In this document: positions 1 through 64,000 of the stretch, one piece after another | Layout of the letters: each line of letters starts with the position of its first letter | How positions within the stretch are numbered: the first letter of the stretch is position 1 | Virus record (IMG/VR): IMGVR_UViG_3300042890_004094 | DNA: 64,000 nucleotides | Reading direction: 5' to 3' (one strand) | Source: a virus | Lineage: Duplodnaviria; Heunggongvirae; Uroviricota; Caudoviricetes | Notes under the pieces: generated by a model | What the model was told of the DNA's origin: nothing | What the model saw: the letters and a program-made list of their open reading frames with translations, nothing else | The model's database searches: none | Program-made: the position numbers and the translations under genes

Positions 1-1
1 C

Positions 2-112
2 CCTGATCAAGTCAATAAAAGTACAGATGGAATGCTCACAGTAAATTACATTGAAGTTCTAGTTGCAAAGATACAGGAACTGGAGAATAGAATAAAACAA
101 TTGGAGAAATAA
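2..112 (+). CDS. C-terminal 36 codons of a gene that starts left of the window (partial)
   Basis: Open frame from position 2 translating ...IQELENRIKQLEK, ending TAA at 110-112 that overlaps the next ATG (TAATG). Confidence 0.4.
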   Translation, partial: PDQVNKSTDGMLTVNYIEVLVAKIQELENRIKQLEK

Positions 113-2028
113 TGGCTTGGATAGATCTTGCAGATAATCAAATGGTAAGCTTTACAGATGCACAAGGTGGTGGTTTTACACTACTTTCAGGTCAAAGTTC
201 GCTGAACTCAAACCAGTGTATGACTAAGGCTGATGCTTTAGGAAAGTATGACTTAGTTACTGCTAGTATGAGTGCATATCAGGACAATCAATTAGTTCCT
301 AAAATTACATGGGTTGCAAATTTGACAAACGGTTTTTGGGAATTAATAATTGATGTCACTAATCCCGGACAAAAATTTGGATTTAACATACCAACTGGTG
401 GATCACCTAGTATTAATATTGATTGGGGAGATACTAATACGTCAAATGTTACAAGTATAGGATTTGTAGAAAATACTTATGCTACACCGGGTACTTATTC
501 AGTAAAAACTTCCGGAAGTGCGTCTAGTATTAGTATTGCTTTAGTAACCGGTAATTGTGGACCATTGGTATTAAGTACATCTAAAATATCTGGAATAAGT
601 GGTTTGGGATCACTGCCAGAGTTATTCAAAGGATGTACTAATTTAACAAGTATTCCTTCAGATTTATTTAGTGATCTTACTGCGGTTCAAAATTTTTATG
701 GAACGTTTGTGGGTTGTACATCTTTAACTAGCATTCCTGGAAACCTATTTACTAACAATGTAAATGCTCTCCTTTTTAATTATACATTCTGGAATTGTAC
801 AGGTTTAACTGGTAGTATACCTGCAGGTTTATTTGATAATTGTCCGTCAGTAAATTCGTTCCAAGCCACATTCTATAATTGTACAGGTTTAACTGGTAGT
901 ATACCTGCAGGTTTATTTGATAATTGTCCGCTTGTTACAAGATTTGATCAAACATTCTCTAATTGTTCAGATTTAACTGGTATACCTACTGGTTTATTTG
1001 ATAATAATGTACTTGTGGAACTTTTTGTTTTGACATTTGCTTATTGTACATCTTTAACTAGTATACCTTCAGGTTTATTTGATAATTGCCCGGCTGTTAC
1101 AATGTTTTCACAAACATTCGCTGGTACAGGTTTAACTGGTAGTATACCTGTCGATTTATTTGATAATAATGTAAACGTTTACACTTTTTCTGGTGCATTC
1201 GCGCAGTGTGTATCTTTAACTAGCATACCTTCAGGTTTATTTGATACTAATTCAAATGTACTCGATTTTAGTTTTTTATTCAATGGTTGTTTCTCATTAG
1301 ATAGCATACCTGGGGGTTTATTTGATAATAATGAACTTGTTACAAATTTTTCTGGTGTATTTCAAAATTGTACATCTTTAACTAGCATCCCTGTGGGCTT
1401 ATTTGATAATAATGTACTTGTGGACAATTTTCAACAAGCATTCTATACTTGTTCAGATTTAACTGGAAGTATACCAACAGGTTTATTTGATAATAATGAA
1501 CTTGTTACAAATTTTTCTGCGACATTCAGGGATTGTACATCTTTAACTAGTATACCTACAGGTTTATTTGATAATAATGAACTTGTTATAAATTTTAGTT
1601 ATACATTTAATAACTGTGCTTCTTTAACTAGTATACCTGCGGGATTATTTGATAATAATGTAAATGTTACAACATTCCTAGCGATATTCTCAAGTTGTGT
1701 AAATTTGACTACAGTTCCTAGTAATTTATTTGTACCACTTTCTTCTTCTTCCATTAATTTTAATAGTGTATTTAGAGATTGCCGTAGCTTGGTACAGACT
1801 CCTGATATATTTGGTACTTCATATTCTACAACGTTCTTAAATAAAAATGTAAACTTCGGATCGGCATTTGAATTAGATAACTCTTACTTGGGTGCTACTA
1901 TTGGAGTAGCACCCGAATTATGGTCATTTGATTATGGTACCGGTTCTGCTACTAAAACTGATTGTTGGCAAGGTCATAGTACATCTTCCGTATCTAATTA
2001 TGCGTCAATACCAGGAGTATGGACATAG
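112..2028 (+). CDS. BspA-type leucine-rich-repeat protein
   Basis: 638-aa ORF with about 16 tandem ~23-aa units of the form C-T-S-L-T-S-I-P-x-G-L-F-D-N-N; near-identical 69-nt DNA repeats, e.g. 799-849 vs 868-918. Confidence 0.8.
   Translation: MAWIDLADNQMVSFTDAQGGGFTLLSGQSSLNSNQCMTKADALGKYDLVTASMSAYQDNQLVPKITWVANLTNGFWELIIDVTNPGQKFGFNIPTGGSPSINIDWGDTNTSNVTSIGFVENTYATPGTYSVKTSGSASSISIALVTGNCGPLVLSTSKISGISGLGSLPELFKGCTNLTSIPSDLFSDLTAVQNFYGTFVGCTSLTSIPGNLFTNNVNALLFNYTFWNCTGLTGSIPAGLFDNCPSVNSFQATFYNCTGLTGSIPAGLFDNCPLVTRFDQTFSNCSDLTGIPTGLFDNNVLVELFVLTFAYCTSLTSIPSGLFDNCPAVTMFSQTFAGTGLTGSIPVDLFDNNVNVYTFSGAFAQCVSLTSIPSGLFDTNSNVLDFSFLFNGCFSLDSIPGGLFDNNELVTNFSGVFQNCTSLTSIPVGLFDNNVLVDNFQQAFYTCSDLTGSIPTGLFDNNELVTNFSATFRDCTSLTSIPTGLFDNNELVINFSYTFNNCASLTSIPAGLFDNNVNVTTFLAIFSSCVNLTTVPSNLFVPLSSSSINFNSVFRDCRSLVQTPDIFGTSYSTTFLNKNVNFGSAFELDNSYLGATIGVAPELWSFDYGTGSATKTDCWQGHSTSSVSNYASIPGVWT
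649..1750 (+). repeat. Tandem ~69-bp coding repeats (LRR units) inside the 112..2028 gene
   Basis: Repeated tgtac/agatttaactggtagtatacctgcaggtttatttgataat... units visible by eye. Confidence 0.7.
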
Positions 2029-2037
2029 AAATTGTTG

Positions 2038-2122
2038 AAGAGAGTAAGGGAATCGAACCCTACCCAGTTTCCCGGGCGTCTCGCTTAGCAGGCGGACCCT
2101 ATCACCATCAAGGTTTACTCTC
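2038..2122 (-). tRNA. tRNA-Ser(GCT), type II (long variable arm)
   Basis: Reverse complement GGAGAGT...GGGTTCGATTCCC...ACTCTCT; anticodon loop CTGCTAA; variable-arm hairpin CCCGG-GAAA-CTGGG. Confidence 0.7.
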
Positions 2123-2133
2123 CATATTTTGTA

Positions 2134-2216
2134 GTGAGCAAGGGAATCGAACCCTATACATCTAAACGTACGCACTGCTTTCCAGGCAGACCCTATCACC
2201 ATCAAGGATTACTCAC
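2134..2216 (-). tRNA. tRNA-Ser(GGA), type II
   Basis: D-arm identical to previous tRNA; anticodon loop CTGGAAA; T-arm GGGTTCGATTCCC. Confidence 0.6.
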
Positions 2217-2226
2217 TATGTTGTTG

Positions 2227-2313
2227 CGGAGAAAACAGGGCTCGAACCTGCACACCAGTTTCCCGATACCGGTTTTCAAGACCGGGGCGATACCAATTAC
2301 GCTTTACTTCTCC
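2227..2313 (-). tRNA. tRNA-Ser(TGA), type II
   Basis: Reverse complement GGAGAAG...CCGGT-CTTGAAA-ACCGG...GGTTCGAGCCC...TTTCTCC. Confidence 0.7.
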
Positions 2314-2324
2314 AAGTAATTTAG

Positions 2325-2408
2325 AAGAGAGTGTGGGACTCGAACCCACAAAGGTATTACCCTTTACTAGTTTTCAAAACTAGGCCTTCATCCAGCCAGT
2401 TACTCTCC
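2325..2408 (-). tRNA. tRNA-Ser(TGA) second copy, type II
   Basis: Reverse complement GGAGAGT...CTAGT-TTTGAAA-ACTAG...GGGTTCGAGTCCCAC...ACTCTCT. Confidence 0.6.
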
Positions 2409-2417
2409 ATATATTTG

Positions 2418-2489
2418 TGATTCCAGAGGGAATCGAACCCCCACCTGATCGTTCGTAGCGACCTATCCTATCCGTTAAACGATGGAACC
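2418..2489 (-). tRNA. tRNA-Arg(ACG)
   Basis: Reverse complement GGTTCCA...GGTCG-CTACGAA-CGATC...GGGGGTTCGATTCCC...TGGAATC. Confidence 0.7.
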
Positions 2490-2496
2490 AATTAAA

Positions 2497-2536
2497 AACA
2501 AAAAACCCACAAACTTTGAAGTCTGTGGGTTTCATA
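2497..2536. terminator. Hairpin with flanking T/A runs (factor-independent terminator candidate; minus-strand reading gives stem then TTTTTTGTTTTT)
   Basis: aacccacaaac-tttgaa-gtctgtgggtt preceded on the plus strand by aaaaacaaaaaa. Confidence 0.5.
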
Positions 2537-2553
2537 CTAATTTTTTATATCAA

Positions 2554-2631
2554 TTATGAACACAACAGAACCTCCCTCAAATTACTTGAGCGACTAGACG
2601 AACTTGACGATGTTGTGATAATTGTTTTCAT
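2554..2631 (-). CDS. Micro-ORF (25 aa, MKTIITTSSSSSSRSSNLREVLLCS) directly fused to the conserved promoter-like motif; may instead be a small RNA
   Basis: ATG immediately follows TTTTAATATATAAATAAT on the minus strand; terminated by the hairpin at 2497-2536; a related copy lies at 3695-3805. Confidence 0.25.
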   Translation of the reverse strand: MKTIITTSSSSSSRSSNLREVLLCS

Positions 2632-2636
2632 ATTAT

Positions 2637-2653
2637 TTATATATTAAAATTTT
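2637..2653 (-). promoter_or_regulatory. Conserved AT-rich promoter-like motif (minus-strand reading AAAATTTTAATATATAA)
   Basis: Member of a TTTTAATATATA family that recurs upstream of at least 10 genes in this window. Confidence 0.45.
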
Positions 2654-2675
2654 ATTCTTTGTTTTTATTTATTTG

Positions 2676-2809
2676 ATAGAAAGGTGGGACTCGAACCCAC
2701 AACCACGGCTTTAACAGAGCGAAGTAACTTATTTCATTGCTACTAAGAGTTTCTTAGAGAAAGACTGACTAAGTATGATTACGTGCTCTACCAATTGAGC
2801 TACTTTCTA
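2676..2809 (-). tRNA. tRNA-like gene interrupted by a ~58-nt insertion (possible intron); anticodon region reads TCATAC (possibly CAT)
   Basis: Canonical 5' half TAGAAAG-TA-GCTC-AATTGGTA-GAGC and canonical 3' half GTGGG-TTCGAGT-CCCAC-CTTTCTA form a perfect 7-bp acceptor, but are separated by about 58 extra nt; no 3' anticodon-stem partner found at the canonical place. Confidence 0.5.
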
Positions 2810-2813
2810 TTTG

Positions 2814-2884
2814 CACGTCGACTAGGGCTCGAACCTAGAACATTGGTTTTGGAGACCAAGATGATACCATTTCACTATCGACGT
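2814..2884 (-). tRNA. tRNA-Trp(CCA)
   Basis: Reverse complement ACGTCGA...TTGGT-CTCCAAA-ACCAA...CTAGGTTCGAGCCCTAG-TCGACGT. Confidence 0.7.
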
Positions 2885-2891
2885 GTTTTGG

Positions 2892-2965
2892 GTTGACAGA
2901 CGGGACTTGAACCCGCAATCCCTTGGTTCACAACCAAGTGCTTTAACCAATTAAGCTACCATCAA
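2892..2965 (-). tRNA. tRNA-His(GTG)
   Basis: Reverse complement TTGATGG...CTTGG-TTGTGAA-CCAAG...GCGGGTTCAAGTCCCGT-CTGTCAA, discriminator C. Confidence 0.65.
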
Positions 2966-2967
2966 AG

Positions 2968-3042
2968 TGACCCCGGTGAGACTCGAACTCACAACCCCCG
3001 CATTAAAAGTGCGGTGCTCTAAACCAATTGAGCTACGAAGTC
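2968..3042 (-). tRNA. tRNA-Lys(TTT)
   Basis: Reverse complement GACTTCG-TAGCTCAATTGG...CCGCA-CTTTTAA-TGCGG...GTGAGTTCGAGTCTCAC-CGGGGTC. Confidence 0.7.
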
Positions 3043-3052
3043 ATTATTATTG

Positions 3053-3124
3053 TGCGGACTGACGGAATCGAACCGACCTCTTAGGGACTTCACTCCTACG
3101 CTAAACCGTCTCAGCTAAATCCGC
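3053..3124 (-). tRNA. tRNA, anticodon uncertain (loop GTGAAGT, possibly GAA/Phe-like; imperfect stems)
   Basis: Reverse complement GCGGATT...GGTTCGATTCC...AGTCCGC has a perfect acceptor and T-loop; the anticodon stem has a mismatch. Confidence 0.5.
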
Positions 3125-3130
3125 AATTTT

Positions 3131-3205
3131 GGGTGAAAGACGGGGATCGAACCCGCGACAACTTGAACCACAATCAAGCACTCTACCACTGAGCTACAAT
3201 CACCA
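3131..3205 (-). tRNA. tRNA-His(GTG)-like second copy (G-1 and C73 present, two T-T mismatches in acceptor stem; possibly degenerate)
   Basis: Reverse complement G-GTGATTG-TAGCTCAGTGGTAGAG...CTTGA-TTGTGGT-TCAAG...GCGGGTTCGATCCCCGT-CTTTCAC-C. Confidence 0.5.
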
Positions 3206-3211
3206 TGTTTG

Positions 3212-3284
3212 TGGACCCTCAGGGAATCGAGCCCTGTCCTTTGGATTTTCAGTCCAACGTACGCACCAGCTATACGAAAGGTCC
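3212..3284 (-). tRNA. tRNA-Phe(GAA)
   Basis: Reverse complement GGACCTT...TTGGA-CTGAAAA-TCCAA...CAGGGCTCGATTCCCTG-AGGGTCC. Confidence 0.65.
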
Positions 3285-3294
3285 ATTATATTTG

Positions 3295-3367
3295 CACAAG
3301 CCAAGGGAGTCGAACCCTTTCCATCCGAGGTTTTGGAGACCTGGTGCATACCATTATGCTGACCTGT
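3295..3367 (-). tRNA. tRNA-Trp(CCA)-like second copy (one mismatched pair in anticodon stem)
   Basis: Reverse complement ACAGGTC...CAGGT-CTCCAAA-ACCTC...AAGGGTTCGACTCCCTT-GGCTTGT; D-loop AATGGTAT shared with the other Trp gene. Confidence 0.5.
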
Positions 3368-3376
3368 ATATATTTG

Positions 3377-3469
3377 AAGAAAGAAGAGTATCGAAACTCT
3401 TAGGGGATATCTCCACGACTAGCCTACCTCTCGGATTCGAACCGAGACCTCTTCAACCTGACTTTCTTT
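3377..3469 (-). tRNA. Aberrant 93-nt tRNA-like element (candidate Ser-CGA type II tRNA with unusually long variable region, or a tRNA remnant)
   Basis: Perfect 7-bp acceptor AAGAAAG/CTTTCTT; internal CTCGG-TTCGAAT-CCGAG stem-loop and a second T-arm-like AAGAG-TTTCGATA-CTCTT; does not fold canonically. Confidence 0.35.
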
Positions 3470-3471
3470 TG

Positions 3472-3544
3472 TGATCCCGGTGGGGCTCGAACCCACAACC
3501 TTCTGATTAAAAGTCAGAAGCTCCACCAATTGAGCTACGAAATC
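3472..3544 (-). tRNA. tRNA-Lys(TTT) second copy
   Basis: Reverse complement GATTTCG-TAGCTCAATTGGTGGAGC...TCTGA-CTTTTAA-TCAGA...GTGGGTTCGAGCCCCAC-CGGGATC. Confidence 0.65.
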
Positions 3545-3549
3545 ATTAG

Positions 3550-3622
3550 TTCCCCCGCCGGGAGTCGAACCCGGCCCCATAGGTTAAAAGCCTATTGCCT
3601 ACTACCAGTTTGCTACGAGGGA
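3550..3622 (-). tRNA. tRNA-Lys(TTT) third copy
   Basis: Reverse complement TCCCTCG...ATAGG-CTTTTAA-CCTAT...GGCCGGGTTCGACTCCCGGC-GGGGGA. Confidence 0.6.
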
Positions 3623-3631
3623 TTATAAAAT

Positions 3632-3670
3632 AAAAAAACCCGAACTTTTTTATAAGTTCGGGTTTACGTT
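3632..3670. terminator. Strong hairpin with flanking A/T runs (bidirectional factor-independent terminator candidate upstream of the tRNA array)
   Basis: aaaaaaacccgaacttttttataagttcgggtttacgttt. Confidence 0.6.
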
Positions 3671-3694
3671 TATGCTTTATTCTCTTTTATGACA

Positions 3695-3805
3695 TTATCC
3701 TATAATAACATCTTCTTTTGAGAACGACATACTCATACATCCGAACTTGTGGCTAAACCACTTGAACGACTTACTAAAGCTTGTATGTTTGAAATTTGTT
3801 CTCAT
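3695..3805 (-). CDS. Micro-ORF (36 aa, MRTNFKHTSFSKSFKWFSHKFGCMSMSFSKEDVIIG), a related copy of 2554..2631; may be a small RNA
   Basis: ATG fused to TTTTAATATATATAACA on the minus strand, followed by the 3632-3670 terminator. Confidence 0.25.
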   Translation of the reverse strand: MRTNFKHTSFSKSFKWFSHKFGCMSMSFSKEDVIIG

Positions 3806-3807
3806 TG

Positions 3808-3826
3808 TTATATATATTAAAAGTTT
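3808..3826 (-). promoter_or_regulatory. Conserved promoter-like motif (minus-strand AAACTTTTAATATATATAA)
   Basis: Same motif family as 2637-2653. Confidence 0.45.
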
Positions 3827-3895
3827 ATTCTCTCTTTTTGTTTTTTTGTTATTTTTATAGTACAAAAGTAATAAAAGTTTACTTATCTACCTAAT

Positions 3896-4090
3896 TTATT
3901 TTAATTTATTTTTAATTTTCTCTGCAATCTTCTCTAAACTTGATTTAGAAGTCTCTTTCTGTTTTGGAAATCTACCATGATTTCCCATACTATCATAGTC
4001 AGTACATTCATACGCACTAGGTGACGGTAGTCCACTATAGTGACAGAATTCTTCTTCACTAAGTATTTCTTTTTTATCTTCTTTTTTCAT
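3896..4090 (-). CDS. Hypothetical small protein (64 aa)
   Basis: ORF only; no recognisable motif. Confidence 0.35.
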   Translation of the reverse strand: MKKEDKKEILSEEEFCHYSGLPSPSAYECTDYDSMGNHGRFPKQKETSKSSLEKIAEKIKNKLK

Positions 4091-4140
4091 ACTATAAATA
4101 TACTACTTTATTTTATTCTACCAAACTTTAATACAAAAAA

Positions 4141-7100
4141 TTATCGTTTTAGTGTAAAATGTCCTTTATGTATTCTACCATCATTTCTGTAAGCAACGAA
4201 CCAGTAATCATTAGAAAATATCTGATTTCCATTGTAGGTTCCATCCCATCCTTGGCTAGTTGAATTAAATGATGTAATTATTTTACCATAACGATCATAA
4301 ATAATAACTTTAAAATCAGGTTCATTTTCAGAATCTTTAATTCTCCAATAATCATTATATCCATCATTATTGGGAGTAAAGAATTTGTCATAGTAAAGCA
4401 GCCAAATAACTTGACTAGTGATCCCACAATTAGCTTTATCTCTTACATAAACAGTGTATAATCCGGTAGTTAAATTATCAAAGTAGTTTTCATTTTGGTA
4501 TGTAACATTATCTAGAGAATATTCAAAGGTTCCATTACCAGATGTAATTACTGTAATAGTGTTTTCTCTAGCGGTCCAATCTGATATTTCAATACTTTCA
4601 ATAACTGGTGGTCCAGAAATGATTACATTAATACTCTGACTATTACTACAAGCCAATCCATTATAAGTATTTGTGGCGGTAACTGTTAGATTTGTTATAC
4701 CAATATCAGTAATACTAATAGATGGAGTTGTTTCACCATTAGACCAAATATAGGTAGTTGAAGACAAATTATTAGATGTAGCATCAATAATAGTAGGATT
4801 GGTTGTGCAATTCAAATAGTTTTGACTTAGATTCAAATTTGGTATTTTTCCCACAATTAAATTAAATGTTCTTAATTCATAGCAATTAGGTAAAGAGTTA
4901 AGTATAATTTTAGCATAAATAAGTTGTGGATTTATAGAAGGATTAAAACTTACTAAGTTTGTAATTTGATTAGTACCACTTTGTGCATCACTTAACGTAG
5001 TATAATAGGTTATAGTATAATTACTTACTATTTGTGTTCCTAGAATTACAGAATTCTGTTGTGATAAATTAAAAGTTTCATTATTAGTAATAATAGTTTT
5101 ACATTGAAGTAAATCACTAGGATTATTTATCAAAATAAAAGACTCAAGTATACTTACATCAAAAAATCGGTTAACTATATTACCACAATTATCTTCTATT
5201 TGAAAAAGGTAAATTGCTGGATCTAAATTAGAAAAAGTATTTGAAGTACCATTATCAAAAAAGAAAGGTAAACCATTTTTTTGTATAAGAGTATATGTCA
5301 ATGGTGCAGTTCCACTTGCCTCAACAAAAACATCTAAAGCACCGTTTGTAGAGCAAGGTAATCGATAAACATCAATAAATTCTAAAGATTCATTATAACT
5401 TAATGGTTCTAATATTTCAATACAATTTTTATCGGCATTATTTACGTCTGTAGAATTCCAGTCACTTCCATTTTGGAATGATAAAAAAGAACGAACAATT
5501 CGAAAATCGCCATTAGAACTAAAATTAAAATTGGTAGTATTGTTTATTAGGACAATTGAGTTATTTGTATTTGGAATAGTACCATCAGTATAAACTAGAT
5601 TTGTACTAGGATTTCCCCAAGTATTAGTAACCGGATCAATCAATTTTTGTAACCAAAAAGTTTCATTTGATGTTCCATTACTCACAAAGTCTAGTGCAAT
5701 ATCAAAAGAACCACAGTTAGGAACCAATGAAAAATTGGAAGAAGTGATTGTATAACCTTGTAAAATTATGTTAGTAGTATTAGTTAAGTTACATTCATCA
5801 GTTCCAATAAAAGTATAATTTCCTGCAGGAAGATTATTCATATAAAAAATACCATCAGGTGCAATGTTATAAGACACATTTAATGGAAGATTAAAATTAA
5901 ACGTACTAGGAGCTGCTGTAATAATAATAGATGTCAATTTTGAATTCAAACTTTCAATTTTAACTGCACTAGTATTCAAGTCACAACCATTTCTTATAGA
6001 ATTAGATAAACCTTTATCTACATAGGCAGGAACAACAACTGTAATAGGTGTTAAAATATCATTACAAGTATTTGTTAATTCAATTATATAATTTCCTAAC
6101 GGAACTGGATTTAATATAATTGTACCATTATTAATTAAAGAGGTTATATTATGTGGTAAAGTGAAAGGATAATCAGATGGTGCAGAGGTTACTAATCCAG
6201 TTGTGATAATATATCCGGGTATGCTTATATTTATCTTTCCTGTTGTAGTCAGACATCCATTGTGTGATCCTGTTACACTTGGAATAGGTGGTCGATTTAT
6301 TATCGTAAAAGAAATATTTTTAGTATTACCACAAGAATCTGTAATAGTAGCATCATAAGTTCCTATGGGTGTAGGTAATGTTGTATTTCCAAAAGACACA
6401 CTGTTTTGATTATAGGGACCTGGATAGGAGTCATTAAAAACTAGAGGATTAAAACCAGTTGGAAAAGAATTAAAGTTTATAGTATAAGGAGGATAAAAAT
6501 TTGAAAGATTAAATGTAAAAAAGTTTTTGTTACAATCTAAACGGGTTGTAGTGTTGGTTAGGTTTATTCCATTGTTTACAACAAAATTTGTTGAAGAATA
6601 GGTTGAATTACATGCATCAGTAATAGATATTGAGTAACTAAAAGTTTGATTAATGTAATTTGTCATGTTTTGTACCAAATTTTGTTGTGTTAAACCTCCA
6701 GAATTTAAAGTACTATTCAATATAATTGGTACACCTCCAGGTGGTAAAATAGTGTAAGTAATGTTTAACGGATAACCAATAACAGTTCCAGTTGCAGCAG
6801 TTAAGGTATTAGTAACTGAAACTAAGTTACAATTAGATAATTGAGTAATTTGAGGTTGTCCAATTGTAATACCAGTTGTGTTTTGAACGGTTGTAAAAGT
6901 TGTTACAACTCCAATTCCACAATTATCAAAAACTCTAATCTTATAAACACCGATAGGTAAATTAGAAAAAGTATTGGAACTCTGTGATGGAAACAATAAA
7001 GGTCCATTAAATATTTCATAAGAAGCAGGTGTTCCGGTCAGTGTATTTACAGTAATTGTACTTGTGTTAGAACATGCTTGATTTAAAGTTTGAATGTTAT

Positions 7101-7422
7101 AAGTTAAGGAAACAACTGAGTTTACTATTGTTACATCTTGTTGTTGCTCTGTAGTGGTTGTTCCGAAAGTTTCTCTTGCAATAACACGGTAGTCTCCTGC
7201 AACTAATCCATTGATAGTTGTAGAATTTGTTGTTGCAAATGGTGTATCTGTATTGGGTAATTTATAGATGATGTACTGAATACTTCCACCAACAATAGTA
7301 TTGGTTGTATTAAATGTTAAACTACCATTACCTGAACAAGTTTCATTGGTAGTTGCTACTGAAAGGTTGAACCCAAAACAAAATTGGGTCATAAAAAAGA
7401 TAAGATAAATTAGGCTTTTCAT
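4141..7422 (-). CDS. Large secreted Asn/Thr-rich repeat protein with N-terminal signal peptide and C-terminal type-B T9SS sorting domain (gliding-motility-associated C-terminal domain)
   Basis: N-terminus MKSLIYLIFFMTQFCFGF; C-terminus ...FFTPNNDGYNDYWRIKD...YDRYGKII...GWDGTYNG...YWFVA...; many C-x-N Ig-like repeats. Confidence 0.8.
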   Translation of the reverse strand: MKSLIYLIFFMTQFCFGFNLSVATTNETCSGNGSLTFNTTNTIVGGSIQYIIYKLPNTDTPFATTNSTTINGLVAGDYRVIARETFGTTTTEQQQDVTIVNSVVSLTYNIQTLNQACSNTSTITVNTLTGTPASYEIFNGPLLFPSQSSNTFSNLPIGVYKIRVFDNCGIGVVTTFTTVQNTTGITIGQPQITQLSNCNLVSVTNTLTAATGTVIGYPLNITYTILPPGGVPIILNSTLNSGGLTQQNLVQNMTNYINQTFSYSISITDACNSTYSSTNFVVNNGINLTNTTTRLDCNKNFFTFNLSNFYPPYTINFNSFPTGFNPLVFNDSYPGPYNQNSVSFGNTTLPTPIGTYDATITDSCGNTKNISFTIINRPPIPSVTGSHNGCLTTTGKINISIPGYIITTGLVTSAPSDYPFTLPHNITSLINNGTIILNPVPLGNYIIELTNTCNDILTPITVVVPAYVDKGLSNSIRNGCDLNTSAVKIESLNSKLTSIIITAAPSTFNFNLPLNVSYNIAPDGIFYMNNLPAGNYTFIGTDECNLTNTTNIILQGYTITSSNFSLVPNCGSFDIALDFVSNGTSNETFWLQKLIDPVTNTWGNPSTNLVYTDGTIPNTNNSIVLINNTTNFNFSSNGDFRIVRSFLSFQNGSDWNSTDVNNADKNCIEILEPLSYNESLEFIDVYRLPCSTNGALDVFVEASGTAPLTYTLIQKNGLPFFFDNGTSNTFSNLDPAIYLFQIEDNCGNIVNRFFDVSILESFILINNPSDLLQCKTIITNNETFNLSQQNSVILGTQIVSNYTITYYTTLSDAQSGTNQITNLVSFNPSINPQLIYAKIILNSLPNCYELRTFNLIVGKIPNLNLSQNYLNCTTNPTIIDATSNNLSSTTYIWSNGETTPSISITDIGITNLTVTATNTYNGLACSNSQSINVIISGPPVIESIEISDWTARENTITVITSGNGTFEYSLDNVTYQNENYFDNLTTGLYTVYVRDKANCGITSQVIWLLYYDKFFTPNNDGYNDYWRIKDSENEPDFKVIIYDRYGKIITSFNSTSQGWDGTYNGNQIFSNDYWFVAYRNDGRIHKGHFTLKR

Positions 7423-7485
7423 ATTATAAACTATTAATTACAAATATACAAATATATTTTAAAATACAATAATTTATAAACATAT

Positions 7486-7752
7486 TTAAAGTCTTTTAAT
7501 ATCTGGTAATGTTTTACTTGAGTTAAGCATATTACGAATTGCTGCTTTCTTTAAGTCAGTCAATTTTTTACCTTTTAGAGATTCTTCTACAATCATATGG
7601 TATGTCAACATTGATATACTATAACTATTGAAGTTTGTTTCTTCATTTTTAATGAGTTCATCATAATTCGCAATAGGCATTGTTTCTTTGAACAATTGTC
7701 TGTGAATATCACGTATTATTTTTTCCTCTTTACTAATTTTGGTCATTTCCAT
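7486..7752 (-). CDS. Hypothetical protein (88 aa)
   Basis: ORF, AT-rich codon usage consistent with neighbours. Confidence 0.5.
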   Translation of the reverse strand: MEMTKISKEEKIIRDIHRQLFKETMPIANYDELIKNEETNFNSYSISMLTYHMIVEESLKGKKLTDLKKAAIRNMLNSSKTLPDIKRL

Positions 7753-7798
7753 AATTGTATTTTGTGTTTTTTATATATAAAATAAAAAATCTTTAAAA

Positions 7799-8002
7799 AT
7801 GCCGGCTCAATCGAAACAGCAACTAAAGTATATTTATGCAATGCGTAATAAATATAAAAACAAGAAAAGTGCTCCTAAACATATGAAGTGGGTATTTAAC
7901 AAAGATTGGACCCAAGACGTTAAAGCCAGTGGGTTACCAACCAAAGTTAAAAGTTTTCAAACTTATGTAAGTGAAAACTATGATGCTTCGACTAAGAAGT
8001 AA
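7799..8002 (+). CDS. Hypothetical small basic protein (67 aa)
   Basis: Lys-rich ORF; 3' end overlaps the convergent tyrS by 25 nt. Confidence 0.4.
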   Translation: MPAQSKQQLKYIYAMRNKYKNKKSAPKHMKWVFNKDWTQDVKASGLPTKVKSFQTYVSENYDASTKK

Positions 8003-9234
8003 CTTTTCTTACCTCTTTGTAGTATGATAAACTTATCATTTATCAAATCAACATCTGTTACGATGTAATCCTCTTCTCTTTTTATTTTATTTATTGCAAC
8101 TGAATTTTCTTTTAAAGCTCTTCTAGCTTCATTATTTGATTTTAAGAAACCTGTTTTAAATAGAATGTCTGTCATTGTAATGCCTACAAGAATTTCTTCC
8201 ATAGGAACTTTCGCTTGTGGTATTCCATTAAATACATCTAAGAATAATTCTTCATCAAGTAAGTTTAAATCTCCACCATTAAATAAAATGTTAGAAGCTT
8301 CTAGTGCTTTTTCAAACTCTTGCTGACCGTGAACCATAATAGTTATTTCTCTTGCTAATTTTTTTTGTAACAAAAATAAGTTCTTTGCTTTATTATGTTC
8401 TTCTATTAAATTATCAATAGTTTCTTTATCTAAAAATGTAAAGATTTTAATGTATTTCTCTGCATCATTATCATCGGTATTTATCCAAAATTGGTAAAAC
8501 TTGTACACAGAGGTCTTATCTTTATCTAACCATATATTTGTACCTCCTTCAGATTTTCCGAACTTAGAACCATCCGATTTAGTTAGTAAAGGACATGTCA
8601 TAGCAAATGCTTCCCTACCAGGATTCATTTTGTGAATTAGTTCAGTTCCTGTTGTAATGTTACCCCATTGATCTGAACCACCCATTTGTAATAAGCAGTT
8701 ATGTTCTTTATTTAGATGGTAGAAATCGTATCCTTGAATCAACTGGTACGTAAATTCTGTGAAAGACATTCCTTCACCTTCAATACGATTTTTCACAGAT
8801 TGTTTAGATAACATGTAATTTACAGTAATTCTTTTACCAATGTCTCTTACAAAGTCTATGAAACTAAATTTTGACATCCAATCGTAGTTATTTACTACAG
8901 GAGTATCACCTAAAAATCTTGTTAGTGTATTTCTAATACCTTCGACATTTTTATTAAGTGTTTCTTCGTCTAATAGATTTCTTTCATTTGACTTACCAGA
9001 GGGGTCACCGATCATACCAGTGGCACCTCCAACAAGTGCGATAGGATTGTGTCCAAAATTCTTCATATGTTTTAAAAGAATGATTGGAACTAAACTACCG
9101 ATATGTAGAGAATCTGACGTTGGATCAAAACCGATATAAGAGGTGGTGGCTTCTTTTAAAAGTTGAGCCTCCGTTCCTGGTATTATATCGTGTACCAACC
9201 CACGCCATTTTAATTCTTCTACTATATTTTTCAT
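7978..9234 (-). CDS. tyrS: Tyrosyl-tRNA synthetase, bacterial type
   Basis: GFDPTSDSLHIGSLVP (HIGH-region), GGATGMIGDP, GGSDQWGNIT and KFGKSEGG (KMSKS-like) motifs; C-terminal S4-like region. Confidence 0.9.
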   Translation of the reverse strand: MKNIVEELKWRGLVHDIIPGTEAQLLKEATTSYIGFDPTSDSLHIGSLVPIILLKHMKNFGHNPIALVGGATGMIGDPSGKSNERNLLDEETLNKNVEGIRNTLTRFLGDTPVVNNYDWMSKFSFIDFVRDIGKRITVNYMLSKQSVKNRIEGEGMSFTEFTYQLIQGYDFYHLNKEHNCLLQMGGSDQWGNITTGTELIHKMNPGREAFAMTCPLLTKSDGSKFGKSEGGTNIWLDKDKTSVYKFYQFWINTDDNDAEKYIKIFTFLDKETIDNLIEEHNKAKNLFLLQKKLAREITIMVHGQQEFEKALEASNILFNGGDLNLLDEELFLDVFNGIPQAKVPMEEILVGITMTDILFKTGFLKSNNEARRALKENSVAINKIKREEDYIVTDVDLINDKFIILQRGKKSYFLVEAS

Positions 9235-9638
9235 TATGCCAATACTTCTTTAATAACTTCTGATACAACTTTTCTGTCTACTTGTAAAGTAGCAAACTCT
9301 TTCATAATTCCACCAACATTGGTAATCCCTGATGCAACAAGTGCACTAACTTTTACAACAACATCTTCTCTTGTCATAGCAGCTGGAAGTAAAGCTTCAA
9401 CCATTTCTAATTGAGTTTTAGATTCTTCGTCACCAGAAGTTGCGATAACTTCTTTAAGAGATTTTGCAGTTTTATTAAGAATTTTAATTACCTCTGCATC
9501 AGAAAGACAATCTACTCCTGTATTTTTTTCAATAGTTTGGATCTCTCCTTTCACTACAGAAAGTAAGTTCTTTGCTACGACATTTCTTTCTTTGAAAGCA
9601 GTCATGTAGTCTTTGCTAATTTGTTCTTTTAAATTCAT
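9234..9638 (-). CDS. YqeY/GatB-domain protein
   Basis: 134 aa, MNLKEQISKDYMTAFKERN... resembles the YqeY family; stop overlaps the tyrS start as TAATG. Confidence 0.65.
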   Translation of the reverse strand: MNLKEQISKDYMTAFKERNVVAKNLLSVVKGEIQTIEKNTGVDCLSDAEVIKILNKTAKSLKEVIATSGDEESKTQLEMVEALLPAAMTREDVVVKVSALVASGITNVGGIMKEFATLQVDRKVVSEVIKEVLA

Positions 9639-9875
9639 AATATTTATTTTTAATAATTTCTAAAAAAAATACCTTTTTCATCTATTTTCTATATTTAATA
9701 TCAAGGTAGTTCACTGTTTTTCATAAAAGGTATTAGAAAATTCATTTACCAGCTACTTACTACCATAAACACTAACTATAACTATGTGACCAAAACTTAT
9801 TCTATAACAGGTCAGTTGTAGTAGCTCATTATTTATTGTGCAAATATACAATAAAGTTTCAATTTAAAAAATATA

Positions 9876-9894
9876 TTTTAATATATAGTTTATG
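9876..9894 (+). promoter_or_regulatory. Conserved promoter-like motif TTTTAATATATAGTTTATG fused to the start codon
   Basis: The 13-mer TATATAGTTTATG, including the ATG, is identical at 9882-9894, 28096-28108, 46307-46319 and, on the minus strand, at 11908-11920. Confidence 0.5.
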
Positions 9895-11565
9895 AAATAC
9901 TTAAAATTATACGAAGGTTTTGAATCTGATAGGATTAGTGCAATACTTTCATTTCTAAATAAAAAGATAAAGAGTGATTATCCAGCAAGAGAGTTTTTAA
10001 AAGTATTAAAAATACTTGCTGATAAATTTGATTTCCCACTAAGTACATTGAGTGATAAAGAAATACAATACCTATCAGTAAATAAAGCTTTAGCTGTTGG
10101 TAAAGGTGAAGAAGCAATGAACCCATCTGGTATTTATTGTATTAAGTATTGGTTTTCATTAGAAAAAGGTTATTTATGTAGTACTGGAACTGGAAATAAA
10201 ACTATGGACTATAATAAGTATAATTCTTATAGTGGTGTTATGATGAGTAATGGTGAAGGTTTAGATCAATCTCATTTAGCTTACTTGACTAGAGAATATA
10301 ATATAAGTGGTGTTATTACTCCGACTAGATTAGGAGATTTAAGAACTGGTGATAAAGTAGTAATGGTTTGTGGTGATGATTTCAATGGAGATCCTGCTTA
10401 TTTAACTTTTGGTGAAATATATGCCGATAATAGAAGAAATGATGATGAAATTCAATATTATTTTTATCAAAATGATCATGAAGGTTCAGATCCTGGTTCA
10501 ACTAGAAATAATATTACATTACCAGATAGATATAATCTTTATGCGGGTAATGCAGCATATCAATATGCTTGGTCATTGGGAAGTTCAGACGATCCATCAG
10601 ATGATCATTGTATGATACATAAAGTAATAATTGATGAAAACCCATTAAGATTTAAAGATGAAGATTTAGATAAAATAAATAAAACAGAAGAATCTGTTTG
10701 GGATTTCAATTTACCATTAGATGGAACTACTTTGGAAGAATGGAATAACAGAAAAACAGGAACTTTTAATAAAGTAAATAAAGAAGCAAACTTTGCAATC
10801 GTTCTTTTTCTCGATGATATAATAATTAAAAATGTTGATGATACTACATCTGATATTATAAAAAGAAGAAAATCTGGTAGAAAAGACGCATTAGCTTTAA
10901 AGAAACCAGAGGATATTAGAAAAGAAAATGTTGAAAGGTATTTAACTACTTTATTTAAAAAATTAGGAATTGAACAAGATAAACAAGAATTTAAAAATCT
11001 TAACTCAGTTGTTTTATCATCAATTATAGGAGATTATTTTATCATTGCACTTTATAATAGTAGTGCTTATATAGATAGATTATCAGACTTTATTACTTAT
11101 TTGTATAGACTTATGTCAGATAGTGAAGATTCATATAATTTTGAAAAAACATATGAATTGTTTAAGACTATTAAGAAAAGACGTTTAAAACAAACTACTG
11201 CTTACTCTAATGGTATTAAAGTTATTAAAGATAGTGATAATCAAAATACAGAAAGAATGTCTAATGTAATTGACAGAATAACTAATATAGGTCAAATTTT
11301 ATCAAATTCAATTAAAAATAGAAATATAGAAACTATTGAAGATCTTAAATCAATACAAGTTAGATTAGCATCATTATATGAATTAGTACAAGATGATATT
11401 TTTATACTTTCTAGAAATACTAAAAATGTTCTTATAAACTTAGATGGTGATACTTCTACATTAAAAGTAATTATGAGTAGATTCAGATATAGTGAAGAAG
11501 AGTATAATAGTGATATTAAAAGATTAGATAAACTTGAAAAGGTATTTAAAGATCTTTTAAGATAA
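9892..11565 (+). CDS. Hypothetical protein (557 aa), N-terminus MKYLKLYEGF
   Basis: Long ORF; shares the MKYLK-x-YE-x-F N-terminal motif with several other ORFs. Confidence 0.6.
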   Translation: MKYLKLYEGFESDRISAILSFLNKKIKSDYPAREFLKVLKILADKFDFPLSTLSDKEIQYLSVNKALAVGKGEEAMNPSGIYCIKYWFSLEKGYLCSTGTGNKTMDYNKYNSYSGVMMSNGEGLDQSHLAYLTREYNISGVITPTRLGDLRTGDKVVMVCGDDFNGDPAYLTFGEIYADNRRNDDEIQYYFYQNDHEGSDPGSTRNNITLPDRYNLYAGNAAYQYAWSLGSSDDPSDDHCMIHKVIIDENPLRFKDEDLDKINKTEESVWDFNLPLDGTTLEEWNNRKTGTFNKVNKEANFAIVLFLDDIIIKNVDDTTSDIIKRRKSGRKDALALKKPEDIRKENVERYLTTLFKKLGIEQDKQEFKNLNSVVLSSIIGDYFIIALYNSSAYIDRLSDFITYLYRLMSDSEDSYNFEKTYELFKTIKKRRLKQTTAYSNGIKVIKDSDNQNTERMSNVIDRITNIGQILSNSIKNRNIETIEDLKSIQVRLASLYELVQDDIFILSRNTKNVLINLDGDTSTLKVIMSRFRYSEEEYNSDIKRLDKLEKVFKDLLR

Positions 11566-11910
11566 TAGATATAAATCATGTTGTCTCGCTTCTAACTCTG
11601 TTAAAAGATGAACACACTCTCTTCTTAGATCCTTTAACTTTAAAAAGTCTTCCGTATTATTAGTTTTATTTAATCGTGAATTAAGATTATCAATTTCAAC
11701 CGTTATTAAATCTTTCATTAAACTCATTTCCTTACTAACCTCTTCTTTTAAATCAAGTGCTAATGATTTAAAATACGGATTCGCCATGATAACACTTTTA
11801 TAATTATTAGAACTAAAGTTCTTCATAAGTCTTTTGAGTGTATCAATAGCTTGTTCCTCAGTAGTTGATAGATGTAGCTTATCGAGATATTCTAACAAGG
11901 TCAATTTCAT
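11557..11910 (-). CDS. Hypothetical protein (117 aa)
   Basis: ORF preceded by the conserved motif. Confidence 0.5.
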   Translation of the reverse strand: MKLTLLEYLDKLHLSTTEEQAIDTLKRLMKNFSSNNYKSVIMANPYFKSLALDLKEEVSKEMSLMKDLITVEIDNLNSRLNKTNNTEDFLKLKDLRRECVHLLTELEARQHDLYLLS

Positions 11911-11921
11911 AAACTATATAT
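11908..11921 (-). promoter_or_regulatory. Conserved motif (minus-strand ATATATAGTTTATG) fused to the start codon; contains the TAG stop of smpB
   Basis: Reverse complement of cataaactatatat. Confidence 0.45.
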
Positions 11922-12345
11922 TTCGTTGCATCTCTCTAGTAAGGTCTCTTTCTTTGATAGTTTCACGTTTATCCCAAGTTTTCTTACCTTTGGCAACAGC
12001 TATTTTAATTTTAATTCTATTATTCTTAATAAACATACCAAGTGGAATTGCAGTTATGCCTTTATCTTCCAGTTTTCTTTTGATACGAGTGATTTCTTTT
12101 TTATTTAAAAGAAGTTTCTTATCACGATTTTCTTCGTGTTTATCTAAAGTATGTGCTGATTTATAAGCTGCAACTTTTAGATTTTTAATCCACACTTCAT
12201 TATCTTTTATGTAAATGAACGCATCAACCATGGTAACATTTCCCATTCTAACGGACTTTACTTCACTACCAACCAATATTATTCCGCAGTCAAATTCCTC
12301 TATAAAAGTATATTCGTAACGGGCTCTTCTATTTAATGCTATCAT
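11914..12345 (-). CDS. smpB: SsrA-binding protein SmpB
   Basis: 143 aa; ALNRRARYEY...GSEVKS...IAVAKGKK..DKR..IKERD pattern aligns with bacterial SmpB. Confidence 0.85.
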   Translation of the reverse strand: MIALNRRARYEYTFIEEFDCGIILVGSEVKSVRMGNVTMVDAFIYIKDNEVWIKNLKVAAYKSAHTLDKHEENRDKKLLLNKKEITRIKRKLEDKGITAIPLGMFIKNNRIKIKIAVAKGKKTWDKRETIKERDLTREMQRNI

Positions 12346-12895
12346 ATTTTATAATTTTATCGGAATCTCCTTTCCTGTTCTTAATGACTTGTATTACTTT
12401 ATCATTACTTTGTTGAGTTATAATCATTGCTAAATCTGCATAATATAAAGGTGTTGAACCACCCATAAAAGAATCATTATCTTTATTTAAACCATTGGTG
12501 TTTAATGGACAGGTAAGTATCAACTTAATGTCACATATATCTTTCCCATTTCTACTATCTCTTAGACAAGATCTTACATCATAGATAACATTTTTTATTA
12601 CACTTGCTCTACTTAAATCCTCGTTAGTAAAATTTCTTTGTTCAATATAAGTATTTCTTATATCATTTATATCTAATAGTAAGTATTCAAACTCTTCTTT
12701 CTCATTTAGAACTTGGTCAATTTTCATATCTCTGATAATTGACTTCATAGAAAAAGATGAACTTAAATCTATTGTCTTGGTTCTCCCAAGATTAGAAATA
12801 ATTTCATCTTTAATTCTTTCATCTGAAAATCGATAACCAATTAAGGTTGTCTCATTTTTACTAATTAGATTATATAAATAATCTATATTTTCCAT
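12329..12895 (-). CDS. Hypothetical protein (188 aa)
   Basis: ORF; overlaps smpB start by 17 nt. Confidence 0.5.
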   Translation of the reverse strand: MENIDYLYNLISKNETTLIGYRFSDERIKDEIISNLGRTKTIDLSSSFSMKSIIRDMKIDQVLNEKEEFEYLLLDINDIRNTYIEQRNFTNEDLSRASVIKNVIYDVRSCLRDSRNGKDICDIKLILTCPLNTNGLNKDNDSFMGGSTPLYYADLAMIITQQSNDKVIQVIKNRKGDSDKIIKYDSIK

Positions 12896-13215
12896 TAGTT
12901 TAAGTATTGCCCAACAAGTTCAGACAATTTTTCTTTAGTTGTCATACCAACACTTCTATCTACAATTTCTCCGTCTTTATAAACCAAGATTGTAGGAATG
13001 TTTCTGATTCCCAACTCTACAACCTTATCTCCATTCGGAGTTGCGTCTAATTTACCAACTGCTACTCTTCCTTGAAAATCAATTGAAAATTCATCTAAAA
13101 TAGGAGCAATTTGTTTGCAGGGGCCGCACCAATTTGCCCAAATGTCAACTAAAACAACTCCAGTTTGTGTAAATTCAGTATAATTAGTTTCTGATAATTC
13201 TGTTATAAATCCCAT
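12895..13215 (-). CDS. trxA: Thioredoxin
   Basis: 106 aa with WCGPCK active site. Confidence 0.85.
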   Translation of the reverse strand: MGFITELSETNYTEFTQTGVVLVDIWANWCGPCKQIAPILDEFSIDFQGRVAVGKLDATPNGDKVVELGIRNIPTILVYKDGEIVDRSVGMTTKEKLSELVGQYLN

Positions 13216-13260
13216 AATTTTATATTTAGTTTTTATTTATATTATATTTTATTGAAAAGT

Positions 13261-14520
13261 TTAATCCGTACAATCTACATAACATGCATCACTATCATCA
13301 TATTCTACCTTAGATAGTATACTTTCGACCATAGAATTATGTCTTTCATCAACTATTTCTTTTCTTACAGAAAGTTCATAAAGAAGTGCAGTTGAATCAT
13401 CAATCTCTTGATTTGGTTCAATCGTATGTTTTTCCAATACTGAAAAAGCAATTGTAGGATCTTCCTTATATCTTTCTAATAGTGATTTAACTATTGAAAC
13501 TTGTTCAGTTAGTTTATAACCTCTTAGATTAAGAATTGTCCTTGGTAAAAACTTTATAGTATTTGATAATAATTTCATATCTTCTACATCAACTCCACCA
13601 TCAACATAATCTTCATTTATGAATAATGGTCTCAGTTGATTCCATATGTTCACTAATTCTGGCTTAGTATAGATATTTCTTACATAAAATAGAAAATCTT
13701 CACCTTTGTGAATACTTAATAAATTATTATCATATGTACCTGACCAAGTTTTCTCACTTTTTGTTTTTAAAGTCCATAGATTTACGTCTTTGTCATATGT
13801 TGTTTTGACGTGTGTCATACAGTCAGTATCTTGTTCTATTGTAAAATAGTCGCTAAGTAATTTATAATTATTGAATAAATTAAAATATCTATCTTGAAAT
13901 CTAACTTTGTAAACATCCTGAAGCTGACGTACTAAAACTCCTTGAATAATCTCTAATTCAAATAAATCCAACTTAACATCTAGTTCTTCAGCTTTCTTTA
14001 CAATTCTAATTGCTGTATGACAAGGTGTTTTCAAATTACTTATTTTTAAGTCTCCAGTTTTTAAGAACTTCTCAAACTCCGGTGTCCAATAAAATTTATC
14101 TTCTTCAATTGAATAACCAACCGCAGTACAGTTTATATCAAATGATTTTATGATAATCTCTGGATTGTGAGTGTTTGACTTGTAACTAACGTAGTTGAAT
14201 ATACCTTCGGTAGTAGATTCACTAATGGAATAATAGTTTTTTGCTCTATCAATAAATCTTAAACCAGAGTAATCATCATACCAAACATTTTCTTCATCTT
14301 CTTTAAATGAAAAAAAGTATTCCTTTTTATCTTCGTTATAACTATCTAGTAGACCATCAAATAAAAAAACATCAATATCATTTATGATTGCTTTTGTACC
14401 TGAAACTTCTTCCCAAATAAGGTTTGAAATAGAACCACCCGCGATAAACCCTTTTTTAGGTAAACCCCAATTTGATTTTATTTTCTCAATCGCATTCTTT
14501 GCCAACTGTTCTACGTTCAT
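13261..14520 (-). CDS. Protein with polymerase-beta-superfamily nucleotidyltransferase motif (function unknown)
   Basis: 419 aa; GFIAGGSISNLIWEEVSGTKAIINDIDVFLF matches the GS-x(n)-DxD nucleotidyltransferase signature. Confidence 0.5.
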   Translation of the reverse strand: MNVEQLAKNAIEKIKSNWGLPKKGFIAGGSISNLIWEEVSGTKAIINDIDVFLFDGLLDSYNEDKKEYFFSFKEDEENVWYDDYSGLRFIDRAKNYYSISESTTEGIFNYVSYKSNTHNPEIIIKSFDINCTAVGYSIEEDKFYWTPEFEKFLKTGDLKISNLKTPCHTAIRIVKKAEELDVKLDLFELEIIQGVLVRQLQDVYKVRFQDRYFNLFNNYKLLSDYFTIEQDTDCMTHVKTTYDKDVNLWTLKTKSEKTWSGTYDNNLLSIHKGEDFLFYVRNIYTKPELVNIWNQLRPLFINEDYVDGGVDVEDMKLLSNTIKFLPRTILNLRGYKLTEQVSIVKSLLERYKEDPTIAFSVLEKHTIEPNQEIDDSTALLYELSVRKEIVDERHNSMVESILSKVEYDDSDACYVDCTD

Positions 14521-14678
14521 TACTTTTCTTTTTTAGTGTTTAAATTTAAAACTTCTGATATGTGATCATTTAATGATCTTCTAACAGAAGAATCAGAAGA
14601 AGTCTGACTTTCATCTTTAACTTCTTCTGATTCTTCTGTTGTTTTTATTTCTTTGTCTTTCATTTCTTTGTATTTCAT
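14520..14678 (-). CDS. Small acidic Ser-rich protein (52 aa) translationally coupled between the sigma factor and the nucleotidyltransferase-like gene; not in the ORF track (below size cutoff)
   Basis: MKYKEMKDKEIKTTEESEEVKDESQTSSDSSVRRSLNDHISEVLNLNTKKEK; TAATG overlaps at both ends. Confidence 0.4.
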   Translation of the reverse strand: MKYKEMKDKEIKTTEESEEVKDESQTSSDSSVRRSLNDHISEVLNLNTKKEK

Positions 14679-15280
14679 TAGTCTAAAAACATTTCATCTA
14701 TCTGTTCAAACTCTTTTTTGGATTGATCCATAAGTATTTGACGTCCATTCCTTATTTGACTTTTAATTGTACTCAAGTTTTTTCCTAATTTATCTGCGAT
14801 GTCTTTGTATTGCATTCTTTCTATCTCTCTCATTATAATAACTGTTTTATACGGCTCTTTTAACTCGTCGATATGTTTCTTCATTACATCAGCTTTCTGT
14901 GTAAAAACATCATAAATGGCCTCATTACTTTCAGTTTCTTGTAAGAAATCTTTTAAGGTAGTACCTTCATCATCAAACTCAATGTCTAACGATATGTTTC
15001 TGTTTTCAAGTTTCTTGTCTTGAAGTGATAAATTTTTTGCAATTGTGAATAACCACGTTGAGAATTGTGATTTTTCTTTTTGATACATTTCTATTTTTTC
15101 CAGAGCTATCATAAATGAGTCTGTCGAAATGTCTTCTGCTTTTTGTACATCATTACAAATTCTTGATGTAAAGTAGATTAGTTTTGGATAATACTTTTGA
15201 TAAAGTGTTGCGAAGTCTTTACCTGTTCTTTCTTTAAAGATTTTCTCTTGTTCAGAGAAGGGAGCTGTGCTTAATTCCAT
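14678..15280 (-). CDS. Sigma-70 family RNA polymerase sigma factor (regions 2 and 4 only, ECF-like size)
   Basis: 200 aa; region 2 ...FSTWLFTIAKNL..., region 4 HTH ...YKDIADKLGKNLSTIKSQIRNGRQIL. Confidence 0.8.
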   Translation of the reverse strand: MELSTAPFSEQEKIFKERTGKDFATLYQKYYPKLIYFTSRICNDVQKAEDISTDSFMIALEKIEMYQKEKSQFSTWLFTIAKNLSLQDKKLENRNISLDIEFDDEGTTLKDFLQETESNEAIYDVFTQKADVMKKHIDELKEPYKTVIIMREIERMQYKDIADKLGKNLSTIKSQIRNGRQILMDQSKKEFEQIDEMFLD

Positions 15281-15324
15281 AGATTGCTTTTGATTTTTCT
15301 TTTTGACATGCCGTCAATTGCTTT

Positions 15325-15350
15325 TGATTGATTGATTTTGATTGATTTTG
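15325..15350. repeat. Short direct repeats TTGATTGATTGATTTTGATTGATTTTG in the sigma-factor upstream region
   Basis: Visible tandem TTGATT(T) units; possible operator. Confidence 0.4.
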
Positions 15351-15388
15351 TTCTTAATTTATTCTAATTGCCGTAATAATATTATATG

Positions 15389-15406
15389 ATATATATATTA
15401 AAAGTT
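15389..15406 (-). promoter_or_regulatory. Conserved promoter-like motif (minus-strand AACTTTTAATATATATAT) about 110 nt upstream of the sigma-factor start
   Basis: Same motif family. Confidence 0.4.
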
Positions 15407-15517
15407 GTCGGGTTCCTTTAAAATTTCTTTTATTTTTATATCTCTAATATACGATTTACTTTCAAATAATTCTTCAATAAGTTCATTCAATTCATTAGAA
15501 TCCCTAACCAAATCATA

Positions 15518-16111
15518 TTATTTTGTTTTACGTTTTTTTCTTAATTGTAACTTTGCCAACTTAAAAGCTTCTTTTAATTCATCACTAGCTTGATTAGTTA
15601 CATACTTTCTTTGAGTGTAATCGTAGTATCTATGAGAACTACAATCTCTAAAATTGTGAATAGTTAAAATTGCTTTCATCCACTCTAAATCAGTAGATAG
15701 ATTTAAAAAGTAAGCTTTATAATCAATAATATATTTTTTGAAATTATCAATCTCAAATTTTACATTGTTTAATCCACGTAAAGTATTTACTCTTTTTCTA
15801 TCATCTTTCTCTAATGTAGGATACATATTGATAATTGTCAATATTGCATTATCCATTGGGTCTAGCTGATCCAGTAAAGACTTTAGTTGAAGATCTCTTT
15901 CATTACTAACTTTAGTTTGATCTACTCTTGCTTTATAATCAACAAGTGTGCCAGACTCACTAACTTCAAAAATTTGATAAGTCATTCTTGCAGCATAACT
16001 GTTTTCAAAATCTTGTCTTGAAATTATTCTTTTTATGTTATTCAAAAAGGTTTTTTCTGATCTATAAACAGAATCACCTAATACGAATATTTTATTTCTC
16101 TTCTTTGCCAT
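15518..16111 (-). CDS. Hypothetical protein (197 aa)
   Basis: ORF; start overlaps the ligA stop region. Confidence 0.55.
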   Translation of the reverse strand: MAKKRNKIFVLGDSVYRSEKTFLNNIKRIISRQDFENSYAARMTYQIFEVSESGTLVDYKARVDQTKVSNERDLQLKSLLDQLDPMDNAILTIINMYPTLEKDDRKRVNTLRGLNNVKFEIDNFKKYIIDYKAYFLNLSTDLEWMKAILTIHNFRDCSSHRYYDYTQRKYVTNQASDELKEAFKLAKLQLRKKRKTK

Positions 16112-17958
16112 TATTTTAATAAGTTTTCTAATTCTTCTACTGTTAAGATTACTACTCCAAGTGAAACTGCTTTTGTTTCTTTACTTGAACCTGAACCTTT
16201 AGCTTTCATTACCAAGTATGTTGTCGTTTTAGATACAGAACCTGCAACTTTACCACCACGTGATTCAATTACTTCTTCTAAATCTTTTCTACGAACTCCT
16301 GTGAATACAAATGATTTACCATCTAAATCTGTACCAACTTTTACTGACTCTACTTTTTTAGCAATCGTTATAGGAAGATTTCCTACAAAGGTAAAGAAAT
16401 TATCGTAATTATCCACAAAAACTTTTGCAGAAATTTCAGCAAAACCTTCAATCTCCATAACTTGGTCAACTGTAGGTTTAGTTATAAAGTGTTCTAATAA
16501 AGCTAACTTCTTACTACCTAGACCTCTAAACAAACCTGTAGCGTGTTGAAGTTTAGATAATTGAACATCTGTAACAGATTTTTGAATTGAGCTATAAACA
16601 ATCTGAGCTTTTCTTTTACCAAATCTGTCAATACTCTCTAATTGAGTAGTAGTAACATTTAAAATATCTTCGATAGTTTTATAACCAGCATCCCATAATT
16701 GAGTGATAATACCTTCTGACACATTGTCTGCTTCTAAGATTTCAAAGAAAGCAACATTTTGTTTCAACTTTTGGTCGTCAGTTTCAGTTAAAGTAACTAA
16801 CTCAATACCATTTTCATTCCATGTATAGTCAATTTCGCCATTTGAATCTGTAAGATATGGATATTGAAATTCAACAGTTTCTAATACTTCAACAATCAAT
16901 GGAATAACCATACCACTTCTTTTAACTACAACTTTCGCACCAATTCCTAAACCCATATCTTTTACGAATTTAGCATTATTACCAGTTACGTTAGAAACAG
17001 TAACACCGTCTAATTTAATTGGAGTAATATGTAAAACAGGTTTTAAGAGTCCATGTTTAGAGATATTCCAAGAAATACCTAATACTGTCGCTTCTGCTTT
17101 TTGTTCAAAACTATCGTGCTTAAATGCTCTTGCGTAACAAGGATTGTTAGAAGATGTTTCTCTTCCTAAACTTTCTTGTAGATTAAGATCATTTACTTCA
17201 AGAATTATACCATCGATTTCATAGTCGGTAGACCATCTTTTAAATAATTCTACTAAAAGGTCTTCGGTAATATCTTTTGCAATGAATAAATGATAGTTTA
17301 CTTTAACTTCCTGACCAGAGTTTAACATATCTAATATGTCTGACTTGGTTTTAAAGTTAAATCCTTCATTTGGTATTGCACCATATTTAATAAATTGTAA
17401 GTCTTTTAGTGGATCTGTTACTTCTTTTGAGTTAAGTAAACCAGCAACTAAGTTTCTTGGATTTGCAAACTCTGTTGAGTATTTATCTAAGAAAACTTGT
17501 TTAGGCATTATAACCTCACCATAAGTATATGTGAATACATCACTTTTTAAAGATAAGTGATTTTGTATTAGTTTGTAGTGTTCGTCTGACTTCTGGCCAA
17601 ATTCACCATCACCTCTAGTCCAGGTGTTTGTATTGATTTCGTCATGACATAAAGAAAGTCCGTCATATTTTGGAGTACATACGATTTCAGTATTTGGATT
17701 GATACCTTTTAATCTTAACCATGTGCGTATGTCTTCAATGGTTTTAATTTTATTCATAGAAGCCATATCAATAGGTAGTTTTGATTTTCTTGTTTCGTCA
17801 AGAACTTCAATACCTACTTTAGAAAATATTTCATTTTCTGGGTCATATGAATATAACAATTCAAGTAATGAATCATACTCTTTATCAGACATAATTTCAT
17901 TACCAGTTCTATAAGCAACATTTGCTTCTTCTAATTTTGCTACTATTTTATCTATCAT
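16111..17958 (-). CDS. ligA: NAD-dependent DNA ligase (no Cys4 zinc finger evident)
   Basis: 615 aa; KYDG adenylation motif, ANPRNLVAG, EIDGIILEVN, C-terminal BRCT (KSFVFTGVRRKDLEEVIESRGGKVAGSVSKTT). Confidence 0.9.
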   Translation of the reverse strand: MIDKIVAKLEEANVAYRTGNEIMSDKEYDSLLELLYSYDPENEIFSKVGIEVLDETRKSKLPIDMASMNKIKTIEDIRTWLRLKGINPNTEIVCTPKYDGLSLCHDEINTNTWTRGDGEFGQKSDEHYKLIQNHLSLKSDVFTYTYGEVIMPKQVFLDKYSTEFANPRNLVAGLLNSKEVTDPLKDLQFIKYGAIPNEGFNFKTKSDILDMLNSGQEVKVNYHLFIAKDITEDLLVELFKRWSTDYEIDGIILEVNDLNLQESLGRETSSNNPCYARAFKHDSFEQKAEATVLGISWNISKHGLLKPVLHITPIKLDGVTVSNVTGNNAKFVKDMGLGIGAKVVVKRSGMVIPLIVEVLETVEFQYPYLTDSNGEIDYTWNENGIELVTLTETDDQKLKQNVAFFEILEADNVSEGIITQLWDAGYKTIEDILNVTTTQLESIDRFGKRKAQIVYSSIQKSVTDVQLSKLQHATGLFRGLGSKKLALLEHFITKPTVDQVMEIEGFAEISAKVFVDNYDNFFTFVGNLPITIAKKVESVKVGTDLDGKSFVFTGVRRKDLEEVIESRGGKVAGSVSKTTTYLVMKAKGSGSSKETKAVSLGVVILTVEELENLLK

Positions 17959-17987
17959 AATTATTATATTTCTACAAATATACGAAG

Positions 17988-18224
17988 TTATATTAGTTTT
18001 TCCAAATTTTTATCTCTGTTATATGATTTTTCATCATAAACTTCGATAACATATCCTTCTATTTTGAATTCGGTTACCCATTTGTCATAACCTGTTTTAT
18101 ATCTTGGATGATTATCCAAAACTTTTTCAATTGCTTCTTCTTTGTTTTCTGCTACTATCTGAAAACTTGGTAGTGGACCACTGTGCCAACCGCCATCATT
18201 AAATGTTACATCATATATTTTCAT
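17988..18224 (-). CDS. Hypothetical protein (78 aa)
   Basis: ORF. Confidence 0.5.
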   Translation of the reverse strand: MKIYDVTFNDGGWHSGPLPSFQIVAENKEEAIEKVLDNHPRYKTGYDKWVTEFKIEGYVIEVYDEKSYNRDKNLEKLI

Positions 18225-18260
18225 TTAACAAATATACAAAATAAAACCTAAAGAATAAAC

Positions 18261-18280
18261 AAAATTTAATATATACTAAA
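18261..18280 (+). promoter_or_regulatory. Conserved promoter-like motif AAAATTTAATATATACTAAA, about 18 nt upstream of the ATG
   Basis: Same motif family. Confidence 0.4.
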
Positions 18281-18297
18281 AAATCAAAAATCATAAA

Positions 18298-21200
18298 ATG
18301 GTTCAAAGTTCATTTCCAAAAGTAGCGGATCAAATAATAACGTATAATAAAAATATTGTTGAGATTTTATCTAAAATCAACTCTCTAACAACAACAACAG
18401 ATTCTTCTGTTACTCTTCAAGTGTATGATGAGAATGGTATATTAAGAAATTTTACATTACCTTCTTTTACATCATTGAAAGCAGATATTGATAGATTAAA
18501 TAATAATATCAATTCACTTTATAGTATTGATGCAGCAGGTGCTCTAATTCAAACCTCAACACAAAATAAATACAAAAAGATTATTACAGTTGATTTGAAT
18601 AGAGATCCTACTCCAATTGGAAGCTTAGGTGCTTTGAGTACTTTTAGATCTTCACCTAATTGGTTTTTTGATTCACTTATGGATCCTATGGTCTCAGTAG
18701 AACTTGATTTATCAGGTAAAATTGAGGATAATGTTAGAAAATGTTTGATAAGAAGATATATTGTTGAATTTGCAAAAAATGCAGATGGTTCTTTTACTAC
18801 ACTAGGTCAATCAGCGTTAAATAGTTATAATCAATTATTTAGAGGTAATCCTAATATTATTATATCAGAATTTGAAAACTGGTATACTACAACTACAGGA
18901 CTATTAAATCCAACTAATCCTAAGTATGATGAACAAATGTTTGATTTGGAGCCTAATAATCTATTATATGATGGTCAATTTAGTGTTTTAAGAATACAAG
19001 AAGATAGATTAAATAGAAAACTTTGGTATGTTTTAGATACATTAGATTACTTAGTAGTTGATGCAAACTCAACTAGAAGATTATCTATTGGAGATGAAGT
19101 TATTATAAATTCAGAAAAAACATCAACAAGATATAAAATATTAGAGGTTTCTACTGCAGAATCTAATCCAAGAATTAGAGTAGAAAGACTTGAAGGTATT
19201 GAACCAATTCCAGTTGGAATTGGAACTTTAAAAGTTTATTCATCTGTTATTTATACTAAGAGGGTTAGAGTAAGTGTTGGTTATAATGAAAGAAATGTTC
19301 TTTTTGTTAAACCAGTAAATGCTGATAATAACTTAGTTGCAAAAAAATGGAGTTTAGGTACGGGTTATTATACAAATGACTTGAGACTTACTTCTGACTC
19401 TAGTGCAAATGGATTATCAATGGAACAATTCTATATTGATTATGTTTATGATTATGGTGTTGTTTTACAAGATTTAGTTGCCAAGAAAACACCAAACTCT
19501 TTGGCAGGTACACCTGGTTCCCCAACATTGGCATTAGATAACTTTAAGGTAGTTCAAATAAATAAACATCTTACTGATACTCCTGATTCTAACTTGGTTA
19601 AACAAAAACATAATTATCAGTTATCTTTAAAATCAGAGATACAACAATTACAAGAAGCTATTATATCAAGAAATAAGGCATCAAAATTTACTAAGTTTAA
19701 ATCAGATTCTGCAAAAAAACAGGCAGACTTAGAAGTTGGAGAACTAACAAATAAGAAAGATAGTAAAAGTAAATTACTTGCATCTGTTACTCAAGAAGTT
19801 ATTGACTTATCTAAAGATCCAAAAAATAAAGTTACTCCTAAATTTAGTGTAAGAGGTTTCTGGCCAATTCCAAGTGCTGTAGTTACTACTGGTACTAAAC
19901 CACAAGAGATTGTACAATTTAGAGTTCAATATAGATATACTAGTAAAGATGGTAGAGAAGCACCGGTAGATACTTTTACAATTACAGATTCTCAAAGTAA
20001 AGCTTCTTTTTCTAACTGGACAGAATTTAAAACTGATGCAAGAAAAAGAGAGTATAATACATCAACTGGTGAATATACTTGGGCAATTGAAGATGTTACT
20101 AATGCAGATACACCAAATATTAATCAAATAGATATTCCAATTCAATCTAATGAAAGAGTTGATATTAGAATAAAATCTATCTCAGAAGTTGGTTGGCCAG
20201 AATCTGCAGTTGAATCTGATTGGTCTGAAATTATTACAATTGATTTCCCGGATGATTTAAACACAATTGCTAATGAAAATGATTTTATTTTAACTGCTGC
20301 AACTAAGGAAGACTTAAAAATAAGTATGAATTCAGAACTATCTGCAAAAGGATTAGATAATCACTTAGCAGACACAGTGACAGTAAATAACGTTACATTC
20401 CATCACGATGCAAAGAAGATTTTATCTGGTTTCCAGGATGAGAATGGAGTTTCATTAGACTTATATACTTATATACAAAATTTGGTAGATAGAATTTCAT
20501 CATTAGAAGAGAAAATTACAAGAGCTAAAGGTGAACTTCAGATTATCATTCTTAGAAATAATCAAGAGTACATAGTAAATAATGGTTCTGAAACAACATT
20601 TAATGTTGAGTGTGAAGATTATTTAACTTTATTCAATGGACAAGGTGCACCAACTGGTAGAGTTTATGAAAACAATATTTATGTTATTAAAGATTTTGTT
20701 ATGAAGATTAAAAATAATGCAAAAGAATCATTATTAGGGTTACTATCTAATAGAACATATTTACAAAGTACTGCAGTATATAATACACAAGCACCTCAAA
20801 GTTTTTGGGTAAATAGTCAAGATGAGCTATTGACAAATGATGTTATTGAAACAGGTCAAACAAGAACTCACTTAGATAACCAATTTATTTGGCAAATGAA
20901 CTATGATTCTATTACACAAAATACTGTGGCAAAATTATCTGAAAATATAGGTAATACATTTGATAATGCTACTGTAAATTCAAACTCTATAACAAATGTA
21001 CTTTCAACCAGTGATTATAATGTTGGTTATAATGAGCCAGCTATATTAAAATTTATTGGTAATAATAAATCTTTATTAGATCCATCAAAATGGAATGATG
21101 TGACTGTTTCAATTGCATCAACAACTAAGTTCTTAACGACTATACATCCAGTAGTTAAAAGTTTAGAAAACATACAAGAAAACAATAGTGATAAGGTTAA

Positions 21201-21504
21201 GACTATAAATGTTGGTGATAAAAGTTCTATTATAGTTCCACTAAATATTTATTTCAAACTTAATTCATTAGATAATAGTCAAACAGGATTAAATTATCAA
21301 TATATTGATCTTAATAATTCAACAAGAACTGTAAAACATGTTAAGAAAATTAAATTTTTCCTAGAAAATGAGTCAGAGAATAGACCATTTATATTTACAT
21401 TAAAATTTAACTTAAATAGAAATAAAGTTATTGTAAGAAAGTTCAACTCAACCGGTGGTAGTCCAGCATATATAGATGATTGGTCAACATCAAGTAAAAA
21501 ATAA
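18298..21504 (+). CDS. Large hypothetical protein (1068 aa), probably structural
   Basis: Long ORF with Asn/Ser/Thr-rich composition; first gene of a plus-strand block of large proteins. Confidence 0.7.
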   Translation: MVQSSFPKVADQIITYNKNIVEILSKINSLTTTTDSSVTLQVYDENGILRNFTLPSFTSLKADIDRLNNNINSLYSIDAAGALIQTSTQNKYKKIITVDLNRDPTPIGSLGALSTFRSSPNWFFDSLMDPMVSVELDLSGKIEDNVRKCLIRRYIVEFAKNADGSFTTLGQSALNSYNQLFRGNPNIIISEFENWYTTTTGLLNPTNPKYDEQMFDLEPNNLLYDGQFSVLRIQEDRLNRKLWYVLDTLDYLVVDANSTRRLSIGDEVIINSEKTSTRYKILEVSTAESNPRIRVERLEGIEPIPVGIGTLKVYSSVIYTKRVRVSVGYNERNVLFVKPVNADNNLVAKKWSLGTGYYTNDLRLTSDSSANGLSMEQFYIDYVYDYGVVLQDLVAKKTPNSLAGTPGSPTLALDNFKVVQINKHLTDTPDSNLVKQKHNYQLSLKSEIQQLQEAIISRNKASKFTKFKSDSAKKQADLEVGELTNKKDSKSKLLASVTQEVIDLSKDPKNKVTPKFSVRGFWPIPSAVVTTGTKPQEIVQFRVQYRYTSKDGREAPVDTFTITDSQSKASFSNWTEFKTDARKREYNTSTGEYTWAIEDVTNADTPNINQIDIPIQSNERVDIRIKSISEVGWPESAVESDWSEIITIDFPDDLNTIANENDFILTAATKEDLKISMNSELSAKGLDNHLADTVTVNNVTFHHDAKKILSGFQDENGVSLDLYTYIQNLVDRISSLEEKITRAKGELQIIILRNNQEYIVNNGSETTFNVECEDYLTLFNGQGAPTGRVYENNIYVIKDFVMKIKNNAKESLLGLLSNRTYLQSTAVYNTQAPQSFWVNSQDELLTNDVIETGQTRTHLDNQFIWQMNYDSITQNTVAKLSENIGNTFDNATVNSNSITNVLSTSDYNVGYNEPAILKFIGNNKSLLDPSKWNDVTVSIASTTKFLTTIHPVVKSLENIQENNSDKVKTINVGDKSSIIVPLNIYFKLNSLDNSQTGLNYQYIDLNNSTRTVKHVKKIKFFLENESENRPFIFTLKFNLNRNKVIVRKFNSTGGSPAYIDDWSTSSKK

Positions 21505-21513
21505 TAGTTTAAA

Positions 21514-24500
21514 TTGAAAAGTTTTGGTTTATTAAGAACAAATGTTGGATTGACAACAAATATTAAGGTTACGATTGATACTAACTATAAATTTAGTTTA
21601 GATAGTATTGAATCTGATCCTAACTTATCTTTTGACAAATTTAAAAAAGTTAGTTTCACTAAAGATAATTACTATGATGAGTTGATTCCATACTTTTACA
21701 AAGATTTACCTGCAGATACCGCATTCTCAATTAAATATGACAATGATGTTGATACAATGTCAAATGATTTCAGAAATCAATATGATGAATTATATAGTTA
21801 CGGTGCACGTAATATAGTTAATAATAAAAACTATAGTGAAGAGTATGAGTATTTTGCACCTTTATACATCACTAAAAATCATTTACCTAAAAAATTTATT
21901 ATTTTTAGAGTTGATGGTTCTGGTATTGGAACAACAGATAGAAGTAATTTTAATGCAGAAATAATTAAGAAACTAAAGACAGTTAAACTATTTGATTTAA
22001 GTAAACAAAGTGTATTAGGTGATTGGTTAGGAAAGAATTTTACAGATAATAAATACTTCCCAGATTCTCCATTGGATATAGATTTTAGAAATTTAGAATT
22101 TTGTAGATGGAATGGTATAGATTATCAGAATGGTGGATATACATATAAATCTTTATTTATTGATGATATATTAGATGAGGAAAAAGAAATATTTGAACTT
22201 GAAAAGTTTATATTTGACTCTTATAAAAATAATAAAGTTGTTTTTCCAAATATAATAAACTTCTCATTTTTATTTGATGATACTCCATCTACTCCAGAAA
22301 TTAAAAAAAAGTGGTCTATAAATAGATATTATGGATTTTATTTAAACGATTTAGAATTGGTTAAAACTGTTTCACCATATTTATCAATACCTTTAAGAAG
22401 TGATATTATTATTCAGAATAATGCTGTAATTGGTGGTGATACAAATTCGGTATCAAATATAATTTACTCACCAAGTAATGAAAATCCATTTCTTCAAGAG
22501 TGGTCAAACAAAAGACCATTTTATGTAGAGTATGATGGAAACTACTATAAAGTAGAAAAATTTACTGAGACTGTTTCAAATCAATTGGTTAAAATTCCTA
22601 ATACATTTACTACTATGGAAAGTAGAATGTCTAAAGACTTAGGATTTAGTTCATCAAAATTTAATAAAAATGCAAGTGTTATTAAAAAATCAGTTACTAC
22701 AAATACTAAATCAGCAGTAGAGGATTTTGGTGATGTTATTGTTACTAAATATAAAATAATAACTAACCTAAATTTGACCGGTTTAACTGCGTCAAGTTTT
22801 AATCAGAACTATGCAGAAATAGATCCTACTAATAAACTAATTACTAGGGATGGTAGTACAATAAAAGATTTTCAGATAGCAGGATTTGACAGTGCAGATG
22901 TTTGGATAATTGAAATTGATGGTATATATCACAATTTAGTTAATATAGATAATTATATAATGCTTAGCACAGACTACTCTTTTATTTTTAACCAAAATGA
23001 TTTCATATATAAAGTTCGTGGAGAATCAAAAAAAGTTAGTACAGTAGTTGATTTTAATAATGCACCTAAAAAGTTTTCAATTTATAAACTTAATTTTTGT
23101 GATATAAAAGATTTTGATACAAGAATTGTTGATACTGATTATTCTAAATATGAATATGAAGAGTCTACAAATATTACTACTACAGATGAGACAAAAATGT
23201 ATTTAGAAGATATAAGAAGTTTAACAGATCCTATAAATTTAGATGATTTTAGCTATCAAAATAGAATAGTTAATATACCAACCTCTTCTGAATATACTGC
23301 TAACTATGAAACATTCAAAATAGATGGTAATGATCTATCTGAGATATGGAGAAAAAATCCTGTTTATTGTAAATGGGGATTTCATAAATCACTTTCAGCA
23401 AATGATTTACCATACACTTTAAATAACTCTTTAATCTTTGAGGATTTTAATAGAACTACTAATGTTTATGAACCGTATCCTAAAAGATCTGAAAGAAATT
23501 TAGATTATTTCTATACAATAAACTCTGCATCGTCATCATATGTTTATCATAGTTTACATATAGAAAATTTAGATAATAATAACAATATAGATACTGAATT
23601 TAAGTTTGAGTTAAATAAGTATTTAAACTTTACCTATTCATATTTTGATAGTATAACATCAACAACACAATCAACATCACCATATCCATATGATTATTTC
23701 ACATATTTATTTGGTAAGTCCAATACTTTCTTTAATGGTAAGATTAAAGAAAACTCTAATAAGTATTCTTATTTTAATGTTGGTGATGAGTCTGTACCAA
23801 ATCATACTTTATTTAGAGGTATAAAATTTGATATTTATGAGGTTAGTAGTATTACAATAAATACAAATAATCAAATTGATAAAATCAATATAAAGTCATC
23901 TAACACATTTGATGATTATAAGTTTTCAGTTTTATTATCAGAAAACAATACTTCACCAATATTTGATACTTTAGATAGTAGTAAAATAACAGGACTTGTA
24001 TATTCACCTAATACTCTTATGTGGTCTGTTATAGATGAGTGGAAAATGAATAAAAGATATGTCGGTGGTACAAGTTGGGCAGGTGCATCAAAAGTTTTAC
24101 ATGATGATATTTTATATGGCAAGTATGGTAATTCAAGTACTACTAATAATCCAATATTTGCAACATATGGTGTTACAATACCTTCTGCACCATATACACA
24201 GGGTTGGACTTTTTTTGTTAGTAATAATGATTCAGTTTTTTGGTCACCTAACTATAATGGTTATACATCATTAGTGGGACCAACTGCAGCAGCCACTGGT
24301 GAGGTTTTACCATTTGGTTATAAATTACAAGAGCCTAATAAACCATCAATTGTATATAATTCTGGTGAATATTACTTTTGTTCATCACAATCTAATGCTA
24401 TTGACTTTTGGAATCCACTAAAATCTATTTCAACTGGTTATATGTCACAGGATACCGTTATTTATAAGAATAATTACTATACATCACTAAAGGATAATAA

Positions 24501-25788
24501 TTACTTTAAACCAACAATGAATACTTGGACTGCATCCACTGGAGTTACATCAGCAAAATGGAAAATAATAGAATCCTGGAATGCAACAAAACAATATTAT
24601 TGGAATGATAATGTTGTTTATAATGAAAGTGTATATAAACTTTATACATCCAATTCAGATAATATTTCTTTATCTGATGGTATTCCTCCAGTTGGTACTG
24701 AACCAGTTAAGTCAAAAGGTTTCTGGTTTAGAAATAATGGAAAGTCATTTAATTCAATAAGTGTAACAAGTTCAATAGTAAAATTTAATAATAAATATAA
24801 TATCTTAGTAGGTGGTGGAAAAACAACAACTAGTAGTCTTAATAATGGCATTATTATTTATATAAATAAAAAGTGGAAAAATATACTAGTAAATATAAAT
24901 ATAAGTGATGGTACAACACCAGATATATCTAACTCAAATAGAGATAGTTTATATAATGATATAAATCAAAAACTAACCGCTGCTAATTTTATAAATGCGA
25001 TCAATGATATTAGTAATAAATATGGTTTTAGTAACTATCTATCATATGTTGTTGTTGATGAAAATAATAATATAAAAAAATATAGTTATTCAGATGTTGA
25101 TGGTGGTAATATTAAAGATCTACCATATTTATTAAGATGTGAAGAACCTGATAAATTAGATATTAAAGTAAATTCATTATTTAAAAGAGCAGTCGAACTT
25201 CCAAATACACTAAATCCAATTAGAAAGTTGGACTCTGGAAGAATAGTAGATATAACTCAACTAAACTACTTCAATAATATTCCAGTTGCTGCGAACATTA
25301 TCGAAAATCAATTTCCACCTAAAGTATTTGAGAATTATCACGGTAATACTAATATTATAAAAAATGAAATTTATAGATATAGTGGATATTATAGTCCGGT
25401 ATTCTATGATGTACAACTATTTGAAAGAGATTCTAATGGAATACCTTCAGGTGGTAATTATAAATTTGATACTTTATTAAATGATTTTGGTATAATGAAA
25501 GAAAGAAAAATTAGAAAAGTAAATAGAAAAGGAAACATACTAAGATTAGGTAATGTAAATGATGAAAAATCAATATATCCTATGTTAGATGAATTTGGAT
25601 ATTCTATCTATGACTTTTTTATATTCTCATCAACCTGGGATTTAAAGTATTATTTAGAAACAGTTTCTGTTAGTAAAAATAAAGATTATTTACAAAGATA
25701 TACTATTGATGAAAATGTAATAAATGCAGTTGATATAGTAACCCCAATTGTAATACCATCTAATATAGGAAAAACACAGGATAATTAA
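21514..25788 (+). CDS. Large hypothetical protein (1424 aa); start codon uncertain (track start is TTG; first ATG is 81 codons in)
   Basis: Very long ORF beginning 10 nt after the TAA-TAG double stop of the upstream gene. Confidence 0.65.
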   Translation: MKSFGLLRTNVGLTTNIKVTIDTNYKFSLDSIESDPNLSFDKFKKVSFTKDNYYDELIPYFYKDLPADTAFSIKYDNDVDTMSNDFRNQYDELYSYGARNIVNNKNYSEEYEYFAPLYITKNHLPKKFIIFRVDGSGIGTTDRSNFNAEIIKKLKTVKLFDLSKQSVLGDWLGKNFTDNKYFPDSPLDIDFRNLEFCRWNGIDYQNGGYTYKSLFIDDILDEEKEIFELEKFIFDSYKNNKVVFPNIINFSFLFDDTPSTPEIKKKWSINRYYGFYLNDLELVKTVSPYLSIPLRSDIIIQNNAVIGGDTNSVSNIIYSPSNENPFLQEWSNKRPFYVEYDGNYYKVEKFTETVSNQLVKIPNTFTTMESRMSKDLGFSSSKFNKNASVIKKSVTTNTKSAVEDFGDVIVTKYKIITNLNLTGLTASSFNQNYAEIDPTNKLITRDGSTIKDFQIAGFDSADVWIIEIDGIYHNLVNIDNYIMLSTDYSFIFNQNDFIYKVRGESKKVSTVVDFNNAPKKFSIYKLNFCDIKDFDTRIVDTDYSKYEYEESTNITTTDETKMYLEDIRSLTDPINLDDFSYQNRIVNIPTSSEYTANYETFKIDGNDLSEIWRKNPVYCKWGFHKSLSANDLPYTLNNSLIFEDFNRTTNVYEPYPKRSERNLDYFYTINSASSSYVYHSLHIENLDNNNNIDTEFKFELNKYLNFTYSYFDSITSTTQSTSPYPYDYFTYLFGKSNTFFNGKIKENSNKYSYFNVGDESVPNHTLFRGIKFDIYEVSSITINTNNQIDKINIKSSNTFDDYKFSVLLSENNTSPIFDTLDSSKITGLVYSPNTLMWSVIDEWKMNKRYVGGTSWAGASKVLHDDILYGKYGNSSTTNNPIFATYGVTIPSAPYTQGWTFFVSNNDSVFWSPNYNGYTSLVGPTAAATGEVLPFGYKLQEPNKPSIVYNSGEYYFCSSQSNAIDFWNPLKSISTGYMSQDTVIYKNNYYTSLKDNNYFKPTMNTWTASTGVTSAKWKIIESWNATKQYYWNDNVVYNESVYKLYTSNSDNISLSDGIPPVGTEPVKSKGFWFRNNGKSFNSISVTSSIVKFNNKYNILVGGGKTTTSSLNNGIIIYINKKWKNILVNINISDGTTPDISNSNRDSLYNDINQKLTAANFINAINDISNKYGFSNYLSYVVVDENNNIKKYSYSDVDGGNIKDLPYLLRCEEPDKLDIKVNSLFKRAVELPNTLNPIRKLDSGRIVDITQLNYFNNIPVAANIIENQFPPKVFENYHGNTNIIKNEIYRYSGYYSPVFYDVQLFERDSNGIPSGGNYKFDTLLNDFGIMKERKIRKVNRKGNILRLGNVNDEKSIYPMLDEFGYSIYDFFIFSSTWDLKYYLETVSVSKNKDYLQRYTIDENVINAVDIVTPIVIPSNIGKTQDN

Positions 25789-25789
25789 A

Positions 25790-26488
25790 ATGAGAAGAAG
25801 CTATATATCACCAGAATATCAAAATAGAGCTGTTTATGGAACATTAAACATGGTTGAAGAAAGTACCTTCTTTGGTGCTAAAATGCTTGAGGTAGAAGAT
25901 ACTATAAGTATAGATAATCAAGATATTATTTACTATCAAAGAACAAGTGGAGAACAATTAGATGTTTCAACTGAAACATCATTAGATTCATATATTTATT
26001 CACCTGGTAGTAATACTGGTGATAAATTTAAAAATCATACTTTGATTATTGATGCGACTCAACCAAATTTTCAATTAGATAACAATACTAAATGGATATT
26101 GACTATTGATCTAAAAACAATACTTACTAATTACTTATTTGCAACACTTAAAAAATATAGAACTTTTGAAGGTGTTAGAAATGATATGACAATGTTTAAT
26201 GATGTAAATGTTGCAGTAACTAGTTATATACGTTCAAATGTTTTAGATAGATATAAGTATAAAGGTGTGGAACTTTATGTAAGATACCAAGATCTAAGAA
26301 ATCAAAATTTACTTAGGTATAATAATACTTGGTCAACTAACATAATAGATCCTACTTATAAAGTAACTAAGATTCAAAGTGAGACAGAGTTTGACCAATC
26401 TTCAATTAAAATAATGTTTAATCAAGAAAAACCAAGTTCTTCTTATAAATTTGAGTATTACTTCAATATTTTATTTGAGAAAATATAA
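25790..26488 (+). CDS. Hypothetical protein (232 aa)
   Basis: ORF starting 2 nt after the previous stop. Confidence 0.6.
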   Translation: MRRSYISPEYQNRAVYGTLNMVEESTFFGAKMLEVEDTISIDNQDIIYYQRTSGEQLDVSTETSLDSYIYSPGSNTGDKFKNHTLIIDATQPNFQLDNNTKWILTIDLKTILTNYLFATLKKYRTFEGVRNDMTMFNDVNVAVTSYIRSNVLDRYKYKGVELYVRYQDLRNQNLLRYNNTWSTNIIDPTYKVTKIQSETEFDQSSIKIMFNQEKPSSSYKFEYYFNILFEKI

Positions 26489-26520
26489 ACCTTATCATTT
26501 AATTACTTATAATATGTAGT

Positions 26521-26886
26521 ATGAATAACGAGGAATTAAATGAAATTTTAGCAAACTTTTTAAAGATGTTTAAGAATAGACCTTATCATCTAGCAAAATA
26601 CCTTATTGAAAACTCTGCTCTAAATAAACCATTCTTAAATAAAATAGCAAAAAGTGCTAAATTAAATAATCCTAAAAATCAGGATGTTTATCTAACTAGT
26701 ATTTCTGAAATGGATGATTTTTACAATTCTATTTTAGATCCGGTAAAAATAGGTAATAAAACTTTAGAAGAAGTTACTAAAGAAGTAAATGATAAAATGG
26801 ATGAGCTTATTAAAAATGAAAAGTTTGAAGAAGCTGCAAAACTTAGAGACTATATGTTAAAAAAATCTATAAAAAGAATTAAATAA
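26521..26886 (+). CDS. Small protein with UVR-like motif (121 aa)
   Basis: ...NEKFEEAAKLRDYM... resembles the UvrB/UvrC UVR domain. Confidence 0.5.
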   Translation: MNNEELNEILANFLKMFKNRPYHLAKYLIENSALNKPFLNKIAKSAKLNNPKNQDVYLTSISEMDDFYNSILDPVKIGNKTLEEVTKEVNDKMDELIKNEKFEEAAKLRDYMLKKSIKRIK

Positions 26887-26937
26887 TTTAAAACTTTTTA
26901 ATAATTCACACTAAAACTTAAACACTAAAAAAAAATT

Positions 26938-28026
26938 ATGACAAACGAAATTTTAAACCCAGAAGTAGGAAACCCAGATTTTGAACTTTTATTTGAAGAA
27001 AAAAGTTACAGAAAGGGTAAGAATATGAGTGATAAAGACTTAGATGCTCTTTATAACTCTATTAAATTAGAAATACCACAAGTAGGTAATGTGGTTAGAT
27101 CTAGTTACCGAGGTATTATGGCTAATCAGTTTGTATTCAGTGTTGACGGATTCAAAGATGATGTCAGAGTTGAAGACAAACCAAATGAGGCCAAGTACCT
27201 TAAAAATTGCAACACTGGAGATGAGGTTGATGTTTTAATTACCGAGATAAATCAAGGTCAATATTTCATCAAAGGAAGCATTGCTTCACTATATGAGTCA
27301 AGAGCTCACGAAAACCTTAAATCTTTAGAGGAAGGAGAATCAGTAACTGCTTATGTAAGATCACTTAACCCAGCAGGTTACGATGTTGAAATCACAAATG
27401 GAGGAGTAACTCTTCCTGGATTTATGCCAAATACCTTAGCAGGTATCAACAAACTTTACGACCCAACTTCAATCGTTGGTGATACATTCCAAGTAATGAT
27501 CGAGTCTTTCTCAGAACATGAAGGAACTTATATCGTAAGTCGTAGAAAGTATCTACAAACATTGATTCCACAAGAAATTGGTAATCTTGAGTTTAACACC
27601 TTATATGGTGGTAGAGTAACTGGAACAACACCATTCGGTATCTTTGTTGAGTTCAACGAGTGCTTAACTGGTATGATTCACAAAGCTAATGTTACAGAAG
27701 AATGGCAAAACAGAATCTCCGAAATTAAACCAGGACAAGAGATTGAGTTCTATATTAAAGAAATCATTAAAGAGAAGATAATTCTTACTCAAGTCTTGAG
27801 AGAAACACTTTGGGATAACATCAAAAACGGTCAAGTTATTGATGGTCGAGTGAAAGATGTAAAACAATTTGGAACTTTAGTAATCTTAGATGATGAAACA
27901 GTTGGACTAATACACACTTCAGAAATGGAGAAATTAGGCAAAAAGTTTGTATCTGGGCAAGACATCAAAGTAAAAGTTCTTTCTGTAGATCGTCAAAGTC
28001 GCAAGATTTTCTTAACGATTGGATAA
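26938..28026 (+). CDS. Multi-S1-domain RNA-binding protein (ribosomal protein S1-like)
   Basis: 362 aa with several S1-like units, e.g. GRVTGTTPFGIFVEFNECLTGMIHKANV and DGRVKDVKQFGTLVILDDETVGLIHTSEM...GQDIKVKVLSVDRQSRKIFLT. Confidence 0.65.
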   Translation: MTNEILNPEVGNPDFELLFEEKSYRKGKNMSDKDLDALYNSIKLEIPQVGNVVRSSYRGIMANQFVFSVDGFKDDVRVEDKPNEAKYLKNCNTGDEVDVLITEINQGQYFIKGSIASLYESRAHENLKSLEEGESVTAYVRSLNPAGYDVEITNGGVTLPGFMPNTLAGINKLYDPTSIVGDTFQVMIESFSEHEGTYIVSRRKYLQTLIPQEIGNLEFNTLYGGRVTGTTPFGIFVEFNECLTGMIHKANVTEEWQNRISEIKPGQEIEFYIKEIIKEKIILTQVLRETLWDNIKNGQVIDGRVKDVKQFGTLVILDDETVGLIHTSEMEKLGKKFVSGQDIKVKVLSVDRQSRKIFLTIG

Positions 28027-28063
28027 TTAAAAACGACCCATTTTTAAATGAAAGAGCAAAAAG

Positions 28064-28090
28064 AACCCTGGAGAAATCTGGGGTTTTTTT
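28064..28090 (+). terminator. Weak hairpin followed by a T7 run
   Basis: aaccc-tggagaaatctg-gggtt-ttttt. Confidence 0.4.
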
Positions 28091-28108
28091 ATTTATATAT
28101 AGTTTATG
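28091..28108 (+). promoter_or_regulatory. Conserved motif ATTTATATATAGTTTATG fused to the start codon
   Basis: Identical 13-mer TATATAGTTTATG. Confidence 0.5.
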
Positions 28109-28567
28109 ATTAAAAATTGGGAAACTTTCTTAGAAGCGAGATTAAGAGATTTGGCAAACTTAAAAGGATTTGACTCAGAAACCAAATCAAGATGGGGTTT
28201 TGATAAAGAGTTTAATCTAGAAGGTAAATTAGTTAAAATTATTACTACTAATAAAAGAATTAGTGGTAAAAAACTTCAATTCAGAGTAACTTACTACAAT
28301 GATACTCATCATAGTATAGTAGATAGAATTCAGAAAAGGACTAATCTAAATGATGTAGAAGAATTTAACTCTATATTAAAAGATACTTTAAATAAATTAG
28401 TTGAAGAAAAAGAAAACTTTATATTTGATCGTAAGTATGCTGTTTATTTAAAAGAGTATAACTTTGCTATTATCTTCACACTAGACTATGAATTAAAGGA
28501 ATTAAATGTTTATACAATTTTACCAGGATCTGGTGTAAATAATGTTAGAAAAGTTTTTGTTTATTAG
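28106..28567 (+). CDS. Hypothetical protein (153 aa)
   Basis: ORF directly behind motif. Confidence 0.55.
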   Translation: MIKNWETFLEARLRDLANLKGFDSETKSRWGFDKEFNLEGKLVKIITTNKRISGKKLQFRVTYYNDTHHSIVDRIQKRTNLNDVEEFNSILKDTLNKLVEEKENFIFDRKYAVYLKEYNFAIIFTLDYELKELNVYTILPGSGVNNVRKVFVY

Positions 28568-28589
28568 AAAAAAGTTGTATCTTTGAAGT

Positions 28590-28814
28590 ATGAAAAATAT
28601 GATAGACAAGTTTGTAGATATGTGTGACTTAATAAGTGTTGACTCGAAAGGTCAATTCTTTTTTGACTCTGTTGATGTAGAATTTACTGAAGTTTATACT
28701 GACGTAGATTATCCTGTACTAGTAGAAAAAATGACTAAACTTATCACTCTTATCAACGAAGATAATTCTTTGATTGAAAAAGATGTTCAAGACGAACTTT
28801 GGTTTATGTTATAA
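28590..28814 (+). CDS. Hypothetical protein (74 aa)
   Basis: ORF. Confidence 0.45.
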   Translation: MKNMIDKFVDMCDLISVDSKGQFFFDSVDVEFTEVYTDVDYPVLVEKMTKLITLINEDNSLIEKDVQDELWFML

Positions 28815-28819
28815 TATAA

Positions 28820-28846
28820 AAAGCTATCAAATGATAGCTTTTTTAT
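28820..28846 (+). terminator. Hairpin plus T run
   Basis: aagctatcaaatgatagcttttttat. Confidence 0.55.
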
Positions 28847-29039
28847 TTAGTATATATTCCAATTTTTAATATGTATAACCCCATTTGAATCTATTGTAGA
28901 ACCTTTATCCTCAATCTCTTCTTCAAAGAAATCAGTATTAAGAACATCATCAATTGTTTTATCAGATAATTCTACTTGTGGTATATCTACTACAAATGCT
29001 TCAAAAAGTTTTAAGTATTTCACTTTTTATATATTATTT

Positions 29040-30224
29040 TTAATCCCAATCATCATCTTGCCACTCTTCATCATCATCATTTTCACTCCATATTATACCT
29101 CTTGATCCAGGAAAACTTCTATTACTAATTTTACCAGTTGTTGGATCCCAATTATTCATATTATCAACTGATGGATATTGATCAAATGTTCCAGGATTTA
29201 TATGTGCCACAAATGTATCTGTATAATTCATTTGTAAGTATCCTTTTGCATTCCCATACTCAATAAACACATTTCTATCAGAATCTTTACTAGTGTAAAT
29301 AGTATCCATTACTTGTCTACCATCATCTAATGTCCAAAGAAGTGCTCTACCAATAATTTTATCATCATGATTTTCTGACTTTAACATAAGTAGTTTAACT
29401 GTTTGTGGATTTTTAATATAAATTTCTAACCAATTAAGATTTCCAACTGCTTGACAAGAACCGCCTAATGTACCTTGATGTGGAAATTCATAGTTTCTTC
29501 TGTTATACCAGAATCCTAAGTCGTCTCCTTCAACGATCTCAAATCGAGAGAATACATCATTCATAATTGATAAGACTGCTCTAAACTCATTTACAAATGT
29601 TTCTATCGCTGCATCGTTTGTATTGAAGTTGTAAGCAGTCAATAGAAGTCTAACTGCTCTACCAATTCTTATTTCCTGTCTACTTTTAGTAAATACTATC
29701 TTTTGTTTATCATCAACAATAGTTCTTAGTTTTTCTCTATTGTAAACACCTTCTCCAGTTGGGAACTTAACATAACACCAAGTTTTACCAGTTTTTTCAG
29801 AAGTTACCTCACTAATTACTTCACCAATGGCATTATTATTTGGATGAAATACTTCTTCTGTTGTAGGAGTAAATCCAAGTCTTGCAAAGATAGCACCATT
29901 AGTTCTAACATTATTAGTCAACCAACCACCTCTACGGCCTATGTAATTTACATATTCTCTAGTATCCCCAAGTATTTGTTGAGCAACTCTGTCAGGAGTA
30001 AACGTCAATATATTATCATTGTCGATTTTTATATCAAAAAAGTTAGAAACTACGTCTAAATCTTGATTTTCTATTTCTAATAACTTTTGTGCTATTTCAT
30101 TATCAGGTAATTTTGTAAGTGCTTTTTTAAACTTACTAGAATAAATTACATTAGACTCTAATAAGAGTTGTTCTAATATAAGTTTCTCTACAATAAACTC
30201 TCCATACTTTGTTAGACTTCTCAT
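29040..30224 (-). CDS. Hypothetical protein (394 aa) with highly acidic C-terminal tail
   Basis: ORF ending ...ENDDDEEWQDDDWD; N-terminus MRSLTKYGEF resembles the MKYLK-x-YE-x-F family. Confidence 0.6.
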   Translation of the reverse strand: MRSLTKYGEFIVEKLILEQLLLESNVIYSSKFKKALTKLPDNEIAQKLLEIENQDLDVVSNFFDIKIDNDNILTFTPDRVAQQILGDTREYVNYIGRRGGWLTNNVRTNGAIFARLGFTPTTEEVFHPNNNAIGEVISEVTSEKTGKTWCYVKFPTGEGVYNREKLRTIVDDKQKIVFTKSRQEIRIGRAVRLLLTAYNFNTNDAAIETFVNEFRAVLSIMNDVFSRFEIVEGDDLGFWYNRRNYEFPHQGTLGGSCQAVGNLNWLEIYIKNPQTVKLLMLKSENHDDKIIGRALLWTLDDGRQVMDTIYTSKDSDRNVFIEYGNAKGYLQMNYTDTFVAHINPGTFDQYPSVDNMNNWDPTTGKISNRSFPGSRGIIWSENDDDEEWQDDDWD

Positions 30225-30971
30225 TTAATATGTTAATATTTTTAAAACAACATCTTCAACAAACTCTTTCATATCTGTTGGGTCAATTGTTGCAATCGTG
30301 TCTTTTGATGAATGACAATTAAATAACATTGAGTAATCTAAATATGTATTTTCATCCCATTTGACATTTGTTTTACCCTCTAAAACAGGAGGTAAAGGAT
30401 TTATAACTACTGAGTCAATTCCATTTCTTCTAAATGTAACCGAATCATTGAAAGGTGTTCTAACTATTGGACAATCAAAAAGAGTTTTAATATGATCTGT
30501 TAAAGGTCCTGGATAATCTCCAATAAAAAAGTGTTTACCACCTTTACCACTTAACTCTAAATTAAGTACCCACTCTATATCACCAAACTTACCATTATTG
30601 ATTAGTTCTGATGCTCTATTAGAGCCTACACCACCAACTTCTTCACCATCTAATAGAATTACATTCATTGTTGGTAAAAGCTTCTTAATCATCATCGCAT
30701 TGATTACTGATGCACTATTATCATTCGCATTATCTATATTAGGATTACTTACATCATGATGTGCAACAACCATTCTGTTTGATGATCCTTGTAGAATAAG
30801 ATTATACCCTGTTACCTCAGCAGTATAGAATTTATCTAATTCATATTTAATACCTTCTGATTCTAAAAGTTCCATTAGAAATTGAACTCTTGGAGGTGGC
30901 GTTTGTGAATTATTATCATAGATAGTTCCTTCATTTCTTACTTTACAGAAGTCGTATATTTTATTGTACAT
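30225..30971 (-). CDS. M28/M42-like metallopeptidase-fold protein (putative)
   Basis: VAHHDVSNP...NANDNSASV...LLDGEEVGG resemble the His/Asp, Asp and Glu-Glu metal ligands of M28/M42 peptidases. Confidence 0.5.
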   Translation of the reverse strand: MYNKIYDFCKVRNEGTIYDNNSQTPPPRVQFLMELLESEGIKYELDKFYTAEVTGYNLILQGSSNRMVVAHHDVSNPNIDNANDNSASVINAMMIKKLLPTMNVILLDGEEVGGVGSNRASELINNGKFGDIEWVLNLELSGKGGKHFFIGDYPGPLTDHIKTLFDCPIVRTPFNDSVTFRRNGIDSVVINPLPPVLEGKTNVKWDENTYLDYSMLFNCHSSKDTIATIDPTDMKEFVEDVVLKILTY

Positions 30972-31002
30972 AATTGTATATATTAAAAAATTATAAATAA
31001 AA

Positions 31003-31037
31003 ACACCCCTATTAGAAAATAGGGGTGTGATTTTTTA
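31003..31037. terminator. Strong bidirectional hairpin terminator candidate
   Basis: acacccctatt-agaaa-ataggggtgt followed by gatttttt and preceded by an A-rich run. Confidence 0.6.
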
Positions 31038-31049
31038 AAAAAGGTTTTA

Positions 31050-32945
31050 TTATTTTTTTCCTTTTTTATCTTCTACTACAACTTCAGCAGGAACTTCGAT
31101 AGTTTCATTTTCAATATTTTTGAAACCTTTACCCATCATATTCATGATTTGAACTCCAAGTAATCCATCTAACGAACCATTTCCGCCTTGACCACTACCG
31201 TTGATAAGTAAGTCTGGCATAATTTTCACATTACCTTTACCGATTTCTTCTGTTACTTTATAAGTCGTGAAGTTATCTTGACCCATTGCATCAACAGCCA
31301 ATCTATAAGATTCTGCGGTTGATTTACCCACTGCTAAGATAGCATTTGCTTCAGCGTCTCCAATAAGAGTTTTTCTTGTAGCTTCTGCTTTAGCATTCAA
31401 TGTTGTGGCTTCTGCGTTTGCTTCTGCTTCAATTTTCACTGAACGAGCTTTACCGGTTGCATCTTTAACTGCAGAGTCTGCAAGTCTTTCAGAGATCTGA
31501 ACACCTTGGTCTGCTTTTACAACTTCACCTTGCATATCAGCAATTGCGGTTTCTTTTTCCAAAGTTTGTCTTTGAATTTGAGCCATTTTTTGTGTCTCGT
31601 AAGTTACCTTTTGTTCTTCTGCAATTTTACGATCAGTCAATGTTTTCATTAATGATTCTGGTGGAGTAATATCTCCAATTAGAGTATCTACAGCGTGTAC
31701 GTTATACTCTTCAAGTACTGATGAAATAGCTTCTTTAGCAGCATCTTGTCTTGATTGACGAGTAGATAAGAAAGCAATAACGTCTGAATTTTGTGCAGAG
31801 TTACGGAAGTAGTTACCAATTGTTGGCTCTAATACTTGTGATACAAGTGCTTGTGTAGAACCGAAACGAGCGATTACTTTTGGAGCTTCTGCCATTGGAA
31901 TGTGAATGATTTGAGAAACGTCTAAGTTAAATGGGAAACCATCTTTAGAACGTACTGTAATCGTACTCAATCCTTTATCTAAGTTGTGAGACTCTGTTCT
32001 AGCATTTGCCCAGTTAAGTACAAGGTTAGTTGTTGGAACAATCTCAATTGTATTAGTATATTTATTAATCGCATACTTACCTGGTCCTAGTGGCTCAGCC
32101 CAAACACCTTTTTGTCCTTTAGATACTAAGTTACCATGCTTAAATCCAGCACCAGTTACATCAACACCATCAGCACCAACATAAGAAATAACAACACCAC
32201 AGTGACCAATAGGAATTTCTGTCATTTGTACTTCCTCAACTTGAACCGCCCATGGGTTTAGGTTATAAGATCCTGCTTGAATAACTTGTGTTTGTAAACC
32301 TCTATTTCCACCATTTGATAAAAATGCATCAAAATCTTGGAAGTTATTGTGACCTTCAATTTTCTCACCAGCAATTTGATCTTTGCTAAGTGGTTCACCA
32401 TCTAATGTAGTAACAATACCCACCATATTTTCTTGTACACTTACTTGTTTAACAGCAGATACTTCAAATAAGAATGTATTGATTTTATAACTACCGTTTG
32501 TAATATAAGCAGACTGACGTCCTTTTTGACCTCCATTATTAAGGAAACCTACCGCATCTTGGAAGTTATCACACTCAACTCTACGTCCTAAGATACGTCC
32601 TGTTTGTGGAACTTTACCATCTTTAGATGAAACTAATCCAATATGTCCCTCTGGAATAACTATAAATCCTTGCATATCAACAGAGTATTGCCAAGGCCAC
32701 ATCCACCAGTGTAAACCAGTTTCTAACATTTTTGCTTGTAAGCCTGCTTCTCCGTTTACTGCGATGATTCTATCACCACTAAGTTCTTTATTTTCTCCAA
32801 AAAGAACGAATTTTTTCGTTACTAAACCAATTTTGTTCTCAGGAACAATAACTAGTCCAAAAAATACACGAAAAATGAATTTGTACATAAGTACGGCTAC
32901 TACTAAGAGCATCCAAGGCCAATTGGCCAAAATCTGTGTTACCAT
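31050..32945 (-). CDS. SPFH/band-7 (flotillin-like) membrane protein
   Basis: 631 aa; N-terminal hydrophobic segment, SPFH-like core, C-terminal Ala/Glu-rich coiled coil (AEANAEATTLNAKAEATRKTLIGDAEANAILAVGKSTAESYRLAVDAMG) typical of bacterial flotillins. Confidence 0.75.
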   Translation of the reverse strand: MVTQILANWPWMLLVVAVLMYKFIFRVFFGLVIVPENKIGLVTKKFVLFGENKELSGDRIIAVNGEAGLQAKMLETGLHWWMWPWQYSVDMQGFIVIPEGHIGLVSSKDGKVPQTGRILGRRVECDNFQDAVGFLNNGGQKGRQSAYITNGSYKINTFLFEVSAVKQVSVQENMVGIVTTLDGEPLSKDQIAGEKIEGHNNFQDFDAFLSNGGNRGLQTQVIQAGSYNLNPWAVQVEEVQMTEIPIGHCGVVISYVGADGVDVTGAGFKHGNLVSKGQKGVWAEPLGPGKYAINKYTNTIEIVPTTNLVLNWANARTESHNLDKGLSTITVRSKDGFPFNLDVSQIIHIPMAEAPKVIARFGSTQALVSQVLEPTIGNYFRNSAQNSDVIAFLSTRQSRQDAAKEAISSVLEEYNVHAVDTLIGDITPPESLMKTLTDRKIAEEQKVTYETQKMAQIQRQTLEKETAIADMQGEVVKADQGVQISERLADSAVKDATGKARSVKIEAEANAEATTLNAKAEATRKTLIGDAEANAILAVGKSTAESYRLAVDAMGQDNFTTYKVTEEIGKGNVKIMPDLLINGSGQGGNGSLDGLLGVQIMNMMGKGFKNIENETIEVPAEVVVEDKKGKK

Positions 32946-32991
32946 AATTTAATTGTTTTTAATTGTTTGTTTTTAATTCTATTACTAATTT

Positions 32992-33720
32992 CTAATTTGT
33001 TTCGATTAAATCTAATATATCTTTTAAAGACATATTTAAAAGTGCTTCATAATCATCTACACTTACTTCTGTTTTCTTCGATACTTGTTGAATACCCCAA
33101 TCAAGTATTTTTAAACCGTGTCTGTTTGGATCTAAAATGGATTTTGATACAATCTTCACTAACTCCAAGTTTTTATCTTTAACTAAATCAATCTTTCTCG
33201 TATCATTAGTTGTGATTAGACCTGTTTCTTCATCAAATAGTAATTGGTTTAAAGCTAATTCTCTCGCTTCAGCAGTTGTCAGTTTTCTAAAACACCAACC
33301 ATTGAGTTTTAGCTTTCTTTTAACTCCTTGAAACTTAATAAAGTATTCTATAGATGGTTGTAATACAGTACCACTATAAGAAGTTCTTGGTGTTACTTTA
33401 CGAGTAATTTCTTCAACACGATACATACCATCTTTTACTAAAGACTTATAGTTATCTTGTTTACAAACGATTATATCACCTTTGGTAACATCTTCACCTT
33501 TTAATAATTCATATCTATTATAGAAGTTTGTTGGTAATGGAATGTCAATCTCTGGAAGAGGTTTGCCATCCATTGTAGTGAAGTTTTTTACAGAGTATGT
33601 ACCAAAATCTTTTAAGCGAACACTTTTGTATACACTTGATGAACTATTATTCATAGAAACTACTTCATAGGAATGTCCTTTTACTAATTTTGTACTACCT
33701 TTTTTACAAATTACATTCAT
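32992..33720 (-). CDS. Hypothetical protein (242 aa)
   Basis: ORF. Confidence 0.55.
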   Translation of the reverse strand: MNVICKKGSTKLVKGHSYEVVSMNNSSSSVYKSVRLKDFGTYSVKNFTTMDGKPLPEIDIPLPTNFYNRYELLKGEDVTKGDIIVCKQDNYKSLVKDGMYRVEEITRKVTPRTSYSGTVLQPSIEYFIKFQGVKRKLKLNGWCFRKLTTAEARELALNQLLFDEETGLITTNDTRKIDLVKDKNLELVKIVSKSILDPNRHGLKILDWGIQQVSKKTEVSVDDYEALLNMSLKDILDLIETN

Positions 33721-33721
33721 A

Positions 33722-34138
33722 TTAATCTAAAATTGTGTTACTTGGACTTGGTATTTGTCCTGATTTATTTTTTTGTGTAATTTTTATTGCAGAAGATGGA
33801 TTATCTTTTAATCCATTTTGCATCCATTCTTTGAATTCTAAATTCTCAAGGTAATCTTGTGCAGTTGGAATGAATCTCATTCCAAAGTCTTCTAGTATAT
33901 GTTGTTCACATATATCTTTTACAGATACAGTTTTATCATCTGAGTTTGTGATTGTGTATCCGAATATAGGTATCATCACCTCGTGTATCCAAAAACCGTG
34001 GTGAGTTAATGCTCTATGTCTATTATCTGATAGATAAGCCTTAGAGCAATCCATTTTTATATGTATTGTTAAGTAATCTTCTGGTTGTCCACCAAATCTA
34101 CGAGCGGAAGATACTGAATGTATATGTGCGTTTGCCAT
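33722..34138 (-). CDS. Hypothetical protein (138 aa)
   Basis: ORF, 1-nt spacing to neighbour. Confidence 0.55.
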   Translation of the reverse strand: MANAHIHSVSSARRFGGQPEDYLTIHIKMDCSKAYLSDNRHRALTHHGFWIHEVMIPIFGYTITNSDDKTVSVKDICEQHILEDFGMRFIPTAQDYLENLEFKEWMQNGLKDNPSSAIKITQKNKSGQIPSPSNTILD

Positions 34139-34591
34139 TTAATATTCTATTTTTTCTAATGTTTCTTTTAATTGTTCGTCTGATAGTTTATTGAGTACAA
34201 ATGTAATCAATTGTTCTGAGTTACCAAAATTTGTTTGAATAGATTGTTTAATAAAGTCTAAATAATCTTGTCTTGTACCTATTCCTAATTTTAACATATT
34301 CGCTTCTCTCTGCCATTGTACACCACCATTGATTTCATAGTTATAAAATGACATTTCATCCTCACCAGATATGTTAGTCCAAGATAAATCATCTAAAAGT
34401 TTTTTTACATCAGAGATACTCTTATTCATTGGAATTTCAAACTCAACATACTTAAATGGTTGATTACATATATTATCAACAATATCTTTAGAACTTCTTA
34501 AATCTAAATCTAGAAGTTCTTTTACACTTTTGACAAATTGTAATTTACCCGCACATTGGTTGATAAGTTTTATTTTTACTGTATTTTTCAT
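34139..34591 (-). CDS. Hypothetical protein (150 aa)
   Basis: ORF contiguous with neighbours. Confidence 0.55.
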   Translation of the reverse strand: MKNTVKIKLINQCAGKLQFVKSVKELLDLDLRSSKDIVDNICNQPFKYVEFEIPMNKSISDVKKLLDDLSWTNISGEDEMSFYNYEINGGVQWQREANMLKLGIGTRQDYLDFIKQSIQTNFGNSEQLITFVLNKLSDEQLKETLEKIEY

Positions 34592-35239
34592 TTATACACA
34601 AAGTATTAGGCTTTCTTTATATAAGTATTCGTCAATAACTTTTTGATCAATTTGATTTACTTGTTTTACTAAGTTTGGTAACTTTGTAGGTTGTAAACCA
34701 ATGTGTCCTACGACTTCACCATTATTATAATTGTTTATAATATAGTCTGCCATTTGATTTTTTTGTAGTGGATCCATTTCTGTTTTCATTCTATCTCTAA
34801 TGTTTAGTAAACCTTCATTAGTTTGATAACGAGCTCTTTTTAATCTATCTCCCTCTGGTGAGAATACAGTGATACTTAAATCAACTTTCTTATCCCACTC
34901 TCTTTCAAATAAAAGTGATGAATGAAAGATTGTATAGATAGCACCTTTTCGCTCATATCTATCACAGAACTTATTAAAAGCATTGAAAAGATCATCTTCA
35001 ACAACATCAAGAACTTTATCAAAGGTAGATTTCTTTAGTCTACGAAAATCTAATTGATGATTTAAAAATAAGTCAGAACCAATTTCTCTTCTTACATCAC
35101 TTAATAACTCATGATTATGATTTAAGATAAACTTTAAAATAAGGTCTGCATCAAAAACAGGTATACCTATTCTCTTGAATACCTCAACAGTTGTTTTTTT
35201 TCCTGAGTATCTACTACCTGATAATCCTAATGTAATCAT
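34592..35239 (-). CDS. coaE: Dephospho-CoA kinase-like P-loop kinase
   Basis: GLSGSRYSGKKTTVEVFKRIGIPVFDADLI aligns with the CoaE N-terminal P-loop region (GLTGGIGSGKST...VIDADII). Confidence 0.7.
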   Translation of the reverse strand: MITLGLSGSRYSGKKTTVEVFKRIGIPVFDADLILKFILNHNHELLSDVRREIGSDLFLNHQLDFRRLKKSTFDKVLDVVEDDLFNAFNKFCDRYERKGAIYTIFHSSLLFEREWDKKVDLSITVFSPEGDRLKRARYQTNEGLLNIRDRMKTEMDPLQKNQMADYIINNYNNGEVVGHIGLQPTKLPNLVKQVNQIDQKVIDEYLYKESLILCV

Positions 35240-35343
35240 ATTTCGTCTTTATATTTTGAAATACAAATATACAACTATTTTTTAGTAAAACAAAACTAAA
35301 CTAATAAAAATTTAGTGATATAAATAAATAAAACAATTAAAAT

Positions 35344-36453
35344 ATGATAATAAATTTAAAAAGTCAAACAGATCTTTCAGGGTTTTATGTAGTTTATGAG
35401 GGTTCAACAAACTTAGAAAAACCAGGATGGTATGGAATTACACACCTAATGGAACACTTAGTTTGTAAATCATTTGACCACTTACAAGAAGACTTTGATA
35501 GAGACGGTATTGATTGGAATGCTTATACTTCATCAAATGAGATAGTATTCTATTTAACAGGACTAGATGAAAAAGTAAATAAATATAAAAATCAATTTGT
35601 TGATTTACTAACTTCTTTTAAAGTTACTAAAGAAGAATTTGAAAACGAAAGAAAAATAGTTCTTGAAGAGTATATGGATTGTTTCAATGATCAATCACAA
35701 TCACATATGTTAAATCTTTCTAGAAAATTATTTAATGATTATGATCCAATTGGATTGAAGAAGGATTTAGAGAATCTAAAATTTATGGATTGTCTTAACT
35801 TCTTTGAGTTACAATATGCAAAACCAACTAAAATTATCAATGTATCTAAAAACAAAGATTATAAAAATAAAGCGGTTGAATTTCAAGAAAGAAAAATCGT
35901 AACTAATTTAAGTTTTGGTAATCACGATACCGATTTAGAATTAAATAATGATTTTAAAGATAAAACGTCTGTTGTAATTCTTTCACCAGTAATCGAAGAA
36001 GATTTTGCTTATGTTCATTTTATCAATGCAATGTTATCTTTAGGATTAAAATCTCCATTATATCAAGAAATTAGAGAGAAAAAAGGATTAGTTTATTTTA
36101 TTCACTGTTATCAGTCAAGAGTAAATGATAAAGGTTTAAACTCTATATCAACTTTGACTTCAAATAAGAATTTTAATGAAGTTGTAGAAGCAGTTAAGAA
36201 AGTAATTACAAATCCTGATAAATTTTTAACTAAAGAAAGATTTAATCTTGTTAAAGAATACTATGGTGTTAGAAAACAAAAAGATGAAATCAATAGATAT
36301 GCATCAGTAAATCAATGGATAAACCCTAATGGTTGGTCAGTGTATGATATATTAGAGGATGTTACTTTGAAAAAGATTAAAGAAGTTTATGCTAAGTATT
36401 ATGACTTTGATAAGTTTTACATTTCTTCTGATAAAAAAGAATTTAAAAAGTAA
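35344..36453 (+). CDS. M16-family (insulinase-like) zinc peptidase homologue
   Basis: 369 aa with inverted zinc motif HLMEHL near the N-terminus. Confidence 0.55.
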   Translation: MIINLKSQTDLSGFYVVYEGSTNLEKPGWYGITHLMEHLVCKSFDHLQEDFDRDGIDWNAYTSSNEIVFYLTGLDEKVNKYKNQFVDLLTSFKVTKEEFENERKIVLEEYMDCFNDQSQSHMLNLSRKLFNDYDPIGLKKDLENLKFMDCLNFFELQYAKPTKIINVSKNKDYKNKAVEFQERKIVTNLSFGNHDTDLELNNDFKDKTSVVILSPVIEEDFAYVHFINAMLSLGLKSPLYQEIREKKGLVYFIHCYQSRVNDKGLNSISTLTSNKNFNEVVEAVKKVITNPDKFLTKERFNLVKEYYGVRKQKDEINRYASVNQWINPNGWSVYDILEDVTLKKIKEVYAKYYDFDKFYISSDKKEFKK

Positions 36454-36457
36454 ATAA

Positions 36458-36488
36458 AAAAAACCACTCAAATGAGTGGTTTTTTTAT
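36458..36488. terminator. Bidirectional hairpin terminator candidate
   Basis: aaaaaaaccactcaaatgagtggttttttttatttt. Confidence 0.6.
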
Positions 36489-36489
36489 T

Positions 36490-37047
36490 TTAGTAGTTTT
36501 CTTTTACCCAGTCAACTAATTTTAATAAGTTTTCTGTATTGTTTGGATATCTATCTAACATAGATTCTAAGAATTTTAATCTTCCATCTTTGTATAAGTC
36601 ACCATATGCTTTATACTCATTAAAAATTCCATTCTCCCATTCTAATAATTGTTCGAAATCTCTTTCAACAATATTCATATCATAGTAGTTAAATGATTCA
36701 GATAAGTTTGTAGTAGCTTCATGTGTTTTAGTATCTAAAATCATTTGTCTAATATCTTTATTATCTTTACTATCTTTATCTTGACAACATTCCGTAAAGA
36801 AGTCTGCGGATTTTTCTTCGTTATCAGTTTTCATTGGATCATAAACACAATCATGAAAAAGTGCAGTAATTAGTAATTTCTCATATTCTTTTTGAGAGTA
36901 TTTAGATTTTCCCTCATTTATTTGTTCAATTAAATCGTTTAAGTGATTTAAAGTGTGATAAGATCTGTGTGATTCATTCCACATAGCAAGTAATGTAGTA
37001 ACGTCACATTTAATATTCCATTCGTTTAATAGTTCTTGTAAATCCAT
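36490..37047 (-). CDS. HD-domain phosphohydrolase-like protein (putative)
   Basis: 185 aa with H...HD...D pattern (SYHTLNHLNDL...ALFHDCVYDP). Confidence 0.5.
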   Translation of the reverse strand: MDLQELLNEWNIKCDVTTLLAMWNESHRSYHTLNHLNDLIEQINEGKSKYSQKEYEKLLITALFHDCVYDPMKTDNEEKSADFFTECCQDKDSKDNKDIRQMILDTKTHEATTNLSESFNYYDMNIVERDFEQLLEWENGIFNEYKAYGDLYKDGRLKFLESMLDRYPNNTENLLKLVDWVKENY

Positions 37048-37065
37048 TTATTTAATTATTTTTGA

Positions 37066-37083
37066 TAAACTATATATTAAATA
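37066..37083 (-). promoter_or_regulatory. Conserved motif (minus-strand ATTTAATATATAGTTTAT) 18 nt upstream of the start of 36490..37047
   Basis: Same motif family; shows the motif is not always fused to the ATG. Confidence 0.45.
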
Positions 37084-37296
37084 TTTTTTTTATACTTTCT
37101 TTACGAGAATATCTCTTATATGACTTATATGAATCTATTATCTTTTTTATGTTCATATAAGTACTACCTGTTCTCCTTTGCTTTAATAAGTACATTCTGT
37201 ATTATCTTTTTCCTTTTAATGGGTCTCATTAAAACATTTATTGTTGAATAATAATTTCTTATAACATCATTGTAAGTAGTTGCTCCACTATCCATA

Positions 37297-37551
37297 CTAT
37301 TTTTTAAGTATTTGATCAATTTTAGCTTCTCTAGCTTCTGCTTTTTCTCTTAATAAACGAGATTCTCTTTCTTGTGGAGTTTCTTCTCGCTTTTCTGACT
37401 TATCTGCTTTATATCTCAAAAGATCGTCAAAGATTCCATAATAGTCAGTGTTACCATATTTATCTACTTTCATATAACTACCTAAATCGTAGTATTTATC
37501 ATGAGTACTTTTATAAGATTTAAAGTCGTCGAAAATGTATTTCTCTTTCAT
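37297..37551 (-). CDS. Hypothetical protein (84 aa), charged C-terminal helix
   Basis: ORF ending 1 nt before the next start. Confidence 0.45.
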   Translation of the reverse strand: MKEKYIFDDFKSYKSTHDKYYDLGSYMKVDKYGNTDYYGIFDDLLRYKADKSEKREETPQERESRLLREKAEAREAKIDQILKK

Positions 37552-37552
37552 A

Positions 37553-38272
37553 TTATTTGTTTAATTGGTTAAAAATATATTGCATTCCTTTTGTGGCTAC
37601 CTTTTTCACGTGGTGAAAATAAGGTAATTTATAATCTGGTATATCATACATAACCATATCTATATTAGATGGTTCAATGTAATATACCGGCACTTTTTCG
37701 TCTACTAAAAATGGAATTTCATTTGCAGGAGAAACTTGTAAAGAAGTTCCAACTATTATACAATAGTCACATTGTTCTGCTGCTTTTACTGCTTTATTTA
37801 TATAATCTTGATTTAACATTTCTCCAAACCAAACAATGTGGGGTCTTAGTTGAGATCCCTTATCACATTTATCTCCTATATTTACGTCTTCTGTCCAATC
37901 ATAGATTAGTCTTGGATCTAATGTTGAACGTACTTTGGTTAGTTCACCGTGTAAGTGTATTATATTAGTAGAGCCTGATCTTTCGTGTAAGTCGTCAACA
38001 TTTTGTGTAACTACGGTTACATCAAATTCATTTTCTAATTCTGCTATAAGTCTATGTGCTAGGTTTGGTTGTACTTCTTTTAATTGAGCTCTACGTTCAT
38101 TGTAGAATTTTAGTACTAATTCTTTATCTTTTCTCCATGCATCGATAGTGGCAACATCTTCAATCTTGAAATTGTTCCATAAACTTTCTTTAGAGTCTCT
38201 AAAGGTTTCTATTCCACTTTCCTTGGAAACACCTGCTCCAGAGAATACTAATATTTTTTTTCGGTTATTCAT
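37553..38272 (-). CDS. Sir2-family NAD-dependent protein deacylase/ADP-ribosyltransferase lacking the usual Cys4 zinc ribbon
   Basis: GAGVSKESGIETFR, QNVDDLHERSGS, HLHG catalytic His present; only one Cys where the two CxxC pairs normally lie. Confidence 0.75.
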   Translation of the reverse strand: MNNRKKILVFSGAGVSKESGIETFRDSKESLWNNFKIEDVATIDAWRKDKELVLKFYNERRAQLKEVQPNLAHRLIAELENEFDVTVVTQNVDDLHERSGSTNIIHLHGELTKVRSTLDPRLIYDWTEDVNIGDKCDKGSQLRPHIVWFGEMLNQDYINKAVKAAEQCDYCIIVGTSLQVSPANEIPFLVDEKVPVYYIEPSNIDMVMYDIPDYKLPYFHHVKKVATKGMQYIFNQLNK

Positions 38273-38316
38273 ATTTAATTATAGTTAAAAGGGTAAAATT
38301 AGTTTAGATACTATTA

Positions 38317-38340
38317 ATAAATTTATATATAGATAAAAAC
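38317..38340 (+). promoter_or_regulatory. Conserved motif AATAAATTTATATATAGATAAAAAC upstream of the 1911-aa gene
   Basis: Same motif family. Confidence 0.4.
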
Positions 38341-38352
38341 TAAACCGTTTTA

Positions 38353-41300
38353 ATGAGTTCAACAAATTTAGTGAAAAAGAATTTATTCACCAAACCTTAT
38401 TTAATAACCTTAGATGAATTAAATCAAATTGGCCAAGATATTAATTTAGTAGGATATGATCCCCAATTAAATCTAACAAGTGATGATACAAATGTCGTTT
38501 TAAAATATGGTATACCTTGTAGTCCTAAACTTTTAAATTGGGTTGAACCTTATAAAGTTGCAGGTATTGATTATACATTATTCTATACAGAAGTTAACTC
38601 TGGATTTAGTATAGGAGATAGAGTATTTATAATTAATGGTACTTATGATAGTAATTTACTAATAACAAGTGATAAGTATAAAAAGGGTCATGATGGTTAT
38701 AAAGTTCTGTTTGTAGATAAATGTCAAGTTGTATTAGATATAGAATTTAATGGTAGTTTACCAAGTAACGAAGGAACAGAACCAAGTGATGACTTAGATA
38801 ATCTAATTAAAGTTTATTATATTAAAGATCAGAATGATTTTATTCATGTAAATAGACAAATTACAACTCGTGGTGGTGATTTTGATTATAGATTTAATAA
38901 GAATCAAAATAATATAATATTTGCACCAGCACAGAGTTATAATGTAACTGGTGCTTGGGGTGAATCATTAGGTTTAACTGGTGGTCCTGGATTTTTTATT
39001 AAAAATGGAACTTCGAGTTGGATAAATATAAGTAATGGCTTTATAATTGGTTCCTATTCTATTGCGGCTACTGCAAGTGCCAACAAAATACTGATATTAA
39101 ATAATAGTTTTGATTATTCAGGTGTAAGTTTTCTAGAAAATTTAGTTTATAGTTACGAAACAACAGGTACTTTTTCTGGTTGGCAAGTAAATGTAAAACA
39201 TGAAAATAAAAATGTTCCTTTAATATCTAAATCTAATTTTAGAAATGGTACATTTAATGGAAATTGGAATGGTGGTATTTATGGTAGTAATGATAAAAGA
39301 ATTACTTGGGGTTCTACCTCATCTATTTGGAACTCAGGTACTTTATTAAATACTATTTGGGAAAATGGTATAATGGAATCTAAACAAAGTCAACCACAAA
39401 GTTTTGTTGCAGAATTTGATAATATTGTGGGTACTTTTGGTGCACCATACCAAAAATCAACTAATCCAGATAATGACGGATATGGTTATAACTTTGTTAT
39501 AAACTCAGAAATAAGAAATGCAATTATCAATAATGCAAATGTTAGTAATTCAATACTAGGTACATCATCTACCTCAATTTCAATTGTAGAGAAACATTTG
39601 GAAGGAACATTGACACCGCAGTTTATTCAAACTTACTTTAACGATACTCTTATAAATAAGGCTTATTTTGAAAGTTGTGGTATTCAAAATGCAAATATAC
39701 AAAACTCTGTTGTAAAAAATTCAAGAGTAGAAAATAGTAGATTTTATAATGTTAAGTCAATAAATACACAATATAAAAAATCTTTATTTAAAAACTCTAA
39801 TTATATTAGTGATAATTCAATAAGAATATTACACTTTGAGGAAACAGATTTTGCAGAAGGTAATTTACCAACTAGTCCTAGAACCCATAAAATTTATAAA
39901 TTTTATATAAATAAAAGAAGTTATGAGAAGTTTAAATTTAAGGACTCTTTTTATATAAAGGGATTAAAAATAAATAGTAATACTACTTCATTACTTAACT
40001 TCTTTGATAAGAAGTTTAAAATGGGTCCATATATTGATTATATTGATCAATTTGATAGTTTTTCTAAAAAATGGTATAAAAGAGGATTTGAGTATAACTG
40101 TATGATTTCAACTCCCAAAGATAATGATTATTTATCAGATGTTAATACAACTAGTCCTTTAAATTCAAATATTGTGACCATTAAAGATAATTTTGGTTAT
40201 TCTATTGATATTTTTGTTAAGATTGCAGATATTAAAAATTTTAATATTACATTACCTAGTTATACAACCCCAGATGTTATTATTGATTATTCAGATGCTT
40301 ATATTTTAAACTCTGATTTTGAAAGTGGTATCTTTGAAAATTCTAATTGGAATAGTGGAAATCATTTTAATTTTAGTAATGATGTGAATATAAAAATTGG
40401 TGATAATTATGTTGAACCGATTTGGAATTTGGATAATAAGTTTGGAAATCTTTCAGATAGTGGTGGATATTATAATATGTCATTAGTTGACGGAACATCA
40501 TCTATAAATGTTAAAACTCTTTATTCAGTTAATGATAGTCAGAGCAATGACTTGTATATAAATGGTAGATATCCTGAATTGGAAGAAGATTACTTGGCGT
40601 TAAACGAAATAGTATTTTTAAATGCAGTCGATTATGATACTAGAGGAAAAGTAACTGGTATTTCTTTCTCTGGCACTGGATCAAATTATACAGTTGCTAC
40701 TGAACTAGCAACTGCATATACTGGAGAAGGAACAGGACTAACTGTTGATATTACTGCAAGTACTATTGGTCAGGTAACAGGTTTCGGCATACTATCTGAA
40801 GGTTCTGGACACCCAAATGATAATACCTACGATTATGAAACCTATAATGCAACCTCTCCAGGATTTGGATTACAATTTAGTATGTATGCGGGAAATACTT
40901 CTTCTATAACGATTGTAAATGGTGGTCAAAATTATACGGTAGGTGCTACAGTATCTATGTTAAGAGATGAATTGACCCCTACCGCAACTAATGATATTCT
41001 TCTTATTACTTCAGTAAATAATGGTGCTGTTTTATCGGTGAATATTAATTATCCTGGCTTGGGTTATTCAAATGGTGATATACTAACGATTATTCAACCC
41101 CCATTAGGAGGTAATGCAACATTTTCAGTAACTGGTATAACAGGATCTTTAACTAGATTACCGGATCAATATAAAATAGTAGAAGAACAATCAAGAGGTA
41201 GTTATAAATTACAAGAAATTATTGCAACTGGCTCAACTAGTATTTTACCTGGATTAACTGCAGGTGGTAAATTTAGTTCTTATGATGCAAATAATAGATA

Positions 41301-44088
41301 TGGTTATTTACATAAAACTAAATTTTATAGATCAAAAATATTATCTGGTATATTTAAAAAAGCATATTTTAATACATCTTTAATAAAAAATGAGTTATAT
41401 GATGTTAGTGATAGAGATTTTAATAATGTTGAAAAAATAAAAATCTTACTAATAGTAGATTCAATATTTTCTAAAAATTCAAATATTCTATCTAAGGCAA
41501 CTTATATGAATTCATTTTTTGTGGGTGGTAGTGATATATGGGAAAATGGTATTTTATATGATTCTATTTGGAATGGTATGACATTTAATGATGGTTTGGT
41601 TAAATCTTCAACTTGGTTAGATGGTATATTTAATAATGGATTATTCTATAGTTCAAATTCTTTTGATGGTAATATTGATAATTTCTCATATAATGAAAAT
41701 AATATAAATTCTTTTTATAGAAGTGGTTTAACTTTTGTAATTATAGAAGACAATTCATCTTCACAGGCTAGAGCAGCACTCAAATTAGTATATAATAATA
41801 GACACTCTTGGCAAAAAGGTACATTTATAAATGGTGAATTTTATAAAAGTGATTGGGAAGGTGGAAATTTCAATGGTGGTAAATTCTACTATTCAAAATT
41901 CTATGATGGTATAATAAATGGTGGTATAATAGGAGATTTATCAACATCTACTGGATATACTAAAATTTATAATGGTGTTATAAATTATACAACTGTTGAA
42001 AATGCAGAACTTATTGCACAGACTAATCTAAAATTATTACCTCCGGACTTTTTAAATAGTAATGGTAATATAAGATGGTTAAATGGTATATTCAACGGTG
42101 GTGTTTTTAGTACATATAACAATCTTAATTTTGCCACTTGGAGTAATGGTATATTCAACGGTGGTGATTTTACAGGAACTGCTAAATGGTTAAATGGTGT
42201 ATTTAATGGTGGTAAATTTACATCATATTATAATTCGTCACAGCTTATATTATATTCACCATCAGATATTAGACAAAACTATTCTTGGGAATATGGCGTA
42301 TTTAATGGTGGTGAGTTCGGAACTGGTGATTTAATAAATAATTCTGGACAAAGAACTTCTTCTGTTGTAAATAATTCAAGTTGGTTTGATGGTGAGTTTA
42401 ATGGAGGTTATTTTAGTGGTAAAGTTTGGAATAATGGTGTATTTACAGCTGGAGAGTTTAACGGATCAGGTAAAACACAATCTGATTATTTTGCAATAGG
42501 CGGTACTGAATCAAATAATGCAAAAATATTTGTATTATCTTTTGGAATAAATATAAATAGTTATGGTATTTGGAAAAGTGGATTTGTAACGGATACTAAA
42601 GATAGATACATTACTAGAGGGGTATACATTGATTCAAAAAGAGTAAGTGATACAAATAGAAATTTAAAAACTGTTGTACTAAGAGATATGCTTTGGATGA
42701 GTGGAACATTTAGTCATCCAAGTGGAACTATACAAAATTCTGTTTGGATAGATGGAACATTTGAAAATGGTACATTTAAGTCAAGTTCATTTAATCCATA
42801 TGTAAATAGAAATGTATTTCTATCATCTGGTTCAAGACTTTTGCCACCATCTTTTAGTATTAGTGATACCTGTATTTGGAAAAATGGTACACTTATAGAT
42901 AGTGATTTTTATATATCAAAATGGGAAAATGGTAACTTTATATCTGGTAATGGATATGGTATGATTTGGAAAAATGGTATTGTAAGTTATATGAATGCTT
43001 ATAATATTTTTTGGGAAAATGGTCTTTGGAGAAATGGTAACTGGTATGGTTCTAGTTTTAATCTAAATAATGATGGTTCCTTAACTAATGATTTTGAAAG
43101 ACAGATTTTATTCAGAGGTATGAATTGGGGAGGTACATCATCATCTCATGTTTGGAATGTTTTTAATAGAGAGTCACTATCTGATGTTAATAATTCTATA
43201 TCTGCATCTGCATCAGTAATAACATATGATCCTAATAGTACTATTGATGAAACCACAATCAATTTACCACCATTTTGGTCATCGAACTCTTCATTTGGTG
43301 TGAATACACCAGTTGTACCACCGCCACCTGTTTTTACTATTACTATAGTTTGGACTTCTACAAATAATGATGATGATATAGCAGTTTCGGGAGATATAAA
43401 TGAAACAATTACTATAACAAGTGACTTACAAATTCTTGTTACTAATGCTGCAGAATTACAAAGTTCTAGTGATGGTACAAATTGGCTTTTTACAAATATA
43501 ACTATTCAAAATTCACCATTCTCACCAAGCTTTATAATTTATGAAAGTTTACCTGATAATTATTTTAGAATATTTGATCCTGTAAGAAATATCTATTCAA
43601 ATGTTCTAAAAATCACAAAATTATTTCCAGAAGAAGAAGATATTGCACCAGGTAAAGCTTTAATTTCACAGATCACATTTGGTCCTTATACTGGTGTAAA
43701 TTATATAATAAGTCGTACAAGAAGTGGAACGATATCAAATTTAGGAGGTAGACAATTTGATGGTACGAGTCCATATATTGCTGTCGGAATTCCTAACAAC
43801 GCGGATGATGGTTATGATTCATTCGGGATCGGAAATGATCTGAATCAATTAGTAAATGGTGATCAAATTTCTATAGGATGTTATGCTGAAGATCAGGTTC
43901 CATTAGCTACAGTTAATGTTACTGTAGAATTGATTTTAGAAAGATCTTTAAGAACTTTAGAAAGCTATGTTGAGATAGATTCTGATTCTGAAACTGGTCA
44001 AACTGTTTCAACAAATATTCCTCTTTACACTATTACTGATTTAGAAACATATGTATATAGGGTAAGAGTTAGTGTTGTTTTAGTTTAA
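38353..44088 (+). CDS. Giant repeat protein (1911 aa), fibre/adhesin-like
   Basis: Dozens of W-x-N-G-x-F-N-G-G-x-F repeats (e.g. WLNGIFNGGVFS, WSNGIFNGGDFT, WLNGVFNGGKFT), Asn/Ser-rich. Confidence 0.75.
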   Translation: MSSTNLVKKNLFTKPYLITLDELNQIGQDINLVGYDPQLNLTSDDTNVVLKYGIPCSPKLLNWVEPYKVAGIDYTLFYTEVNSGFSIGDRVFIINGTYDSNLLITSDKYKKGHDGYKVLFVDKCQVVLDIEFNGSLPSNEGTEPSDDLDNLIKVYYIKDQNDFIHVNRQITTRGGDFDYRFNKNQNNIIFAPAQSYNVTGAWGESLGLTGGPGFFIKNGTSSWINISNGFIIGSYSIAATASANKILILNNSFDYSGVSFLENLVYSYETTGTFSGWQVNVKHENKNVPLISKSNFRNGTFNGNWNGGIYGSNDKRITWGSTSSIWNSGTLLNTIWENGIMESKQSQPQSFVAEFDNIVGTFGAPYQKSTNPDNDGYGYNFVINSEIRNAIINNANVSNSILGTSSTSISIVEKHLEGTLTPQFIQTYFNDTLINKAYFESCGIQNANIQNSVVKNSRVENSRFYNVKSINTQYKKSLFKNSNYISDNSIRILHFEETDFAEGNLPTSPRTHKIYKFYINKRSYEKFKFKDSFYIKGLKINSNTTSLLNFFDKKFKMGPYIDYIDQFDSFSKKWYKRGFEYNCMISTPKDNDYLSDVNTTSPLNSNIVTIKDNFGYSIDIFVKIADIKNFNITLPSYTTPDVIIDYSDAYILNSDFESGIFENSNWNSGNHFNFSNDVNIKIGDNYVEPIWNLDNKFGNLSDSGGYYNMSLVDGTSSINVKTLYSVNDSQSNDLYINGRYPELEEDYLALNEIVFLNAVDYDTRGKVTGISFSGTGSNYTVATELATAYTGEGTGLTVDITASTIGQVTGFGILSEGSGHPNDNTYDYETYNATSPGFGLQFSMYAGNTSSITIVNGGQNYTVGATVSMLRDELTPTATNDILLITSVNNGAVLSVNINYPGLGYSNGDILTIIQPPLGGNATFSVTGITGSLTRLPDQYKIVEEQSRGSYKLQEIIATGSTSILPGLTAGGKFSSYDANNRYGYLHKTKFYRSKILSGIFKKAYFNTSLIKNELYDVSDRDFNNVEKIKILLIVDSIFSKNSNILSKATYMNSFFVGGSDIWENGILYDSIWNGMTFNDGLVKSSTWLDGIFNNGLFYSSNSFDGNIDNFSYNENNINSFYRSGLTFVIIEDNSSSQARAALKLVYNNRHSWQKGTFINGEFYKSDWEGGNFNGGKFYYSKFYDGIINGGIIGDLSTSTGYTKIYNGVINYTTVENAELIAQTNLKLLPPDFLNSNGNIRWLNGIFNGGVFSTYNNLNFATWSNGIFNGGDFTGTAKWLNGVFNGGKFTSYYNSSQLILYSPSDIRQNYSWEYGVFNGGEFGTGDLINNSGQRTSSVVNNSSWFDGEFNGGYFSGKVWNNGVFTAGEFNGSGKTQSDYFAIGGTESNNAKIFVLSFGININSYGIWKSGFVTDTKDRYITRGVYIDSKRVSDTNRNLKTVVLRDMLWMSGTFSHPSGTIQNSVWIDGTFENGTFKSSSFNPYVNRNVFLSSGSRLLPPSFSISDTCIWKNGTLIDSDFYISKWENGNFISGNGYGMIWKNGIVSYMNAYNIFWENGLWRNGNWYGSSFNLNNDGSLTNDFERQILFRGMNWGGTSSSHVWNVFNRESLSDVNNSISASASVITYDPNSTIDETTINLPPFWSSNSSFGVNTPVVPPPPVFTITIVWTSTNNDDDIAVSGDINETITITSDLQILVTNAAELQSSSDGTNWLFTNITIQNSPFSPSFIIYESLPDNYFRIFDPVRNIYSNVLKITKLFPEEEDIAPGKALISQITFGPYTGVNYIISRTRSGTISNLGGRQFDGTSPYIAVGIPNNADDGYDSFGIGNDLNQLVNGDQISIGCYAEDQVPLATVNVTVELILERSLRTLESYVEIDSDSETGQTVSTNIPLYTITDLETYVYRVRVSVVLV

Positions 44089-44147
44089 TAGCCACATATG
44101 AATAAAATTAATTTAAAGTAAAGAATAATAAAAATATAAAATAAAAT

Positions 44148-46289
44148 ATGACACCAATAACAATTTTAAGTAGAACTGTAGTAACGGATTCAGGTTTAGG
44201 TTTAACTAGGTGGAGATTCTACATATCTCAAACAGCGTATGAAGCAATAAATGAAGATCATTTTTCATTGACTTTAACACTTCTTTTATTTGACGATCAA
44301 GTTCGGCCATCATTGCCATCAGCACCATGGAGTGAAATATATGGCGATTCAGAGAATCCGATTACTTTTGATCCTTATGGTGTGGCTTGGTTTGTAGAGG
44401 AGGATACTGATACTGTTGCTGGTGGTTGGTATATAAGATTTAATGTGCCAGATGGTAATTCAAAGTTTACAGATATTGATCAATGGGATTTCTTTGAATT
44501 AAATGCAACAAGTGGATCATCTGGGACTAGTGGATCTTCGGGAACTAGTGGATCTTCGGGAACTAGTGGATCAGGAACTAGTGGAACAAGTGGATCAGGA
44601 ACTAGTGGAACAAGTGGATCAGGAACTAGTGGATCTTCGGGAACTAGTGGAACAAGTGGATCAGGAACAAGTGGATCATCAGGAACTAGTGGATCATCAG
44701 GAACTACAACTCCAACAAATTCATTAATACTATTAGAATGGAGTGGTGCATCTGATTTAGATGGTACTGTAGTGGGATATCAACTATCATATAAAACAAC
44801 AGGACCTTCTTTTATAAATATAGCTACTGTACCAGCCAATCTTAATGACCCATCTCATGGTAGTTATAGTTATACTCCAATACAACAAATTGCACATACA
44901 TTTAGAATAATAGCAGTTGATAATCTCGGAGCAGTTAGTGTACCCAAATATTATCAGCATCAGATTGTTGCAAACTATCAAATATCGAATTTATTTGACA
45001 CACAAACTACTACTAGTGCTTGTCAAATTACACAAGAAGGTGGTGCATATAGTTCTATTTTTCTTAGTGCAACTCCGATTGCAGTAGGTGTTATTGTTTT
45101 TACAAATGCGGAAAAGACAATTAGATATGCAGGAGGTAATAATTGTTGGATAATTAAAACTCCTGGAGGATTAGAATATTCTTGTAGAATAAATGGGTCT
45201 GGGGGCTCAACAGGTGGTGAAATAATCGAATTATACTTATGTAGTGGTGGTGGTGGTGTTGGTGATAATAGTGGTCTTATAACATTAGGCAGATCAAGTA
45301 TTCAAGGTGGTAATGGAGTTTGTTCATTGGGTTGGGATGTTCCTAAATACTGGCAAGATACATTAGCAATAGATACAATAATATATAATGATCCTGCATA
45401 TACTTCATTTTTTATTGGAAATTTAAAATATTACATTATCCAATATTTCAATGAGTTTGATTTGACAGTTGAGAATGTTGTACAAATAAATAATTTAGGT
45501 AAAATAACTTATATAAATAATAGAATTAATGCGTGTTCGTCTATTAAAACTGCACGAAGATCATTTGCATCCGGCATCTTCCCGGGAAATGACTCATGTA
45601 CTCTATCTACAGTTGGATGTTATATAAGAACAGTTGATGCTTATATTATTAATAATGGAGATATAGTATATAATGATATTCTTGGTGCAAGTGCATTTAA
45701 TGGAGGTGATCAATACTATAGATTATATCTAAACTCAAATTTGGGTGCTACTAGTGTAGCAGATTTAACTAATGCAATTGCAAAAGTTGGTATAAATGGA
45801 TTAGTAACAATATCTGGATATTGTGGTCTTTCTACTGAAGGTGGTTGCCCAGTACCAGAAACATTAATATTGCTAGCAAATGGTAAACAGATACCGGCAG
45901 GTGATGTAATGGTTGGTGATAAGGTATTTACATTACATGAGATTACATTTGAATTAGGTGAGTATGAGGTAAAAGAAAAAGAAATACTATATCAAGATAG
46001 ACTTCAGATAACATTTGAAGATGAGTCTATAATTAAAGTATCAGATACACATAAATTTTTAATGATTGATAAATCTTGGAAGAGTTCATATAAATTGGAG
46101 AACGGTGACATTATTAAAGGATTAGATATTGATAAAAAGATTATATCAATTGAGAAAATAGGTATTGGTGAAGTAGTTAGATTTAATATAATTGATGCAC
46201 ACACATATATTTCGGAAGGACTAATATCACATAACAAAGGTATAGATGATTATAATACTTATACACCTAATTTTACTAATAATCCATAA
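44148..46289 (+). CDS. Structural-like protein with Ser/Gly/Thr linker and C-terminal Hint (intein-like) domain
   Basis: 713 aa; (SGT)n low-complexity block; C-terminal C-PVPETLILLANGKQIPAGDVMVGDKVF...IIDAHTYISEGLISHN with only 17 aa after HN. Confidence 0.75.
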   Translation: MTPITILSRTVVTDSGLGLTRWRFYISQTAYEAINEDHFSLTLTLLLFDDQVRPSLPSAPWSEIYGDSENPITFDPYGVAWFVEEDTDTVAGGWYIRFNVPDGNSKFTDIDQWDFFELNATSGSSGTSGSSGTSGSSGTSGSGTSGTSGSGTSGTSGSGTSGSSGTSGTSGSGTSGSSGTSGSSGTTTPTNSLILLEWSGASDLDGTVVGYQLSYKTTGPSFINIATVPANLNDPSHGSYSYTPIQQIAHTFRIIAVDNLGAVSVPKYYQHQIVANYQISNLFDTQTTTSACQITQEGGAYSSIFLSATPIAVGVIVFTNAEKTIRYAGGNNCWIIKTPGGLEYSCRINGSGGSTGGEIIELYLCSGGGGVGDNSGLITLGRSSIQGGNGVCSLGWDVPKYWQDTLAIDTIIYNDPAYTSFFIGNLKYYIIQYFNEFDLTVENVVQINNLGKITYINNRINACSSIKTARRSFASGIFPGNDSCTLSTVGCYIRTVDAYIINNGDIVYNDILGASAFNGGDQYYRLYLNSNLGATSVADLTNAIAKVGINGLVTISGYCGLSTEGGCPVPETLILLANGKQIPAGDVMVGDKVFTLHEITFELGEYEVKEKEILYQDRLQITFEDESIIKVSDTHKFLMIDKSWKSSYKLENGDIIKGLDIDKKIISIEKIGIGEVVRFNIIDAHTYISEGLISHNKGIDDYNTYTPNFTNNP
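44508..44705 (+). repeat. Tandem 9/18-nt repeats encoding (S-G-T/S)n linker
   Basis: Repeated ggaactagtggatc(t/a)tc(g/a) units. Confidence 0.8.
45846..46235 (+). other. Hint/intein-like domain coding region within 44148..46289
   Basis: Starts at Cys of GGCPVPETLIL, ends at His-Asn of ISHN. Confidence 0.55.
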
Positions 46290-46298
46290 GTAGTATAA

Positions 46299-46319
46299 AA
46301 ATTTAATATATAGTTTATG
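46299..46319 (+). promoter_or_regulatory. Conserved motif AAATTTAATATATAGTTTATG fused to the start codon
   Basis: Identical 13-mer TATATAGTTTATG. Confidence 0.5.
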
Positions 46320-49300
46320 CCATTTATAGATACAAACTTAATACAGTCTTGGACTACATCAAATATACAATCACAGGTTGGTATTAACAGAAATGATTAC
46401 CAGGGTTTGTTCTATATTGATAATAGAACAAACGATAGTTTTCCTTATCCAACTGGATATACTTACACACAAGGTAAAAATTATCAAATAGTTACAACTG
46501 TGTTAAGTTCAAATTCAACAATTGGTGCGGAATTGTCTATTAAATTTGCCGCACCTTTTAAGAGTACAGTCGCTGCAACTACACCAGATGTGAATACTAC
46601 ATCATCTGGTGTAGAATTTTATACTTATGCAACACCTTTATCTACATTAAAATCAAAATCAATAGTCAGATATGGTGCTACCGAAGCTTTTACACAGTCA
46701 ATAATTACAAAATCTGTATTAAATGAAATTGACTTTTTAATAAATGGATTTAGAGAATATAGTGATTTATCAATGGCAATAGATGATATTTCACAACCAA
46801 ATGGTTGGTATTTTAACGAAATTAGTGGCTCATATAGGTACCATTGGCTTAATAATGGAGGTAGTTCTGCACCAGCATATTCAACATTTGGATCCGGATT
46901 AGATACTATAGTTAATCAAAATTTTATAGCAAAACCAATTGAATATGATGTTTTTGGGTTAGAGTTAAATTATAATTTTATAAACCGTACAGATCCAAGT
47001 GATGGTATGAATATTTATATAGTAAGAAGTGATTTATTAAAAGACCCAACAAGTTGGGGTCCTTCTATAGCAAATCTAACCGCAGCAAATACAGTATTTG
47101 CAACTAACAGTTTGCCAGGAATAAGTTCAAATGGTTCTAGAAACTATTTAGTTATTTCTGCATTAAGTGTTGGAACCTATTCTGCTTATTTAGATAATAT
47201 TTATATCTACGGTGCTTATCATAAAGATAACAATAGATTACAATTACCAACTGATAGTATATCATATTCAAATCCAACTTTATTGAATATTTCTATGATT
47301 TCTGCTACTTATTCACATGTACTACTACAAAATGGAACTCCTTATACACTAACATCTAGAATTGGTAATGGTTTATTTAGGTCAGGTATTTGGGAGAATG
47401 GTGTTTGGAATAGTGGTTGGAGGGATGATGAAGAAGCAAGAGACTTTGATGATGTTGCATTTTCAGTTTTAACTGAGTCTGATATTTCATGGAAAATTGA
47501 AATTAGGGGATCTACATACTCAATTGCAAATTTTGCAACTGGATCTGCAGTATCTATTGGTAATATTGTTGCAATAGATATAAATGATAATAGAAAACTT
47601 CTGGGAGACTATTATAAAATTGAAGACTTGGGTATTGGTTATAACTATTCACCAAGTGGTTCAACACAATCCACATATGGTTGGATTAGAGTAAATTTGA
47701 ATACTACTTTCCCTTATAGAAGAATTGAGAAGGATTCACAAAATCATAAGATAAAAGTAACTAAGAATATTTGGTTATCTGGTGGCTTCTTTAATGGTTA
47801 TTTCTCTGGTGTTTGGAACAATGGATTATTCAAAGGATATCCACTTATAACAGAGATGTTTAATACACACTGGATTGATGGATTCTTTAATGGAGGTCAT
47901 TTCAATTCTATCTATTCAGAGACTTATGAATTCACTAATTTGAATCCTCGTGAGGCGTGTACAAACGGTTATATAAATCTTACATTTGAGACACAACATA
48001 CATCATTTTTACCTGGAGATTATATCATGATTACCTTTGGAAGTGCAGTTCTTAATAGTGCTGGATATGGAGGAGTTGCACAAATTATCGCAATTGAACA
48101 TGTGGTTGATTCATCCGGTTCATTTAGAGATATTATTACAATTGATAAAATATTTACTGGTGATAGTATTATTACCGCAGCCGGTACTAATCTAGGTGTA
48201 ACTGTATTGGGATCGGTAGTAAGATATACTGGAACAGGTTTAATACAGAATTTTAAATTTTATGATAATAATAGATCTAAAATAAAATCTATTGATAATA
48301 TATTATCTACTGCAGTATTTAGTTTTAATTCCTGGATTGATGTAAATTACGATGAAACTAGAGCAGTAACTTTAGGTAGAGATTTTAGAATGTATGAACC
48401 ACTTACTAAAAAATCTATAAATAGAAATAATTTATATGGTTATCCAACATATGATGTTCTATCATCTTTATCACGTTTTAGAGATAGTAATACATTAGAT
48501 TATAAATTATATAAATTAGGTACTAAATATAAATTATTTACTGATTTTATTGGAAGTGCATCAGGTTTTAATGAGCCATTTAATGAGTTAGATTTTAGTA
48601 GCTTTACAAATGCAGGTTGGACTTCATCATATAATAATATAAATAACTTTTCTTTAAAAAGAACAGAAAATATAATATCATTAAACAATCAACTATCTAC
48701 TGATTTTTTAAATTCCGGTGTAACTGGTGATGAGTTACATGTATTGGCAAGTAATACTGGATTTATATTAAATAATAATAATATAAATATTTCAAAATCT
48801 AGGTATTCAGTTGTAGAGTTTGATGTAATAACACATAGTAGTGTAACTACTTTTAATTATAAAAATCCAGATATTTACATAATTAAAAGTATCAATAGTA
48901 TTGGTCTGACATTTAGCGAAACAATATTTGCAGGTGATGGTTCTACATCAAATAATAGTATAACAAGTGTTTATAATATAACTGGTCCAGTCACTATAAA
49001 TACCAATGATAGACCAATTGATGATATTTTGGTTATGGTTGATATTTATGGAGATGTTTCTGCAACAACAATTAATTTAGTTGCACCTAATGGTAAAATA
49101 ATAAATATTAAAAGAAATGGAAGTGGTTTAGGTACAAGATTATCAAATACTAAGTTTAGTTTAAGAGACGTATATACTAAATTTTCATCAATTACAACAC
49201 CATATAGTTTAAATAATACAACTACTTCTTATGCTGATACATATTTAATGGATAAAGAACTTGGACAAGGTGATGTGAATTCAACTCCCTCTCCACAATT

Positions 49301-50960
49301 TTTATCAGATAGTAATAAATTATCTGACCTTATTACTTTACCATACGGTGATTGGATCTTATACATTAAGTATAATCCAAATTCTGTAATTCCGTTTGAT
49401 TTAGTAAATTGGTCAATAGAAATTCAATATAGAGAGACTGTTAGTGTAGATACTGAACCAATTTCAACATTGCCGGTATTAAATTTATCTAACCTTAACT
49501 ATGATATTACTACACAATTATCAGGTTATGATAATGTACAGATTTATAAACAAATGAATTATCTACCAATACGACAAAATGTCAATCATTTAAAAGTGAG
49601 TAATACATTTAGATTAGACTCAATTGAGGACTCTAGACCTAGTAGATGGGGTGGTTTTGGGAAAAATCAACCAACTAAAAAGTATGAATATTTCTATAAT
49701 AAAACTGATATGATGTTAAATATCAATGGTAATGGTGTAACTGGAGCAAGTACATCAATGTTAGTATTGGATAATCTTAATATGTATGAAGTAGATATGA
49801 TTCCATTCTTTAAATACTTTGATGAGGTGAATATTTACAAAGGAATACAAATTCCTTATATCGGTGAAGCACCTAATATTGATTATTTAAACTCAGATTT
49901 TGTATTTGTTGATAATATTACAGTTGGTGTTGATGCAATTGATGCAAATGGTAATAATACTTTTTCTACAAATTGTGACCCTGTTATTGTAGTTGCTGCA
50001 ACACCGGTAGCTAGTACAACACCAATATTTAGAGTATATACAAATCCTGGTCAACCAACAAATCAAAATCCTTTTAATATAACACAAAATAATACTAATG
50101 CGATTCAACTATCTGCATATATATATGCAAATGGTATAAGTGATATTCCTTCATCAATTAGTTGGGCGATAATAACTGGCCCGGGTGCTAGTTTGAATAC
50201 TAGTTCTTCTCTAACGCCTATTATATCAGGATTAGTATCTGGTACTTATGTATTACGTGTTAGAGCAGTATCTGCTACTTATAGTAATGTGAATGGAGTA
50301 ATTGACTCTATATCCTGGGAAGCATTTATTAATATTGGTATTAGTGTACCTGTTGTACCAGGACCTGTTATAAATACCGGTAATCAAAATAAATTTAAAG
50401 GTATTACTTATAGTGTGGATGATATTAATTTACAAGCCTTTGCAAAAAGTTTTACATCTCCTGAGATAATAGGTGCATATAGTACTAGTGTGCCAGGTGG
50501 TGCAAGTACTATAAAAATTCTATCATTGCCATCAGTTGGAAAATTAGTTTTTGCTGGTGCCTCAGAATATGATAATTTATCAGTAAATAGTGTTGTTTTT
50601 GTATCTGATATAACTGATACTAGAATGGCTTATTCGGCGTGGGGTAATCCTCCAACTAATGATGGTATATCATTGGCATCAACTACACCAGAAGGTCAGT
50701 TCTATAGTACATCGTTTAAATATGTGATTATTGATACTGCAGGTAATCAATCTCTAGATATTACTATGACACTAACATGTACTAAAGGTGTTGTTTCTGT
50801 AACAACAATTGGTGGAAATACTGGGACAGGACCTTCACCAGGACAAGGACAAGAACAAGAAACTCCAGATCCTGAGCAGCCTGATCAACAATATGAACCA
50901 GGTGAAGAACAAGGATCACAAGAAGGGCAAGAAGGACCAGAGAATGATGGTTGGTGTTAA
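46317..50960 (+). CDS. Giant repeat protein (1547 aa), fibre/adhesin-like, acidic Gln/Glu/Pro-rich C-terminal tail
   Basis: W-x-N-G-x-W/F repeats (IWENGVWNSGW, WLSGGFFNGYFSGVWNNGLFKGY, HWIDGFFNGGHFNS); a short region (about 49000-49260) loosely resembles a proprotein-convertase P-domain; tail GPSPGQGQEQETPDPEQPDQQYEPGEEQGSQEGQEGPENDGWC. Confidence 0.75.
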   Translation: MPFIDTNLIQSWTTSNIQSQVGINRNDYQGLFYIDNRTNDSFPYPTGYTYTQGKNYQIVTTVLSSNSTIGAELSIKFAAPFKSTVAATTPDVNTTSSGVEFYTYATPLSTLKSKSIVRYGATEAFTQSIITKSVLNEIDFLINGFREYSDLSMAIDDISQPNGWYFNEISGSYRYHWLNNGGSSAPAYSTFGSGLDTIVNQNFIAKPIEYDVFGLELNYNFINRTDPSDGMNIYIVRSDLLKDPTSWGPSIANLTAANTVFATNSLPGISSNGSRNYLVISALSVGTYSAYLDNIYIYGAYHKDNNRLQLPTDSISYSNPTLLNISMISATYSHVLLQNGTPYTLTSRIGNGLFRSGIWENGVWNSGWRDDEEARDFDDVAFSVLTESDISWKIEIRGSTYSIANFATGSAVSIGNIVAIDINDNRKLLGDYYKIEDLGIGYNYSPSGSTQSTYGWIRVNLNTTFPYRRIEKDSQNHKIKVTKNIWLSGGFFNGYFSGVWNNGLFKGYPLITEMFNTHWIDGFFNGGHFNSIYSETYEFTNLNPREACTNGYINLTFETQHTSFLPGDYIMITFGSAVLNSAGYGGVAQIIAIEHVVDSSGSFRDIITIDKIFTGDSIITAAGTNLGVTVLGSVVRYTGTGLIQNFKFYDNNRSKIKSIDNILSTAVFSFNSWIDVNYDETRAVTLGRDFRMYEPLTKKSINRNNLYGYPTYDVLSSLSRFRDSNTLDYKLYKLGTKYKLFTDFIGSASGFNEPFNELDFSSFTNAGWTSSYNNINNFSLKRTENIISLNNQLSTDFLNSGVTGDELHVLASNTGFILNNNNINISKSRYSVVEFDVITHSSVTTFNYKNPDIYIIKSINSIGLTFSETIFAGDGSTSNNSITSVYNITGPVTINTNDRPIDDILVMVDIYGDVSATTINLVAPNGKIINIKRNGSGLGTRLSNTKFSLRDVYTKFSSITTPYSLNNTTTSYADTYLMDKELGQGDVNSTPSPQFLSDSNKLSDLITLPYGDWILYIKYNPNSVIPFDLVNWSIEIQYRETVSVDTEPISTLPVLNLSNLNYDITTQLSGYDNVQIYKQMNYLPIRQNVNHLKVSNTFRLDSIEDSRPSRWGGFGKNQPTKKYEYFYNKTDMMLNINGNGVTGASTSMLVLDNLNMYEVDMIPFFKYFDEVNIYKGIQIPYIGEAPNIDYLNSDFVFVDNITVGVDAIDANGNNTFSTNCDPVIVVAATPVASTTPIFRVYTNPGQPTNQNPFNITQNNTNAIQLSAYIYANGISDIPSSISWAIITGPGASLNTSSSLTPIISGLVSGTYVLRVRAVSATYSNVNGVIDSISWEAFINIGISVPVVPGPVINTGNQNKFKGITYSVDDINLQAFAKSFTSPEIIGAYSTSVPGGASTIKILSLPSVGKLVFAGASEYDNLSVNSVVFVSDITDTRMAYSAWGNPPTNDGISLASTTPEGQFYSTSFKYVIIDTAGNQSLDITMTLTCTKGVVSVTTIGGNTGTGPSPGQGQEQETPDPEQPDQQYEPGEEQGSQEGQEGPENDGWC

Positions 50961-50973
50961 AATAAAATATATT

Positions 50974-51504
50974 ATGAATATAAAATATGGTAAAATAGAA
51001 ATAGATATAGATATAGAGGATTGGAATGTTCCGGATGTAGTATCATTTTTTAGTTGGAGAGATGACTTCTTTAAAATACCTAATTCTGAAAAGTTTGATG
51101 TTTATTTACTTGGTAGTTTTTTACATAAATTACTTGATAATGTTGGTACTCCTAATGATATTGATATTATTTTGACGGGAAATCATAATATAGAGGATAT
51201 TGAAAATGTAATTTACCAAGGTATAAAAATAGGTATAGAGAAGTATGGTATATTCTTTGATATTCATTGGAATGAGGAAATACGTTATAATCCATATACT
51301 GCTGAAGAAACTAAATATTATGAATTCTATTCACATGGTAATAAGTTTATGAAAGATGGTAAAATTATAACAAGTTATAAATCTACAGTAAAGGTATCTG
51401 ATAGTTTATATAAAATTACTATAGATGGAAAAGTAGGTAAAAAACACACGGCTAGAATGAAAAGTGGTTATATTTATAAAGAACCACTTTTAATTAACTA
51501 CTAA
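50974..51504 (+). CDS. Small nucleotidyltransferase-motif protein, paralogue 1 (start set at first ATG after upstream stop; track ORF 50809 is a TTG-extended version)
   Basis: MNIKYGKIEIDID...LGSFLHKLLDNVGTPNDIDIILTGNHNIEDIENVIYQGIKIGIEKYGI...SGYIYKEPLLINY. Confidence 0.6.
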   Translation: MNIKYGKIEIDIDIEDWNVPDVVSFFSWRDDFFKIPNSEKFDVYLLGSFLHKLLDNVGTPNDIDIILTGNHNIEDIENVIYQGIKIGIEKYGIFFDIHWNEEIRYNPYTAEETKYYEFYSHGNKFMKDGKIITSYKSTVKVSDSLYKITIDGKVGKKHTARMKSGYIYKEPLLINY

Positions 51505-51521
51505 AAAATATATACTATTAT

Positions 51522-52094
51522 ATGAATATAAAATATGGTAAAATAGATATAGATATAGATAATTTGTGTGCACCAGATGTAGTATCATTTTTTAGTTGGA
51601 GAGATGACTTCTTTAAAATACCTAATTCTGAAAAGTTTGATGTTTATCTACATGGTAGCTTTTTACATAAATTACTTGATAATGTTGGTAATCCTAATGA
51701 TATTGATATTATTTTGACGGGAAATCATAATATAGAGGACATTGAAAATGTAATTTACCAAGGTATAAAAATAGGTATAGAGAAGTATGGTATCTTAATT
51801 GATATTCGTTGGGATGATAAGATAAACTATCTTTCTCCCGGATTAGCAAGTATTTGCGGATTTGATACATCTAAATCACTTGAAAATTCCTCTAATTCTG
51901 TAAACAATTATGAATTTTATGTACATGGTGATAAGTTGATAATTGATGGTAAAAACTGGAGGGGATATAAATCTACAATAAAGTTAGCAGATAGTTTATA
52001 CAAAGTTACCTACCTTGGAGAAGTAAGTGAAAAACACACAGCTAAAGCGAAAAGTGGTTATATTTACAAAGAACCACTTTTAATTAACTATTAA
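51522..52094 (+). CDS. Small nucleotidyltransferase-motif protein, paralogue 2 (tandem duplicate)
   Basis: Near-identical N-terminal 110 aa and C-terminal SGYIYKEPLLINY to paralogue 1; upstream DNA also duplicated. Confidence 0.65.
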   Translation: MNIKYGKIDIDIDNLCAPDVVSFFSWRDDFFKIPNSEKFDVYLHGSFLHKLLDNVGNPNDIDIILTGNHNIEDIENVIYQGIKIGIEKYGILIDIRWDDKINYLSPGLASICGFDTSKSLENSSNSVNNYEFYVHGDKLIIDGKNWRGYKSTIKLADSLYKVTYLGEVSEKHTAKAKSGYIYKEPLLINY

Positions 52095-52791
52095 TAATTA
52101 GTAAATATCCTACTTTACCAGGTTCATTTTTAGAACAATGACCCATTGCATCAATCTTAGTTTCATCACCAGTTAGTTTTATCTTAGTAAGTTTTTGTTT
52201 TCCTAAAATACGTTTTTCTCCTTTACAAGTTGTACAAGGATTTAAACCTACTTTACCTTTACCAAAACAAAATGGACAATCTTGATCTCTATATTTTCCA
52301 GTTCCTTCACATAAATCACATCCATCCTCAGAATCAAATATCTTTAGAATATTACCATCATTATCTTTGATAACAATTTTAGAAGAAAGATCTTTACCAG
52401 TACCATCACAAGGTTTACAACGAACCCATCTTTCATATTCTAATGTACCATCAAAAGTATCATCAACTTTAATATAAATATTATAGACTTCATTCTTTTT
52501 AAACTTTTCATATTTATCTTTAGTATCATCATATGAGTAGTCAAAGTTTGTTTCAAAAAGTTCAAAGTATTCGTTATAACAATTACCAAACTTACTTTTC
52601 TTGTCGTAGTCTTCTCTTTCTTCACCACAAAGGATATCATATGCTTCAGTTATTTCACCGAAGATAATTGGATCACCACCTTTGTCTGGGTGGTTAGTAA
52701 AAGAAAGTTTATAGTAAGCTTTCTTAATTTCTTTTTCAGTTGATGTATTTAAAACTCCAAGTAGTGCATAATAATTTTTATTTAGATTCAT
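52084..52791 (-). CDS. DnaJ-like protein (J domain plus CxxCxGxG zinc-finger repeats)
   Basis: YYALLGV...KAYYKLSFTNHPDKGGD (HPD motif); CKPCDGTGK, CDLCEGTGK, CPFCFGKGK, CTTCKGEKR. Confidence 0.8.
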   Translation of the reverse strand: MNLNKNYYALLGVLNTSTEKEIKKAYYKLSFTNHPDKGGDPIIFGEITEAYDILCGEEREDYDKKSKFGNCYNEYFELFETNFDYSYDDTKDKYEKFKKNEVYNIYIKVDDTFDGTLEYERWVRCKPCDGTGKDLSSKIVIKDNDGNILKIFDSEDGCDLCEGTGKYRDQDCPFCFGKGKVGLNPCTTCKGEKRILGKQKLTKIKLTGDETKIDAMGHCSKNEPGKVGYLLIINS

Positions 52792-52984
52792 CTAGTAATT
52801 CATTTATTTTTTCTTGTAGAATTGGGAAATCATAATTTAGAACTATATCTGACATTTCTTCTGAAAATTCATCTTCAAATATTAAACAATCACTATTCTC
52901 AATAAATTGAACTAAACTTGTTAATCCACTACTGTAAACATTTAAAATTTTTTCCTTACTTAAATAACGCTTATTAAATCCCAT
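52778..52984 (-). CDS. Hypothetical protein (68 aa)
   Basis: ORF overlapping the DnaJ start by 14 nt. Confidence 0.4.
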   Translation of the reverse strand: MGFNKRYLSKEKILNVYSSGLTSLVQFIENSDCLIFEDEFSEEMSDIVLNYDFPILQEKINELLDESK

Positions 52985-53111
52985 ATTTTTCTTAATTTAT
53001 TTATTTTTATTACTCTATTCCAAATTCTGTTTTGTATTCCGTTTACTCCAATTGTTCCGGACATTCCAGTAGGTCCAAATGTTATACTATTATTCATATT
53101 TTCTAAAAAGT

Positions 53112-54809
53112 TTAGTTATCATATTCTACTTCTTCAATAGAAGAAAAAACTTCCTTATTTATCTTAATTATTCTATCAAACATTTCTTGATTCAAAATTG
53201 CATGATGAACAACAAATATATTGATGTTATAATCATTTGCGAACGATTTAAGAAGTAATAGTATAGAATCGATACCTTCGATGTCAATTGATGAAAACAC
53301 CTCATCCAAGAACAGAATATTGATATGTTTCTTAGTTCTGATTAGTTTTAAATAAGCAATTAAGATGGCTATATTTACTTTTTTAGATTCACCAGTAGAT
53401 AATGAATCATGTTCAACAACAGAGCCTAATGTTTTAATTTCTGAACTAAATGTCTCATCTAATTTTACATCAAATGGTAGACCCATTTTCTTAATATTTT
53501 CTGCAATAAAATGATTTATTGGTTTAATAATACCTGCAATGATTGATTTCTTAGCACCATCTTCACTGAATACTCTTGTAAGTTCTTTATAGAATAATTC
53601 TTTCTCTTTACATATAGTTATATGATCTTGACTAACAGTTTTTTTAGAATCTAATTCACCAATAGTATTTTGAAATTCTTGTACATTTACTGACTCACCA
53701 GTTTCTTTTGATTTCTTTGTATTAAGAGCATCAATTTGAGACTTATAATTTCTAAGAAGATAGTTTAGATCATTAAATGAAGTTGTTGTACTATCTGCAA
53801 TAGTTTTTAACTTTGTTTGTTTTAATTTAATTGAAGTAATATTATCATTTATTTCTGACAATACTGACTCAAAACTTTCCTTCTTTTCAACTAAAGTAGC
53901 TCTTAATGAAATAAAGTGGTCTGAATTAAAATCGGTACTACATGTAGGACATTTACCAGAATCATAAAGACTTATTTCTCGTTGAACATTTCTTACTTCA
54001 TTCTGAGTATTACTTAATTGTCTTTTCTCAACATCTAACTCATCAGTAAGTATTTTATCTTTTTCTTTAATCTTATCTACTTTTTCTTTAAGAAGTTTAT
54101 AGTCTTCTTTTTTAGAATTCATTTCTTCAGTAAGAGTTTCAATTTCCTGTTGTATATTCTCTTTTGCTTTTTCAATTGCTTTCTCAATAGATTTCTTTAT
54201 TGAACCAATAGAATCTTCTAATGTTCTAATCTCAGAATCTAACGAAGCCATTCTAAGTTTGTTATTCTTATTTATATCTTTAAGAATACCATTTAGAATA
54301 TTGATAACTTCTAAATTAAATAATTTATCTAATAGTAATTGTTTCTCTTCATTTGTTAAAGAGATAAAGTTTTTAAAGTCATTGATAGACATTGAGATAA
54401 ATGATTTGAATGTTTCTATATCTAAACCGATATACTTTTCAATTTTATCATCTATGTTTGCTTTACCAGCTCTTTCATTTGGAATACCGTTTTCAATCAA
54501 TTCTAATACACCAGGAGAAATACCTCTTTTGATTTCTACATCTGTTCCATTTGAAATAAATTTTATACGATTTAATAGTTCACCGTTTATACGGTTTGGC
54601 AACGAAGAAAGTTTGTGCCATTTTTTTGCTTTACCAGATTTTACTTTTCCGTAAATAGCATATTCAAAAGATTCAAGTAATGAAGATTTACCATTACCAT
54701 TGTTTCCTACAAGAAGAACCAATTCTCCTTTTTCTGTGTTTAATTTTAATACTTGTTCATTATTTCCAAAGGATTTATATCCTCTGATTCCTATCTCACT
54801 AATTAGCAT
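53112..54809 (-). CDS. Rad50/SbcC-like SMC-family ATPase with CxxC zinc hook
   Basis: Walker A LLVGNNGNGKSSLLESF, long coiled coil with central DSGKCPTCSTDF hook, C-terminal LFLDEVFSSID Walker B/D-loop. Confidence 0.8.
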   Translation of the reverse strand: MLISEIGIRGYKSFGNNEQVLKLNTEKGELVLLVGNNGNGKSSLLESFEYAIYGKVKSGKAKKWHKLSSLPNRINGELLNRIKFISNGTDVEIKRGISPGVLELIENGIPNERAGKANIDDKIEKYIGLDIETFKSFISMSINDFKNFISLTNEEKQLLLDKLFNLEVINILNGILKDINKNNKLRMASLDSEIRTLEDSIGSIKKSIEKAIEKAKENIQQEIETLTEEMNSKKEDYKLLKEKVDKIKEKDKILTDELDVEKRQLSNTQNEVRNVQREISLYDSGKCPTCSTDFNSDHFISLRATLVEKKESFESVLSEINDNITSIKLKQTKLKTIADSTTTSFNDLNYLLRNYKSQIDALNTKKSKETGESVNVQEFQNTIGELDSKKTVSQDHITICKEKELFYKELTRVFSEDGAKKSIIAGIIKPINHFIAENIKKMGLPFDVKLDETFSSEIKTLGSVVEHDSLSTGESKKVNIAILIAYLKLIRTKKHINILFLDEVFSSIDIEGIDSILLLLKSFANDYNINIFVVHHAILNQEMFDRIIKINKEVFSSIEEVEYDN

Positions 54810-54857
54810 TTAATATAATAATTTCTTATTTATATAGTAAATACTTATATAAGTTGA

Positions 54858-55142
54858 TTATTCTTCATCAAAGAAACCTGAGAAATCAAGTTCGTCTAAT
54901 CTTCCTAAAATTTCATCCCCGGGAATAACTTTTTTCATTATATCTAAGACTAAATTATTATAACCTGACCATAGTTCTACCTGACCTATAATTTGTTCTA
55001 AATCATCATCTATTGTTAGTGTTACAAAATTATCTTTATAATAAAAAGTGGTGTCATAGTAGTTATCTTCATAATTTAATGAAATAAGTACTAAAACACC
55101 ATCTTCAAATTTTCCTAAATATTCAATTATATCAAAGGTCAT
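54858..55142 (-). CDS. Hypothetical acidic protein (94 aa)
   Basis: ORF. Confidence 0.45.
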   Translation of the reverse strand: MTFDIIEYLGKFEDGVLVLISLNYEDNYYDTTFYYKDNFVTLTIDDDLEQIIGQVELWSGYNNLVLDIMKKVIPGDEILGRLDELDFSGFFDEE

Positions 55143-55366
55143 TATCCTAATATAGTTTCAATTTTTTCCTCTCTTTCTTCTTGGGTTACATTTTTCAAAA
55201 ATCCACCTCTTACTAATGTATTCATAATACTTTGAGCTTGATCATATCTTTTCTCAGCAACTGCATACATCATATCTCTATAATAATTATGTATATACTG
55301 TCTTTCGTCTTCTGTGTTTAGAGTTGATACTTTATCAAGATCTAAATAGTAATCTTCTATGTTCAT
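55142..55366 (-). CDS. Hypothetical protein (74 aa)
   Basis: ORF, 1-nt overlap with neighbour. Confidence 0.45.
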   Translation of the reverse strand: MNIEDYYLDLDKVSTLNTEDERQYIHNYYRDMMYAVAEKRYDQAQSIMNTLVRGGFLKNVTQEEREEKIETILG

Positions 55367-55373
55367 GCTTCAA

Positions 55374-55646
55374 TTATATTTTTTGTCCAACAACAAATTC
55401 AATTTTTTTGAATTTATCATCAGTATCGGTAAAAACGATTTGTATCTTATCCACATCAACAAATTCTTTTGCTTCTCCAGAAAATTCGTTTACCATTACG
55501 TCTTTTTTATAGATTACATCAATTCCAGGCTCTTCTCCTAAAAATCTACGCATATCTTCTTTAATTTGTGAGATTTTCCAATCATCATTTATAAAGTCAA
55601 TTTTTGAAATATATTCTCTAATTGAAAATTCTTTAAGTGAACTCAT
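55374..55646 (-). CDS. Hypothetical protein (90 aa)
   Basis: ORF. Confidence 0.45.
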   Translation of the reverse strand: MSSLKEFSIREYISKIDFINDDWKISQIKEDMRRFLGEEPGIDVIYKKDVMVNEFSGEAKEFVDVDKIQIVFTDTDDKFKKIEFVVGQKI

Positions 55647-55679
55647 ACTTATATTTTATTTTTTATATCTTATTTATTA

Positions 55680-56012
55680 CTAAAAGTTGGGTTTATCTAA
55701 GTAGTATGTATTGTGTTCAGTAATAAATTCAAAGTTATCGTGTAATGTTTGACAATATCCATTAAATGAGTGAACATCTTCTTGTGTTAGATTAAACCAT
55801 TCACCTCTAACTCTTTTACTTCTAAATATTCTGTGAAGACTTGATTCTATTTTAGTTCCCCATTTTGATGTAAATGAGTCAACTAAATAAAGATCTGCTG
55901 CATTTCCAGTCTTAAACTCTTTAAGACGTTTTTCAATCTTTCTTTTAGTGAAACCTATTTTATGTAATTTTTCACCTTCTATATCCGCACAAATTAAATA
56001 TATGTTTGTCAT
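55680..56012 (-). CDS. T5orf172/GIY-YIG-like domain protein
   Basis: 110 aa; NIYLICADIEGEKLHKIGFTKRKIEKRLKEFKTGN...GEWFNL resembles the T5orf172 (MUG113) domain. Confidence 0.55.
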   Translation of the reverse strand: MTNIYLICADIEGEKLHKIGFTKRKIEKRLKEFKTGNAADLYLVDSFTSKWGTKIESSLHRIFRSKRVRGEWFNLTQEDVHSFNGYCQTLHDNFEFITEHNTYYLDKPNF

Positions 56013-56055
56013 AGAAGTATATATTACTTCTTCTAAACCCTCTTTTTTAATTTTT

Positions 56056-56427
56056 TTAAGATTTAACTACTGGTTTTTTATAGATTTCAATTAAAGTATC
56101 ACCATATTTTATCTTTTCATAGTAGTATTTAATAGATACTAAATTATGTTTTCTATCTATTCTTAGTCTACCAAAGACTTTAGCACTTTTAATATTTACT
56201 ATATAAGGTCCATTTTTAAGTTTTTTATAGTTTTTTAGAATAGTATCACAAACCTCTCTTCTTATAAGAGGTCTTGATCTATAATTAGAATAAACAACCA
56301 TTGAATCAGAACCTCTAACCATACTTATACTTTCCATTCCATCATAACCATAGTTATAGTAAACAGTCTTTTGTTGTGAATAAACAAAAGTAGCTAGAAA
56401 TAGAAGTAAGATTTTTATTATTTTCAT
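56056..56427 (-). CDS. Small secreted protein (123 aa, signal peptide)
   Basis: MKIIKILLLFLATFVYSQQ hydrophobic N-terminus. Confidence 0.5.
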   Translation of the reverse strand: MKIIKILLLFLATFVYSQQKTVYYNYGYDGMESISMVRGSDSMVVYSNYRSRPLIRREVCDTILKNYKKLKNGPYIVNIKSAKVFGRLRIDRKHNLVSIKYYYEKIKYGDTLIEIYKKPVVKS

Positions 56428-56451
56428 TTAGAAGATTTTAATAGTGTAAAG

Positions 56452-56613
56452 TCAGTCATGCTCTTGAACATAAACTCCAGGGCTAATATACATATTCTTT
56501 TCCGGTAGACCTAATAATCTTCTTAATTTTTTTAAACGATTGTATTTTCTAAGTCTTTTATCCATTATATCTTTTTCATAAAGATTGACTCCAGGTGGTA
56601 CATATCTACTCAT
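56452..56613 (-). CDS. Possible small ORF (53 aa) in the 56428-56605 gap, not in the track
   Basis: MSRYVPPGVNLYEKDIMDKRLRKYNRLKKLRRLLGLPEKNMYISPGVYVQEHD. Confidence 0.25.
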   Translation of the reverse strand: MSRYVPPGVNLYEKDIMDKRLRKYNRLKKLRRLLGLPEKNMYISPGVYVQEHD

Positions 56614-56929
56614 TGACTTTAAATATATTATTGATTTTTCTTTTTCTTATTGTATGTTTTGTATTACCATATTGATAATCTGCATAAAATAATTGACCAC
56701 TAGGAGCAGGTAATGGTTTAACGGATACTAGATCTAATCCTACAGTTTGTGCAGCCACTTTCATAGCGATTGGAAACATACTAGGAAAATTTGATTGTGT
56801 TATTGATTGTGATTGTAAACCAGCATACTGAGACATCCAGGTGGCTTTAGATCCAGTTAGACCCATATTTCCAATAAGATTATCCCATTTATTTTGAGTA
56901 TCTTTTCTGGTATTTTTTAAATTTTTCAT
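56606..56929 (-). CDS. Hypothetical protein (107 aa)
   Basis: ORF. Confidence 0.45.
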   Translation of the reverse strand: MKNLKNTRKDTQNKWDNLIGNMGLTGSKATWMSQYAGLQSQSITQSNFPSMFPIAMKVAAQTVGLDLVSVKPLPAPSGQLFYADYQYGNTKHTIRKRKINNIFKVNE

Positions 56930-56964
56930 AATAAAAATTTGTTTATTATAGAAAAATTATCATG

Positions 56965-57252
56965 TTAGTTTAGAGTTTTGTATTCTTGTTTAAGAGCATT
57001 TTCTAGTTGAGTTTCTTGTTGTTCGTCTAATTGTTTATTAAACTCTTTTTTATACCAAGAAATTAGTTGATGTATAATGATTTCTTCTGCTTCACCATTA
57101 CTGACTGCATTATAATCACCTTCTTCAACCCATTCTTTTACTTCATCAGCAAGCATTTCAGAAACAGTTTCTTCTGTGAACTGTTCTTTAATCTTTACAA
57201 TCGCATGATGTTTATCAAAAGTATTCTCGTTATATTTTTTTAAATATCTCAT
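56965..57252 (-). CDS. Hypothetical protein (95 aa), N-terminus MRYLKKYNEN
   Basis: ORF. Confidence 0.45.
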   Translation of the reverse strand: MRYLKKYNENTFDKHHAIVKIKEQFTEETVSEMLADEVKEWVEEGDYNAVSNGEAEEIIIHQLISWYKKEFNKQLDEQQETQLENALKQEYKTLN

Positions 57253-57677
57253 ATCTCATTATTATATTTTACATAAATGCTTATTCCTGAAATCTCTTCT
57301 ATAGTATGTGATTTTAATTCCTCTATTGTAAATGGAGTACTTTCATAATTAAGATCCCATACTAATATAATTTGTTCATCATCCAATCTATCGTCTAGAT
57401 TATAAGGTCCAAAAGCAGGAACTAATTTATACTTTTTATTTAAAATCTCTATAAATGGAATTAAATGATCTTTAACATCAATCCATTTAATATTTTGATG
57501 ATTATCTGTATGAACCTCTATTGCTACACAACTATCTTCATAAGTATATACAGAAACTTTAATATTATCATCATCTAATAAGTAAGCCAGATACATCTCA
57601 CTAACTTCCTTTAGTTCATTTATAAAGTCTTCAATATAAAAATTTTCAAATAATTTATAAAACTTCAAATATTTCAT
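57249..57677 (-). CDS. Hypothetical protein (142 aa), N-terminus MKYLKFYKLFENF
   Basis: ORF, 4-nt overlap with downstream gene. Confidence 0.5.
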   Translation of the reverse strand: MKYLKFYKLFENFYIEDFINELKEVSEMYLAYLLDDDNIKVSVYTYEDSCVAIEVHTDNHQNIKWIDVKDHLIPFIEILNKKYKLVPAFGPYNLDDRLDDEQIILVWDLNYESTPFTIEELKSHTIEEISGISIYVKYNNEI

Positions 57678-58630
57678 TACTTTAATTTAATATGTACATA
57701 TAACCAAAATGAGTGTGGTTTAACACTAATCAGAACTTTTTGACCCCATTTTTTAGTCATAACCCAAGTAGTGAAATTGTTTTTAATATTCAATAATTCA
57801 CCTTCATCTAATTTACCATTATCCCATTTACCAATACCATAGTATCCAAATGAAATTACTTTATCAGAAATTGTTGGTTTTGATTCTTTCTCAAAATATC
57901 CAGGTTTAAAATCTTTCATATCGGTTTTAATCTTACCAAGAAGTAACATATCAGTATTTGATATATTTACTATTTCCTTTTTCAAAGAAGCTGCAGATTT
58001 AGATTCAATAGTTACTAACCATCTTACAACTGAAGGAGTTAGTTTGAATTGTCCAATTGGATTTAATTTATCATAAGTAACACCATATTCAAATGTACCA
58101 TCACATTTAATACCAAAGTAAAGACCACATTCATTTTTACCATAATCAATCATATCTAAATATCTTGTCAATGATTTGAATCTACTAAATACCGATTTAA
58201 CATCTTCTGATGATAGGTCTGGATAATAATAAAATAATAAGAAATGAGAAGGACATTTTTCAACATTTGAACCTTTCTCTTTTTGACCTAGTGCGGTCAA
58301 TGATTTTAAAAATGAATTAAAGATTGATTTACCAGCAATTGTAATTTCTGCAGACTCATTGATTTCAGTTGAAACTAAAATCTCTGGTTCTTTTTCTTCA
58401 ATACCATTTTGAAGATAAGTATCAATTTGTAATTTAATGTCATCTTGTTCAGATTGCTCTAATGTATTTATGGCATTAGACAATCTTATATTAGAAGTGA
58501 TATCCCCTAAAAATCGATTTACTATGTTTTTAACATATTCATCATCATACAAAGACTCAACCCACTCTCCAAGTGAGTTGAAGTCTTGTAATTCAGATTC
58601 TTTAATAAACTCTAAATACTTTTTTATCAT
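57677..58630 (-). CDS. Hypothetical protein (317 aa), N-terminus MIKKYLEFIKE
   Basis: ORF, 1-nt overlap. Confidence 0.55.
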   Translation of the reverse strand: MIKKYLEFIKESELQDFNSLGEWVESLYDDEYVKNIVNRFLGDITSNIRLSNAINTLEQSEQDDIKLQIDTYLQNGIEEKEPEILVSTEINESAEITIAGKSIFNSFLKSLTALGQKEKGSNVEKCPSHFLLFYYYPDLSSEDVKSVFSRFKSLTRYLDMIDYGKNECGLYFGIKCDGTFEYGVTYDKLNPIGQFKLTPSVVRWLVTIESKSAASLKKEIVNISNTDMLLLGKIKTDMKDFKPGYFEKESKPTISDKVISFGYYGIGKWDNGKLDEGELLNIKNNFTTWVMTKKWGQKVLISVKPHSFWLYVHIKLK

Positions 58631-58658
58631 AGAGTATATATTAAAAATATATTTTACT

Positions 58659-61600
58659 TTATTTAATTTTTCTATTTACTAATATACCCAATCCGTAAGA
58701 TTCTTTGTAGTTATAAAACTCTAAATCATAATTATATGATAATTCATGACAAGCTCTCTTTACCTCAGCATAAGACTCTGTATCATGAAAAACAGTAACT
58801 CTACTATGTTGTACTGCCCACTCACCACACTCATAGGTATGTTTAAAATCATGAACTATATCAATATGTGTTAGACCGTATATATCACTATTTTCTTTAA
58901 TAAAGTCTTTATAATCAGATTTTAGTAAAGTTATATTTTTATAAGGTTCTAAATAACTTTTAGTTTGTTCTAAATGATCATCTTTTAATCCACTGTGTAT
59001 ATCACCAGTAAAAATGTCTACTCCTAAAACATTACTAAAATAGTTTGATAGAGCTGACGTTGAATAGCCATATTCTACACCAAATTCTAATGCGTTAGTT
59101 GTATCGACATCAAATCTTTCAATAATATCCTTTAAAATTGTTGGTATATTACCCCATGCAGAAGGATGAGGTTGTTCAGCCAATATTGGAAAGTCTCTAT
59201 TTTTCGGAATAAATTCTATTTCACTGTTATTTCTATACTGTAGAGTTTTATCAGATTCTATTATAGAGATTACTTGTTTAGATGTAATTGATTTACTACA
59301 TTCAAATTGTTTATCAGTTCCTTTATTAACAGGACACCAGTTCCAATCACCAGCATCTAATCTATGAGTATTGAAACATCCATTACAAACAGATTCATTA
59401 ATTATTCTAATAATATTATCATCTAATGGTTCCGTAATAGGTTTACTAAATCCAGATATAATTACTGTTGGTTTACTTAAAGCCCAAGATAACCAACTGA
59501 TACCTGAACTTATACCAATAAACATATCACAATTATATAAATATGTAATTAAGCTATCCATAGAACTATCTTTCATATAAATAACACCTTCTGGATTTTT
59601 ATTACCCATATATCCATCTGATTCTGAACTTACAATAACTACATCATAACCATTTAATTTATAATGATCTACAATATCTTGCCAACCGGTTGGGTTATTC
59701 CAATACTTTGCTTGTGCAGTTGAGTGTATTGCAATACAGATATATTTATTATCTAAAGGTCTACTTATATCATTTATCTTAATAAGTGGTTTTAAACAAC
59801 TCTGGTAAAGTCCTAGAATGTCTGTTGTGACTGCTTGTAATGGAATATTTTTAAAATCTCTTGGATTTTTAAATTTATTAAAAACATTATTATCATAGAA
59901 CCAACCAATATTATATGTTGTGTAAGTATTAAAATCTTGACCAGGATTTACAAATGTTAATCTTGGATATTTTTCGAGATCAAATAGAAAGTTTTTAAAG
60001 GTACTTAATATTACACTACAGTTATTTTTCTCAGCGAACTCGTTAACATGAGGTACCCATGCTAAAGTATCACCTAAAGATGATGACTCTAATTTTACTC
60101 GGACAATTTTATTATCAAGATTAAAGTTATCAATTACTAACTCATTTGTAGTTAAGTTATAAATTTCTATTCTCCACTTAATATAATAAGTAATTGAGCA
60201 TTTAGTCCAACAGTTTTTACCTATTGTAGTTTCATATAATATTTCATTAGTGTCATTATTTATAAACTTCACATTATATTTAAAATCTTCACCACCAATA
60301 ATTTCAACAAATGGACCATCATTATAATCTATGTTATATGTTTCCTTTTCTATTTCAACTTTATTGTCATTAATATCTCTTAATATATTTCTATTTTTAA
60401 CTTTAAAACTAGCGATTGAATTATCAATATTAAATTTATCGATAAATGTTTTTTCTTTATCGTATATTTCTATACCGTTTATTAGATCATTATAATCAAT
60501 TTTTACTAACTTATATCCTAAAGTAGAACTAATTATGTATTCATTATCTTTTGTTTTAATAAATAAATCATTTTTATTATTAAAGAATACATAATAGTCA
60601 CTATTAAACTTTCCTGATATACAACCAGAGTTACTTAACCATCTGTTATTTATTTCAAATTTATTAATGATATTATTATCATTTTTAATATCATTAATAT
60701 TAAAAATTTTATAATTTATATTATTTTGTATAATTGATGTACCTATAACATCTTCTAAAATAACCTTATTATTATATTTAAAATAGTTTTTCTTTGAATT
60801 TAACTCTTTAATAACACTACCAAATTTACAATTTGTAGAAAAGAATCCAGTATTAACTGATAAGTCTTTGTTATAACTATCCCAATTATATCCAATTAAA
60901 TCATAACTTTCTAATAGATTGGAATTATTATTTAATGTATCATAATCTATGATATAATCATAATTTATAAAGTGTATTTTTTCAAAACCATTATATTCCG
61001 CGATTGCAAAGCCATTCCTTATTAATTTAAGTGCGGCATAACTATGATTGAATCTAAAAGGCAAATTAATATCACAATAATTATAATTCCAAAAAGTGAA
61101 TAGTGAATGACTTGTATAAACTTTACTTTCTTTATATGAAATTATTGGATTATCCTTATCAATTATAACATAATCACATAATTCTGTTATGTTTTTTGGA
61201 ACTTCAATATGTGATGTTAAAATTACACTAAATCCATTATCTATTGAGTTAACTACATTTTTTCTCAGGATATCTAATTTTTCATCATTGTCACAGTGTG
61301 ACATTATTACAACAACCTCTTTCTTATTTAAAGATCTTTTTAATTCTTTAAATCCATCTTGGCCTATCTTCTCCCAATTAAACTTTTCTTTAATTATTTT
61401 AGCATCTTTTAAGGCAACTTCTTTCTTTTGTTGATAGTTATCATAACAATCAATTAAAACTCGTTGTAAGTCGTTATAATCAGGTTCTGCATATAGTCCA
61501 GGTGTATCACTGGCAAATCCTAGATCTTTACCTATATTAGCGGGTAGTTCAGTTCTTATAGCTACTGGATTTCCTAATCCTTTTGCAAATTCTAATTGAG

Positions 61601-62474
61601 CTCCCCAATTTGAGTATGTTGTAGGTGTTCCTGCTGCCATAGCTTCAATTAAAGGAATATTCCATCCTTCACTACGAGCACAAGTAATTAAGACATTACC
61701 AGTTTTAATATAATTTACATACTCTTCGTATTTAGGAAAATGAAGAACCTTTATTCGATCATCATTAAAGTTATAATGTTTTAATCTTTCCTCAGTTGAA
61801 TTGAATCCATCTACTGAATAAGGATTGTCTGCACTTAATATAAGTTCGACATTATCATTATTAGTAAATGATTTCAAGAAAGTATCAATTATTTCAGGAA
61901 CTGCTTTTCTATAGTCCCATCTACCAAAGAACATAAACTTGAACTTGTCATTATTACTTTCGACATGATCAAAAAAGATAGAGTTAACACCTTCATTTAC
62001 AATAGCTACTCTATCTTCTGGATAGCCTTGTTTAATAATCATATCTTTGTGCCATTGTGTAACAACCCAAAGATAATCAAACTTTAGAAGTTGATTAAAA
62101 AATCCTTCTTCTAGTTCGGTACTTTCCCAAACAGTATAAGCTATTTTAATAGGTGCTGTATATTCTTGGTAAAAATAATTGTGACGCATATCCATAAGTA
62201 CAATATCAACATCTTGTTTAAAATCTTCTTTATGCTTCCAAGGTAAATTTGGAAATGAGTGTGATATAGGATAATCGGAATATTTATTATCTGAATTACT
62301 TAATGTAATTTTATCTAAAATTGAATAATCAATTTCATCTAACTGTGGATTAGGATCCCAGGTATAGTTTCTAACTCTTAAATCAACGTGTTTTGATAAT
62401 TCTCTAAAAAAATTTCTTGCATGTGCTGCAAAACCAGTATGACCTAAGTAACAGGTGTGTGCTCTAACTTTCAT
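58659..62474 (-). CDS. Multidomain glycosyltransferase (GT4-like E-x7-E domain plus further GT-like region) with C-terminal class-I SAM methyltransferase-like domain
   Basis: 1271 aa; ...CARSEGWNIPLIEAMAAGTP... (GT4 signature); C-terminal ...LEFGVEYGYSTSALSNYF... Rossmann-like motif. Confidence 0.65.
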   Translation of the reverse strand: MKVRAHTCYLGHTGFAAHARNFFRELSKHVDLRVRNYTWDPNPQLDEIDYSILDKITLSNSDNKYSDYPISHSFPNLPWKHKEDFKQDVDIVLMDMRHNYFYQEYTAPIKIAYTVWESTELEEGFFNQLLKFDYLWVVTQWHKDMIIKQGYPEDRVAIVNEGVNSIFFDHVESNNDKFKFMFFGRWDYRKAVPEIIDTFLKSFTNNDNVELILSADNPYSVDGFNSTEERLKHYNFNDDRIKVLHFPKYEEYVNYIKTGNVLITCARSEGWNIPLIEAMAAGTPTTYSNWGAQLEFAKGLGNPVAIRTELPANIGKDLGFASDTPGLYAEPDYNDLQRVLIDCYDNYQQKKEVALKDAKIIKEKFNWEKIGQDGFKELKRSLNKKEVVVIMSHCDNDEKLDILRKNVVNSIDNGFSVILTSHIEVPKNITELCDYVIIDKDNPIISYKESKVYTSHSLFTFWNYNYCDINLPFRFNHSYAALKLIRNGFAIAEYNGFEKIHFINYDYIIDYDTLNNNSNLLESYDLIGYNWDSYNKDLSVNTGFFSTNCKFGSVIKELNSKKNYFKYNNKVILEDVIGTSIIQNNINYKIFNINDIKNDNNIINKFEINNRWLSNSGCISGKFNSDYYVFFNNKNDLFIKTKDNEYIISSTLGYKLVKIDYNDLINGIEIYDKEKTFIDKFNIDNSIASFKVKNRNILRDINDNKVEIEKETYNIDYNDGPFVEIIGGEDFKYNVKFINNDTNEILYETTIGKNCWTKCSITYYIKWRIEIYNLTTNELVIDNFNLDNKIVRVKLESSSLGDTLAWVPHVNEFAEKNNCSVILSTFKNFLFDLEKYPRLTFVNPGQDFNTYTTYNIGWFYDNNVFNKFKNPRDFKNIPLQAVTTDILGLYQSCLKPLIKINDISRPLDNKYICIAIHSTAQAKYWNNPTGWQDIVDHYKLNGYDVVIVSSESDGYMGNKNPEGVIYMKDSSMDSLITYLYNCDMFIGISSGISWLSWALSKPTVIISGFSKPITEPLDDNIIRIINESVCNGCFNTHRLDAGDWNWCPVNKGTDKQFECSKSITSKQVISIIESDKTLQYRNNSEIEFIPKNRDFPILAEQPHPSAWGNIPTILKDIIERFDVDTTNALEFGVEYGYSTSALSNYFSNVLGVDIFTGDIHSGLKDDHLEQTKSYLEPYKNITLLKSDYKDFIKENSDIYGLTHIDIVHDFKHTYECGEWAVQHSRVTVFHDTESYAEVKRACHELSYNYDLEFYNYKESYGLGILVNRKIK

Positions 62475-62516
62475 CTAATTTATAGAGAAATCTTTGTAAA
62501 GAGTTTATTTTTGTAA

Positions 62517-62765
62517 TTAGTTTATTTCCCAACCTAAAACTACCATTTCTTCCTCAGATTTAAGTTGTAGTATTTCTGAGTCTTCTAACAAGTATTCATA
62601 ATCTTCTGGAATAATCAATGCACCTATTGTAACATCAGTTGGATGATTTAATATACCAAAAAATTGATACGTTTCATCATTAGGATTTAACCCACAACCC
62701 ATTGATATAGCAATTTCAGTTGTAATCTTTTTACAGATAATTAAATTTTCTATTAAGTATTTCAT
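62517..62765 (-). CDS. Hypothetical protein (82 aa)
   Basis: ORF; TAATG overlap with upstream gene. Confidence 0.45.
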   Translation of the reverse strand: MKYLIENLIICKKITTEIAISMGCGLNPNDETYQFFGILNHPTDVTIGALIIPEDYEYLLEDSEILQLKSEEEMVVLGWEIN

Positions 62766-64000
62766 TATAATTTATAATATTGCATTATATTATTTTCCAT
62801 TGCTGCTCTATACATTTGACAATCCTCTGGAATAATTATTACTTCTGATATAGTCCTATCCCAAGCACTTACTGCGTTTGGAGTAATAGCTCCTATACAT
62901 CCTTGAACACTATTAGTATTAGATGTTCTAGTACCTGTCGATTGTCCATTAATACCTAATAATCTTTGGATACTATTTTCTCTATGGTCAACAAAATTAT
63001 TCCTATAATCTAAATAAACACTATATAAAAAGTTTCCAGCTCTAAGAGGTCTAGAAACTGCTGACGTAAATGATTGACCATCTATTCTGGTATAGTCAAT
63101 CAATACATTATTAGTGGTTACTTGGTTGCTTATTCTAAACCTAGGATTAGTAGATGTTGAAGAAGGAATATTTATTACACCTCTTTGATTATAATAACTA
63201 GTACTCGATTGATTAACCACCGCAAAGCAAGTAACACCTTCAACATTTCTAAGTAAATCAGTTGGTGAAAATAATAAACTTCTAGAAACATTAGAGGTAA
63301 TAGTATTACTAGTTGGAAAACCACCTAGTAGCTCTAGTAAACCACCCCACATAATTCTTGGTTGATTTATTAAAGTTGGTTGCGTTGCATGTCTATCATT
63401 AAATTGGTCATACAATGTTGTAATATACCCACTTCCTGTCATATCTATTGTGGTTGAAGTATATGATTTTGAAATATGGTCACGGTAAACTTGAACACCA
63501 TATAAATAAAAAGAAGAACCATTACCCACATAGCTTAAATAATTAGTAGCGGTAGTTGATGTATAAAAATTTAAAAGCAGACCAGTATCAAGTCTACCTC
63601 CAATTATAGGTGAAAAATTCTCTTCAATTAAAAACCACCCATCTGGTAATGTGGTTACAGTTATCACTGAGTTTGAACCCCAGTTAGTGTTAACTTGTGT
63701 AACAACTCCTGTGGTAAAATTTAAAGATCTATAACAAAATTGTCCACTTGGACTAAAAAATAATCTATATGTCATAAAACTAGACACATTTGCTTTTACA
63801 TAAAATTTTAATGTACTTTTACCAAAATTTAGTGGTATGGTTCCACTGTAAAATATTAAAGAATTTGCTGATATGTTATGATTAGTTGTTCCCGTAACAT
63901 CAGTAAGTAAAGATGCTGTTATGGCACCATTAATTGGGTTAGCGATAACATTATCAGTTACGGTAATATTAGTTTTTGTCCAATTAGTATTATTATAAGC
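62765..64000 (-). CDS. Hypothetical Asn/Ser/Thr-rich protein, 5'-partial (reading frame stays open to the window edge; the track start at 63787 is an internal GTG)
   Basis: Translating the minus strand from 64000 in the same frame gives 71 stop-free codons (AYNNTNWTKTNITVTDNVIANPING...) before the annotated start. Confidence 0.6.
   Translation of the reverse strand, partial: AYNNTNWTKTNITVTDNVIANPINGAITASLLTDVTGTTNHNISANSLIFYSGTIPLNFGKSTLKFYVKANVSSFMTYRLFFSPSGQFCYRSLNFTTGVVTQVNTNWGSNSVITVTTLPDGWFLIEENFSPIIGGRLDTGLLLNFYTSTTATNYLSYVGNGSSFYLYGVQVYRDHISKSYTSTTIDMTGSGYITTLYDQFNDRHATQPTLINQPRIMWGGLLELLGGFPTSNTITSNVSRSLLFSPTDLLRNVEGVTCFAVVNQSSTSYYNQRGVINIPSSTSTNPRFRISNQVTTNNVLIDYTRIDGQSFTSAVSRPLRAGNFLYSVYLDYRNNFVDHRENSIQRLLGINGQSTGTRTSNTNSVQGCIGAITPNAVSAWDRTISEVIIIPEDCQMYRAAMENNIMQYYKL

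What the first reader, a model, noticed from the sequence alone, without database searches (positions are those of the whole stretch)
3377..3469. Aberrant 93-nt tRNA-like element with two T-arm-like hairpins
A perfect 7-bp acceptor (AAGAAAG/CTTTCTT) encloses a canonical-looking stem-loop CTCGG-TTCGAAT-CCGAG. That stem-loop reads either as a T-arm or as a Ser-CGA anticodon arm. A second T-arm-like hairpin and about 27 nt of extra sequence are also enclosed. It cannot be a normal tRNA, because a normal 5' half would overlap the neighbouring Lys gene.
Basis: seen in the sequence. Interest (0 to 1): 0.5.

Follow-up and report, generated by a model that had tools for sequence, protein, structure and literature searches.

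The report
Degenerate tRNA-like relic in phage array
The 92-base element is real and clearly derived from a transfer RNA, but no tRNA detector accepts it and every close relative of this huge phage lacks it, so it is most likely a broken tRNA copy that arrived with an intact lysine tRNA and not a new kind of working RNA.

Summary
On the minus strand, 3377-3468, a perfect 7-bp helix (AAGAAAG/CTTTCTT) encloses CTCGG-TTCGAAT-CCGAG, a 28-nt middle segment and a second TTCGA hairpin next to the 3' strand. It lies in a minus-strand tRNA array of a low-GC huge phage. The order of modules is that of a long-variable-arm (class II) tRNA with a CGA (Ser) anticodon. A CGA anticodon loop with U32 automatically reads TTCGA, which explains the 'two T-arms'. 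The D region is too short to form a stem, the T-loop has 6 or 8 bases instead of 7, and the fold is no more stable than shuffles. Rfam (4227 families, E<=10) and ARAGORN (default, 80%, intron, organellar) find nothing. No single deletion, and none of the 1-3-nt D-region insertions tried, rescues it. Four independent close relatives have Lys3 directly followed by Trp2; the window alone carries a 173-nt insertion made of an intact tRNA-Lys plus this element. No homologue was found, only a weak full-length resemblance to a conserved 92-93-nt two-hairpin family in other viral contigs. Best reading: a strain-specific degenerate or chimeric tRNA relic, co-transcribed with the array. A functional tRNA-like RNA is not excluded. 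More interesting things lie nearby: short peptide ORFs plus terminators whose amino-acid content matches the tRNAs downstream, and a conserved insert-bearing tRNA(CAT).

The parts
3377..3468 (-). The element X: a 92-nt tRNA-derived sequence with the module order closing helix, short 5' linker, CGA-loop hairpin, 28-nt middle segment, T-arm-like hairpin, closing helix. The discriminator position would be C3376.
   Evidence: Sequence. No ARAGORN call and no Rfam hit at E<=10. Folding z-score +0.87, against -0.7 to -1.8 for neighbouring tRNAs. It is the best hit in the window (25.5 bits) to a model of a class-II-like two-hairpin family, but ordinary tRNAs elsewhere score the same.
3462..3468 (-). 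5' strand of the closing (acceptor-like) helix, AAGAAAG, followed by T at the U8 position.
   Evidence: This strand and its 5' flank match those of the conserved insert-bearing tRNA Y (AAATAGAAAGT against AAAAAGAAAGT).
3377..3383 (-). 3' strand of the closing helix, CTTTCTT.
   Evidence: The 3' strand plus flank, CTTTCTT-C-AAATAT, resembles Y's CTTTCTA-T-CAAATA. A perfect end-closing helix arises in 2.4% of shuffles.
3430..3446 (-). Hairpin 1, CTCGG-TTCGAAT-CCGAG (extendable to 6 bp with T/A). It sits at the anticodon-arm position; the loop reads U32 U33 C34 G35 A36 A37 U38, which gives anticodon CGA (Ser, codon TCG), and at the same time matches the T-loop consensus.
   Evidence: BLAST hits are only to T-arms of unrelated phage tRNAs. 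MAFFT aligns it with the anticodon arms of long-arm tRNAs. Analogous hairpins occur in L050 and L180, and the L180 element is called tRNA-Ser(cga).
3447..3461 (-). 5' linker TCAGGTTGAAGAGGT (15 nt) where the D-arm should be. It is too short and has no complementary strands to form a D-stem.
   Evidence: ARAGORN can build a D-stem only from G.U pairs at 60-70% of its thresholds. No 1-3-nt insertion here rescues a tRNA call.
3402..3429 (-). Middle segment AGGTAGGCTAGTCGTGGAGATATCCCCT (28 nt) at the variable-arm position. It contains only a weak GGA-GATA-TCC hairpin (3403-3414 region).
   Evidence: It is unique in the window even allowing 3 mismatches. It is longer than the variable arms of the window's own Ser tRNAs.
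3384..3401 (-). Hairpin 2, the T-arm. Read as AAGAG-TTTCGATA-CTCTT it has an 8-nt loop and abuts the closing helix. Read as AGAGT-TTCGAT-ACTCT it has a 6-nt loop and leaves a 1-nt bulge. Neither reading gives the canonical 7-nt T-loop.
   Evidence: It resembles the AGAGG-TTCGATT-CCTCT T-arm of the two-hairpin family.
3376..3548 (-). The 173-nt window-specific insertion, TAAT + tRNA-Lys(UUU) 'Lys2' (3471-3544) + AAA + X. It is absent from four independent close relatives.
   Evidence: Alignment A4. blastn shows window 3129-3376 = L101 at 99.2% and 3546-4113 = L101 at 91%, with the two L101 segments abutting. Lys2 is an excellent tRNA (69 bits).

Best explanation
X is a degenerate tRNA-derived sequence, either a pseudo-tRNA or a recombination relic, in a fast-rearranging tRNA array of a huge phage. 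Shown: it keeps the module order of a long-variable-arm (class II) tRNA with a CGA (serine) anticodon loop. Shown: each junction is off. The D region is 2-5 nt too short and cannot pair, the middle segment is over-long with almost no stem, and the T-loop has 6 or 8 nt instead of 7. Shown: it entered this genome together with an intact tRNA-Lys as one 173-nt insertion between two tRNA genes that are adjacent in every close relative. Inferred: its outer shell (flank plus both strands of the closing helix) derives from the same stock as the conserved insert-bearing tRNA Y at 2676-2809. Inferred: its core derives from a two-hairpin, CGA-loop class-II-like gene of the kind found in other viral contigs, which would make X a chimera produced by recombination between tandem tRNA genes. 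Inferred: X has no promoter or terminator of its own and lies between genes of one sub-array, so it is probably co-transcribed. When RNase P and the 3' processing enzymes release its neighbours, it would be freed as a fragment of about 100 nt. Its acceptor/T-arm minihelix may even be trimmed like a tRNA. It is unlikely to be aminoacylated or to decode.
For: (1) tRNA ancestry and strand: TTCRANY hairpins are 8 observed against 0.004 expected in the array and all lie on the minus strand. MAFFT places X's modules on the anticodon arm, variable arm and T-arm of long-arm tRNAs. The class-II-like model R1 picks X as the best hit in 64 kb. (2) Not a working tRNA: Rfam gives no hit at E<=10 for any of 4227 families, including tRNA, tRNA-Sec and tmRNA. 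ARAGORN is negative at default thresholds, at 80%, with introns and with organellar models; it gives only a forced 'tRNA-Pro + 12-nt intron' at 60-70%. The folding z-score is +0.87, against -0.7 to -1.8 for six genuine neighbours and -1.25 for Y. None of about 5000 single deletions and none of 3 x 1428 D-region insertions, with or without T-loop repair, gives a default tRNA call, whereas 550 deletions of Y do. (3) Not conserved: L097, L100/L040, L101 and L102 have Lys3, a 5-8 nt spacer, then Trp2. L098/L099 and L104-L106 also lack it. The flanks are 99% and 91% identical to L101. There are no hits to X substrings in IMG/VR, the GTDB genomes or GenBank phages. (4) The arrays do generate relics: L104 6559-6717 holds a His-5'/Lys-3' chimera, gene content differs between close relatives, and HNH endonuclease genes sit inside or next to the relatives' arrays. 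(5) Possible sources of the parts: the acceptor and flanks resemble Y's. The only full-length nhmmer alignments of X are to the two-hairpin family, with 63/93 identity to its consensus against 46-55/93 for the window's Ser tRNAs.
Against: The closing helix is perfect over 7 bp and hairpin 1 is perfect over 5-6 bp, which is more order than a long-decayed pseudogene usually keeps (closing helix 2.4% by chance). This fits a recent origin, but it also fits selection. Its partner in the insertion, Lys2, is fully intact. The lineage maintains other non-canonical tRNA-like genes under selection: Y has an invariant insert and a compensatory acceptor change, and there are long-arm Lys, His and Trp genes. 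A conserved two-hairpin family exists elsewhere. Oddness alone therefore does not prove loss of function. All copies of X that I could find are 100% identical, so selection on X itself could not be measured. No donor sequence was found, so the chimera scenario is an inference.
Confidence: 0.6

Rival explanations
1. X is a functional non-canonical tRNA-like RNA, a diverged member of an undescribed class of phage RNAs. The class would have a closing helix, no or a minimal D-arm, a hairpin whose loop is U-U-C-G-A-R-U, a very long middle segment and a T-arm. RNase P and the CCA-adding enzyme would process it out of the array transcript. It would then act either as a specialised tRNA-Ser(CGA) for the rare TCG codon or as a decoy or competitor for a tRNA-binding host factor.
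For: The same layout recurs in unrelated viral contigs. One 92-93-nt family is clearly conserved, with 11 distinct sequences in at least 17 loci and three compensatory T-stem pairs. X has the same length, and the similarity is reciprocal though weak: R1 gives 25.5 bits as the best hit in the window, nhmmer gives full-length alignments only to that family, and identity to the consensus is 63/93. X shares the 10-mer AGTCAGGTTG with the family. The window has Ser GGA, TGA x2 and GCT but no other CGA. TCG makes up 2.2% of Ser codons in the window's ORFs but 2 of 7 and 2 of 9 Ser codons in the two leader ORFs. The perfect helices are intact.
Against: True family members score 105-121 bits, while ordinary 72-nt tRNAs reach 25-29 bits against the same model, so X's score shows tRNA-likeness and not membership. 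In the family register X's AGUCAG no longer pairs with its 3' end. nhmmer E-values are 0.12-2.6. X is absent from all close relatives, which have the same leader peptides and TCG codons. The T-loop is not 7 nt. The fold is no better than shuffles.
Confidence: 0.22
2. X is an ordinary tRNA interrupted by one insert or intron that is removed after transcription, like the insert-bearing tRNA(CAT) Y in the same array.
For: Insert-bearing tRNAs exist and are conserved in this lineage: Y has a 51-56-nt insert. At 60-70% thresholds ARAGORN can force a tRNA-Pro(AGG) with a 12-nt intron.
Against: Deleting every contiguous segment of 1-60 nt at every position gave 0 default-threshold tRNA calls, while the same procedure on Y gave 550. 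The forced solution needs a D-stem made almost entirely of G.U pairs and splits the perfect hairpin 1.
Confidence: 0.04
3. Hairpin 1 plus the following AGGTAGG-C is the displaced 3' end (T-arm plus acceptor strand) of a cellular or phage tRNA left by site-specific integration, that is, an att-site-type fragment, and the rest is unrelated spacer.
For: GAGGT-CTCGG-TTCGAAT-CCGAG-AGGTAGG looks like a variable loop, T-arm and 3' acceptor strand. BLAST matches this stretch to the T-arm region of tRNA-Ile/Met/Leu genes of other phages at 92-93% over 25-28 nt.
Against: No exact match to CTCGGTTCGAATCCGAGAGGTAG in 185,579 species' genomes, and none to the 24-nt string CTCGGTTCGAATCCGAGAGGTAGG in IMG/VR. 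No integrase or mobile element lies next to it; the insertion is only 173 nt and consists of two tRNA-like units. This reading does not explain the closing helix or the second hairpin abutting it.
Confidence: 0.05
4. The feature belongs to the plus strand, either as part of ORF 3205-3474 or as an antisense RNA, or it is a chance arrangement of hairpins.
For: A mechanical ORF of 89 aa spans it on the plus strand. The plus-strand fold has z = -1.28.
Against: The ORF runs antisense through conserved tRNA genes and is broken by the indel in the relatives. Both TTCGA loops and the position of the T-arm next to the 3' strand fit only the minus strand. The plus-strand z-score is unremarkable, with 24 of 200 shuffles folding as well. 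The chance expectation for the hairpin is 0.004.
Confidence: 0.02

Closest known systems
tRNA pseudogenes and chimeric tRNA relics in tandem tRNA gene arrays
   Same: X is tRNA-derived, lies on the same strand and at the same spacing as its neighbours, has disabling indels at the arm junctions, is not detected by tRNA models and differs in presence between strains. A clear His/Lys chimera lies in a relative's array (L104).
   Different: X keeps two perfect helices. No parent gene could be identified, so its pseudogene status is inferred from structure and non-conservation and not from comparison with an intact orthologue.
Class II tRNA-Ser with anticodon CGA
   Same: The module order is the same. 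The anticodon loop YU-CGA-AN reads TTCGAAT when position 32 is U. There is a long segment between the anticodon arm and the T-arm. L180 5716-5806, which has the same two-TTCGA-hairpin look, is called tRNA-Ser(cga) by default ARAGORN.
   Different: X has no D-stem, a 28-nt middle segment with only a weak 3-bp hairpin, a 6- or 8-nt T-loop and C at the discriminator position. Neither ARAGORN nor Rfam calls it.
The 92-93-nt 'AGTCAGG' two-hairpin family found here in IMG/VR contigs (model R1). It is not in Rfam and not in GenBank phages.
   Same: The length and layout are the same. X shares the string AGTCAGGTTG, a similar hairpin 1 (TCGGTTCGA.TCCGA) and a similar T-arm. It has 63/93 identity to the consensus, and the search hits are reciprocal best hits.
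   Different: X scores 25.5 bits against 105-121 for members. In the family register its acceptor is broken, and its actual closing helix is shifted 5 nt. The middle segment is unrelated.
allo-tRNAs and other non-canonical cloverleaf tRNAs (Mukai et al. 2017, PMC5389517)
   Same: These are unusual tRNA-like genes with long variable arms found in bacteria and their phages. Standard tRNA detectors often miss or mis-assign them, and they may be regulatory rather than decoding.
   Different: allo-tRNAs are defined by 8/4 or 9/3 acceptor/T-stem geometry and keep well-formed D and anticodon arms. X has a 7-bp closing helix plus a 5-bp T-stem with an off-size loop and no D-arm. I read only the abstract of that paper.
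Small stable RNAs (species 1 and 2) encoded in the phage T4 tRNA gene cluster (from my own knowledge, not checked here)
   Same: They are non-tRNA RNAs co-transcribed and co-processed with a phage tRNA cluster, with tRNA-like ends and unknown function. The T4 tRNA region also houses a homing endonuclease gene, as the relatives' arrays do here (HNH genes).
   Different: The T4 species are conserved among T4-like phages and are known to accumulate. X is strain-specific and there are no expression data for it.

Membership tests
Canonical tRNA (Rfam RF00005; ARAGORN) | 7-bp acceptor helix formed by the 5' and 3' ends | tested here: met
   AAGAAAG/CTTTCTT forms a perfect helix, 3468-3462 with 3383-3377.
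Canonical tRNA (Rfam RF00005; ARAGORN) | D-arm (3-4-bp stem plus loop) between position 9 and the anticodon stem | tested here: not met
   Only 15 nt (TCAGGTTGAAGAGGT) lie there, with no complementary strands. RNAfold leaves them unpaired. ARAGORN needs G.U-only pairs at 60-70% thresholds.
Canonical tRNA (Rfam RF00005; ARAGORN) | 5-bp anticodon stem with a 7-nt loop, U33 and a purine at 37 | tested here: met
   CTCGG-TTCGAAT-CCGAG has U33, anticodon CGA and A37.
Canonical tRNA (Rfam RF00005; ARAGORN) | 5-bp T-stem with a 7-nt TPsiCRA loop stacked directly on the acceptor | tested here: not met
   The loop is 8 nt if the stem abuts the acceptor, or 6 nt with a 1-nt bulge.
Canonical tRNA (Rfam RF00005; ARAGORN) | Covariance-model or detector score above threshold | tested here: not met
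   No Rfam hit at E<=10. ARAGORN is negative at default, 80%, intron and organellar settings. tRNAscan-SE was not available.
Class II tRNA-Ser | Long variable arm with a stable stem (the main SerRS identity element; established knowledge) | tested here: inconclusive
   A 28-nt segment is present, but it has only a 3-bp GGA/TCC hairpin and an optional TAGG/CCTA closure. RNAfold does not favour a defined arm.
Class II tRNA-Ser | Aminoacylation by seryl-tRNA synthetase | not testable with these tools
   This needs an in vitro charging assay.
tRNA-Sec (RF01852) and tmRNA (RF00023) | 8/5 or 9/4 acceptor/T geometry with a UCA anticodon; or a tRNA-like domain plus a tag reading frame | tested here: not met
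   There is no Rfam hit to either model in 3377-3469, ARAGORN finds no tmRNA, and the loop reads CGA, not UCA.
tRNA with a single intron or insert (like Y, 2676-2809) | Removal of one contiguous segment restores a canonical cloverleaf | tested here: not met
   None of about 5000 deletion variants was called, against 550 for Y.
   X scores 25.5 bits against 105-121 for members, and ordinary tRNAs reach 25-29. Two of six acceptor pairs are broken in the model alignment.
   X is 92 nt against 92-93 nt for members. The only full-length nhmmer alignments of X are to this family. Identity to the consensus is 63/93, against 46-55/93 for the Ser tRNAs.
Any maintained RNA gene | Conservation in related genomes, ideally with compensatory changes | tested here: not met
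   X is absent from L097, L100/L040, L101, L102, L098/L099 and L104-L106. The only other copies are 100% identical assemblies of the same population.

The most novel reading that the evidence does not exclude
X is a working member of an undescribed class of phage tRNA-like RNAs in which the D-arm is dispensed with, the anticodon-position hairpin carries a T-loop-like UUCGAAU loop and a very long middle segment replaces the variable arm. It would be processed from the array transcript by RNase P and the CCA-adding enzyme. It would then serve either as a dedicated reader of the rare TCG codon, which is over-represented in the leader ORFs that precede the tRNA sub-arrays, or as a decoy for a host tRNA-targeting defence nuclease.
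Probability: 0.15. Interest if true: 0.65.

Novelty: new member of a known kind. Interest (0 to 1): 0.27.

Why it matters
On its own the element matters little. It is one more example of the debris that rapid recombination leaves in phage tRNA arrays, and it warns that a CGA anticodon loop with U32 imitates a T-loop. Its value is as a pointer. Following it showed that these huge-phage arrays are highly fluid, with gene content differing between genomes whose flanks are 91-99% identical. They carry conserved non-canonical tRNA-like genes that standard tools miss or mis-assign. They are also preceded by short ORFs plus terminators whose amino-acid and rare-codon content mirrors the tRNAs downstream. 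If that last arrangement is regulatory, it would be a way for a phage to switch on its own tRNA genes when the matching host tRNAs run short, and I found no description of this.

Tried and rejected
(1) Flanking proteins as anchors in IMG/VR. The 1093-aa gene gave nothing. The 638-aa gene gave three loci without the array.

(2) Exact-protein look-ups returned the same genome at 100% identity (L007/L103), so they gave no information on variation.

(3) Exact scans for three X substrings in IMG/VR and in GTDB genomes gave no hits. A scan for Lys2's own sequence, meant to find the donor, also gave none.

(4) BLAST of X against GenBank phages gave only 25-28-nt T-arm matches.

(5) I pairwise-aligned X with Y and with the L001 element just 5' of Trp. 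No convincing similarity was found beyond the acceptor and flank.

(6) I tested whether X is the decayed orthologue of L001's long-arm tRNA-Lys that follows the Lys2 orthologue. MAFFT aligns the modules, but sequence similarity is weak. This remains undecided.

(7) L104's 'tRNA-Ser(cga)' is a different aberrant gene unrelated to X.

(8) I first took the R1 hit (E = 3e-5) as evidence of family membership. I withdrew that after ordinary tRNAs scored equally in other loci.

(9) Covariation could not decide between hairpin 1 and ARAGORN's alternative D-arm/anticodon-arm fold of the two-hairpin family, because hairpin 1 is invariant in the sample.

(10) Classical attenuation for the leader ORFs. 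Folding with the ribosome-covered part masked never replaced the terminator with an antiterminator.

(11) The plus-strand ORF and plus-strand RNA readings were rejected.
Full report
WHAT IS THERE. The window has about 28% G+C. Its nearest DNA relatives are two unannotated 'uncultured phage' genomes of 635 and 642 kb, LR745206 and LR756502, and a 433-kb ENA contig carries the same neighbouring genes. The window is therefore part of a huge-phage genome. Positions 2038-3622 hold a dense array of tRNA genes, all on the minus strand. ARAGORN finds 13, and Rfam adds one at 2038-2124, which I read by eye as tRNA-Ser(GCT). The finding occupies the only 103-nt gap in the upstream half of the array, between tRNA-Trp (3294-3367) and tRNA-Lys (3471-3544).

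THE OBSERVATION. Read on the minus strand, the element is AAGAAAG-TCAGGTTGAAGAGGT-CTCGG-TTCGAAT-CCGAG-AGGTAGGCTAGTCGTGGAGATATCCCCT-AAGAG-TTTCGATA-CTCTT-CTTTCTT. The helix spans 3377-3468, one base less than reported. Both TTCGA loops read correctly only on the minus strand. Perfect 5-bp stems with a TTCRANY loop occur eight times on the minus strand of the array, against 0.004 expected in shuffles of the array region, and only three times in the other 62 kb. Hairpin 1 is therefore tRNA-derived beyond reasonable doubt. A perfect 7-bp helix closing the ends of the spacer arises in 2.4% of dinucleotide shuffles.

IS IT A tRNA? No detector accepts it.
- Rfam, with all 4227 families and E<=10 on a 2.1-kb stretch, reports nothing in 3377-3469. 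The same scan scores most neighbouring tRNAs at 37-69 bits; tRNA-Trp at 3294-3367 gets only a 20.7-bit tRNA-Sec-model hit.
- ARAGORN is negative at default thresholds, at 80% thresholds, with introns allowed and with organellar (arm-less) models. Only at 60-70% of its thresholds does it force a 'tRNA-Pro(AGG) with a 12-nt intron', which needs a G.U D-stem and splits the perfect hairpin 1.
- The minimum-free-energy fold (-21.1 kcal/mol) is less stable than the mean of its own shuffles (z = +0.87). Six genuine neighbours give z = -0.7 to -1.8.
- Deleting every contiguous segment of 1-60 nt gave no default-threshold tRNA among about 5000 variants. The same procedure on the insert-bearing gene Y gave 550.
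- Repairing the T-loop and inserting every 1-3-nt string across the D region also gave none.
X is therefore neither a normal tRNA nor a normal tRNA with one insert.

WHY TWO 'T-ARMS'. MAFFT aligns X with the long-variable-arm tRNAs of this phage lineage. Hairpin 1 falls on the anticodon arm, the small middle hairpin on the variable arm and hairpin 2 on the T-arm. In that frame the loop of hairpin 1 is U32-U33-C34-G35-A36-A37-U38. A CGA (serine) anticodon loop with U at position 32 necessarily spells TTCGA and so imitates a T-loop. A descriptor scan of 0.96 Mb of phage loci, followed by a gapped scan of IMG/VR, found the same look repeatedly. In L050 the TTCGAGT hairpin follows a normal D-arm. 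In L180 default ARAGORN calls the element tRNA-Ser(CGA). X has the module order of a class II tRNA-Ser(CGA), but every junction is defective. The linker has 15 nt where 17-20 are needed and cannot form a D-stem. The 28-nt middle segment has only a 3-bp hairpin. The T-loop has 8 nt, or 6 nt with a bulge.

CONSERVATION. This is the strongest evidence. I anchored on the lineage-specific tRNA-Trp just 3' of X and recovered independent close relatives from metagenomes and IMG/VR.
- In L097, L100 (same contig as L040), L101 and L102 the order is: the same short upstream ORF, a terminator, tRNA-Lys ('Lys3'), a 5-8-nt A-rich spacer, then tRNA-Trp.
- The alignment shows a clean 173-nt insertion present only in the window: TAAT + tRNA-Lys 'Lys2' + AAA + X (window 3376-3548).
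- The flanks are 99.2% and 91% identical to L101, and the two L101 segments abut.
- L098/L099 have an ORF next to Trp instead. L104-L106, with 97% identical flanks, also lack X.
- The flanking tRNAs show compensatory T-stem changes among these genomes, as working tRNAs should.
- The only other copies of X are 100% identical assemblies of the same population, so selection on X itself cannot be measured.
- No part of X matches IMG/VR, GTDB genomes or GenBank phages beyond generic T-arm strings.

WHERE MIGHT IT COME FROM? There are two leads, and both are inference.
- First lead, the outer shell. Its flank plus both strands of the closing helix resemble those of Y, the gene at 2676-2809: AAATAGAAAGT...CTTTCTA-T-CAAATA against AAAAAGAAAGT...CTTTCTT-C-AAATAT.
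- Second lead, the core. It resembles a conserved 92-93-nt family found here in at least 17 viral contigs: AGTCAGG-TT-GGATACAAG-GTCGG-TTCGAGT-CCGAT-(35 nt)-AGAGG-TTCGATT-CCTCT-CCTGACT-A. The family has 11 distinct sequences and three compensatory T-stem pairs.
- Support for the second lead. A covariance model of that family, built without X, gives X as its best hit in the 64-kb window (25.5 bits, rough E about 3e-5), ahead of the true Ser tRNAs at 17 and 15 bits. With X as query, the only full-length nhmmer alignments in 1.95 Mb are to that family (E 0.12-2.6). Identity to the family consensus is 63/93, against 46-55/93 for the window's Ser tRNAs.
- Limits of the second lead. Real members score 105-121 bits, and ordinary 72-nt tRNAs in other loci reach 25-29 bits. 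X's AGUCAG no longer pairs with its 3' end in the family register. The data therefore allow 'remote or decayed relative' but do not establish membership.
- Relics do arise in these arrays. L104 contains a fusion of a His-like 5' half to the 3' half of the adjacent tRNA-Lys. Gene content differs between near-identical genomes. HNH endonuclease genes sit in or beside the relatives' arrays.

HOW IT MOST LIKELY WORKS. Shown: X has no promoter-like or terminator-like site of its own, and the only strong terminators on this strand precede the two sub-arrays. Inferred: X is transcribed as part of the sub-array precursor and released when RNase P and the 3' processing enzymes free Lys2 and Trp. Its closing helix stacked near a T-arm-like hairpin could let RNase P and the CCA-adding enzyme treat it as a minihelix. 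With no D-arm and an off-size T-loop it should not form the tRNA elbow, so charging and decoding are unlikely. I put 0.6 on a non-functional relic or chimera. I put about 0.2 on a functional tRNA-like RNA, whether a specialised TCG reader or a decoy. Small weights go to the intron, att-fragment and plus-strand readings.

COMPARISON WITH WHAT IS KNOWN. X works like, and is best filed as, a tRNA pseudogene or relic in a tandem array. It fails the membership tests for canonical tRNA, class II tRNA-Ser, tRNA-Sec, tmRNA, intron-bearing tRNA and the two-hairpin family; the membership table gives the details. allo-tRNAs (PMC5389517, abstract only) are the nearest published class of odd cloverleaf tRNAs in bacteria and phages, but their defining 8/4 or 9/3 geometry is not present in X. 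My literature searches found no description of two-TTCGA-hairpin phage tRNA-likes.

SIDE OBSERVATIONS. These seem more interesting than the element itself.
(a) Each sub-array is preceded by a short ORF and a strong intrinsic terminator about 10 nt before the first tRNA.
- Leader 1 (3695-3805, minus) encodes MRTNFKHTSFSKSFKWFSHKFGCMSMSFSKEDVIIG and precedes Lys, Lys, X, Trp, Phe, His, Phe, Lys, His, Trp and the CAT gene.
- Leader 2 (2554-2631, minus) encodes MKTIITTSSSSSSRSSNLREVLLCS and precedes Arg, Ser, Ser, Ser, Ser.
- The same pairing holds in every relative and in the distant L001 and L002. L001 also has MKTKLKYKR before four tRNA-Lys genes.
- Enrichment for the cognate amino acids has p of about 1e-4 to 1e-5 and is specific to each leader's own sub-array. 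The rare codon TCG (2.2% of Ser codons in the window's ORFs) supplies 2 of 7 and 2 of 9 Ser codons in the leaders.
- Rfam gives weak His/Thr-leader-like hits there.
- A simple stalled-ribosome folding found no antiterminator, so the mechanism is open. I found no precedent in the literature.
(b) Y (2676-2809) is a tRNA(CAT)-like gene with a 51-56-nt insert. The insert is nearly invariant in five genomes, and L101 shows a compensatory acceptor change.
(c) Many relatives carry Lys, His and Trp tRNAs with long variable-arm inserts.
(d) A widespread superfamily of tRNA-Leu-like genes has a fixed AGTCAGG/CCTGACT acceptor, a fixed D-arm and T-arm, and a hypervariable centre.

VERDICT. The interpretation 'aberrant tRNA-like element' is correct as a description. 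The evidence points to a strain-specific, degenerate, probably chimeric tRNA relic and not to a new functional RNA. Interest is low to moderate for the element itself. The array's regulation and its conserved non-canonical genes deserve their own follow-up.

Noticed in passing
window 3695-3805 (-) ORF with terminator 3636-3665 (-); window 2554-2631 (-) ORF with terminator 2502-2533 (-); also L001, L002, L097-L106: Each tRNA sub-array is preceded by a short ORF and a strong terminator. The peptide is enriched in exactly the amino acids of the tRNAs downstream: an F/K/H/W/M-rich leader before Lys-Trp-Phe-His-Met(CAT) genes, an S/R-rich leader before Arg-Ser genes, and MKTKLKYKR before four tRNA-Lys genes in L001. 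Enrichment p is about 1e-4 to 1e-5. The rare codons TCG and AGC are over-represented. The pairing is conserved in phages only ~70% identical in DNA. No antiterminator was found by simple folding, and no literature precedent was found.
   Followed up: partly
window 2676-2809 (-): 'Y' is a tRNA-like gene with a normal acceptor, D-arm and T-arm but a 51-56-nt insert in or replacing the anticodon arm. ARAGORN with introns calls it tRNA-Met(CAT) with a 54-nt intron at position 37. It is conserved in L098, L100, L101 and L102 with an almost invariant insert, and L101 shows a compensatory acceptor change. Default ARAGORN and Rfam tRNA miss it.
   Followed up: partly
window 2038-2124 (-): An 87-nt class II tRNA is missed by ARAGORN. 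Rfam scores it 40.4 bits on the tRNA-Sec model, below the gathering threshold. By eye the anticodon loop CTGCTAA gives tRNA-Ser(GCT).
   Followed up: no
L001 2047-2312, L002 1986-2255, L097 (93-nt Lys), L100 and L102 (89-nt His), L102 (91-nt Trp): Relatives carry tRNA-Lys, tRNA-His and tRNA-Trp genes with long variable-arm inserts (82-93 nt), a feature normally restricted to Ser/Leu/Tyr/Sec tRNAs. Their function is unknown; possibilities include identity switching and protection from tRNA-targeting nucleases.
   Followed up: partly
L029:4314-4406(-), L109:2390-2481, L121:13264-13356, L123:4870-4962, L130:1397-1489, L137:2774-2866(-), L142:2100-2192, L149:3801-3892, L151:4837-4929, L183:277-368, L203:4030-4122: A conserved 92-93-nt tRNA-like family has a D-arm-less 5' part, a GTCGG-TTCGAGT-CCGAT hairpin, a 35-nt middle segment and a covarying T-arm. 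It is not in Rfam (best hit tRNA-Sec at 21 bits) and is absent from GenBank phages. ARAGORN assigns it inconsistently as Pro(TGG) or as Ser(GGA) plus an intron.
   Followed up: partly
L064 3608-3690, 3900-3995, 8129-8238; L010 12861-12966; L027 3611-3718(-); L050 7035-7135(-); L066 720-813(-); L076 641-732(-); L088 6419-6539: A widespread superfamily of tRNA-Leu-like genes in viral contigs has a nearly fixed acceptor (AGTCAGG/CCTGACT-A), a Leu-type D-arm and the T-arm ACAGG-TTCGAATCC-TGT, but a hypervariable central region, giving 83-121 nt overall. Several copies can occur in one contig, and one member comes from the same metagenome as the window.
   Followed up: no
L104 6559-6717: A chimeric tRNA relic: the 5' half of a His-like tRNA is fused to the 3' half of the neighbouring tRNA-Lys (GGTGATTGTCTTCTAAAGGTTAGTATACCTCCC|AGACTACCGGATCGTACCCGGTCGGGGGAAC). 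An odd Trp-like gene precedes it.
   Followed up: no
L139 5862-5977, L206 11301-11416(-), L218 8840-8955(-), L029 ~4729-4821(-): 116-nt elements in which a complete tRNA body (D-arm, anticodon arm, first T-arm) is followed by about 34 nt and a second T-arm before the 3' acceptor strand. They are conserved across several contigs.
   Followed up: no
L098/L099 just 5' of tRNA-Trp; L104 6944-7795; L106 1002-1853: HNH endonuclease-like genes are inserted within or beside the tRNA arrays of close relatives, at places where the window has tRNA genes. They are a plausible driver of the array rearrangements.
   Followed up: no
window 7978-9234 (-) and neighbours; L104 762-1193: The array lies in a translation-related neighbourhood: a class-I aminoacyl-tRNA-synthetase-like gene (PF00579 plus the TyrRS C-terminal domain), a YqeY-like gene and, further on, SmpB. 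The adjacent 1093-aa protein has a CHU_C (type IX secretion-type) domain, which hints at a Bacteroidota host.
   Followed up: no
window 775-1676 (+), inside ORF 112-2028: The 638-aa ORF next to the array contains internal tandem repeats with a period of about 81-84 nt at ~72% identity, seen as self-hits in blastn.
   Followed up: no

What the first reader, a model, noticed from the sequence alone, without database searches (positions are those of the whole stretch)
4141..7422. T9SS C-terminal sorting domain on a 1093-aa adhesin-like protein next to the tRNA array
The C-terminus (FFTPNNDGYNDYWRIKD...GWDGTYNG...YWFVA) matches the type-B T9SS / gliding-motility C-terminal domain, which is restricted to Bacteroidota. 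An N-terminal signal peptide is also present. Either the element infects a Bacteroidota host and exploits T9SS to display or secrete a protein, or this segment is host-derived.
Basis: partly seen in the sequence, partly recalled or inferred. Interest (0 to 1): 0.6.

Follow-up and report, generated by a model that had tools for sequence, protein, structure and literature searches.

The report
Huge phage carries stolen Flavobacterium surface protein
A very large bacteriophage of freshwater Flavobacterium has captured, and keeps under selection, a complete host gene for a 1093-residue surface protein that can only be exported by the host's type IX secretion system, which suggests the phage redecorates the surface of the cell it infects.

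Summary
ORF 4141-7422 (-) encodes 1093 aa. It has a Sec-type signal peptide, about 11 predicted Ig-like beta-sandwich modules with 20 invariant cysteines, and a terminal type-B T9SS sorting domain (TIGR04131 105.9 bits, cutoff 35; CHU_C 44, cutoff 27).

The window is not a bacterial chromosome. Its large ORFs match, in the same order, only the 634-735 kb 'Mahaphage' genomes, Lak phages and phage PAU. The same gene neighbourhood recurs on independent contigs carrying proteins that sit on contigs of up to 402-415 kb.

The gene itself came from the host. It is a full-length orthologue of a roughly 1100-aa protein found alone in ordinary Flavobacterium chromosomal settings. The phage copies form one clade (bootstrap 100) inside the Flavobacterium tree, next to the F. 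cheonanense/chungnamense/koreense group (75% identity). A 624-kb relative has the same backbone but lacks the gene, so it was inserted between an 88-aa ORF and the tRNA array. GC content matches the phage. dN/dS is 0.16-0.19 overall and 0.06-0.08 in the sorting domain.

The likeliest mechanism is Sec export, T9SS translocation and surface retention on a host PorP/SprF-type shuttle. This is inferred, not shown. Two published Mahaphage genomes also encode type-B cargo. Verdict: a new variant of a known kind, of moderate interest.

The parts
4141..7422 (-). Complete gene for the 1093-aa host-derived type-B T9SS substrate (stop codon included)
   Evidence: ORF listing and translation. Full-length orthologues at 47-94% identity. 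dN/dS 0.16-0.19 among phage copies.
7372..7422 (-). Signal peptide, residues 1-17 (MKSLIYLIFFMTQFCFG), Sec/SPase I type
   Evidence: Read directly from the sequence. Low-pLDDT N-terminal helix. The FGF junction is conserved in orthologues, with F18 invariant. No predictor was run.
4399..7368 (-). Passenger region, residues 19-1008: about 11 tandem Ig-like beta-sandwich modules. Invariant cysteines are spaced as one pair per module for most modules (C117/C168, C198/C271, C297/C364, C390/C453, C480/C544, C570/C667, C690/C746, C774/C847, C872/C925).
   Evidence: AF2 model with pLDDT 84.9, all-beta. Invariant columns of the 61-sequence alignment. Foldseek top hit is GhpA, 9flp_A, E 2.7e-25. Disulfide pairing is inferred, not measured.
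4144..4392 (-). Type-B T9SS C-terminal sorting domain, residues 1011-1093
   Evidence: TIGR04131 105.9 bits against cutoff 35. CHU_C 44 bits against cutoff 27. dN/dS 0.06-0.08 among phage copies. All positions conserved at 90% or more in bacterial orthologues are retained.
7441..7456 (-). Two tandem TATATTTG motifs matching the Bacteroidota -7 promoter consensus TAnnTTTG, 19-34 nt upstream of the ATG. Candidate promoter only.
   Evidence: The motif is not enriched across the window (127 found, 108 +/- 11 expected), so this is weak evidence.
7486..7752 (-). 88-aa ORF directly upstream. It belongs to the phage backbone and marks the upstream edge of the insertion slot.
   Evidence: Conserved in L002 and L020 at 84-86% and in the 624-kb relative L024 at 68%. 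Absent from the bacterial loci L016 and L019.
3896..4090 (-). 64-aa ORF directly downstream. It is present only where the T9SS gene is present.
   Evidence: Found in L002 and L020 at 86-98% and absent from L024.
3636..3665 (-). Terminator-like hairpin (12-bp stem plus T run) between the 64-aa ORF and the tRNA array
   Evidence: 2 found in the region, 1.4 expected. The sequence is shown.
2131..3622 (-). Array of 13 tRNA genes (Lys x3, Phe x2, Trp x2, His x2, Ser x3, Arg). It marks the downstream edge of the insertion slot.
   Evidence: ARAGORN. Homologous arrays follow the gene in L002 and L020. In L024 the array follows the alternative cargo.
7978..9234 (-). Phage-encoded tyrosyl-tRNA synthetase. 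It is a backbone marker and an independent host indicator.
   Evidence: Pfam tRNA-synt_1b, E 1.4e-78. Closest copies lie on contigs of 402-624 kb, then 69-71% identity to Tenacibaculum/Flavobacterium.

Best explanation
The window is part of a huge phage genome, probably larger than 400 kb and related to the 634-642 kb Mahaphage genomes. Its host is a freshwater Flavobacterium.

Into a variable slot between a conserved 88-aa ORF and its tRNA array, this phage lineage acquired a whole Flavobacterium gene. That gene encodes an 'orphan' type-B T9SS substrate, meaning one with no adjacent porP/sprF gene.

Proposed mechanism (inferred, not shown): the protein is made during infection and crosses the inner membrane through Sec. 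Its roughly 11 Ig-like modules fold and form disulfides in the periplasm. The C-terminal domain is recognised by the host T9SS translocon and handed to a host PorP/SprF-family shuttle, which keeps it on the outer surface of the infected cell.

The phage protein keeps almost every residue conserved in the host orthologues. The most likely role is therefore to replace or boost the host's own copy of this surface, adhesin-type protein while host gene expression is compromised during a long infection. This would be a host-function-maintenance gene like other phage auxiliary genes. The exact benefit (attachment, cell-cell contact or exclusion of other phages) is not resolved.
For: Phage identity:
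- ORFs 18298-21504, 21514-25788, 38353-44088 and 46317-50960 match only LR745206.1, LR756502.1, the other genomes above 634 kb, Lak phages and PAU.
- They are collinear with LR745206.1 298.7-325.2 kb.
- Al-Shayeb 2020 places these genomes in Mahaphage with predicted Bacteroidetes hosts.

Host origin of the gene:
- About 110 full-length orthologues are known, including named Flavobacterium species.
- The bacterial copies have housekeeping neighbours and no PorP/SprF gene.
- The phage clade is monophyletic at 100/100 bootstraps. It groups with P0004-7 at 100/100, and that cluster contains F. cheonanense, F. chungnamense and F. koreense.

Insertion: the 624-kb relative L024 has the same backbone and tRNA array but carries a methyltransferase and two small ORFs in place of this gene.

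Retention:
- Gene GC is 29.3% against 29.0% for the window.
- dN/dS is 0.16-0.19 overall and 0.06-0.08 in the sorting domain.
- Only 2 bacterially conserved positions have changed.

Export logic:
- The sorting domain scores three times the curated cutoff.
- A signal peptide and 20 invariant cysteines are present.
- Paillat 2025 shows that orphan type-B substrates use an unlinked SprF-like shuttle and that the type-B domain dictates surface location.

Recurrence: LR756502.1 and LR745206.1 each encode other type-B cargo at 50.1 and 45.8 bits, one with 13 SprB repeats.
Against: - No expression, secretion or localisation data exist.
- No PorP/SprF-like gene was found in the 64-kb window. The rest of the phage genome was not available, so dependence on a host shuttle is assumed.
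- Shuttle recognition is specific. The phage sorting domain is only 73-80% identical to its nearest bacterial relatives, so compatibility with the actual host's shuttle is untested.
- The function of the bacterial orthologue is itself unknown. 'Adhesin' rests on fold class only.
- The promoter motif is at chance level across the window.
- The host is inferred from gene phylogenies, not from a CRISPR spacer or an isolate.
Confidence: 0.6

Rival explanations
1. The export route is the same (Sec, then T9SS, then surface), but the role is defensive for the phage. The extra surface protein would mask or displace T9SS-dependent receptors, or compete for shuttle and gliding-track capacity. The infected cell would then become refractory to superinfection by other Flavobacterium phages.
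For: In Flavobacterium columnare and F. psychrophilum, phage resistance maps to gliding-motility and T9SS genes (titles and abstracts of 10.1101/2020.10.02.323337 and PMC9804748). T9SS-dependent surface components therefore affect phage adsorption. Bellas 2020 proposed a superinfection or competition role for type-A T9SS cargo in 'Cryophage'. Al-Shayeb 2020 notes that surface-localised huge-phage proteins may alter host susceptibility.
Against: The phage copy is nearly unchanged at conserved positions relative to the host orthologue. This fits simple functional replacement better than a new blocking function. Nothing shows that this family is a phage receptor.
Confidence: 0.2
2. The protein is a virion component: an Ig-like decoration or fibre on the huge capsid or tail that is used for adhesion. 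On this reading the T9SS domain is a relic of the host origin.
For: Strings of Ig-like domains are common in phage structural and decoration proteins. BFVD fold matches include virion structural proteins and Hoc-like proteins.
Against: Virions assemble in the cytoplasm. This protein keeps a cleavable Sec signal peptide and 20 invariant cysteines typical of periplasmic or extracellular folding. The sorting domain is the most strongly constrained part among phage copies, with dN/dS 0.06-0.08, so it is not a relic. The gene lies among translation genes and tRNAs, not in a structural module.
Confidence: 0.07
3. The gene is not on a phage. The window would then be a Flavobacteriaceae chromosome, a reduced symbiont genome or megaplasmid, or a chimeric assembly joining host and phage DNA.
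For: The window carries many cellular-type genes: TyrRS, SmpB, YqeY, thioredoxin, NAD-ligase, CoaE, DnaJ and Sir2. The protein's nearest named relatives are all bacterial.
Against: - The junctions on both sides (88-aa ORF/gene and gene/64-aa ORF/tRNA array) recur in independent assemblies from ENA, JGI, Logan and NCBI.
- Gene GC equals window GC.
- The cellular-type genes are divergent or shortened versions. The largest ORFs match only huge-phage genomes, in the same order.
- Duplicated tRNAs are atypical of reduced symbiont genomes.
- None of the bacterial neighbours of the orthologues is present.
Confidence: 0.03
4. The gene is a recent, functionless hitch-hiker picked up from the host and on its way to decay.
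For: It sits in a variable slot next to a tRNA array, and relatives carry different cargo there.
Against: The gene is intact in all copies despite dS of 0.17-0.29 between them. dN/dS is 0.16-0.19. Base composition is fully adjusted to the phage, whereas bacterial copies are 31-43% GC. It is 25% diverged from the closest bacterial relative, so the transfer is not recent.
Confidence: 0.03

Closest known systems
Orphan type-B T9SS substrates of Flavobacterium johnsoniae (Fjoh_1123, Fjoh_1720, Fjoh_4934) handled by the unlinked SprF-like shuttle Fjoh_1677 (Paillat et al. 2025, PMC12618676)
   Same: Both have an N-terminal signal peptide, a large putative-adhesin passenger and a TIGR04131-type C-terminal domain. 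Neither has an adjacent porP/sprF gene, either in the phage or in the Flavobacterium orthologues.
   Different: This one is encoded on a phage. Orthology to any of the three F. johnsoniae proteins was not established. The shuttle partner is unknown.
The roughly 1100-aa Flavobacterium orthologous group annotated 'T9SS type B sorting domain-containing protein' (for example F. cheonanense WP_344817147.1, F. chungnamense WP_345091110.1, F. psychrotolerans, F. sangjuense)
   Same: Collinear over the full length at 47-75% identity. All 20 invariant cysteines and all conserved sorting-domain positions are kept.
   Different: The genomic setting is a phage backbone rather than a housekeeping chromosome. 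GC is 29% against 31-43%. The phage copies form a separate, well-supported clade.
Phage-encoded T9SS cargo in 'Cryophage' (Bellas et al. 2020, PMC7468147)
   Same: In both, a phage of a Bacteroidota host encodes proteins with T9SS sorting domains, presumed to use the host secretion system.
   Different: Cryophage cargo carries type-A domains on enzymes and a PA14 protein, and is hypervariable between variants. Type-A cargo uses the PorV route. Here the domain is type B (PorP/SprF shuttle route, surface-retained adhesin class). The gene is a whole conserved host orthologue under purifying selection, and the carrier is a huge phage.
Type-B cargo in the published Mahaphage genomes LR756502.1 (1670 aa: 13 SprB repeats, PKD, CHU_C) and LR745206.1 (832 aa: ALK/LTK glycine-rich, Ig_7, PKD, CHU_C)
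   Same: The phage clade is related, the class of sorting domain is the same (TIGR04131 50.1 and 45.8 bits), and neither has an adjacent PorP/SprF gene.
   Different: The passengers are unrelated, since whole-protein tblastn found no match. The sorting domains are only 32-34% identical. The genomic locations differ. These look like independent acquisitions.
SprB gliding adhesin and GhpA grappling-hook filament (T9SS-associated Ig-domain strings of Bacteroidota)
   Same: All are long strings of beta-sandwich modules. GhpA fragments are the best solved-structure matches, E 2.7e-25 and 6e-19.
   Different: No Pfam SprB-repeat match at E up to 1. The protein is much shorter than SprB (6497 aa by my recollection) or GhpA. 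TM-scores are low (0.12-0.15) because only the repeated fold matches. No evidence of a role in gliding or predation.

Membership tests
T9SS type-B substrate (TIGR04131 / PF13585 CHU_C class) | The sorting domain scores above the curated threshold | tested here: met
   TIGR04131 105.9 bits against cutoff 35, covering profile positions 3-85 of 85. PF13585 44 bits against cutoff 27.
T9SS type-B substrate (TIGR04131 / PF13585 CHU_C class) | The domain lies at the extreme C-terminus of the protein | tested here: met
   The match spans residues 1011-1093 of 1093.
T9SS type-B substrate (TIGR04131 / PF13585 CHU_C class) | An N-terminal Sec signal peptide | tested here: met
   MK, a 13-residue hydrophobic core, then C-F-G|F, read. 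A low-confidence helix at residues 2-10. The junction is conserved in orthologues. This was judged by inspection; no SignalP-type tool was available.
T9SS type-B substrate (TIGR04131 / PF13585 CHU_C class) | A cognate PorP/SprF-family shuttle, often encoded directly downstream | tested here: not met
   No PorP_SprF Pfam hit among the 41 window ORFs scanned. The five unscanned ORFs of 100 aa or more are 107-131 aa, too small to be a shuttle. None is next to the bacterial orthologues. Adjacency is not obligatory: 3 of 12 F. johnsoniae substrates are orphans served by an unlinked shuttle. The rest of the phage genome and the host genome were not examined.
T9SS type-B substrate (TIGR04131 / PF13585 CHU_C class) | The five conserved sorting-domain motifs A-E required for secretion (Paillat 2025) | tested here: inconclusive
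   The motif residues are shown only in a figure that is not held as text. The invariant blocks FTPN-D, W1026, D1043-G-K, W-G at 1059-1061, D1072-W-F and G1087-F are all present, but they were not mapped one-to-one onto A-E.
T9SS type-B substrate (TIGR04131 / PF13585 CHU_C class) | T9SS-dependent secretion or surface anchoring shown experimentally | not testable with these tools
   This needs reporter-fusion secretion assays in wild-type and T9SS-mutant Flavobacterium.
Flavobacterium ~1100-aa orthologous group (PF26689 'FIDD' + CHU_C in the precomputed annotation) | Full-length collinear homology with conserved length and the invariant cysteine framework | tested here: met
   99-100% query coverage at 47-94% identity, lengths 1080-1165 aa. 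20 invariant cysteines are shared. Only 2 conserved positions are altered. My Pfam copy did not report PF26689, so that label comes from the precomputed annotation.
Mahaphage-clade huge phage (applies to the window as a whole) | Homology and shared gene order with curated Mahaphage genomes | tested here: met
   Four large ORFs match LR745206.1 collinearly at 35-52% aa identity, and 75.7% nt identity for one gene. They also match LR756502.1, LR756501, LR756503, LR756504 and Lak phages. phrog_29329 matches at E 3e-90.
Mahaphage-clade huge phage (applies to the window as a whole) | Placement by large-terminase phylogeny (the criterion of Al-Shayeb 2020), and presence of capsid, portal and terminase genes | not tested
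   No terminase or capsid gene was recognised in the 64-kb window. The rest of the genome was not available.
SprB-type gliding adhesin | SprB repeats (PF13573) and loading onto the gliding track through SprF | tested here: not met
   No PF13573 match at E up to 1. No sprF gene is adjacent. By contrast, the LR756502.1 protein has 13 SprB repeats.
Host-derived auxiliary ('AMG-like') phage gene | Nested within the host phylogeny, composition adjusted to the phage, purifying selection in the phage lineage | tested here: met
   Bootstrap 100 for the phage clade and for phage plus the Flavobacterium sister group. GC 29.3% against 29.0%. dN/dS 0.16-0.19.

The most novel reading that the evidence does not exclude
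Huge phages of Bacteroidota systematically carry repertoires of type-B T9SS surface proteins, captured repeatedly from hosts. The examples seen here are this Ig-array protein, a 13-SprB-repeat protein in LR756502.1 and a PKD/Ig_7 protein in LR745206.1. With these proteins they would reprogram the adhesive or gliding surface of the infected cell. One possible purpose is to keep or bring the infected cell into contact with surfaces and fresh hosts, which would offset the poor diffusion of very large virions. That would be a virus-directed change in host cell-surface behaviour using a host secretion and motility machine.
Probability: 0.15. Interest if true: 0.75.

Novelty: new variant of a known kind. 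Interest (0 to 1): 0.45.

Why it matters
T9SS cargo on a phage was described once, for type-A domains, and was called a 'unique occurrence' (Bellas 2020). I found no report of type-B cargo on phages in the library searched.

Type-B substrates are the surface-retained adhesin class. Their C-terminal domain decides where on the cell surface, or on the gliding track, they end up. A phage that supplies one can therefore change what the infected cell sticks to.

The case is unusually clean. A whole conserved host orthologue is involved, its insertion site can be seen by comparison with a relative that lacks it, and selection on the secretion signal is measurable.

It also gives a genus-level host prediction (freshwater Flavobacterium, near the F. 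cheonanense group) for an uncultured phage probably larger than 400 kb. And it offers a directly testable construct: the phage sorting domain fused to a reporter in F. johnsoniae or a relative.

Tried and rejected
1. Whole-protein tblastn against 50,697 GenBank phage records found no match. An IMG/VR scan with the whole protein also found none. The passenger family is therefore unknown in catalogued phages. Only the sorting domain alone found LR756502.1 and LR745206.1.

2. I looked for a porP/sprF gene next to the bacterial orthologues and found none. I also looked in the window and next to the Mahaphage cargo genes and found none.

3. I considered TAnnTTTG enrichment as a host signal. The motif is not enriched (127 found against 108 +/- 11 expected), so I dropped it as evidence.

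4. The sigma-70-type promoter scan was at chance level.

5. I asked whether P0004-P0007 (69-75% identity) are also phage copies. They are not. The P0004 cluster contains cultured Flavobacterium species. L019 and L016 lack the phage flanking ORFs and share only this gene with the window.

6. I scanned IMG/VR with a sorting-domain alignment to gauge prevalence. It gave 306 confirmed stretches, and in the 80 kept loci 57 of 82 ORFs have the domain at the C-terminus. However, the neighbours checked in two loci showed no hallmark phage genes. I do not count these as established phage cargo.

7. A search for other type-B domains in the window by six-frame HMM found none. Type-A domains were not found on the ten largest other ORFs.

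8. PDB sequence search with the family profile gave no hit.

9. I could not find the meaning of the Pfam label PF26689 'FIDD'.

10. Neofunctionalisation of particular domains was rejected. Identity to bacterial relatives is uniform across modules.


Full report

Yes. An ATG-to-stop ORF of 1093 codons occupies 4141..7422 on the minus strand.
- NCBIfam TIGR04131 (T9SS type B sorting domain) scores 105.9 bits, E 8.6e-31, against a curated cutoff of 35. It aligns profile positions 3-85 of 85 to residues 1011-1093, the very end of the protein.
- Pfam CHU_C scores 44 bits against a cutoff of 27.
- No type-A model matched.

The N-terminus (MKSLIYLIFFMTQFCFG|FNLSV) reads as a Sec/SPase-I signal peptide. 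It is the only low-confidence helix in the structure model, and the FGF junction is conserved in orthologues. Thirteen tRNA genes lie just downstream on the same strand, at 2131-3622.

**2. What is the protein?**

An AlphaFold2 model built on 61 homologues has mean pLDDT 84.9. It is all-beta: about eleven Ig-like sandwich modules followed by the C-terminal domain. The family alignment has 20 invariant cysteines, spaced as one pair per module for most modules. I read these as periplasmic or extracellular disulfides, but that is inference.

The best solved-structure matches are fragments of GhpA, the grappling-hook filament of the Bacteroidota predator Aureispira (E 2.7e-25). Generic Ig-domain strings follow. 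TM-scores are low, so only the repeated fold is shared. The family profile finds no PDB sequence. 'Adhesin-like' is thus a fold-class statement, not a demonstrated function.

**3. What is the window?**

It is not a bacterial chromosome.
- GC content is about 29% throughout.
- The window mixes divergent or shortened cellular-type genes with very large ORFs that have no Pfam family. The cellular-type genes include TyrRS, YqeY, SmpB, thioredoxin, an ECF-type sigma factor, NAD-ligase, an S1-domain protein, CoaE, Sir2 and a short DnaJ.
- Those large ORFs match only huge-phage genomes:
  - 21514-25788 matches LR745206.1 (634,780 bp) over its full length at 52%. It also matches LR756502.1, LR756504.1, LR756501.1/LR756503.1 (735,411 bp), Lak phages and Sphingomonas phage PAU gp265.
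  - 18226-21440 is 75.7% identical in DNA to LR745206.1, and the ORF there is phrog_29329.
  - 38353-44088 and 46317-50960 match LR745206.1 and LR756502.1.
- In LR745206.1 the four matches are collinear, spanning 298.7-325.2 kb.

The record lengths correspond to the genomes above 634 kb that Al-Shayeb et al. 2020 place in the 'Mahaphage' clade with predicted Bacteroidetes hosts.

The window's TyrRS has 98%, 89% and 74% relatives on contigs of 415, 402 and 624 kb. Its next matches are Tenacibaculum and Flavobacterium at 69-71%. This is an independent pointer to a Flavobacteriaceae host.

**4. Where did the gene come from?**

A search of 5.8 billion proteins returned about 110 full-length relatives of about 1100 aa. 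Named ones are 'T9SS type B sorting domain-containing protein' from Flavobacterium species at 50-54% identity.

In Flavobacterium genomes the gene stands alone among housekeeping genes, with no porP/sprF gene beside it. The neighbours include uridine kinase, FtsB, methylmalonyl-CoA mutase, an aminotransferase, an SDR and ParAB.

Copies 91-94% identical lie in the window's own neighbourhood on independent assemblies: sigma factor, thioredoxin, SmpB, YqeY, TyrRS, the 88-aa ORF, the gene, a 64/65-aa ORF and then tRNAs.

In a neighbour-joining tree these phage copies form one clade (100 of 100 bootstraps). Its sister group is P0004-P0007 (100 of 100). Grouping with P0004-6 alone is supported at 72 of 100.

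The P0004 cluster is 75% identical to the window protein and contains F. cheonanense, F. chungnamense and F. koreense proteins. Its contigs lack the phage flanking ORFs.

A more distant phage relative, a 623,734-bp contig (L024), has the same backbone up to the 88-aa ORF (68% identical) and the same tRNA array. Between them it carries a methyltransferase and two small ORFs instead of this gene.

The gene, probably together with the 64-aa ORF, was therefore inserted into a variable slot next to the tRNA array in one sub-lineage.

**5. Is it maintained?**

Yes.
- Gene GC is 29.3%, equal to the window at 29.0%. Bacterial copies are 31-43%.
- Among phage copies dS is 0.17-0.29 and dN/dS is 0.16-0.19. 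The sorting domain is the most constrained part, at 0.06-0.08.
- Only two positions that are at least 90% conserved in bacteria differ in the phage clade (P254T, G998N). Identity to bacterial relatives is even across all modules.

This argues for a working protein with an unchanged basic activity and a working secretion signal.

**6. How does it most likely work?**

Shown:
- the sorting-domain class, the signal peptide and the modular beta fold;
- the host origin, the insertion site and purifying selection;
- the phage context.

Inferred: expression in the infected cell, Sec export, disulfide-stabilised folding in the periplasm, T9SS translocation, and capture by a host PorP/SprF-family shuttle that holds it on the surface.

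The last step rests on Paillat et al. 2025. They report the following:
- F. johnsoniae has 12 type-B substrates.
- Three 'orphans' with no adjacent sprF-like gene are served by one unlinked shuttle, Fjoh_1677.
- Shuttle recognition is specific.
- The type-B domain decides the final location, either the gliding track or static foci.

Neither the window nor the bacterial loci encode an adjacent shuttle. The phage protein therefore behaves like an orphan substrate that must borrow a host shuttle.

Because the protein is so little changed, I favour replacement or boosting of the host's own copy during infection. Rivals are receptor masking or superinfection exclusion, a virion role, a host or chimeric origin of the segment, and a decaying passenger gene.
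- Masking or exclusion is plausible, because phage resistance in Flavobacterium maps to gliding and T9SS genes.
- A virion role is disfavoured by the signal peptide, the cysteines and the constrained sorting domain.
- A host or chimeric origin is excluded by the recurrent junctions and the base composition.
- A decaying passenger is excluded by the dN/dS values.

**7. Is it an isolated case?**

The sorting domain alone, searched against 50,697 phage records at E up to 1, hits only LR756502.1 (2 places) and LR745206.1 (3 places).

The best hits are the C-termini of two proteins:
- a 1670-aa protein with 13 SprB repeats, PKD and CHU_C (TIGR04131 50.1 bits);
- an 832-aa protein with a glycine-rich domain, Ig_7, PKD and CHU_C (45.8 bits).

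Neither has a shuttle gene adjacent. Type-B cargo with different passengers thus recurs in this group of huge phages.

An IMG/VR scan with a sorting-domain alignment gave 306 confirmed stretches. Many ORFs there have a signal-peptide-like N-terminus and a terminal domain. Two loci checked showed no hallmark phage neighbours, so I treat this as a lead only.

The only literature precedent I found is type-A cargo in 'Cryophage', called a unique occurrence by its authors. No listed paper linked huge or jumbo phages to type IX secretion.

**8. Verdict**

Both of its alternatives are true in part: a phage of a Bacteroidota host, carrying a host-derived gene.

This is a new variant of a known kind, namely phage-encoded T9SS cargo. 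Here it is of type B, a whole conserved host orthologue, and carried on a huge phage. The mechanism is a well-grounded inference without experimental support. Interest is moderate at 0.45. It would be higher if huge phages prove to use sets of such proteins to control the surface behaviour of infected cells.

Noticed in passing
window 58659-62474 (-): A 1271-aa multi-domain enzyme. It combines a GT1 glycosyltransferase, an Aah/TibC-type autotransporter-adhesin O-heptosyltransferase (TIGR04414 286.5 bits against cutoff 200, residues 713-1073) and a C-terminal methyltransferase. A protein-heptosylating enzyme on a phage that also carries a Ser/Thr/Asn-rich surface protein is suggestive, but no link was tested.
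   Followed up: no
LR756502.1 514378-519390 (L022 4267-9279) and LR745206.1 15115-17613 (L023 6790-9288): Two published Mahaphage genomes encode their own type-B T9SS cargo. One is 1670 aa with 13 SprB repeats and PKD. The other is 832 aa with ALK/LTK glycine-rich, Ig_7 and PKD domains. TIGR04131 scores are 50.1 and 45.8 bits. The tblastn output reports 2 and 3 matching places per genome, and the additional places were not examined.
   Followed up: partly
L026-L105 (IMG/VR contigs): 306 IMG/VR stretches encode type-B sorting-domain relatives. A recurrent 735-820-aa family starts 'MK...SQYCPxLGPDQ' and sits on contigs of up to 229 kb. There are also small proteins of about 185 aa made of a signal peptide plus the domain. 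Neighbours in L061 and L047 gave no hallmark phage hits, so whether these contigs are viral is unverified.
   Followed up: partly
window 13261-14520 (-): A 419-aa ORF with a weak nucleotidyltransferase hit. Its 87-92% identical counterpart in L002 (2286-3488) is annotated PF26128 Gad2, and L024 has one too. From my own knowledge, Gad2 is a phage anti-Gabija protein, so this may be a counter-defence gene.
   Followed up: no
window 2131-3622 (-); L002 13803-14983; L024 13852-17063: The tRNA array varies in size between related phages: 13, 9 and 16 genes. Lys, Trp, Phe and His units are repeated, which suggests tandem duplication. The slot next to it holds different cargo in different relatives.
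   Followed up: partly
window 7978-12345 and 26938-28026: A cluster of translation-related genes: TyrRS, YqeY, SmpB and an S1-domain protein. ARAGORN found SmpB without a tmRNA gene in the window. The phage TyrRS copies are shorter (412-420 aa) than Flavobacteriaceae TyrRS (431-439 aa).
   Followed up: partly
window 112-2028 (+): A 638-aa protein with DUF285 and PARCEL-repeat (surface-protein) matches, just beyond the tRNA array. No T9SS domain was detected on it.
   Followed up: partly
window 44148-46289 (+): The 713-aa ORF has weak Hint/pretoxin-HINT and intein-like similarity at its C-terminus (E 0.0015 and 0.0099, below thresholds). It lies between two giant ORFs that are conserved in Mahaphage genomes.
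   Followed up: no
L016 2499-2573 and 9913-16152: On this contig of unconfirmed origin, whose protein (P0007) is 69% identical to the window's, a tRNA-Arg(ACG) lies about 340 bp upstream of the gene. An MmeI-type restriction-modification gene and RhuM-family genes follow downstream, giving an island-like setting. The phage array also contains tRNA-Arg(ACG). Whether a tRNA-linked island mediated the transfer was not examined.
   Followed up: no
gene 4144-4392 compared with L019 and L016: Between the phage and its closest bacterial relative, the sorting domain is more diverged than the passenger (dN 0.185 against 0.145). Between the two contigs P0004-L019 and P0007-L016 the reverse holds (0.063 against 0.159). 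Within the phage clade the domain is the most conserved part. This may reflect adaptation of the signal to a different shuttle after transfer, or an unsampled donor.
   Followed up: partly

What the first reader, a model, noticed from the sequence alone, without database searches (positions are those of the whole stretch)
7978..15280. Virus-borne translation-related gene set: TyrRS, YqeY, SmpB without a visible tmRNA, S1-like protein, plus thioredoxin and sigma factor
A full-length bacterial-type TyrRS, a YqeY/GatB-domain protein and a clear SmpB homologue lie within 5 kb of the tRNA array. A multi-S1-domain protein sits at 26938. SmpB only acts with tmRNA, yet no tmRNA-like T-arm plus tag-reading-frame structure is seen in this window. 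An aaRS, ribosome-rescue factor and S1 protein in a viral context is uncommon and suggests deliberate remodelling of host translation.
Basis: partly seen in the sequence, partly recalled or inferred. Interest (0 to 1): 0.7.

Follow-up and report, generated by a model that had tools for sequence, protein, structure and literature searches.

The report
Huge-phage translation genes, orphan SmpB
This stretch of a giant bacteriophage of Flavobacterium-like bacteria carries intact copies of bacterial translation genes (TyrRS, YqeY, SmpB, an S1-like protein), a known habit of such phages. Two things are less ordinary: SmpB has no partner tmRNA even in complete relatives, and the nearby tRNA genes sit behind short leader peptides that look like sensors of tRNA supply.

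Summary
TyrRS, YqeY, SmpB, thioredoxin, an ECF sigma factor and a four-domain S1-like protein are all present, full length and under strong purifying selection. ARAGORN and Rfam find no tmRNA in the window.

The window is a fragment of a Mahaphage-clade huge phage. The identical SmpB lies on contigs of 415-433 kb. The region is colinear with the complete 635 kb and 642 kb phage genomes LR745206 and LR756502. Translation-gene sets of this kind were published for this clade (Al-Shayeb 2020), so the gene set itself is a new member of a known kind.

Three points are new:
- Both complete relatives keep SmpB but have no detectable tmRNA. SmpB is therefore an orphan that most likely works with host tmRNA.
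- TyrRS is a recent capture from Flavobacteriaceae (66-71% identity). It occupies a slot next to YqeY that holds a non-discriminating AspRS in LR745206.
- Every tRNA sub-cluster, two in the window and eight in each complete relative, lies 4-10 nt behind a terminator. Each terminator is preceded by a short ORF whose codons match the downstream anticodons (best of 40,320 permutations, in two genomes) and which contains an antiterminator segment. This looks like trp/his-type attenuation applied to tRNA genes. I found no prior description.

The parts
7978..9234 (-). Bacterial-type tyrosyl-tRNA synthetase, 418 aa
   Evidence: TIGR00234 386 bits. PDB 6n0w E=6e-161, with the HIGS and KFGKS motifs aligned. 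66-71% identical to Flavobacterium and Tenacibaculum TyrRS. dN/dS 0.07-0.13. Absent from LR745206 and LR756502.
9234..9638 (-). YqeY (GatB C-terminal-like) protein, 134 aa. Its stop overlaps the TyrRS start.
   Evidence: PF09424 40.8 bits. 62% and 60% identical orthologues in LR745206 and LR756502. In LR745206 it is followed by a non-discriminating AspRS instead of TyrRS.
9662..9829 (-). Conserved structured 5' leader of the YqeY-TyrRS operon. It comprises a mini-ORF MSYYN (9812-9829), a conserved core (9744-9768), and a long-range helix (9725-9734 with 9668-9677) followed by a U8 run (9662-9669).
   Evidence: The core is shared with LR745206 and with IMG/VR locus L103. The helices covary. No Rfam family matches at E<=10.
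9892..11565 (+). Conserved ORF of unknown function, 557 aa, opposite strand
   Evidence: 28% identical syntenic orthologue in LR745206. No Pfam or PHROG hit.
11557..11910 (-). orf117, last gene of the SmpB operon, function unknown
   Evidence: 38-40% identical syntenic orthologues. dN/dS 0.08-0.23.
11914..12345 (-). SmpB, 143 aa, full length including the C-terminal tail
   Evidence: PF01668 174 bits and NF003843 178 bits. Residues 2-142 align to A. aeolicus SmpB 9-149. The phage clade of 118 sequences keeps 43 invariant columns. dN/dS 0.03-0.06.
12329..12895 (-). orf188, a RecA/Rad51/KaiC-like fold without a Walker A motif. It overlaps both the thioredoxin and the SmpB genes.
   Evidence: AlphaFold model with pLDDT 80.6. 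Foldseek against the PDB gives RecA and RAD51, E about 1e-6. Found only in this phage clade.
12895..13215 (-). Thioredoxin, 106 aa, with a CGPC motif
   Evidence: PF00085 85.9 bits and TIGR01068 97.1 bits.
13261..14520 (-). Nucleotidyltransferase-like protein, 419 aa, with a precomputed Pfam Gad2 hit
   Evidence: PF26128 Gad2 in the precomputed table. Only a weak NTP_transf_6 match in the local Pfam copy. 44-45% identical orthologues.
14678..15280 (-). ECF-type sigma factor, first gene of the sigma-to-orf117 block
   Evidence: Sigma70_r2 and r4_2 domains. TIGR02937 above its cut-off; best match TIGR02985, the Bacteroidetes type. 75% and 66% identical orthologues.
15381..15405 (-). Promoter-like motif ACTTTTAATATATA, about 100 nt upstream of the sigma gene
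   Evidence: The same motif precedes both tRNA leaders and occurs only at these three minus-strand sites.
26938..28026 (+). S1-like protein with four S1 domains, 362 aa
   Evidence: PF00575 78.9 bits. Colinear with E. coli bS1 residues 18-341. Below every rpsA equivalog cut-off. 66% and 62% identical orthologues.
2039..3622 (-). tRNA array: Lys x3, Trp x2, Phe x2, His x2, Arg(ACG), Ser(UGA) x2, Ser(GGA), Ser(GCU)
   Evidence: ARAGORN finds 13. Rfam adds one at 2039-2122; its anticodon loop was read.
3695..3805 (-). Leader ORF A: MRTNFKHTSFSKSFKWFSHKFGCMSMSFSKEDVIIG. It is rich in Phe, Lys, His and Trp codons, and its antiterminator segment lies at 3738-3751.
   Evidence: Sequence. Duplex with the terminator 5' arm -11.9 kcal/mol, z=-3.0. 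Homologues in LR745206, LR756502, L102 and L106.
3627..3665 (-). Intrinsic terminator A. It ends 4 nt before the first tRNA-Lys.
   Evidence: Hairpin of -16.6 kcal/mol followed by a U run.
2554..2631 (-). Leader ORF B: MKTIITTSSSSSSRSSNLREVLLCS. Codons 8-16 are all read by the downstream Arg and Ser tRNAs. Its antiterminator segment lies at 2563-2575.
   Evidence: Sequence; structure. Weak Rfam His_leader hit at 2497-2613. Homologues found.
2494..2533 (-). Intrinsic terminator B. It ends 4 nt before tRNA-Arg(ACG).
   Evidence: Hairpin of -19.1 kcal/mol followed by a U run.

Best explanation
The window is part of the genome of a huge phage (at least 433 kb; relatives are 612-649 kb) of the Mahaphage clade that infects Flavobacteriaceae.

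The flagged genes form two conserved minus-strand units.
- One block runs sigma factor, Gad2-like nucleotidyltransferase, thioredoxin, RecA-like orf188, SmpB, orf117. The genes overlap or abut and the scan of 7400-16200 found no canonical terminator between them.
- The other is a YqeY-aaRS pair behind a structured leader.

All of them look like working proteins that the phage brings to keep host ribosomes productive during a long infection. Shown: identity, integrity, synteny and purifying selection. Inferred, step by step:
- The phage SmpB has no phage tmRNA. It binds the host's tmRNA and so maintains or raises ribosome-rescue capacity when host gene expression is shut down and truncated mRNAs and hungry codons accumulate.
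- TyrRS, recently captured from the host lineage, charges tRNA-Tyr. YqeY acts as a generic tRNA-binding helper for whichever aaRS occupies the adjacent slot.
- The four-domain S1-like protein acts on mRNA recruitment in a host that lacks Shine-Dalgarno-led initiation.
- The same module includes demand sensors, namely the leader-peptide attenuators in front of the tRNA sub-clusters.
For: Viral identity:
- The identical SmpB lies on 433,174 bp and 415,443 bp contigs. 94-99% identical copies lie on 612-649 kb contigs.
- Fourteen window proteins are colinear with LR745206 at 315.7-336.5 kb, and the same set is found in LR756502. Both are curated phage genomes of more than 634 kb, predicted to infect Bacteroidetes (PMC7162821).

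Host:
- TyrRS is 66-71% identical to Flavobacterium and Tenacibaculum enzymes.
- The neighbouring 1093-aa protein carries a CHU_C (type IX secretion) domain.
- The sigma factor is the Bacteroidetes type.

Integrity:
- Family scores are above the curated cut-offs.
- SmpB keeps its tail and motifs.
- TyrRS keeps HIGS and KFGKS.
- dN/dS is 0.03-0.23.

Orphan SmpB:
- No tmRNA in the window.
- None in the whole of LR745206 by ARAGORN or Rfam.
- None in the whole of LR756502 by ARAGORN.
- All three phages keep SmpB.

aaRS slot: LR745206 has a non-discriminating AspRS after YqeY. Neither complete relative has a TyrRS.

Shared promoter-like motif: it sits upstream of the sigma gene and of both tRNA leaders.
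Against: - Nothing shows that the phage SmpB binds host tmRNA, and no host sequence was compared.
- Only 64 kb of at least 433 kb of this phage was seen, so a tmRNA could lie elsewhere.
- A divergent or split tmRNA could escape both ARAGORN and the Rfam models. LR756502 was checked with ARAGORN only.
- The window has no virion or terminase hallmark, so viral identity rests on synteny.
- The S1-like protein fails every rpsA equivalog cut-off, so it may not be ribosome-bound.
- Operon structure is inferred from spacing, not from transcripts.
Confidence: 0.6

Rival explanations
1. The phage encodes its own tmRNA outside this window, and SmpB works with that, as a complete phage-borne rescue pair.
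For: Only about 15% of the genome is in the window. Al-Shayeb et al. report both tmRNAs and SmpB among huge phages.
Against: Two complete relatives that keep the same SmpB operon have no tmRNA. This rests on ARAGORN and, for LR745206, also on Rfam gathering thresholds across all 635 kb.
Confidence: 0.15
2. SmpB does not rescue ribosomes here. It acts as a decoy that sequesters host tmRNA so that phage proteins are not tagged, or it has a tmRNA-independent role such as changing RNase R stability.
For: There is no partner RNA. SmpB-tmRNA is known to control RNase R (stated in PMC11662646). SmpB sits in an operon with a Gad2-like anti-defence candidate.
Against: The ribosome-acting C-terminal tail (GKK, an aromatic residue, DKR, a basic helix) and the N-terminal motifs are kept across 118 clade members. 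dN/dS is 0.03-0.06. A mere binder would not need the tail.
Confidence: 0.15
3. The contig is a bacterial chromosome or megaplasmid fragment, and the genes are ordinary cellular copies.
For: The window has no capsid or terminase gene. TyrRS is very host-like.
Against: There are no rRNA or ribosomal-protein operons. The window is 29% G+C and rich in giant ORFans. It is colinear with curated phage genomes and has relatives in IMG/VR. SmpB is only about 40% identical to the cellular SmpBs that surfaced in the searches.
Confidence: 0.03

Closest known systems
Translation-gene repertoires of huge phages (Mahaphage clade, Lak phages; Al-Shayeb et al. 2020, PMC7162821)
   Same: The clade is the same by synteny. 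The kinds of gene are the same: tRNA arrays, aaRS, S1-domain proteins, a sigma factor and SmpB. The predicted host phylum, Bacteroidetes, is also the same.
   Different: This lineage carries a TyrRS that the two complete relatives lack. The paper lists tmRNA and SmpB together, whereas here SmpB occurs without tmRNA. The paper's main text makes no mention of regulatory leaders in front of the tRNA genes.
Bacterial SmpB-tmRNA trans-translation
   Same: The SmpB fold family, length, tail motif and conserved surface motifs all match.
   Different: The element carries no ssrA gene, so the partner would have to come from the host.
Giant-virus aminoacyl-tRNA synthetases, e.g. Mimivirus TyrRS (from my own knowledge)
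   Same: A virus encodes a functional-looking TyrRS alongside other translation factors.
   Different: The enzyme here is a bacterial type, recently captured from the host family. It has the bacterial C-terminal S4-like domain.
Leader-peptide transcription attenuators of the trp, his, leu, thr and pheST operons (textbook knowledge)
   Same: A short ORF enriched in the regulatory codons, an intrinsic terminator, and an ORF-embedded segment complementary to the terminator's 5' arm. There is also a weak Rfam His_leader hit.
   Different: The controlled genes are tRNA genes that read those very codons, not biosynthetic or aaRS genes. One leader reports on up to seven amino acids at once. The elements are carried by a phage.
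Deinococcus GlnRS with a fused YqeY domain, and the GatB tail domain (from my own knowledge)
   Same: A YqeY/GatB-tail domain associated with an aaRS, presumably helping tRNA binding.
   Different: Here YqeY is a separate protein, translationally coupled to an exchangeable aaRS: TyrRS in the window, non-discriminating AspRS in LR745206.

Membership tests
SmpB (PF01668 / TIGR00086) | Full-length match above the curated cut-off | tested here: met
   174 bits (Pfam) and 178 bits (NCBIfam) against cut-offs of 27 and 130.
SmpB (PF01668 / TIGR00086) | C-terminal tail with GKK, then an aromatic residue, then DKR, then a basic helix | tested here: met
   The tail reads AKGKKTWDKRETIKERDLTREMQRNI and aligns to the tails of the A. 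aeolicus, M. tuberculosis and E. coli proteins.
SmpB (PF01668 / TIGR00086) | A tmRNA (ssrA) gene in the same genome | tested here: not met
   None in the window. None in complete LR745206 or LR756502. The rest of this phage's own genome could not be read.
SmpB (PF01668 / TIGR00086) | Binds the tmRNA tRNA-like domain and enters stalled ribosomes | not testable with these tools
   Needs biochemistry or genetics.
Bacterial tyrosyl-tRNA synthetase (TIGR00234) | Equivalog score above the cut-off, with the class I catalytic motifs | tested here: met
   386 bits against 114. HIGS and KFGKS align with the Bacteroidota enzyme 6n0w.
Bacterial tyrosyl-tRNA synthetase (TIGR00234) | C-terminal S4-like tRNA-binding domain | tested here: met
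   PF22421 54 bits, residues 333-415.
Bacterial tyrosyl-tRNA synthetase (TIGR00234) | Cognate tRNA-Tyr available from the same genome | tested here: inconclusive
   None among the window's 14 tRNAs. Relatives carry two tRNA-Tyr(GUA) in a Glu/Tyr cluster 20-30 kb further on. Host tRNA-Tyr would also serve.
Ribosomal protein bS1 (TIGR00717 and related equivalogs) | Score above the equivalog cut-off | tested here: not met
   100 bits against 577, and likewise for all rpsA models.
Ribosomal protein bS1 (TIGR00717 and related equivalogs) | Tandem S1 domains colinear with domains 1-4 of bS1 | tested here: met
   Residues 50-359 align to E. coli S1 residues 18-341. Domains 5-6 are absent.
YqeY (PF09424) | Full-length match above the gathering score | tested here: met
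   40.8 bits against 27, profile positions 1-143.
Mahaphage-clade huge phage | Gene order shared with curated members | tested here: met
   Colinear orthologues at 28-75% identity in LR745206 and LR756502. The SmpB tblastn ranking is LR745206, then LR756502, then Lak phages.
Mahaphage-clade huge phage | Terminase and capsid phylogeny, which is what defines the clade | not tested
   No such gene lies in the window.
Leader-peptide transcription attenuator | Short ORF enriched in codons that report on the regulated product | tested here: met
   The true leader-to-cluster assignment is the single best of 40,320 permutations, at both the amino-acid and the codon-anticodon level, in LR745206 and in LR756502. 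The window leaders follow the same pattern.
Leader-peptide transcription attenuator | Intrinsic terminator between the leader and the regulated genes, with no room for a separate promoter | tested here: met
   Hairpins of -10 to -21 kcal/mol followed by U runs. In the window they end 4 nt before the first tRNA.
Leader-peptide transcription attenuator | Alternative antiterminator pairing that depends on ribosome position | tested here: met
   The best duplex with the terminator 5' arm always falls at about codons 14-29 of the ORF. Mean z is -2.6 and 12 of 18 cases have p<=0.05. The helices differ between homologues but stay complementary.
Leader-peptide transcription attenuator | Regulated genes are amino-acid biosynthesis or aaRS genes | tested here: not met
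   The downstream genes are tRNA genes. This makes it a variant, not a member, of the classical set.
Leader-peptide transcription attenuator | Read-through rises when the cognate charged tRNA is scarce | not testable with these tools
   Needs reporter assays or Term-seq.
T-box riboswitch (upstream of TyrRS) | Match to the RF00230 model | tested here: not met
   No hit at E<=10 in 9600-9900 or at E<=5 in the whole window.

The most novel reading that the evidence does not exclude
This phage lineage does not merely carry translation genes. It runs a demand-sensing supply circuit.

Each tRNA sub-cluster can be transcribed only by reading through a terminator. The fate of that terminator is set by a ribosome translating a leader peptide made of the very codons those tRNAs read. 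Shortage of particular charged tRNAs, whether from host shut-off, starvation or anticodon-nuclease defence, would therefore switch on exactly the matching phage tRNAs.

A conserved pseudoknotted leader, with an MSYYN mini-ORF in this lineage, may do the same for YqeY-TyrRS. The orphan SmpB, using host tmRNA, would clear the ribosomes that stall meanwhile.

The probability given is for the tRNA attenuators being real regulators. The links to SmpB and TyrRS are much less certain, about 0.2.
Probability: 0.7. Interest if true: 0.8.

Novelty: new member of a known kind. Interest (0 to 1): 0.45.

Why it matters
The gene set itself adds one more lineage to a published pattern.

Two findings sharpen that pattern. 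A whole sub-clade of the largest known phages keeps SmpB under strong selection yet has no detectable tmRNA. This makes 'phage SmpB works on host tmRNA' a concrete and testable claim about how phages manage ribosome rescue. The aaRS next to YqeY is an exchangeable cassette refreshed from the host.

The by-product matters more. If the leader peptides are attenuators, they are the first case I could find of tRNA genes regulated by translation of their own cognate codons. That would explain how phages with 45-60 tRNAs avoid making them constitutively. It would also give a direct handle on the open question of why phages carry tRNAs at all: codon-usage compensation, or a reply to tRNA depletion and cleavage. 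The leaders are short, modular sensors that could be tested in reporter constructs.

Tried and rejected
- **tmRNA hidden in the tRNA-array spacers.** The 323-nt gap at 2490-2812 holds leader B, terminator B and a tRNA-like element with an insert of about 40 nt. The only tmRNA signal is 13 bits on that element's T arm. ARAGORN with introns allowed adds nothing.
- **T-box upstream of TyrRS.** No Rfam hit at E<=10.
- **orf188 or orf117 as rescue cofactors.** orf188 has a RecA/Rad51-like fold without a Walker A motif. orf117, orf557 and the others have no Pfam or PHROG hit.
- **Virion hallmarks in the window.** None found.
- **Near-identical DNA in GenBank phages.** None.
- **Per-genome tmRNA tables in the Al-Shayeb supplements.** The text search returned nothing.
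- **Leaders in Lak phage.** A 50 kb stretch around its SmpB has dispersed tRNAs and no convincing leader, so the system may be limited to the environmental sub-clade.
- **YqeY or SmpB next to TyrRS in Flavobacteriia.** Absent in all 80 loci, so TyrRS was not captured together with YqeY.
- **Sigma-70 consensus promoter scan.** Uninformative in this 29% G+C sequence.
- **Prior art.** Six literature searches for leader-peptide control of tRNA genes found nothing.

Full report
**Observation.**
- TyrRS, 7978-9234(-), 418 aa: TIGR00234 386 bits against a cut-off of 114. It has the class I catalytic domain plus the C-terminal S4-like domain.
- YqeY, 9234-9638(-): PF09424 40.8 bits against 27.
- SmpB, 11914-12345(-), 143 aa: PF01668 174 bits; NF003843 178 bits against 130.
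- Thioredoxin, 12895-13215(-).
- ECF sigma factor, 14678-15280(-): best match is the Bacteroidetes-type TIGR02985.
- S1-domain protein, 26938-28026(+).

ARAGORN finds 13 tRNAs at 2131-3622(-) and no tmRNA. Rfam at gathering thresholds adds a fourteenth tRNA at 2039-2122 and no tmRNA. Rfam at E<=5 gives only a 13-bit match to the last 17 positions of the tmRNA model, at 2684-2700. That match is the T arm of a tRNA-like element. The window has no tRNA-Tyr. Only TyrRS is within 5 kb of the array; SmpB is 8.3 kb away.

**What the contig is.** No GenBank phage has near-identical DNA. By tblastn the SmpB is closest to LR745206 (635 kb, 64%), LR756502 (642 kb, 55%) and the Lak megaphages (about 50%). 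These are the Mahaphage clade of Al-Shayeb et al. 2020, whose genomes above 634 kb were predicted to infect Bacteroidetes (PMC7162821).

The identical SmpB lies on metagenome contigs of 433,174 and 415,443 bp with the same neighbours. Copies 94-99% identical lie on contigs of 612-649 kb. Fourteen window proteins, from S1 to YqeY, have colinear orthologues at LR745206 315.7-336.5 kb: sigma 75%, orf1068 74%, ligase 69%, S1 66%, SmpB 64%, YqeY 62%. The same set is in LR756502. Two close relatives are in IMG/VR.

The window has no capsid, portal or terminase hit. Its other genes are an NAD-dependent ligase, an SbcC-like protein, Sir2, DnaJ, peptidases, a glycosyltransferase fusion and giant ORFans. 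It is 29% G+C. Viral identity therefore rests on synteny with curated phage genomes. I consider that sufficient.

**Host and origin.** TyrRS is 66-71% identical over its full length to Flavobacterium, Tenacibaculum and other Flavobacteriaceae enzymes. The best solved structure is 6n0w (E=6e-161), with the catalytic HIGS and KFGKS motifs aligned. Neither complete relative has any TyrRS. In LR745206 the gene after YqeY is a non-discriminating AspRS (NF003483 474 bits). TyrRS is thus a recent, lineage-specific capture from the host family into an aaRS slot next to YqeY.

YqeY is not next to TyrRS in any of 80 Flavobacteriia loci, so the pairing was made in the phage. A CHU_C (type IX secretion) domain in the neighbouring 1093-aa protein and the Bacteroidetes-type sigma factor point to the same host. 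From established knowledge, the YqeY fold is the tRNA-binding tail of GatB and is fused to GlnRS in Deinococcus. A trans-acting tRNA-binding helper for the adjacent aaRS is therefore a reasonable inference.

**Integrity.** SmpB residues 2-142 align to A. aeolicus SmpB 9-149 of 156, tail included. Across 118 clade members (67-100% identity, 143-147 aa) 43 columns are invariant. These include NRxAxYEY, GSEVKS, RKLLL and the tail GKK-x-W-DKR-xx-IK-x-RD. The aromatic W occupies the position of E. coli H136 (the E. coli sequence is from memory). dN/dS against two relatives is 0.03-0.06 for SmpB, 0.07-0.13 for TyrRS, 0.06-0.14 for sigma, 0.12-0.16 for thioredoxin and 0.18-0.23 for YqeY.

The S1-like protein aligns colinearly to E. 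coli bS1 residues 18-341, which is domains 1-4. It fails all rpsA equivalog cut-offs. I call it an S1-like four-domain protein, not bS1.

**Anatomy.** Sigma, a 419-aa nucleotidyltransferase-like protein, thioredoxin, orf188, SmpB and orf117 run head to tail on the minus strand from 15280 to 11557. The nucleotidyltransferase-like protein has a precomputed Pfam Gad2 hit. Start and stop codons overlap at thioredoxin/orf188 and at orf188/SmpB. The scan of 7400-16200 listed three weak terminator-like hairpins, within the expectation from shuffles, and none of them lies between genes. orf188 models confidently (pLDDT 80.6) as a RecA/Rad51/KaiC-like core without a Walker A motif and is confined to this phage clade.

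The motif ACTTTTAATATATA occurs three times on the minus strand: about 100 nt upstream of sigma and directly upstream of both tRNA leaders. This suggests a shared promoter class. YqeY-TyrRS is a second unit, with the YqeY stop overlapping the TyrRS start. It is separated from the first by a conserved 557-aa ORF on the other strand.

**The SmpB puzzle.** I fetched all of LR745206. ARAGORN finds 59 tRNAs, including two tRNA-Tyr(GUA), and no tmRNA. Rfam at gathering thresholds over all 13 pieces finds tRNAs, a GOLLD RNA and a DUF805b motif, and no tmRNA of any of the five families. I also fetched all of LR756502. ARAGORN finds 46 tRNAs and no tmRNA.

Both genomes keep the SmpB operon. SmpB is therefore an orphan at genome level in this sub-clade, and it is under strong constraint on exactly the parts that act on tmRNA and the ribosome. 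The most economical mechanism, which is an inference, is that it loads host tmRNA. This would keep or raise rescue capacity while host expression is shut off and truncated mRNAs and hungry codons accumulate. A decoy role or an RNase R-related role is possible (for the RNase R link) but does not explain conservation of the tail. A tmRNA elsewhere in this phage's own genome cannot be excluded, since about 85% of it was not seen.

**By-product: leader peptides in front of the tRNA genes.** Reading the array showed two short ORFs, each followed by a strong hairpin plus U run that ends 4 nt before the first tRNA of a sub-cluster.
- Leader A (3695-3805) is MRTNFKHTSFSKSFKWFSHKFGCMSMSFSKEDVIIG. It precedes Lys, Lys, Trp, Phe, His, Phe, Lys, His, Trp.
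- Leader B (2554-2631) is MKTIITTSSSSSSRSSNLREVLLCS. It precedes Arg(ACG), Ser(UGA) x2, Ser(GGA) and Ser(GCU). Its codons 8-16 (TCG TCA AGT TCG TCT AGT CGC TCA AGT) are all read by exactly those anticodons.

The pattern is genome-wide in LR745206:

| Leader peptide | Downstream tRNAs |
|---|---|
| MNTITNIASYESYYEEG... | Glu/Tyr |
| MKNLNNISIAVIGNGAGAI... | Ile/Gly |
| MTTMNLNMTMNLTLNVVNITL... | Asn/Leu/Thr/Val/Ile/Met/Arg |
| ...APVNPQPQDQDP... | Pro/Asp |
| MTTTQQIQQQQINQTD | Gln x3 |
| MKTKLKYKR | Lys x4 |

It recurs in LR756502 and in independent IMG/VR contigs. One of these reads ...IEAIGYAYEAG... and precedes Tyr, Glu, Ile, Gly, Ala.

With eight leaders and eight clusters per genome, the true assignment gives 79 of 196 cognate residues in LR745206 (null mean 27.9) and 65 of 196 in LR756502 (null mean 24.0). 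At both the amino-acid and the codon-anticodon level it is the single best of all 40,320 permutations in each genome.

In 18 leaders the best duplex between the ORF and the terminator's 5' arm always falls in the 3' part of the ORF, at about codons 14-29 and downstream of the regulatory codons. Mean z is -2.6 against shuffles and 12 of 18 cases have p<=0.05. The helix sequences differ between homologous leaders yet stay complementary. For the A-type leaders the pairs are AAGUUCGG/CCGAACUU, GAACUUGG/CCAAGUUC and GUUCGG/CCGAAC.

This is the architecture of trp/his/pheST attenuation. A ribosome stalled early on hungry codons leaves the antiterminator free and the tRNAs are transcribed. A ribosome that runs on covers the antiterminator, and the terminator forms. 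Because the tRNAs start 4-10 nt after the U run, they can only be made by read-through. Rfam gives a weak His_leader hit on leader B (32.5 bits, E=0.22). Six full-text searches found no description of leader-peptide control of tRNA genes, in phages or otherwise. The function is inferred; no expression data were available.

**By-product: the YqeY-TyrRS leader.** The 250 nt upstream of YqeY contain four features: a mini-ORF MSYYN (9812-9829), a conserved core TTATGGTAGTAAGTAGCTGGTAAAT, a long-range helix that in this lineage is followed by U8, and a loop segment AAAAACAGTGAACTACCTTG. The core and loop recur upstream of YqeY in LR745206 and in IMG/VR locus L103.

The helix covaries: ATACC/GGTAT, ATACAC/GTGTAT, ACATC/GATGT and GCATTC/GAATGC. 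The core-to-loop pairing changes GGTAGT/ACTACC to GGTGGT/ACCACC. It is not a T-box or any other Rfam family. The mini-ORF can pair with the core, so Tyr-sensing attenuation is conceivable. However, the mini-ORF is not conserved outside this lineage, and I treat this as unexplained.

**Comparison and verdict.** As a gene set this is a new member of a known kind: the huge-phage translation repertoire of PMC7162821. What this analysis adds to that paper's account is the following.
- The genome-level absence of tmRNA beside a constrained SmpB.
- The exchangeable aaRS slot next to YqeY, with a host-derived TyrRS.
- The regulatory layer described above.

The attenuators would be a new variant of a known mechanism and deserve their own follow-up. 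I would rate them at about 0.8 interest. The overall score of 0.45 reflects an ordinary core finding (about 0.3) raised by these additions.

**Limits.**
- The host was inferred, not shown.
- Only 64 kb of this phage was read.
- LR756502 was scanned for tmRNA with ARAGORN only.
- Homologous leaders in different genomes are not independent, which is why the permutation tests were done within genomes.
- All RNA structures are predictions.

Noticed in passing
window 2494-2650 and 3627-3823 (minus strand); also LR745206 and LR756502 genome-wide, and L105-L107: Each tRNA sub-cluster is preceded by a promoter-like motif, a short leader ORF whose codons match the downstream tRNA anticodons, an ORF-embedded antiterminator segment, and an intrinsic terminator that ends 4-10 nt before the first tRNA. 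This looks like trp/his-type attenuation controlling tRNA genes. The true leader-to-cluster assignment is the best of 40,320 permutations in two genomes. No prior description was found.
   Followed up: yes
window 9662-9829 (minus strand); LR745206 about 335.5-335.8 kb; L103 about 390-690: A conserved structured RNA lies upstream of the YqeY-aaRS operon. It has a covarying long-range helix and a pseudoknot-type core-to-loop pairing. In the window lineage it ends in a U8 terminator and is preceded by a mini-ORF MSYYN with two Tyr codons. No Rfam family matches, T-box included.
   Followed up: partly
LR745206 336,580-337,944 (L001 23614-24978): The aaRS slot after YqeY holds a non-discriminating AspRS in LR745206 and TyrRS in the window phage. 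Neither complete relative has a TyrRS. YqeY is a GatB-tail-like domain, so its pairing with a non-discriminating AspRS may be the ancestral, functionally meaningful state.
   Followed up: partly
window 2039-2123 (minus strand): A class II tRNA found by Rfam only (35 bits; 40 bits against the tRNA-Sec model) and missed by ARAGORN. Its anticodon loop CUGCUAA reads Ser(GCU). This completes the set of Ser isoacceptors needed for the AGT codons of leader B.
   Followed up: partly
window 2690-2806 and 3368-3470 (minus strand): Two tRNA-like elements that no tool calls as tRNAs. One has acceptor, D and T arms but an insert of about 40 nt where the anticodon arm should be. The other has a T arm placed early in a 100-nt spacer and an anticodon-like hairpin with CGA, so it may be a rearranged or degenerate tRNA-Ser(CGA). 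LR745206 has similar degenerate copies in its spacers.
   Followed up: partly
window 13261-14520 (minus strand): The 419-aa protein between sigma and thioredoxin has a precomputed Pfam hit to Gad2, an anti-Gabija nucleotidyltransferase family. The local Pfam copy gives only a weak NTP_transf_6 match. It is a possible anti-defence gene in the same operon as SmpB.
   Followed up: no
window 12329-12895 (minus strand): orf188, translationally coupled to thioredoxin and SmpB, has a RecA/Rad51/KaiC-like fold with no Walker A motif. It is found only in this phage clade, and its role is unknown.
   Followed up: yes
L016 28875-29280 (LR745206 420,875-421,280); L008 17639-17673: A GOLLD RNA (287 bits) lies among the last tRNA genes of LR745206. 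A DUF805b RNA motif (38 bits) lies elsewhere in that genome.
   Followed up: no
window 15381-15405, 3806-3823 and 2631-2650 (minus strand): The shared motif ACTTTTAATATATA lies upstream of the sigma-to-SmpB block and of both tRNA leaders. In the leaders it sits only 5-10 nt before the ATG, which implies near-leaderless transcripts. It may be a phage promoter class.
   Followed up: partly
L003 15400-17900, L004, L005, L101 and L102, compared with window 2039-3622: Phages with identical or nearly identical SmpB differ widely in the content of this tRNA array: 5 to 14 genes, with an HNH endonuclease ORF inserted in L003. Leader B stays identical throughout. The array turns over fast.
   Followed up: no
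window 4141-7422 (minus strand): A 1093-aa protein with a signal peptide-like start, repeats and a C-terminal CHU_C (type IX secretion) domain lies between TyrRS and the tRNA array. It is a clue to a Bacteroidota host and a possible surface-modifying gene. It is absent at this position in L003 and L004.
   Followed up: no
window 37553-38272, 52084-52791, 31050-32945 and 35344-36453: The same window also encodes a Sir2-family protein, a DnaJ-like chaperone, an SPFH/band-7 protein and an M16 peptidase.
   Followed up: no
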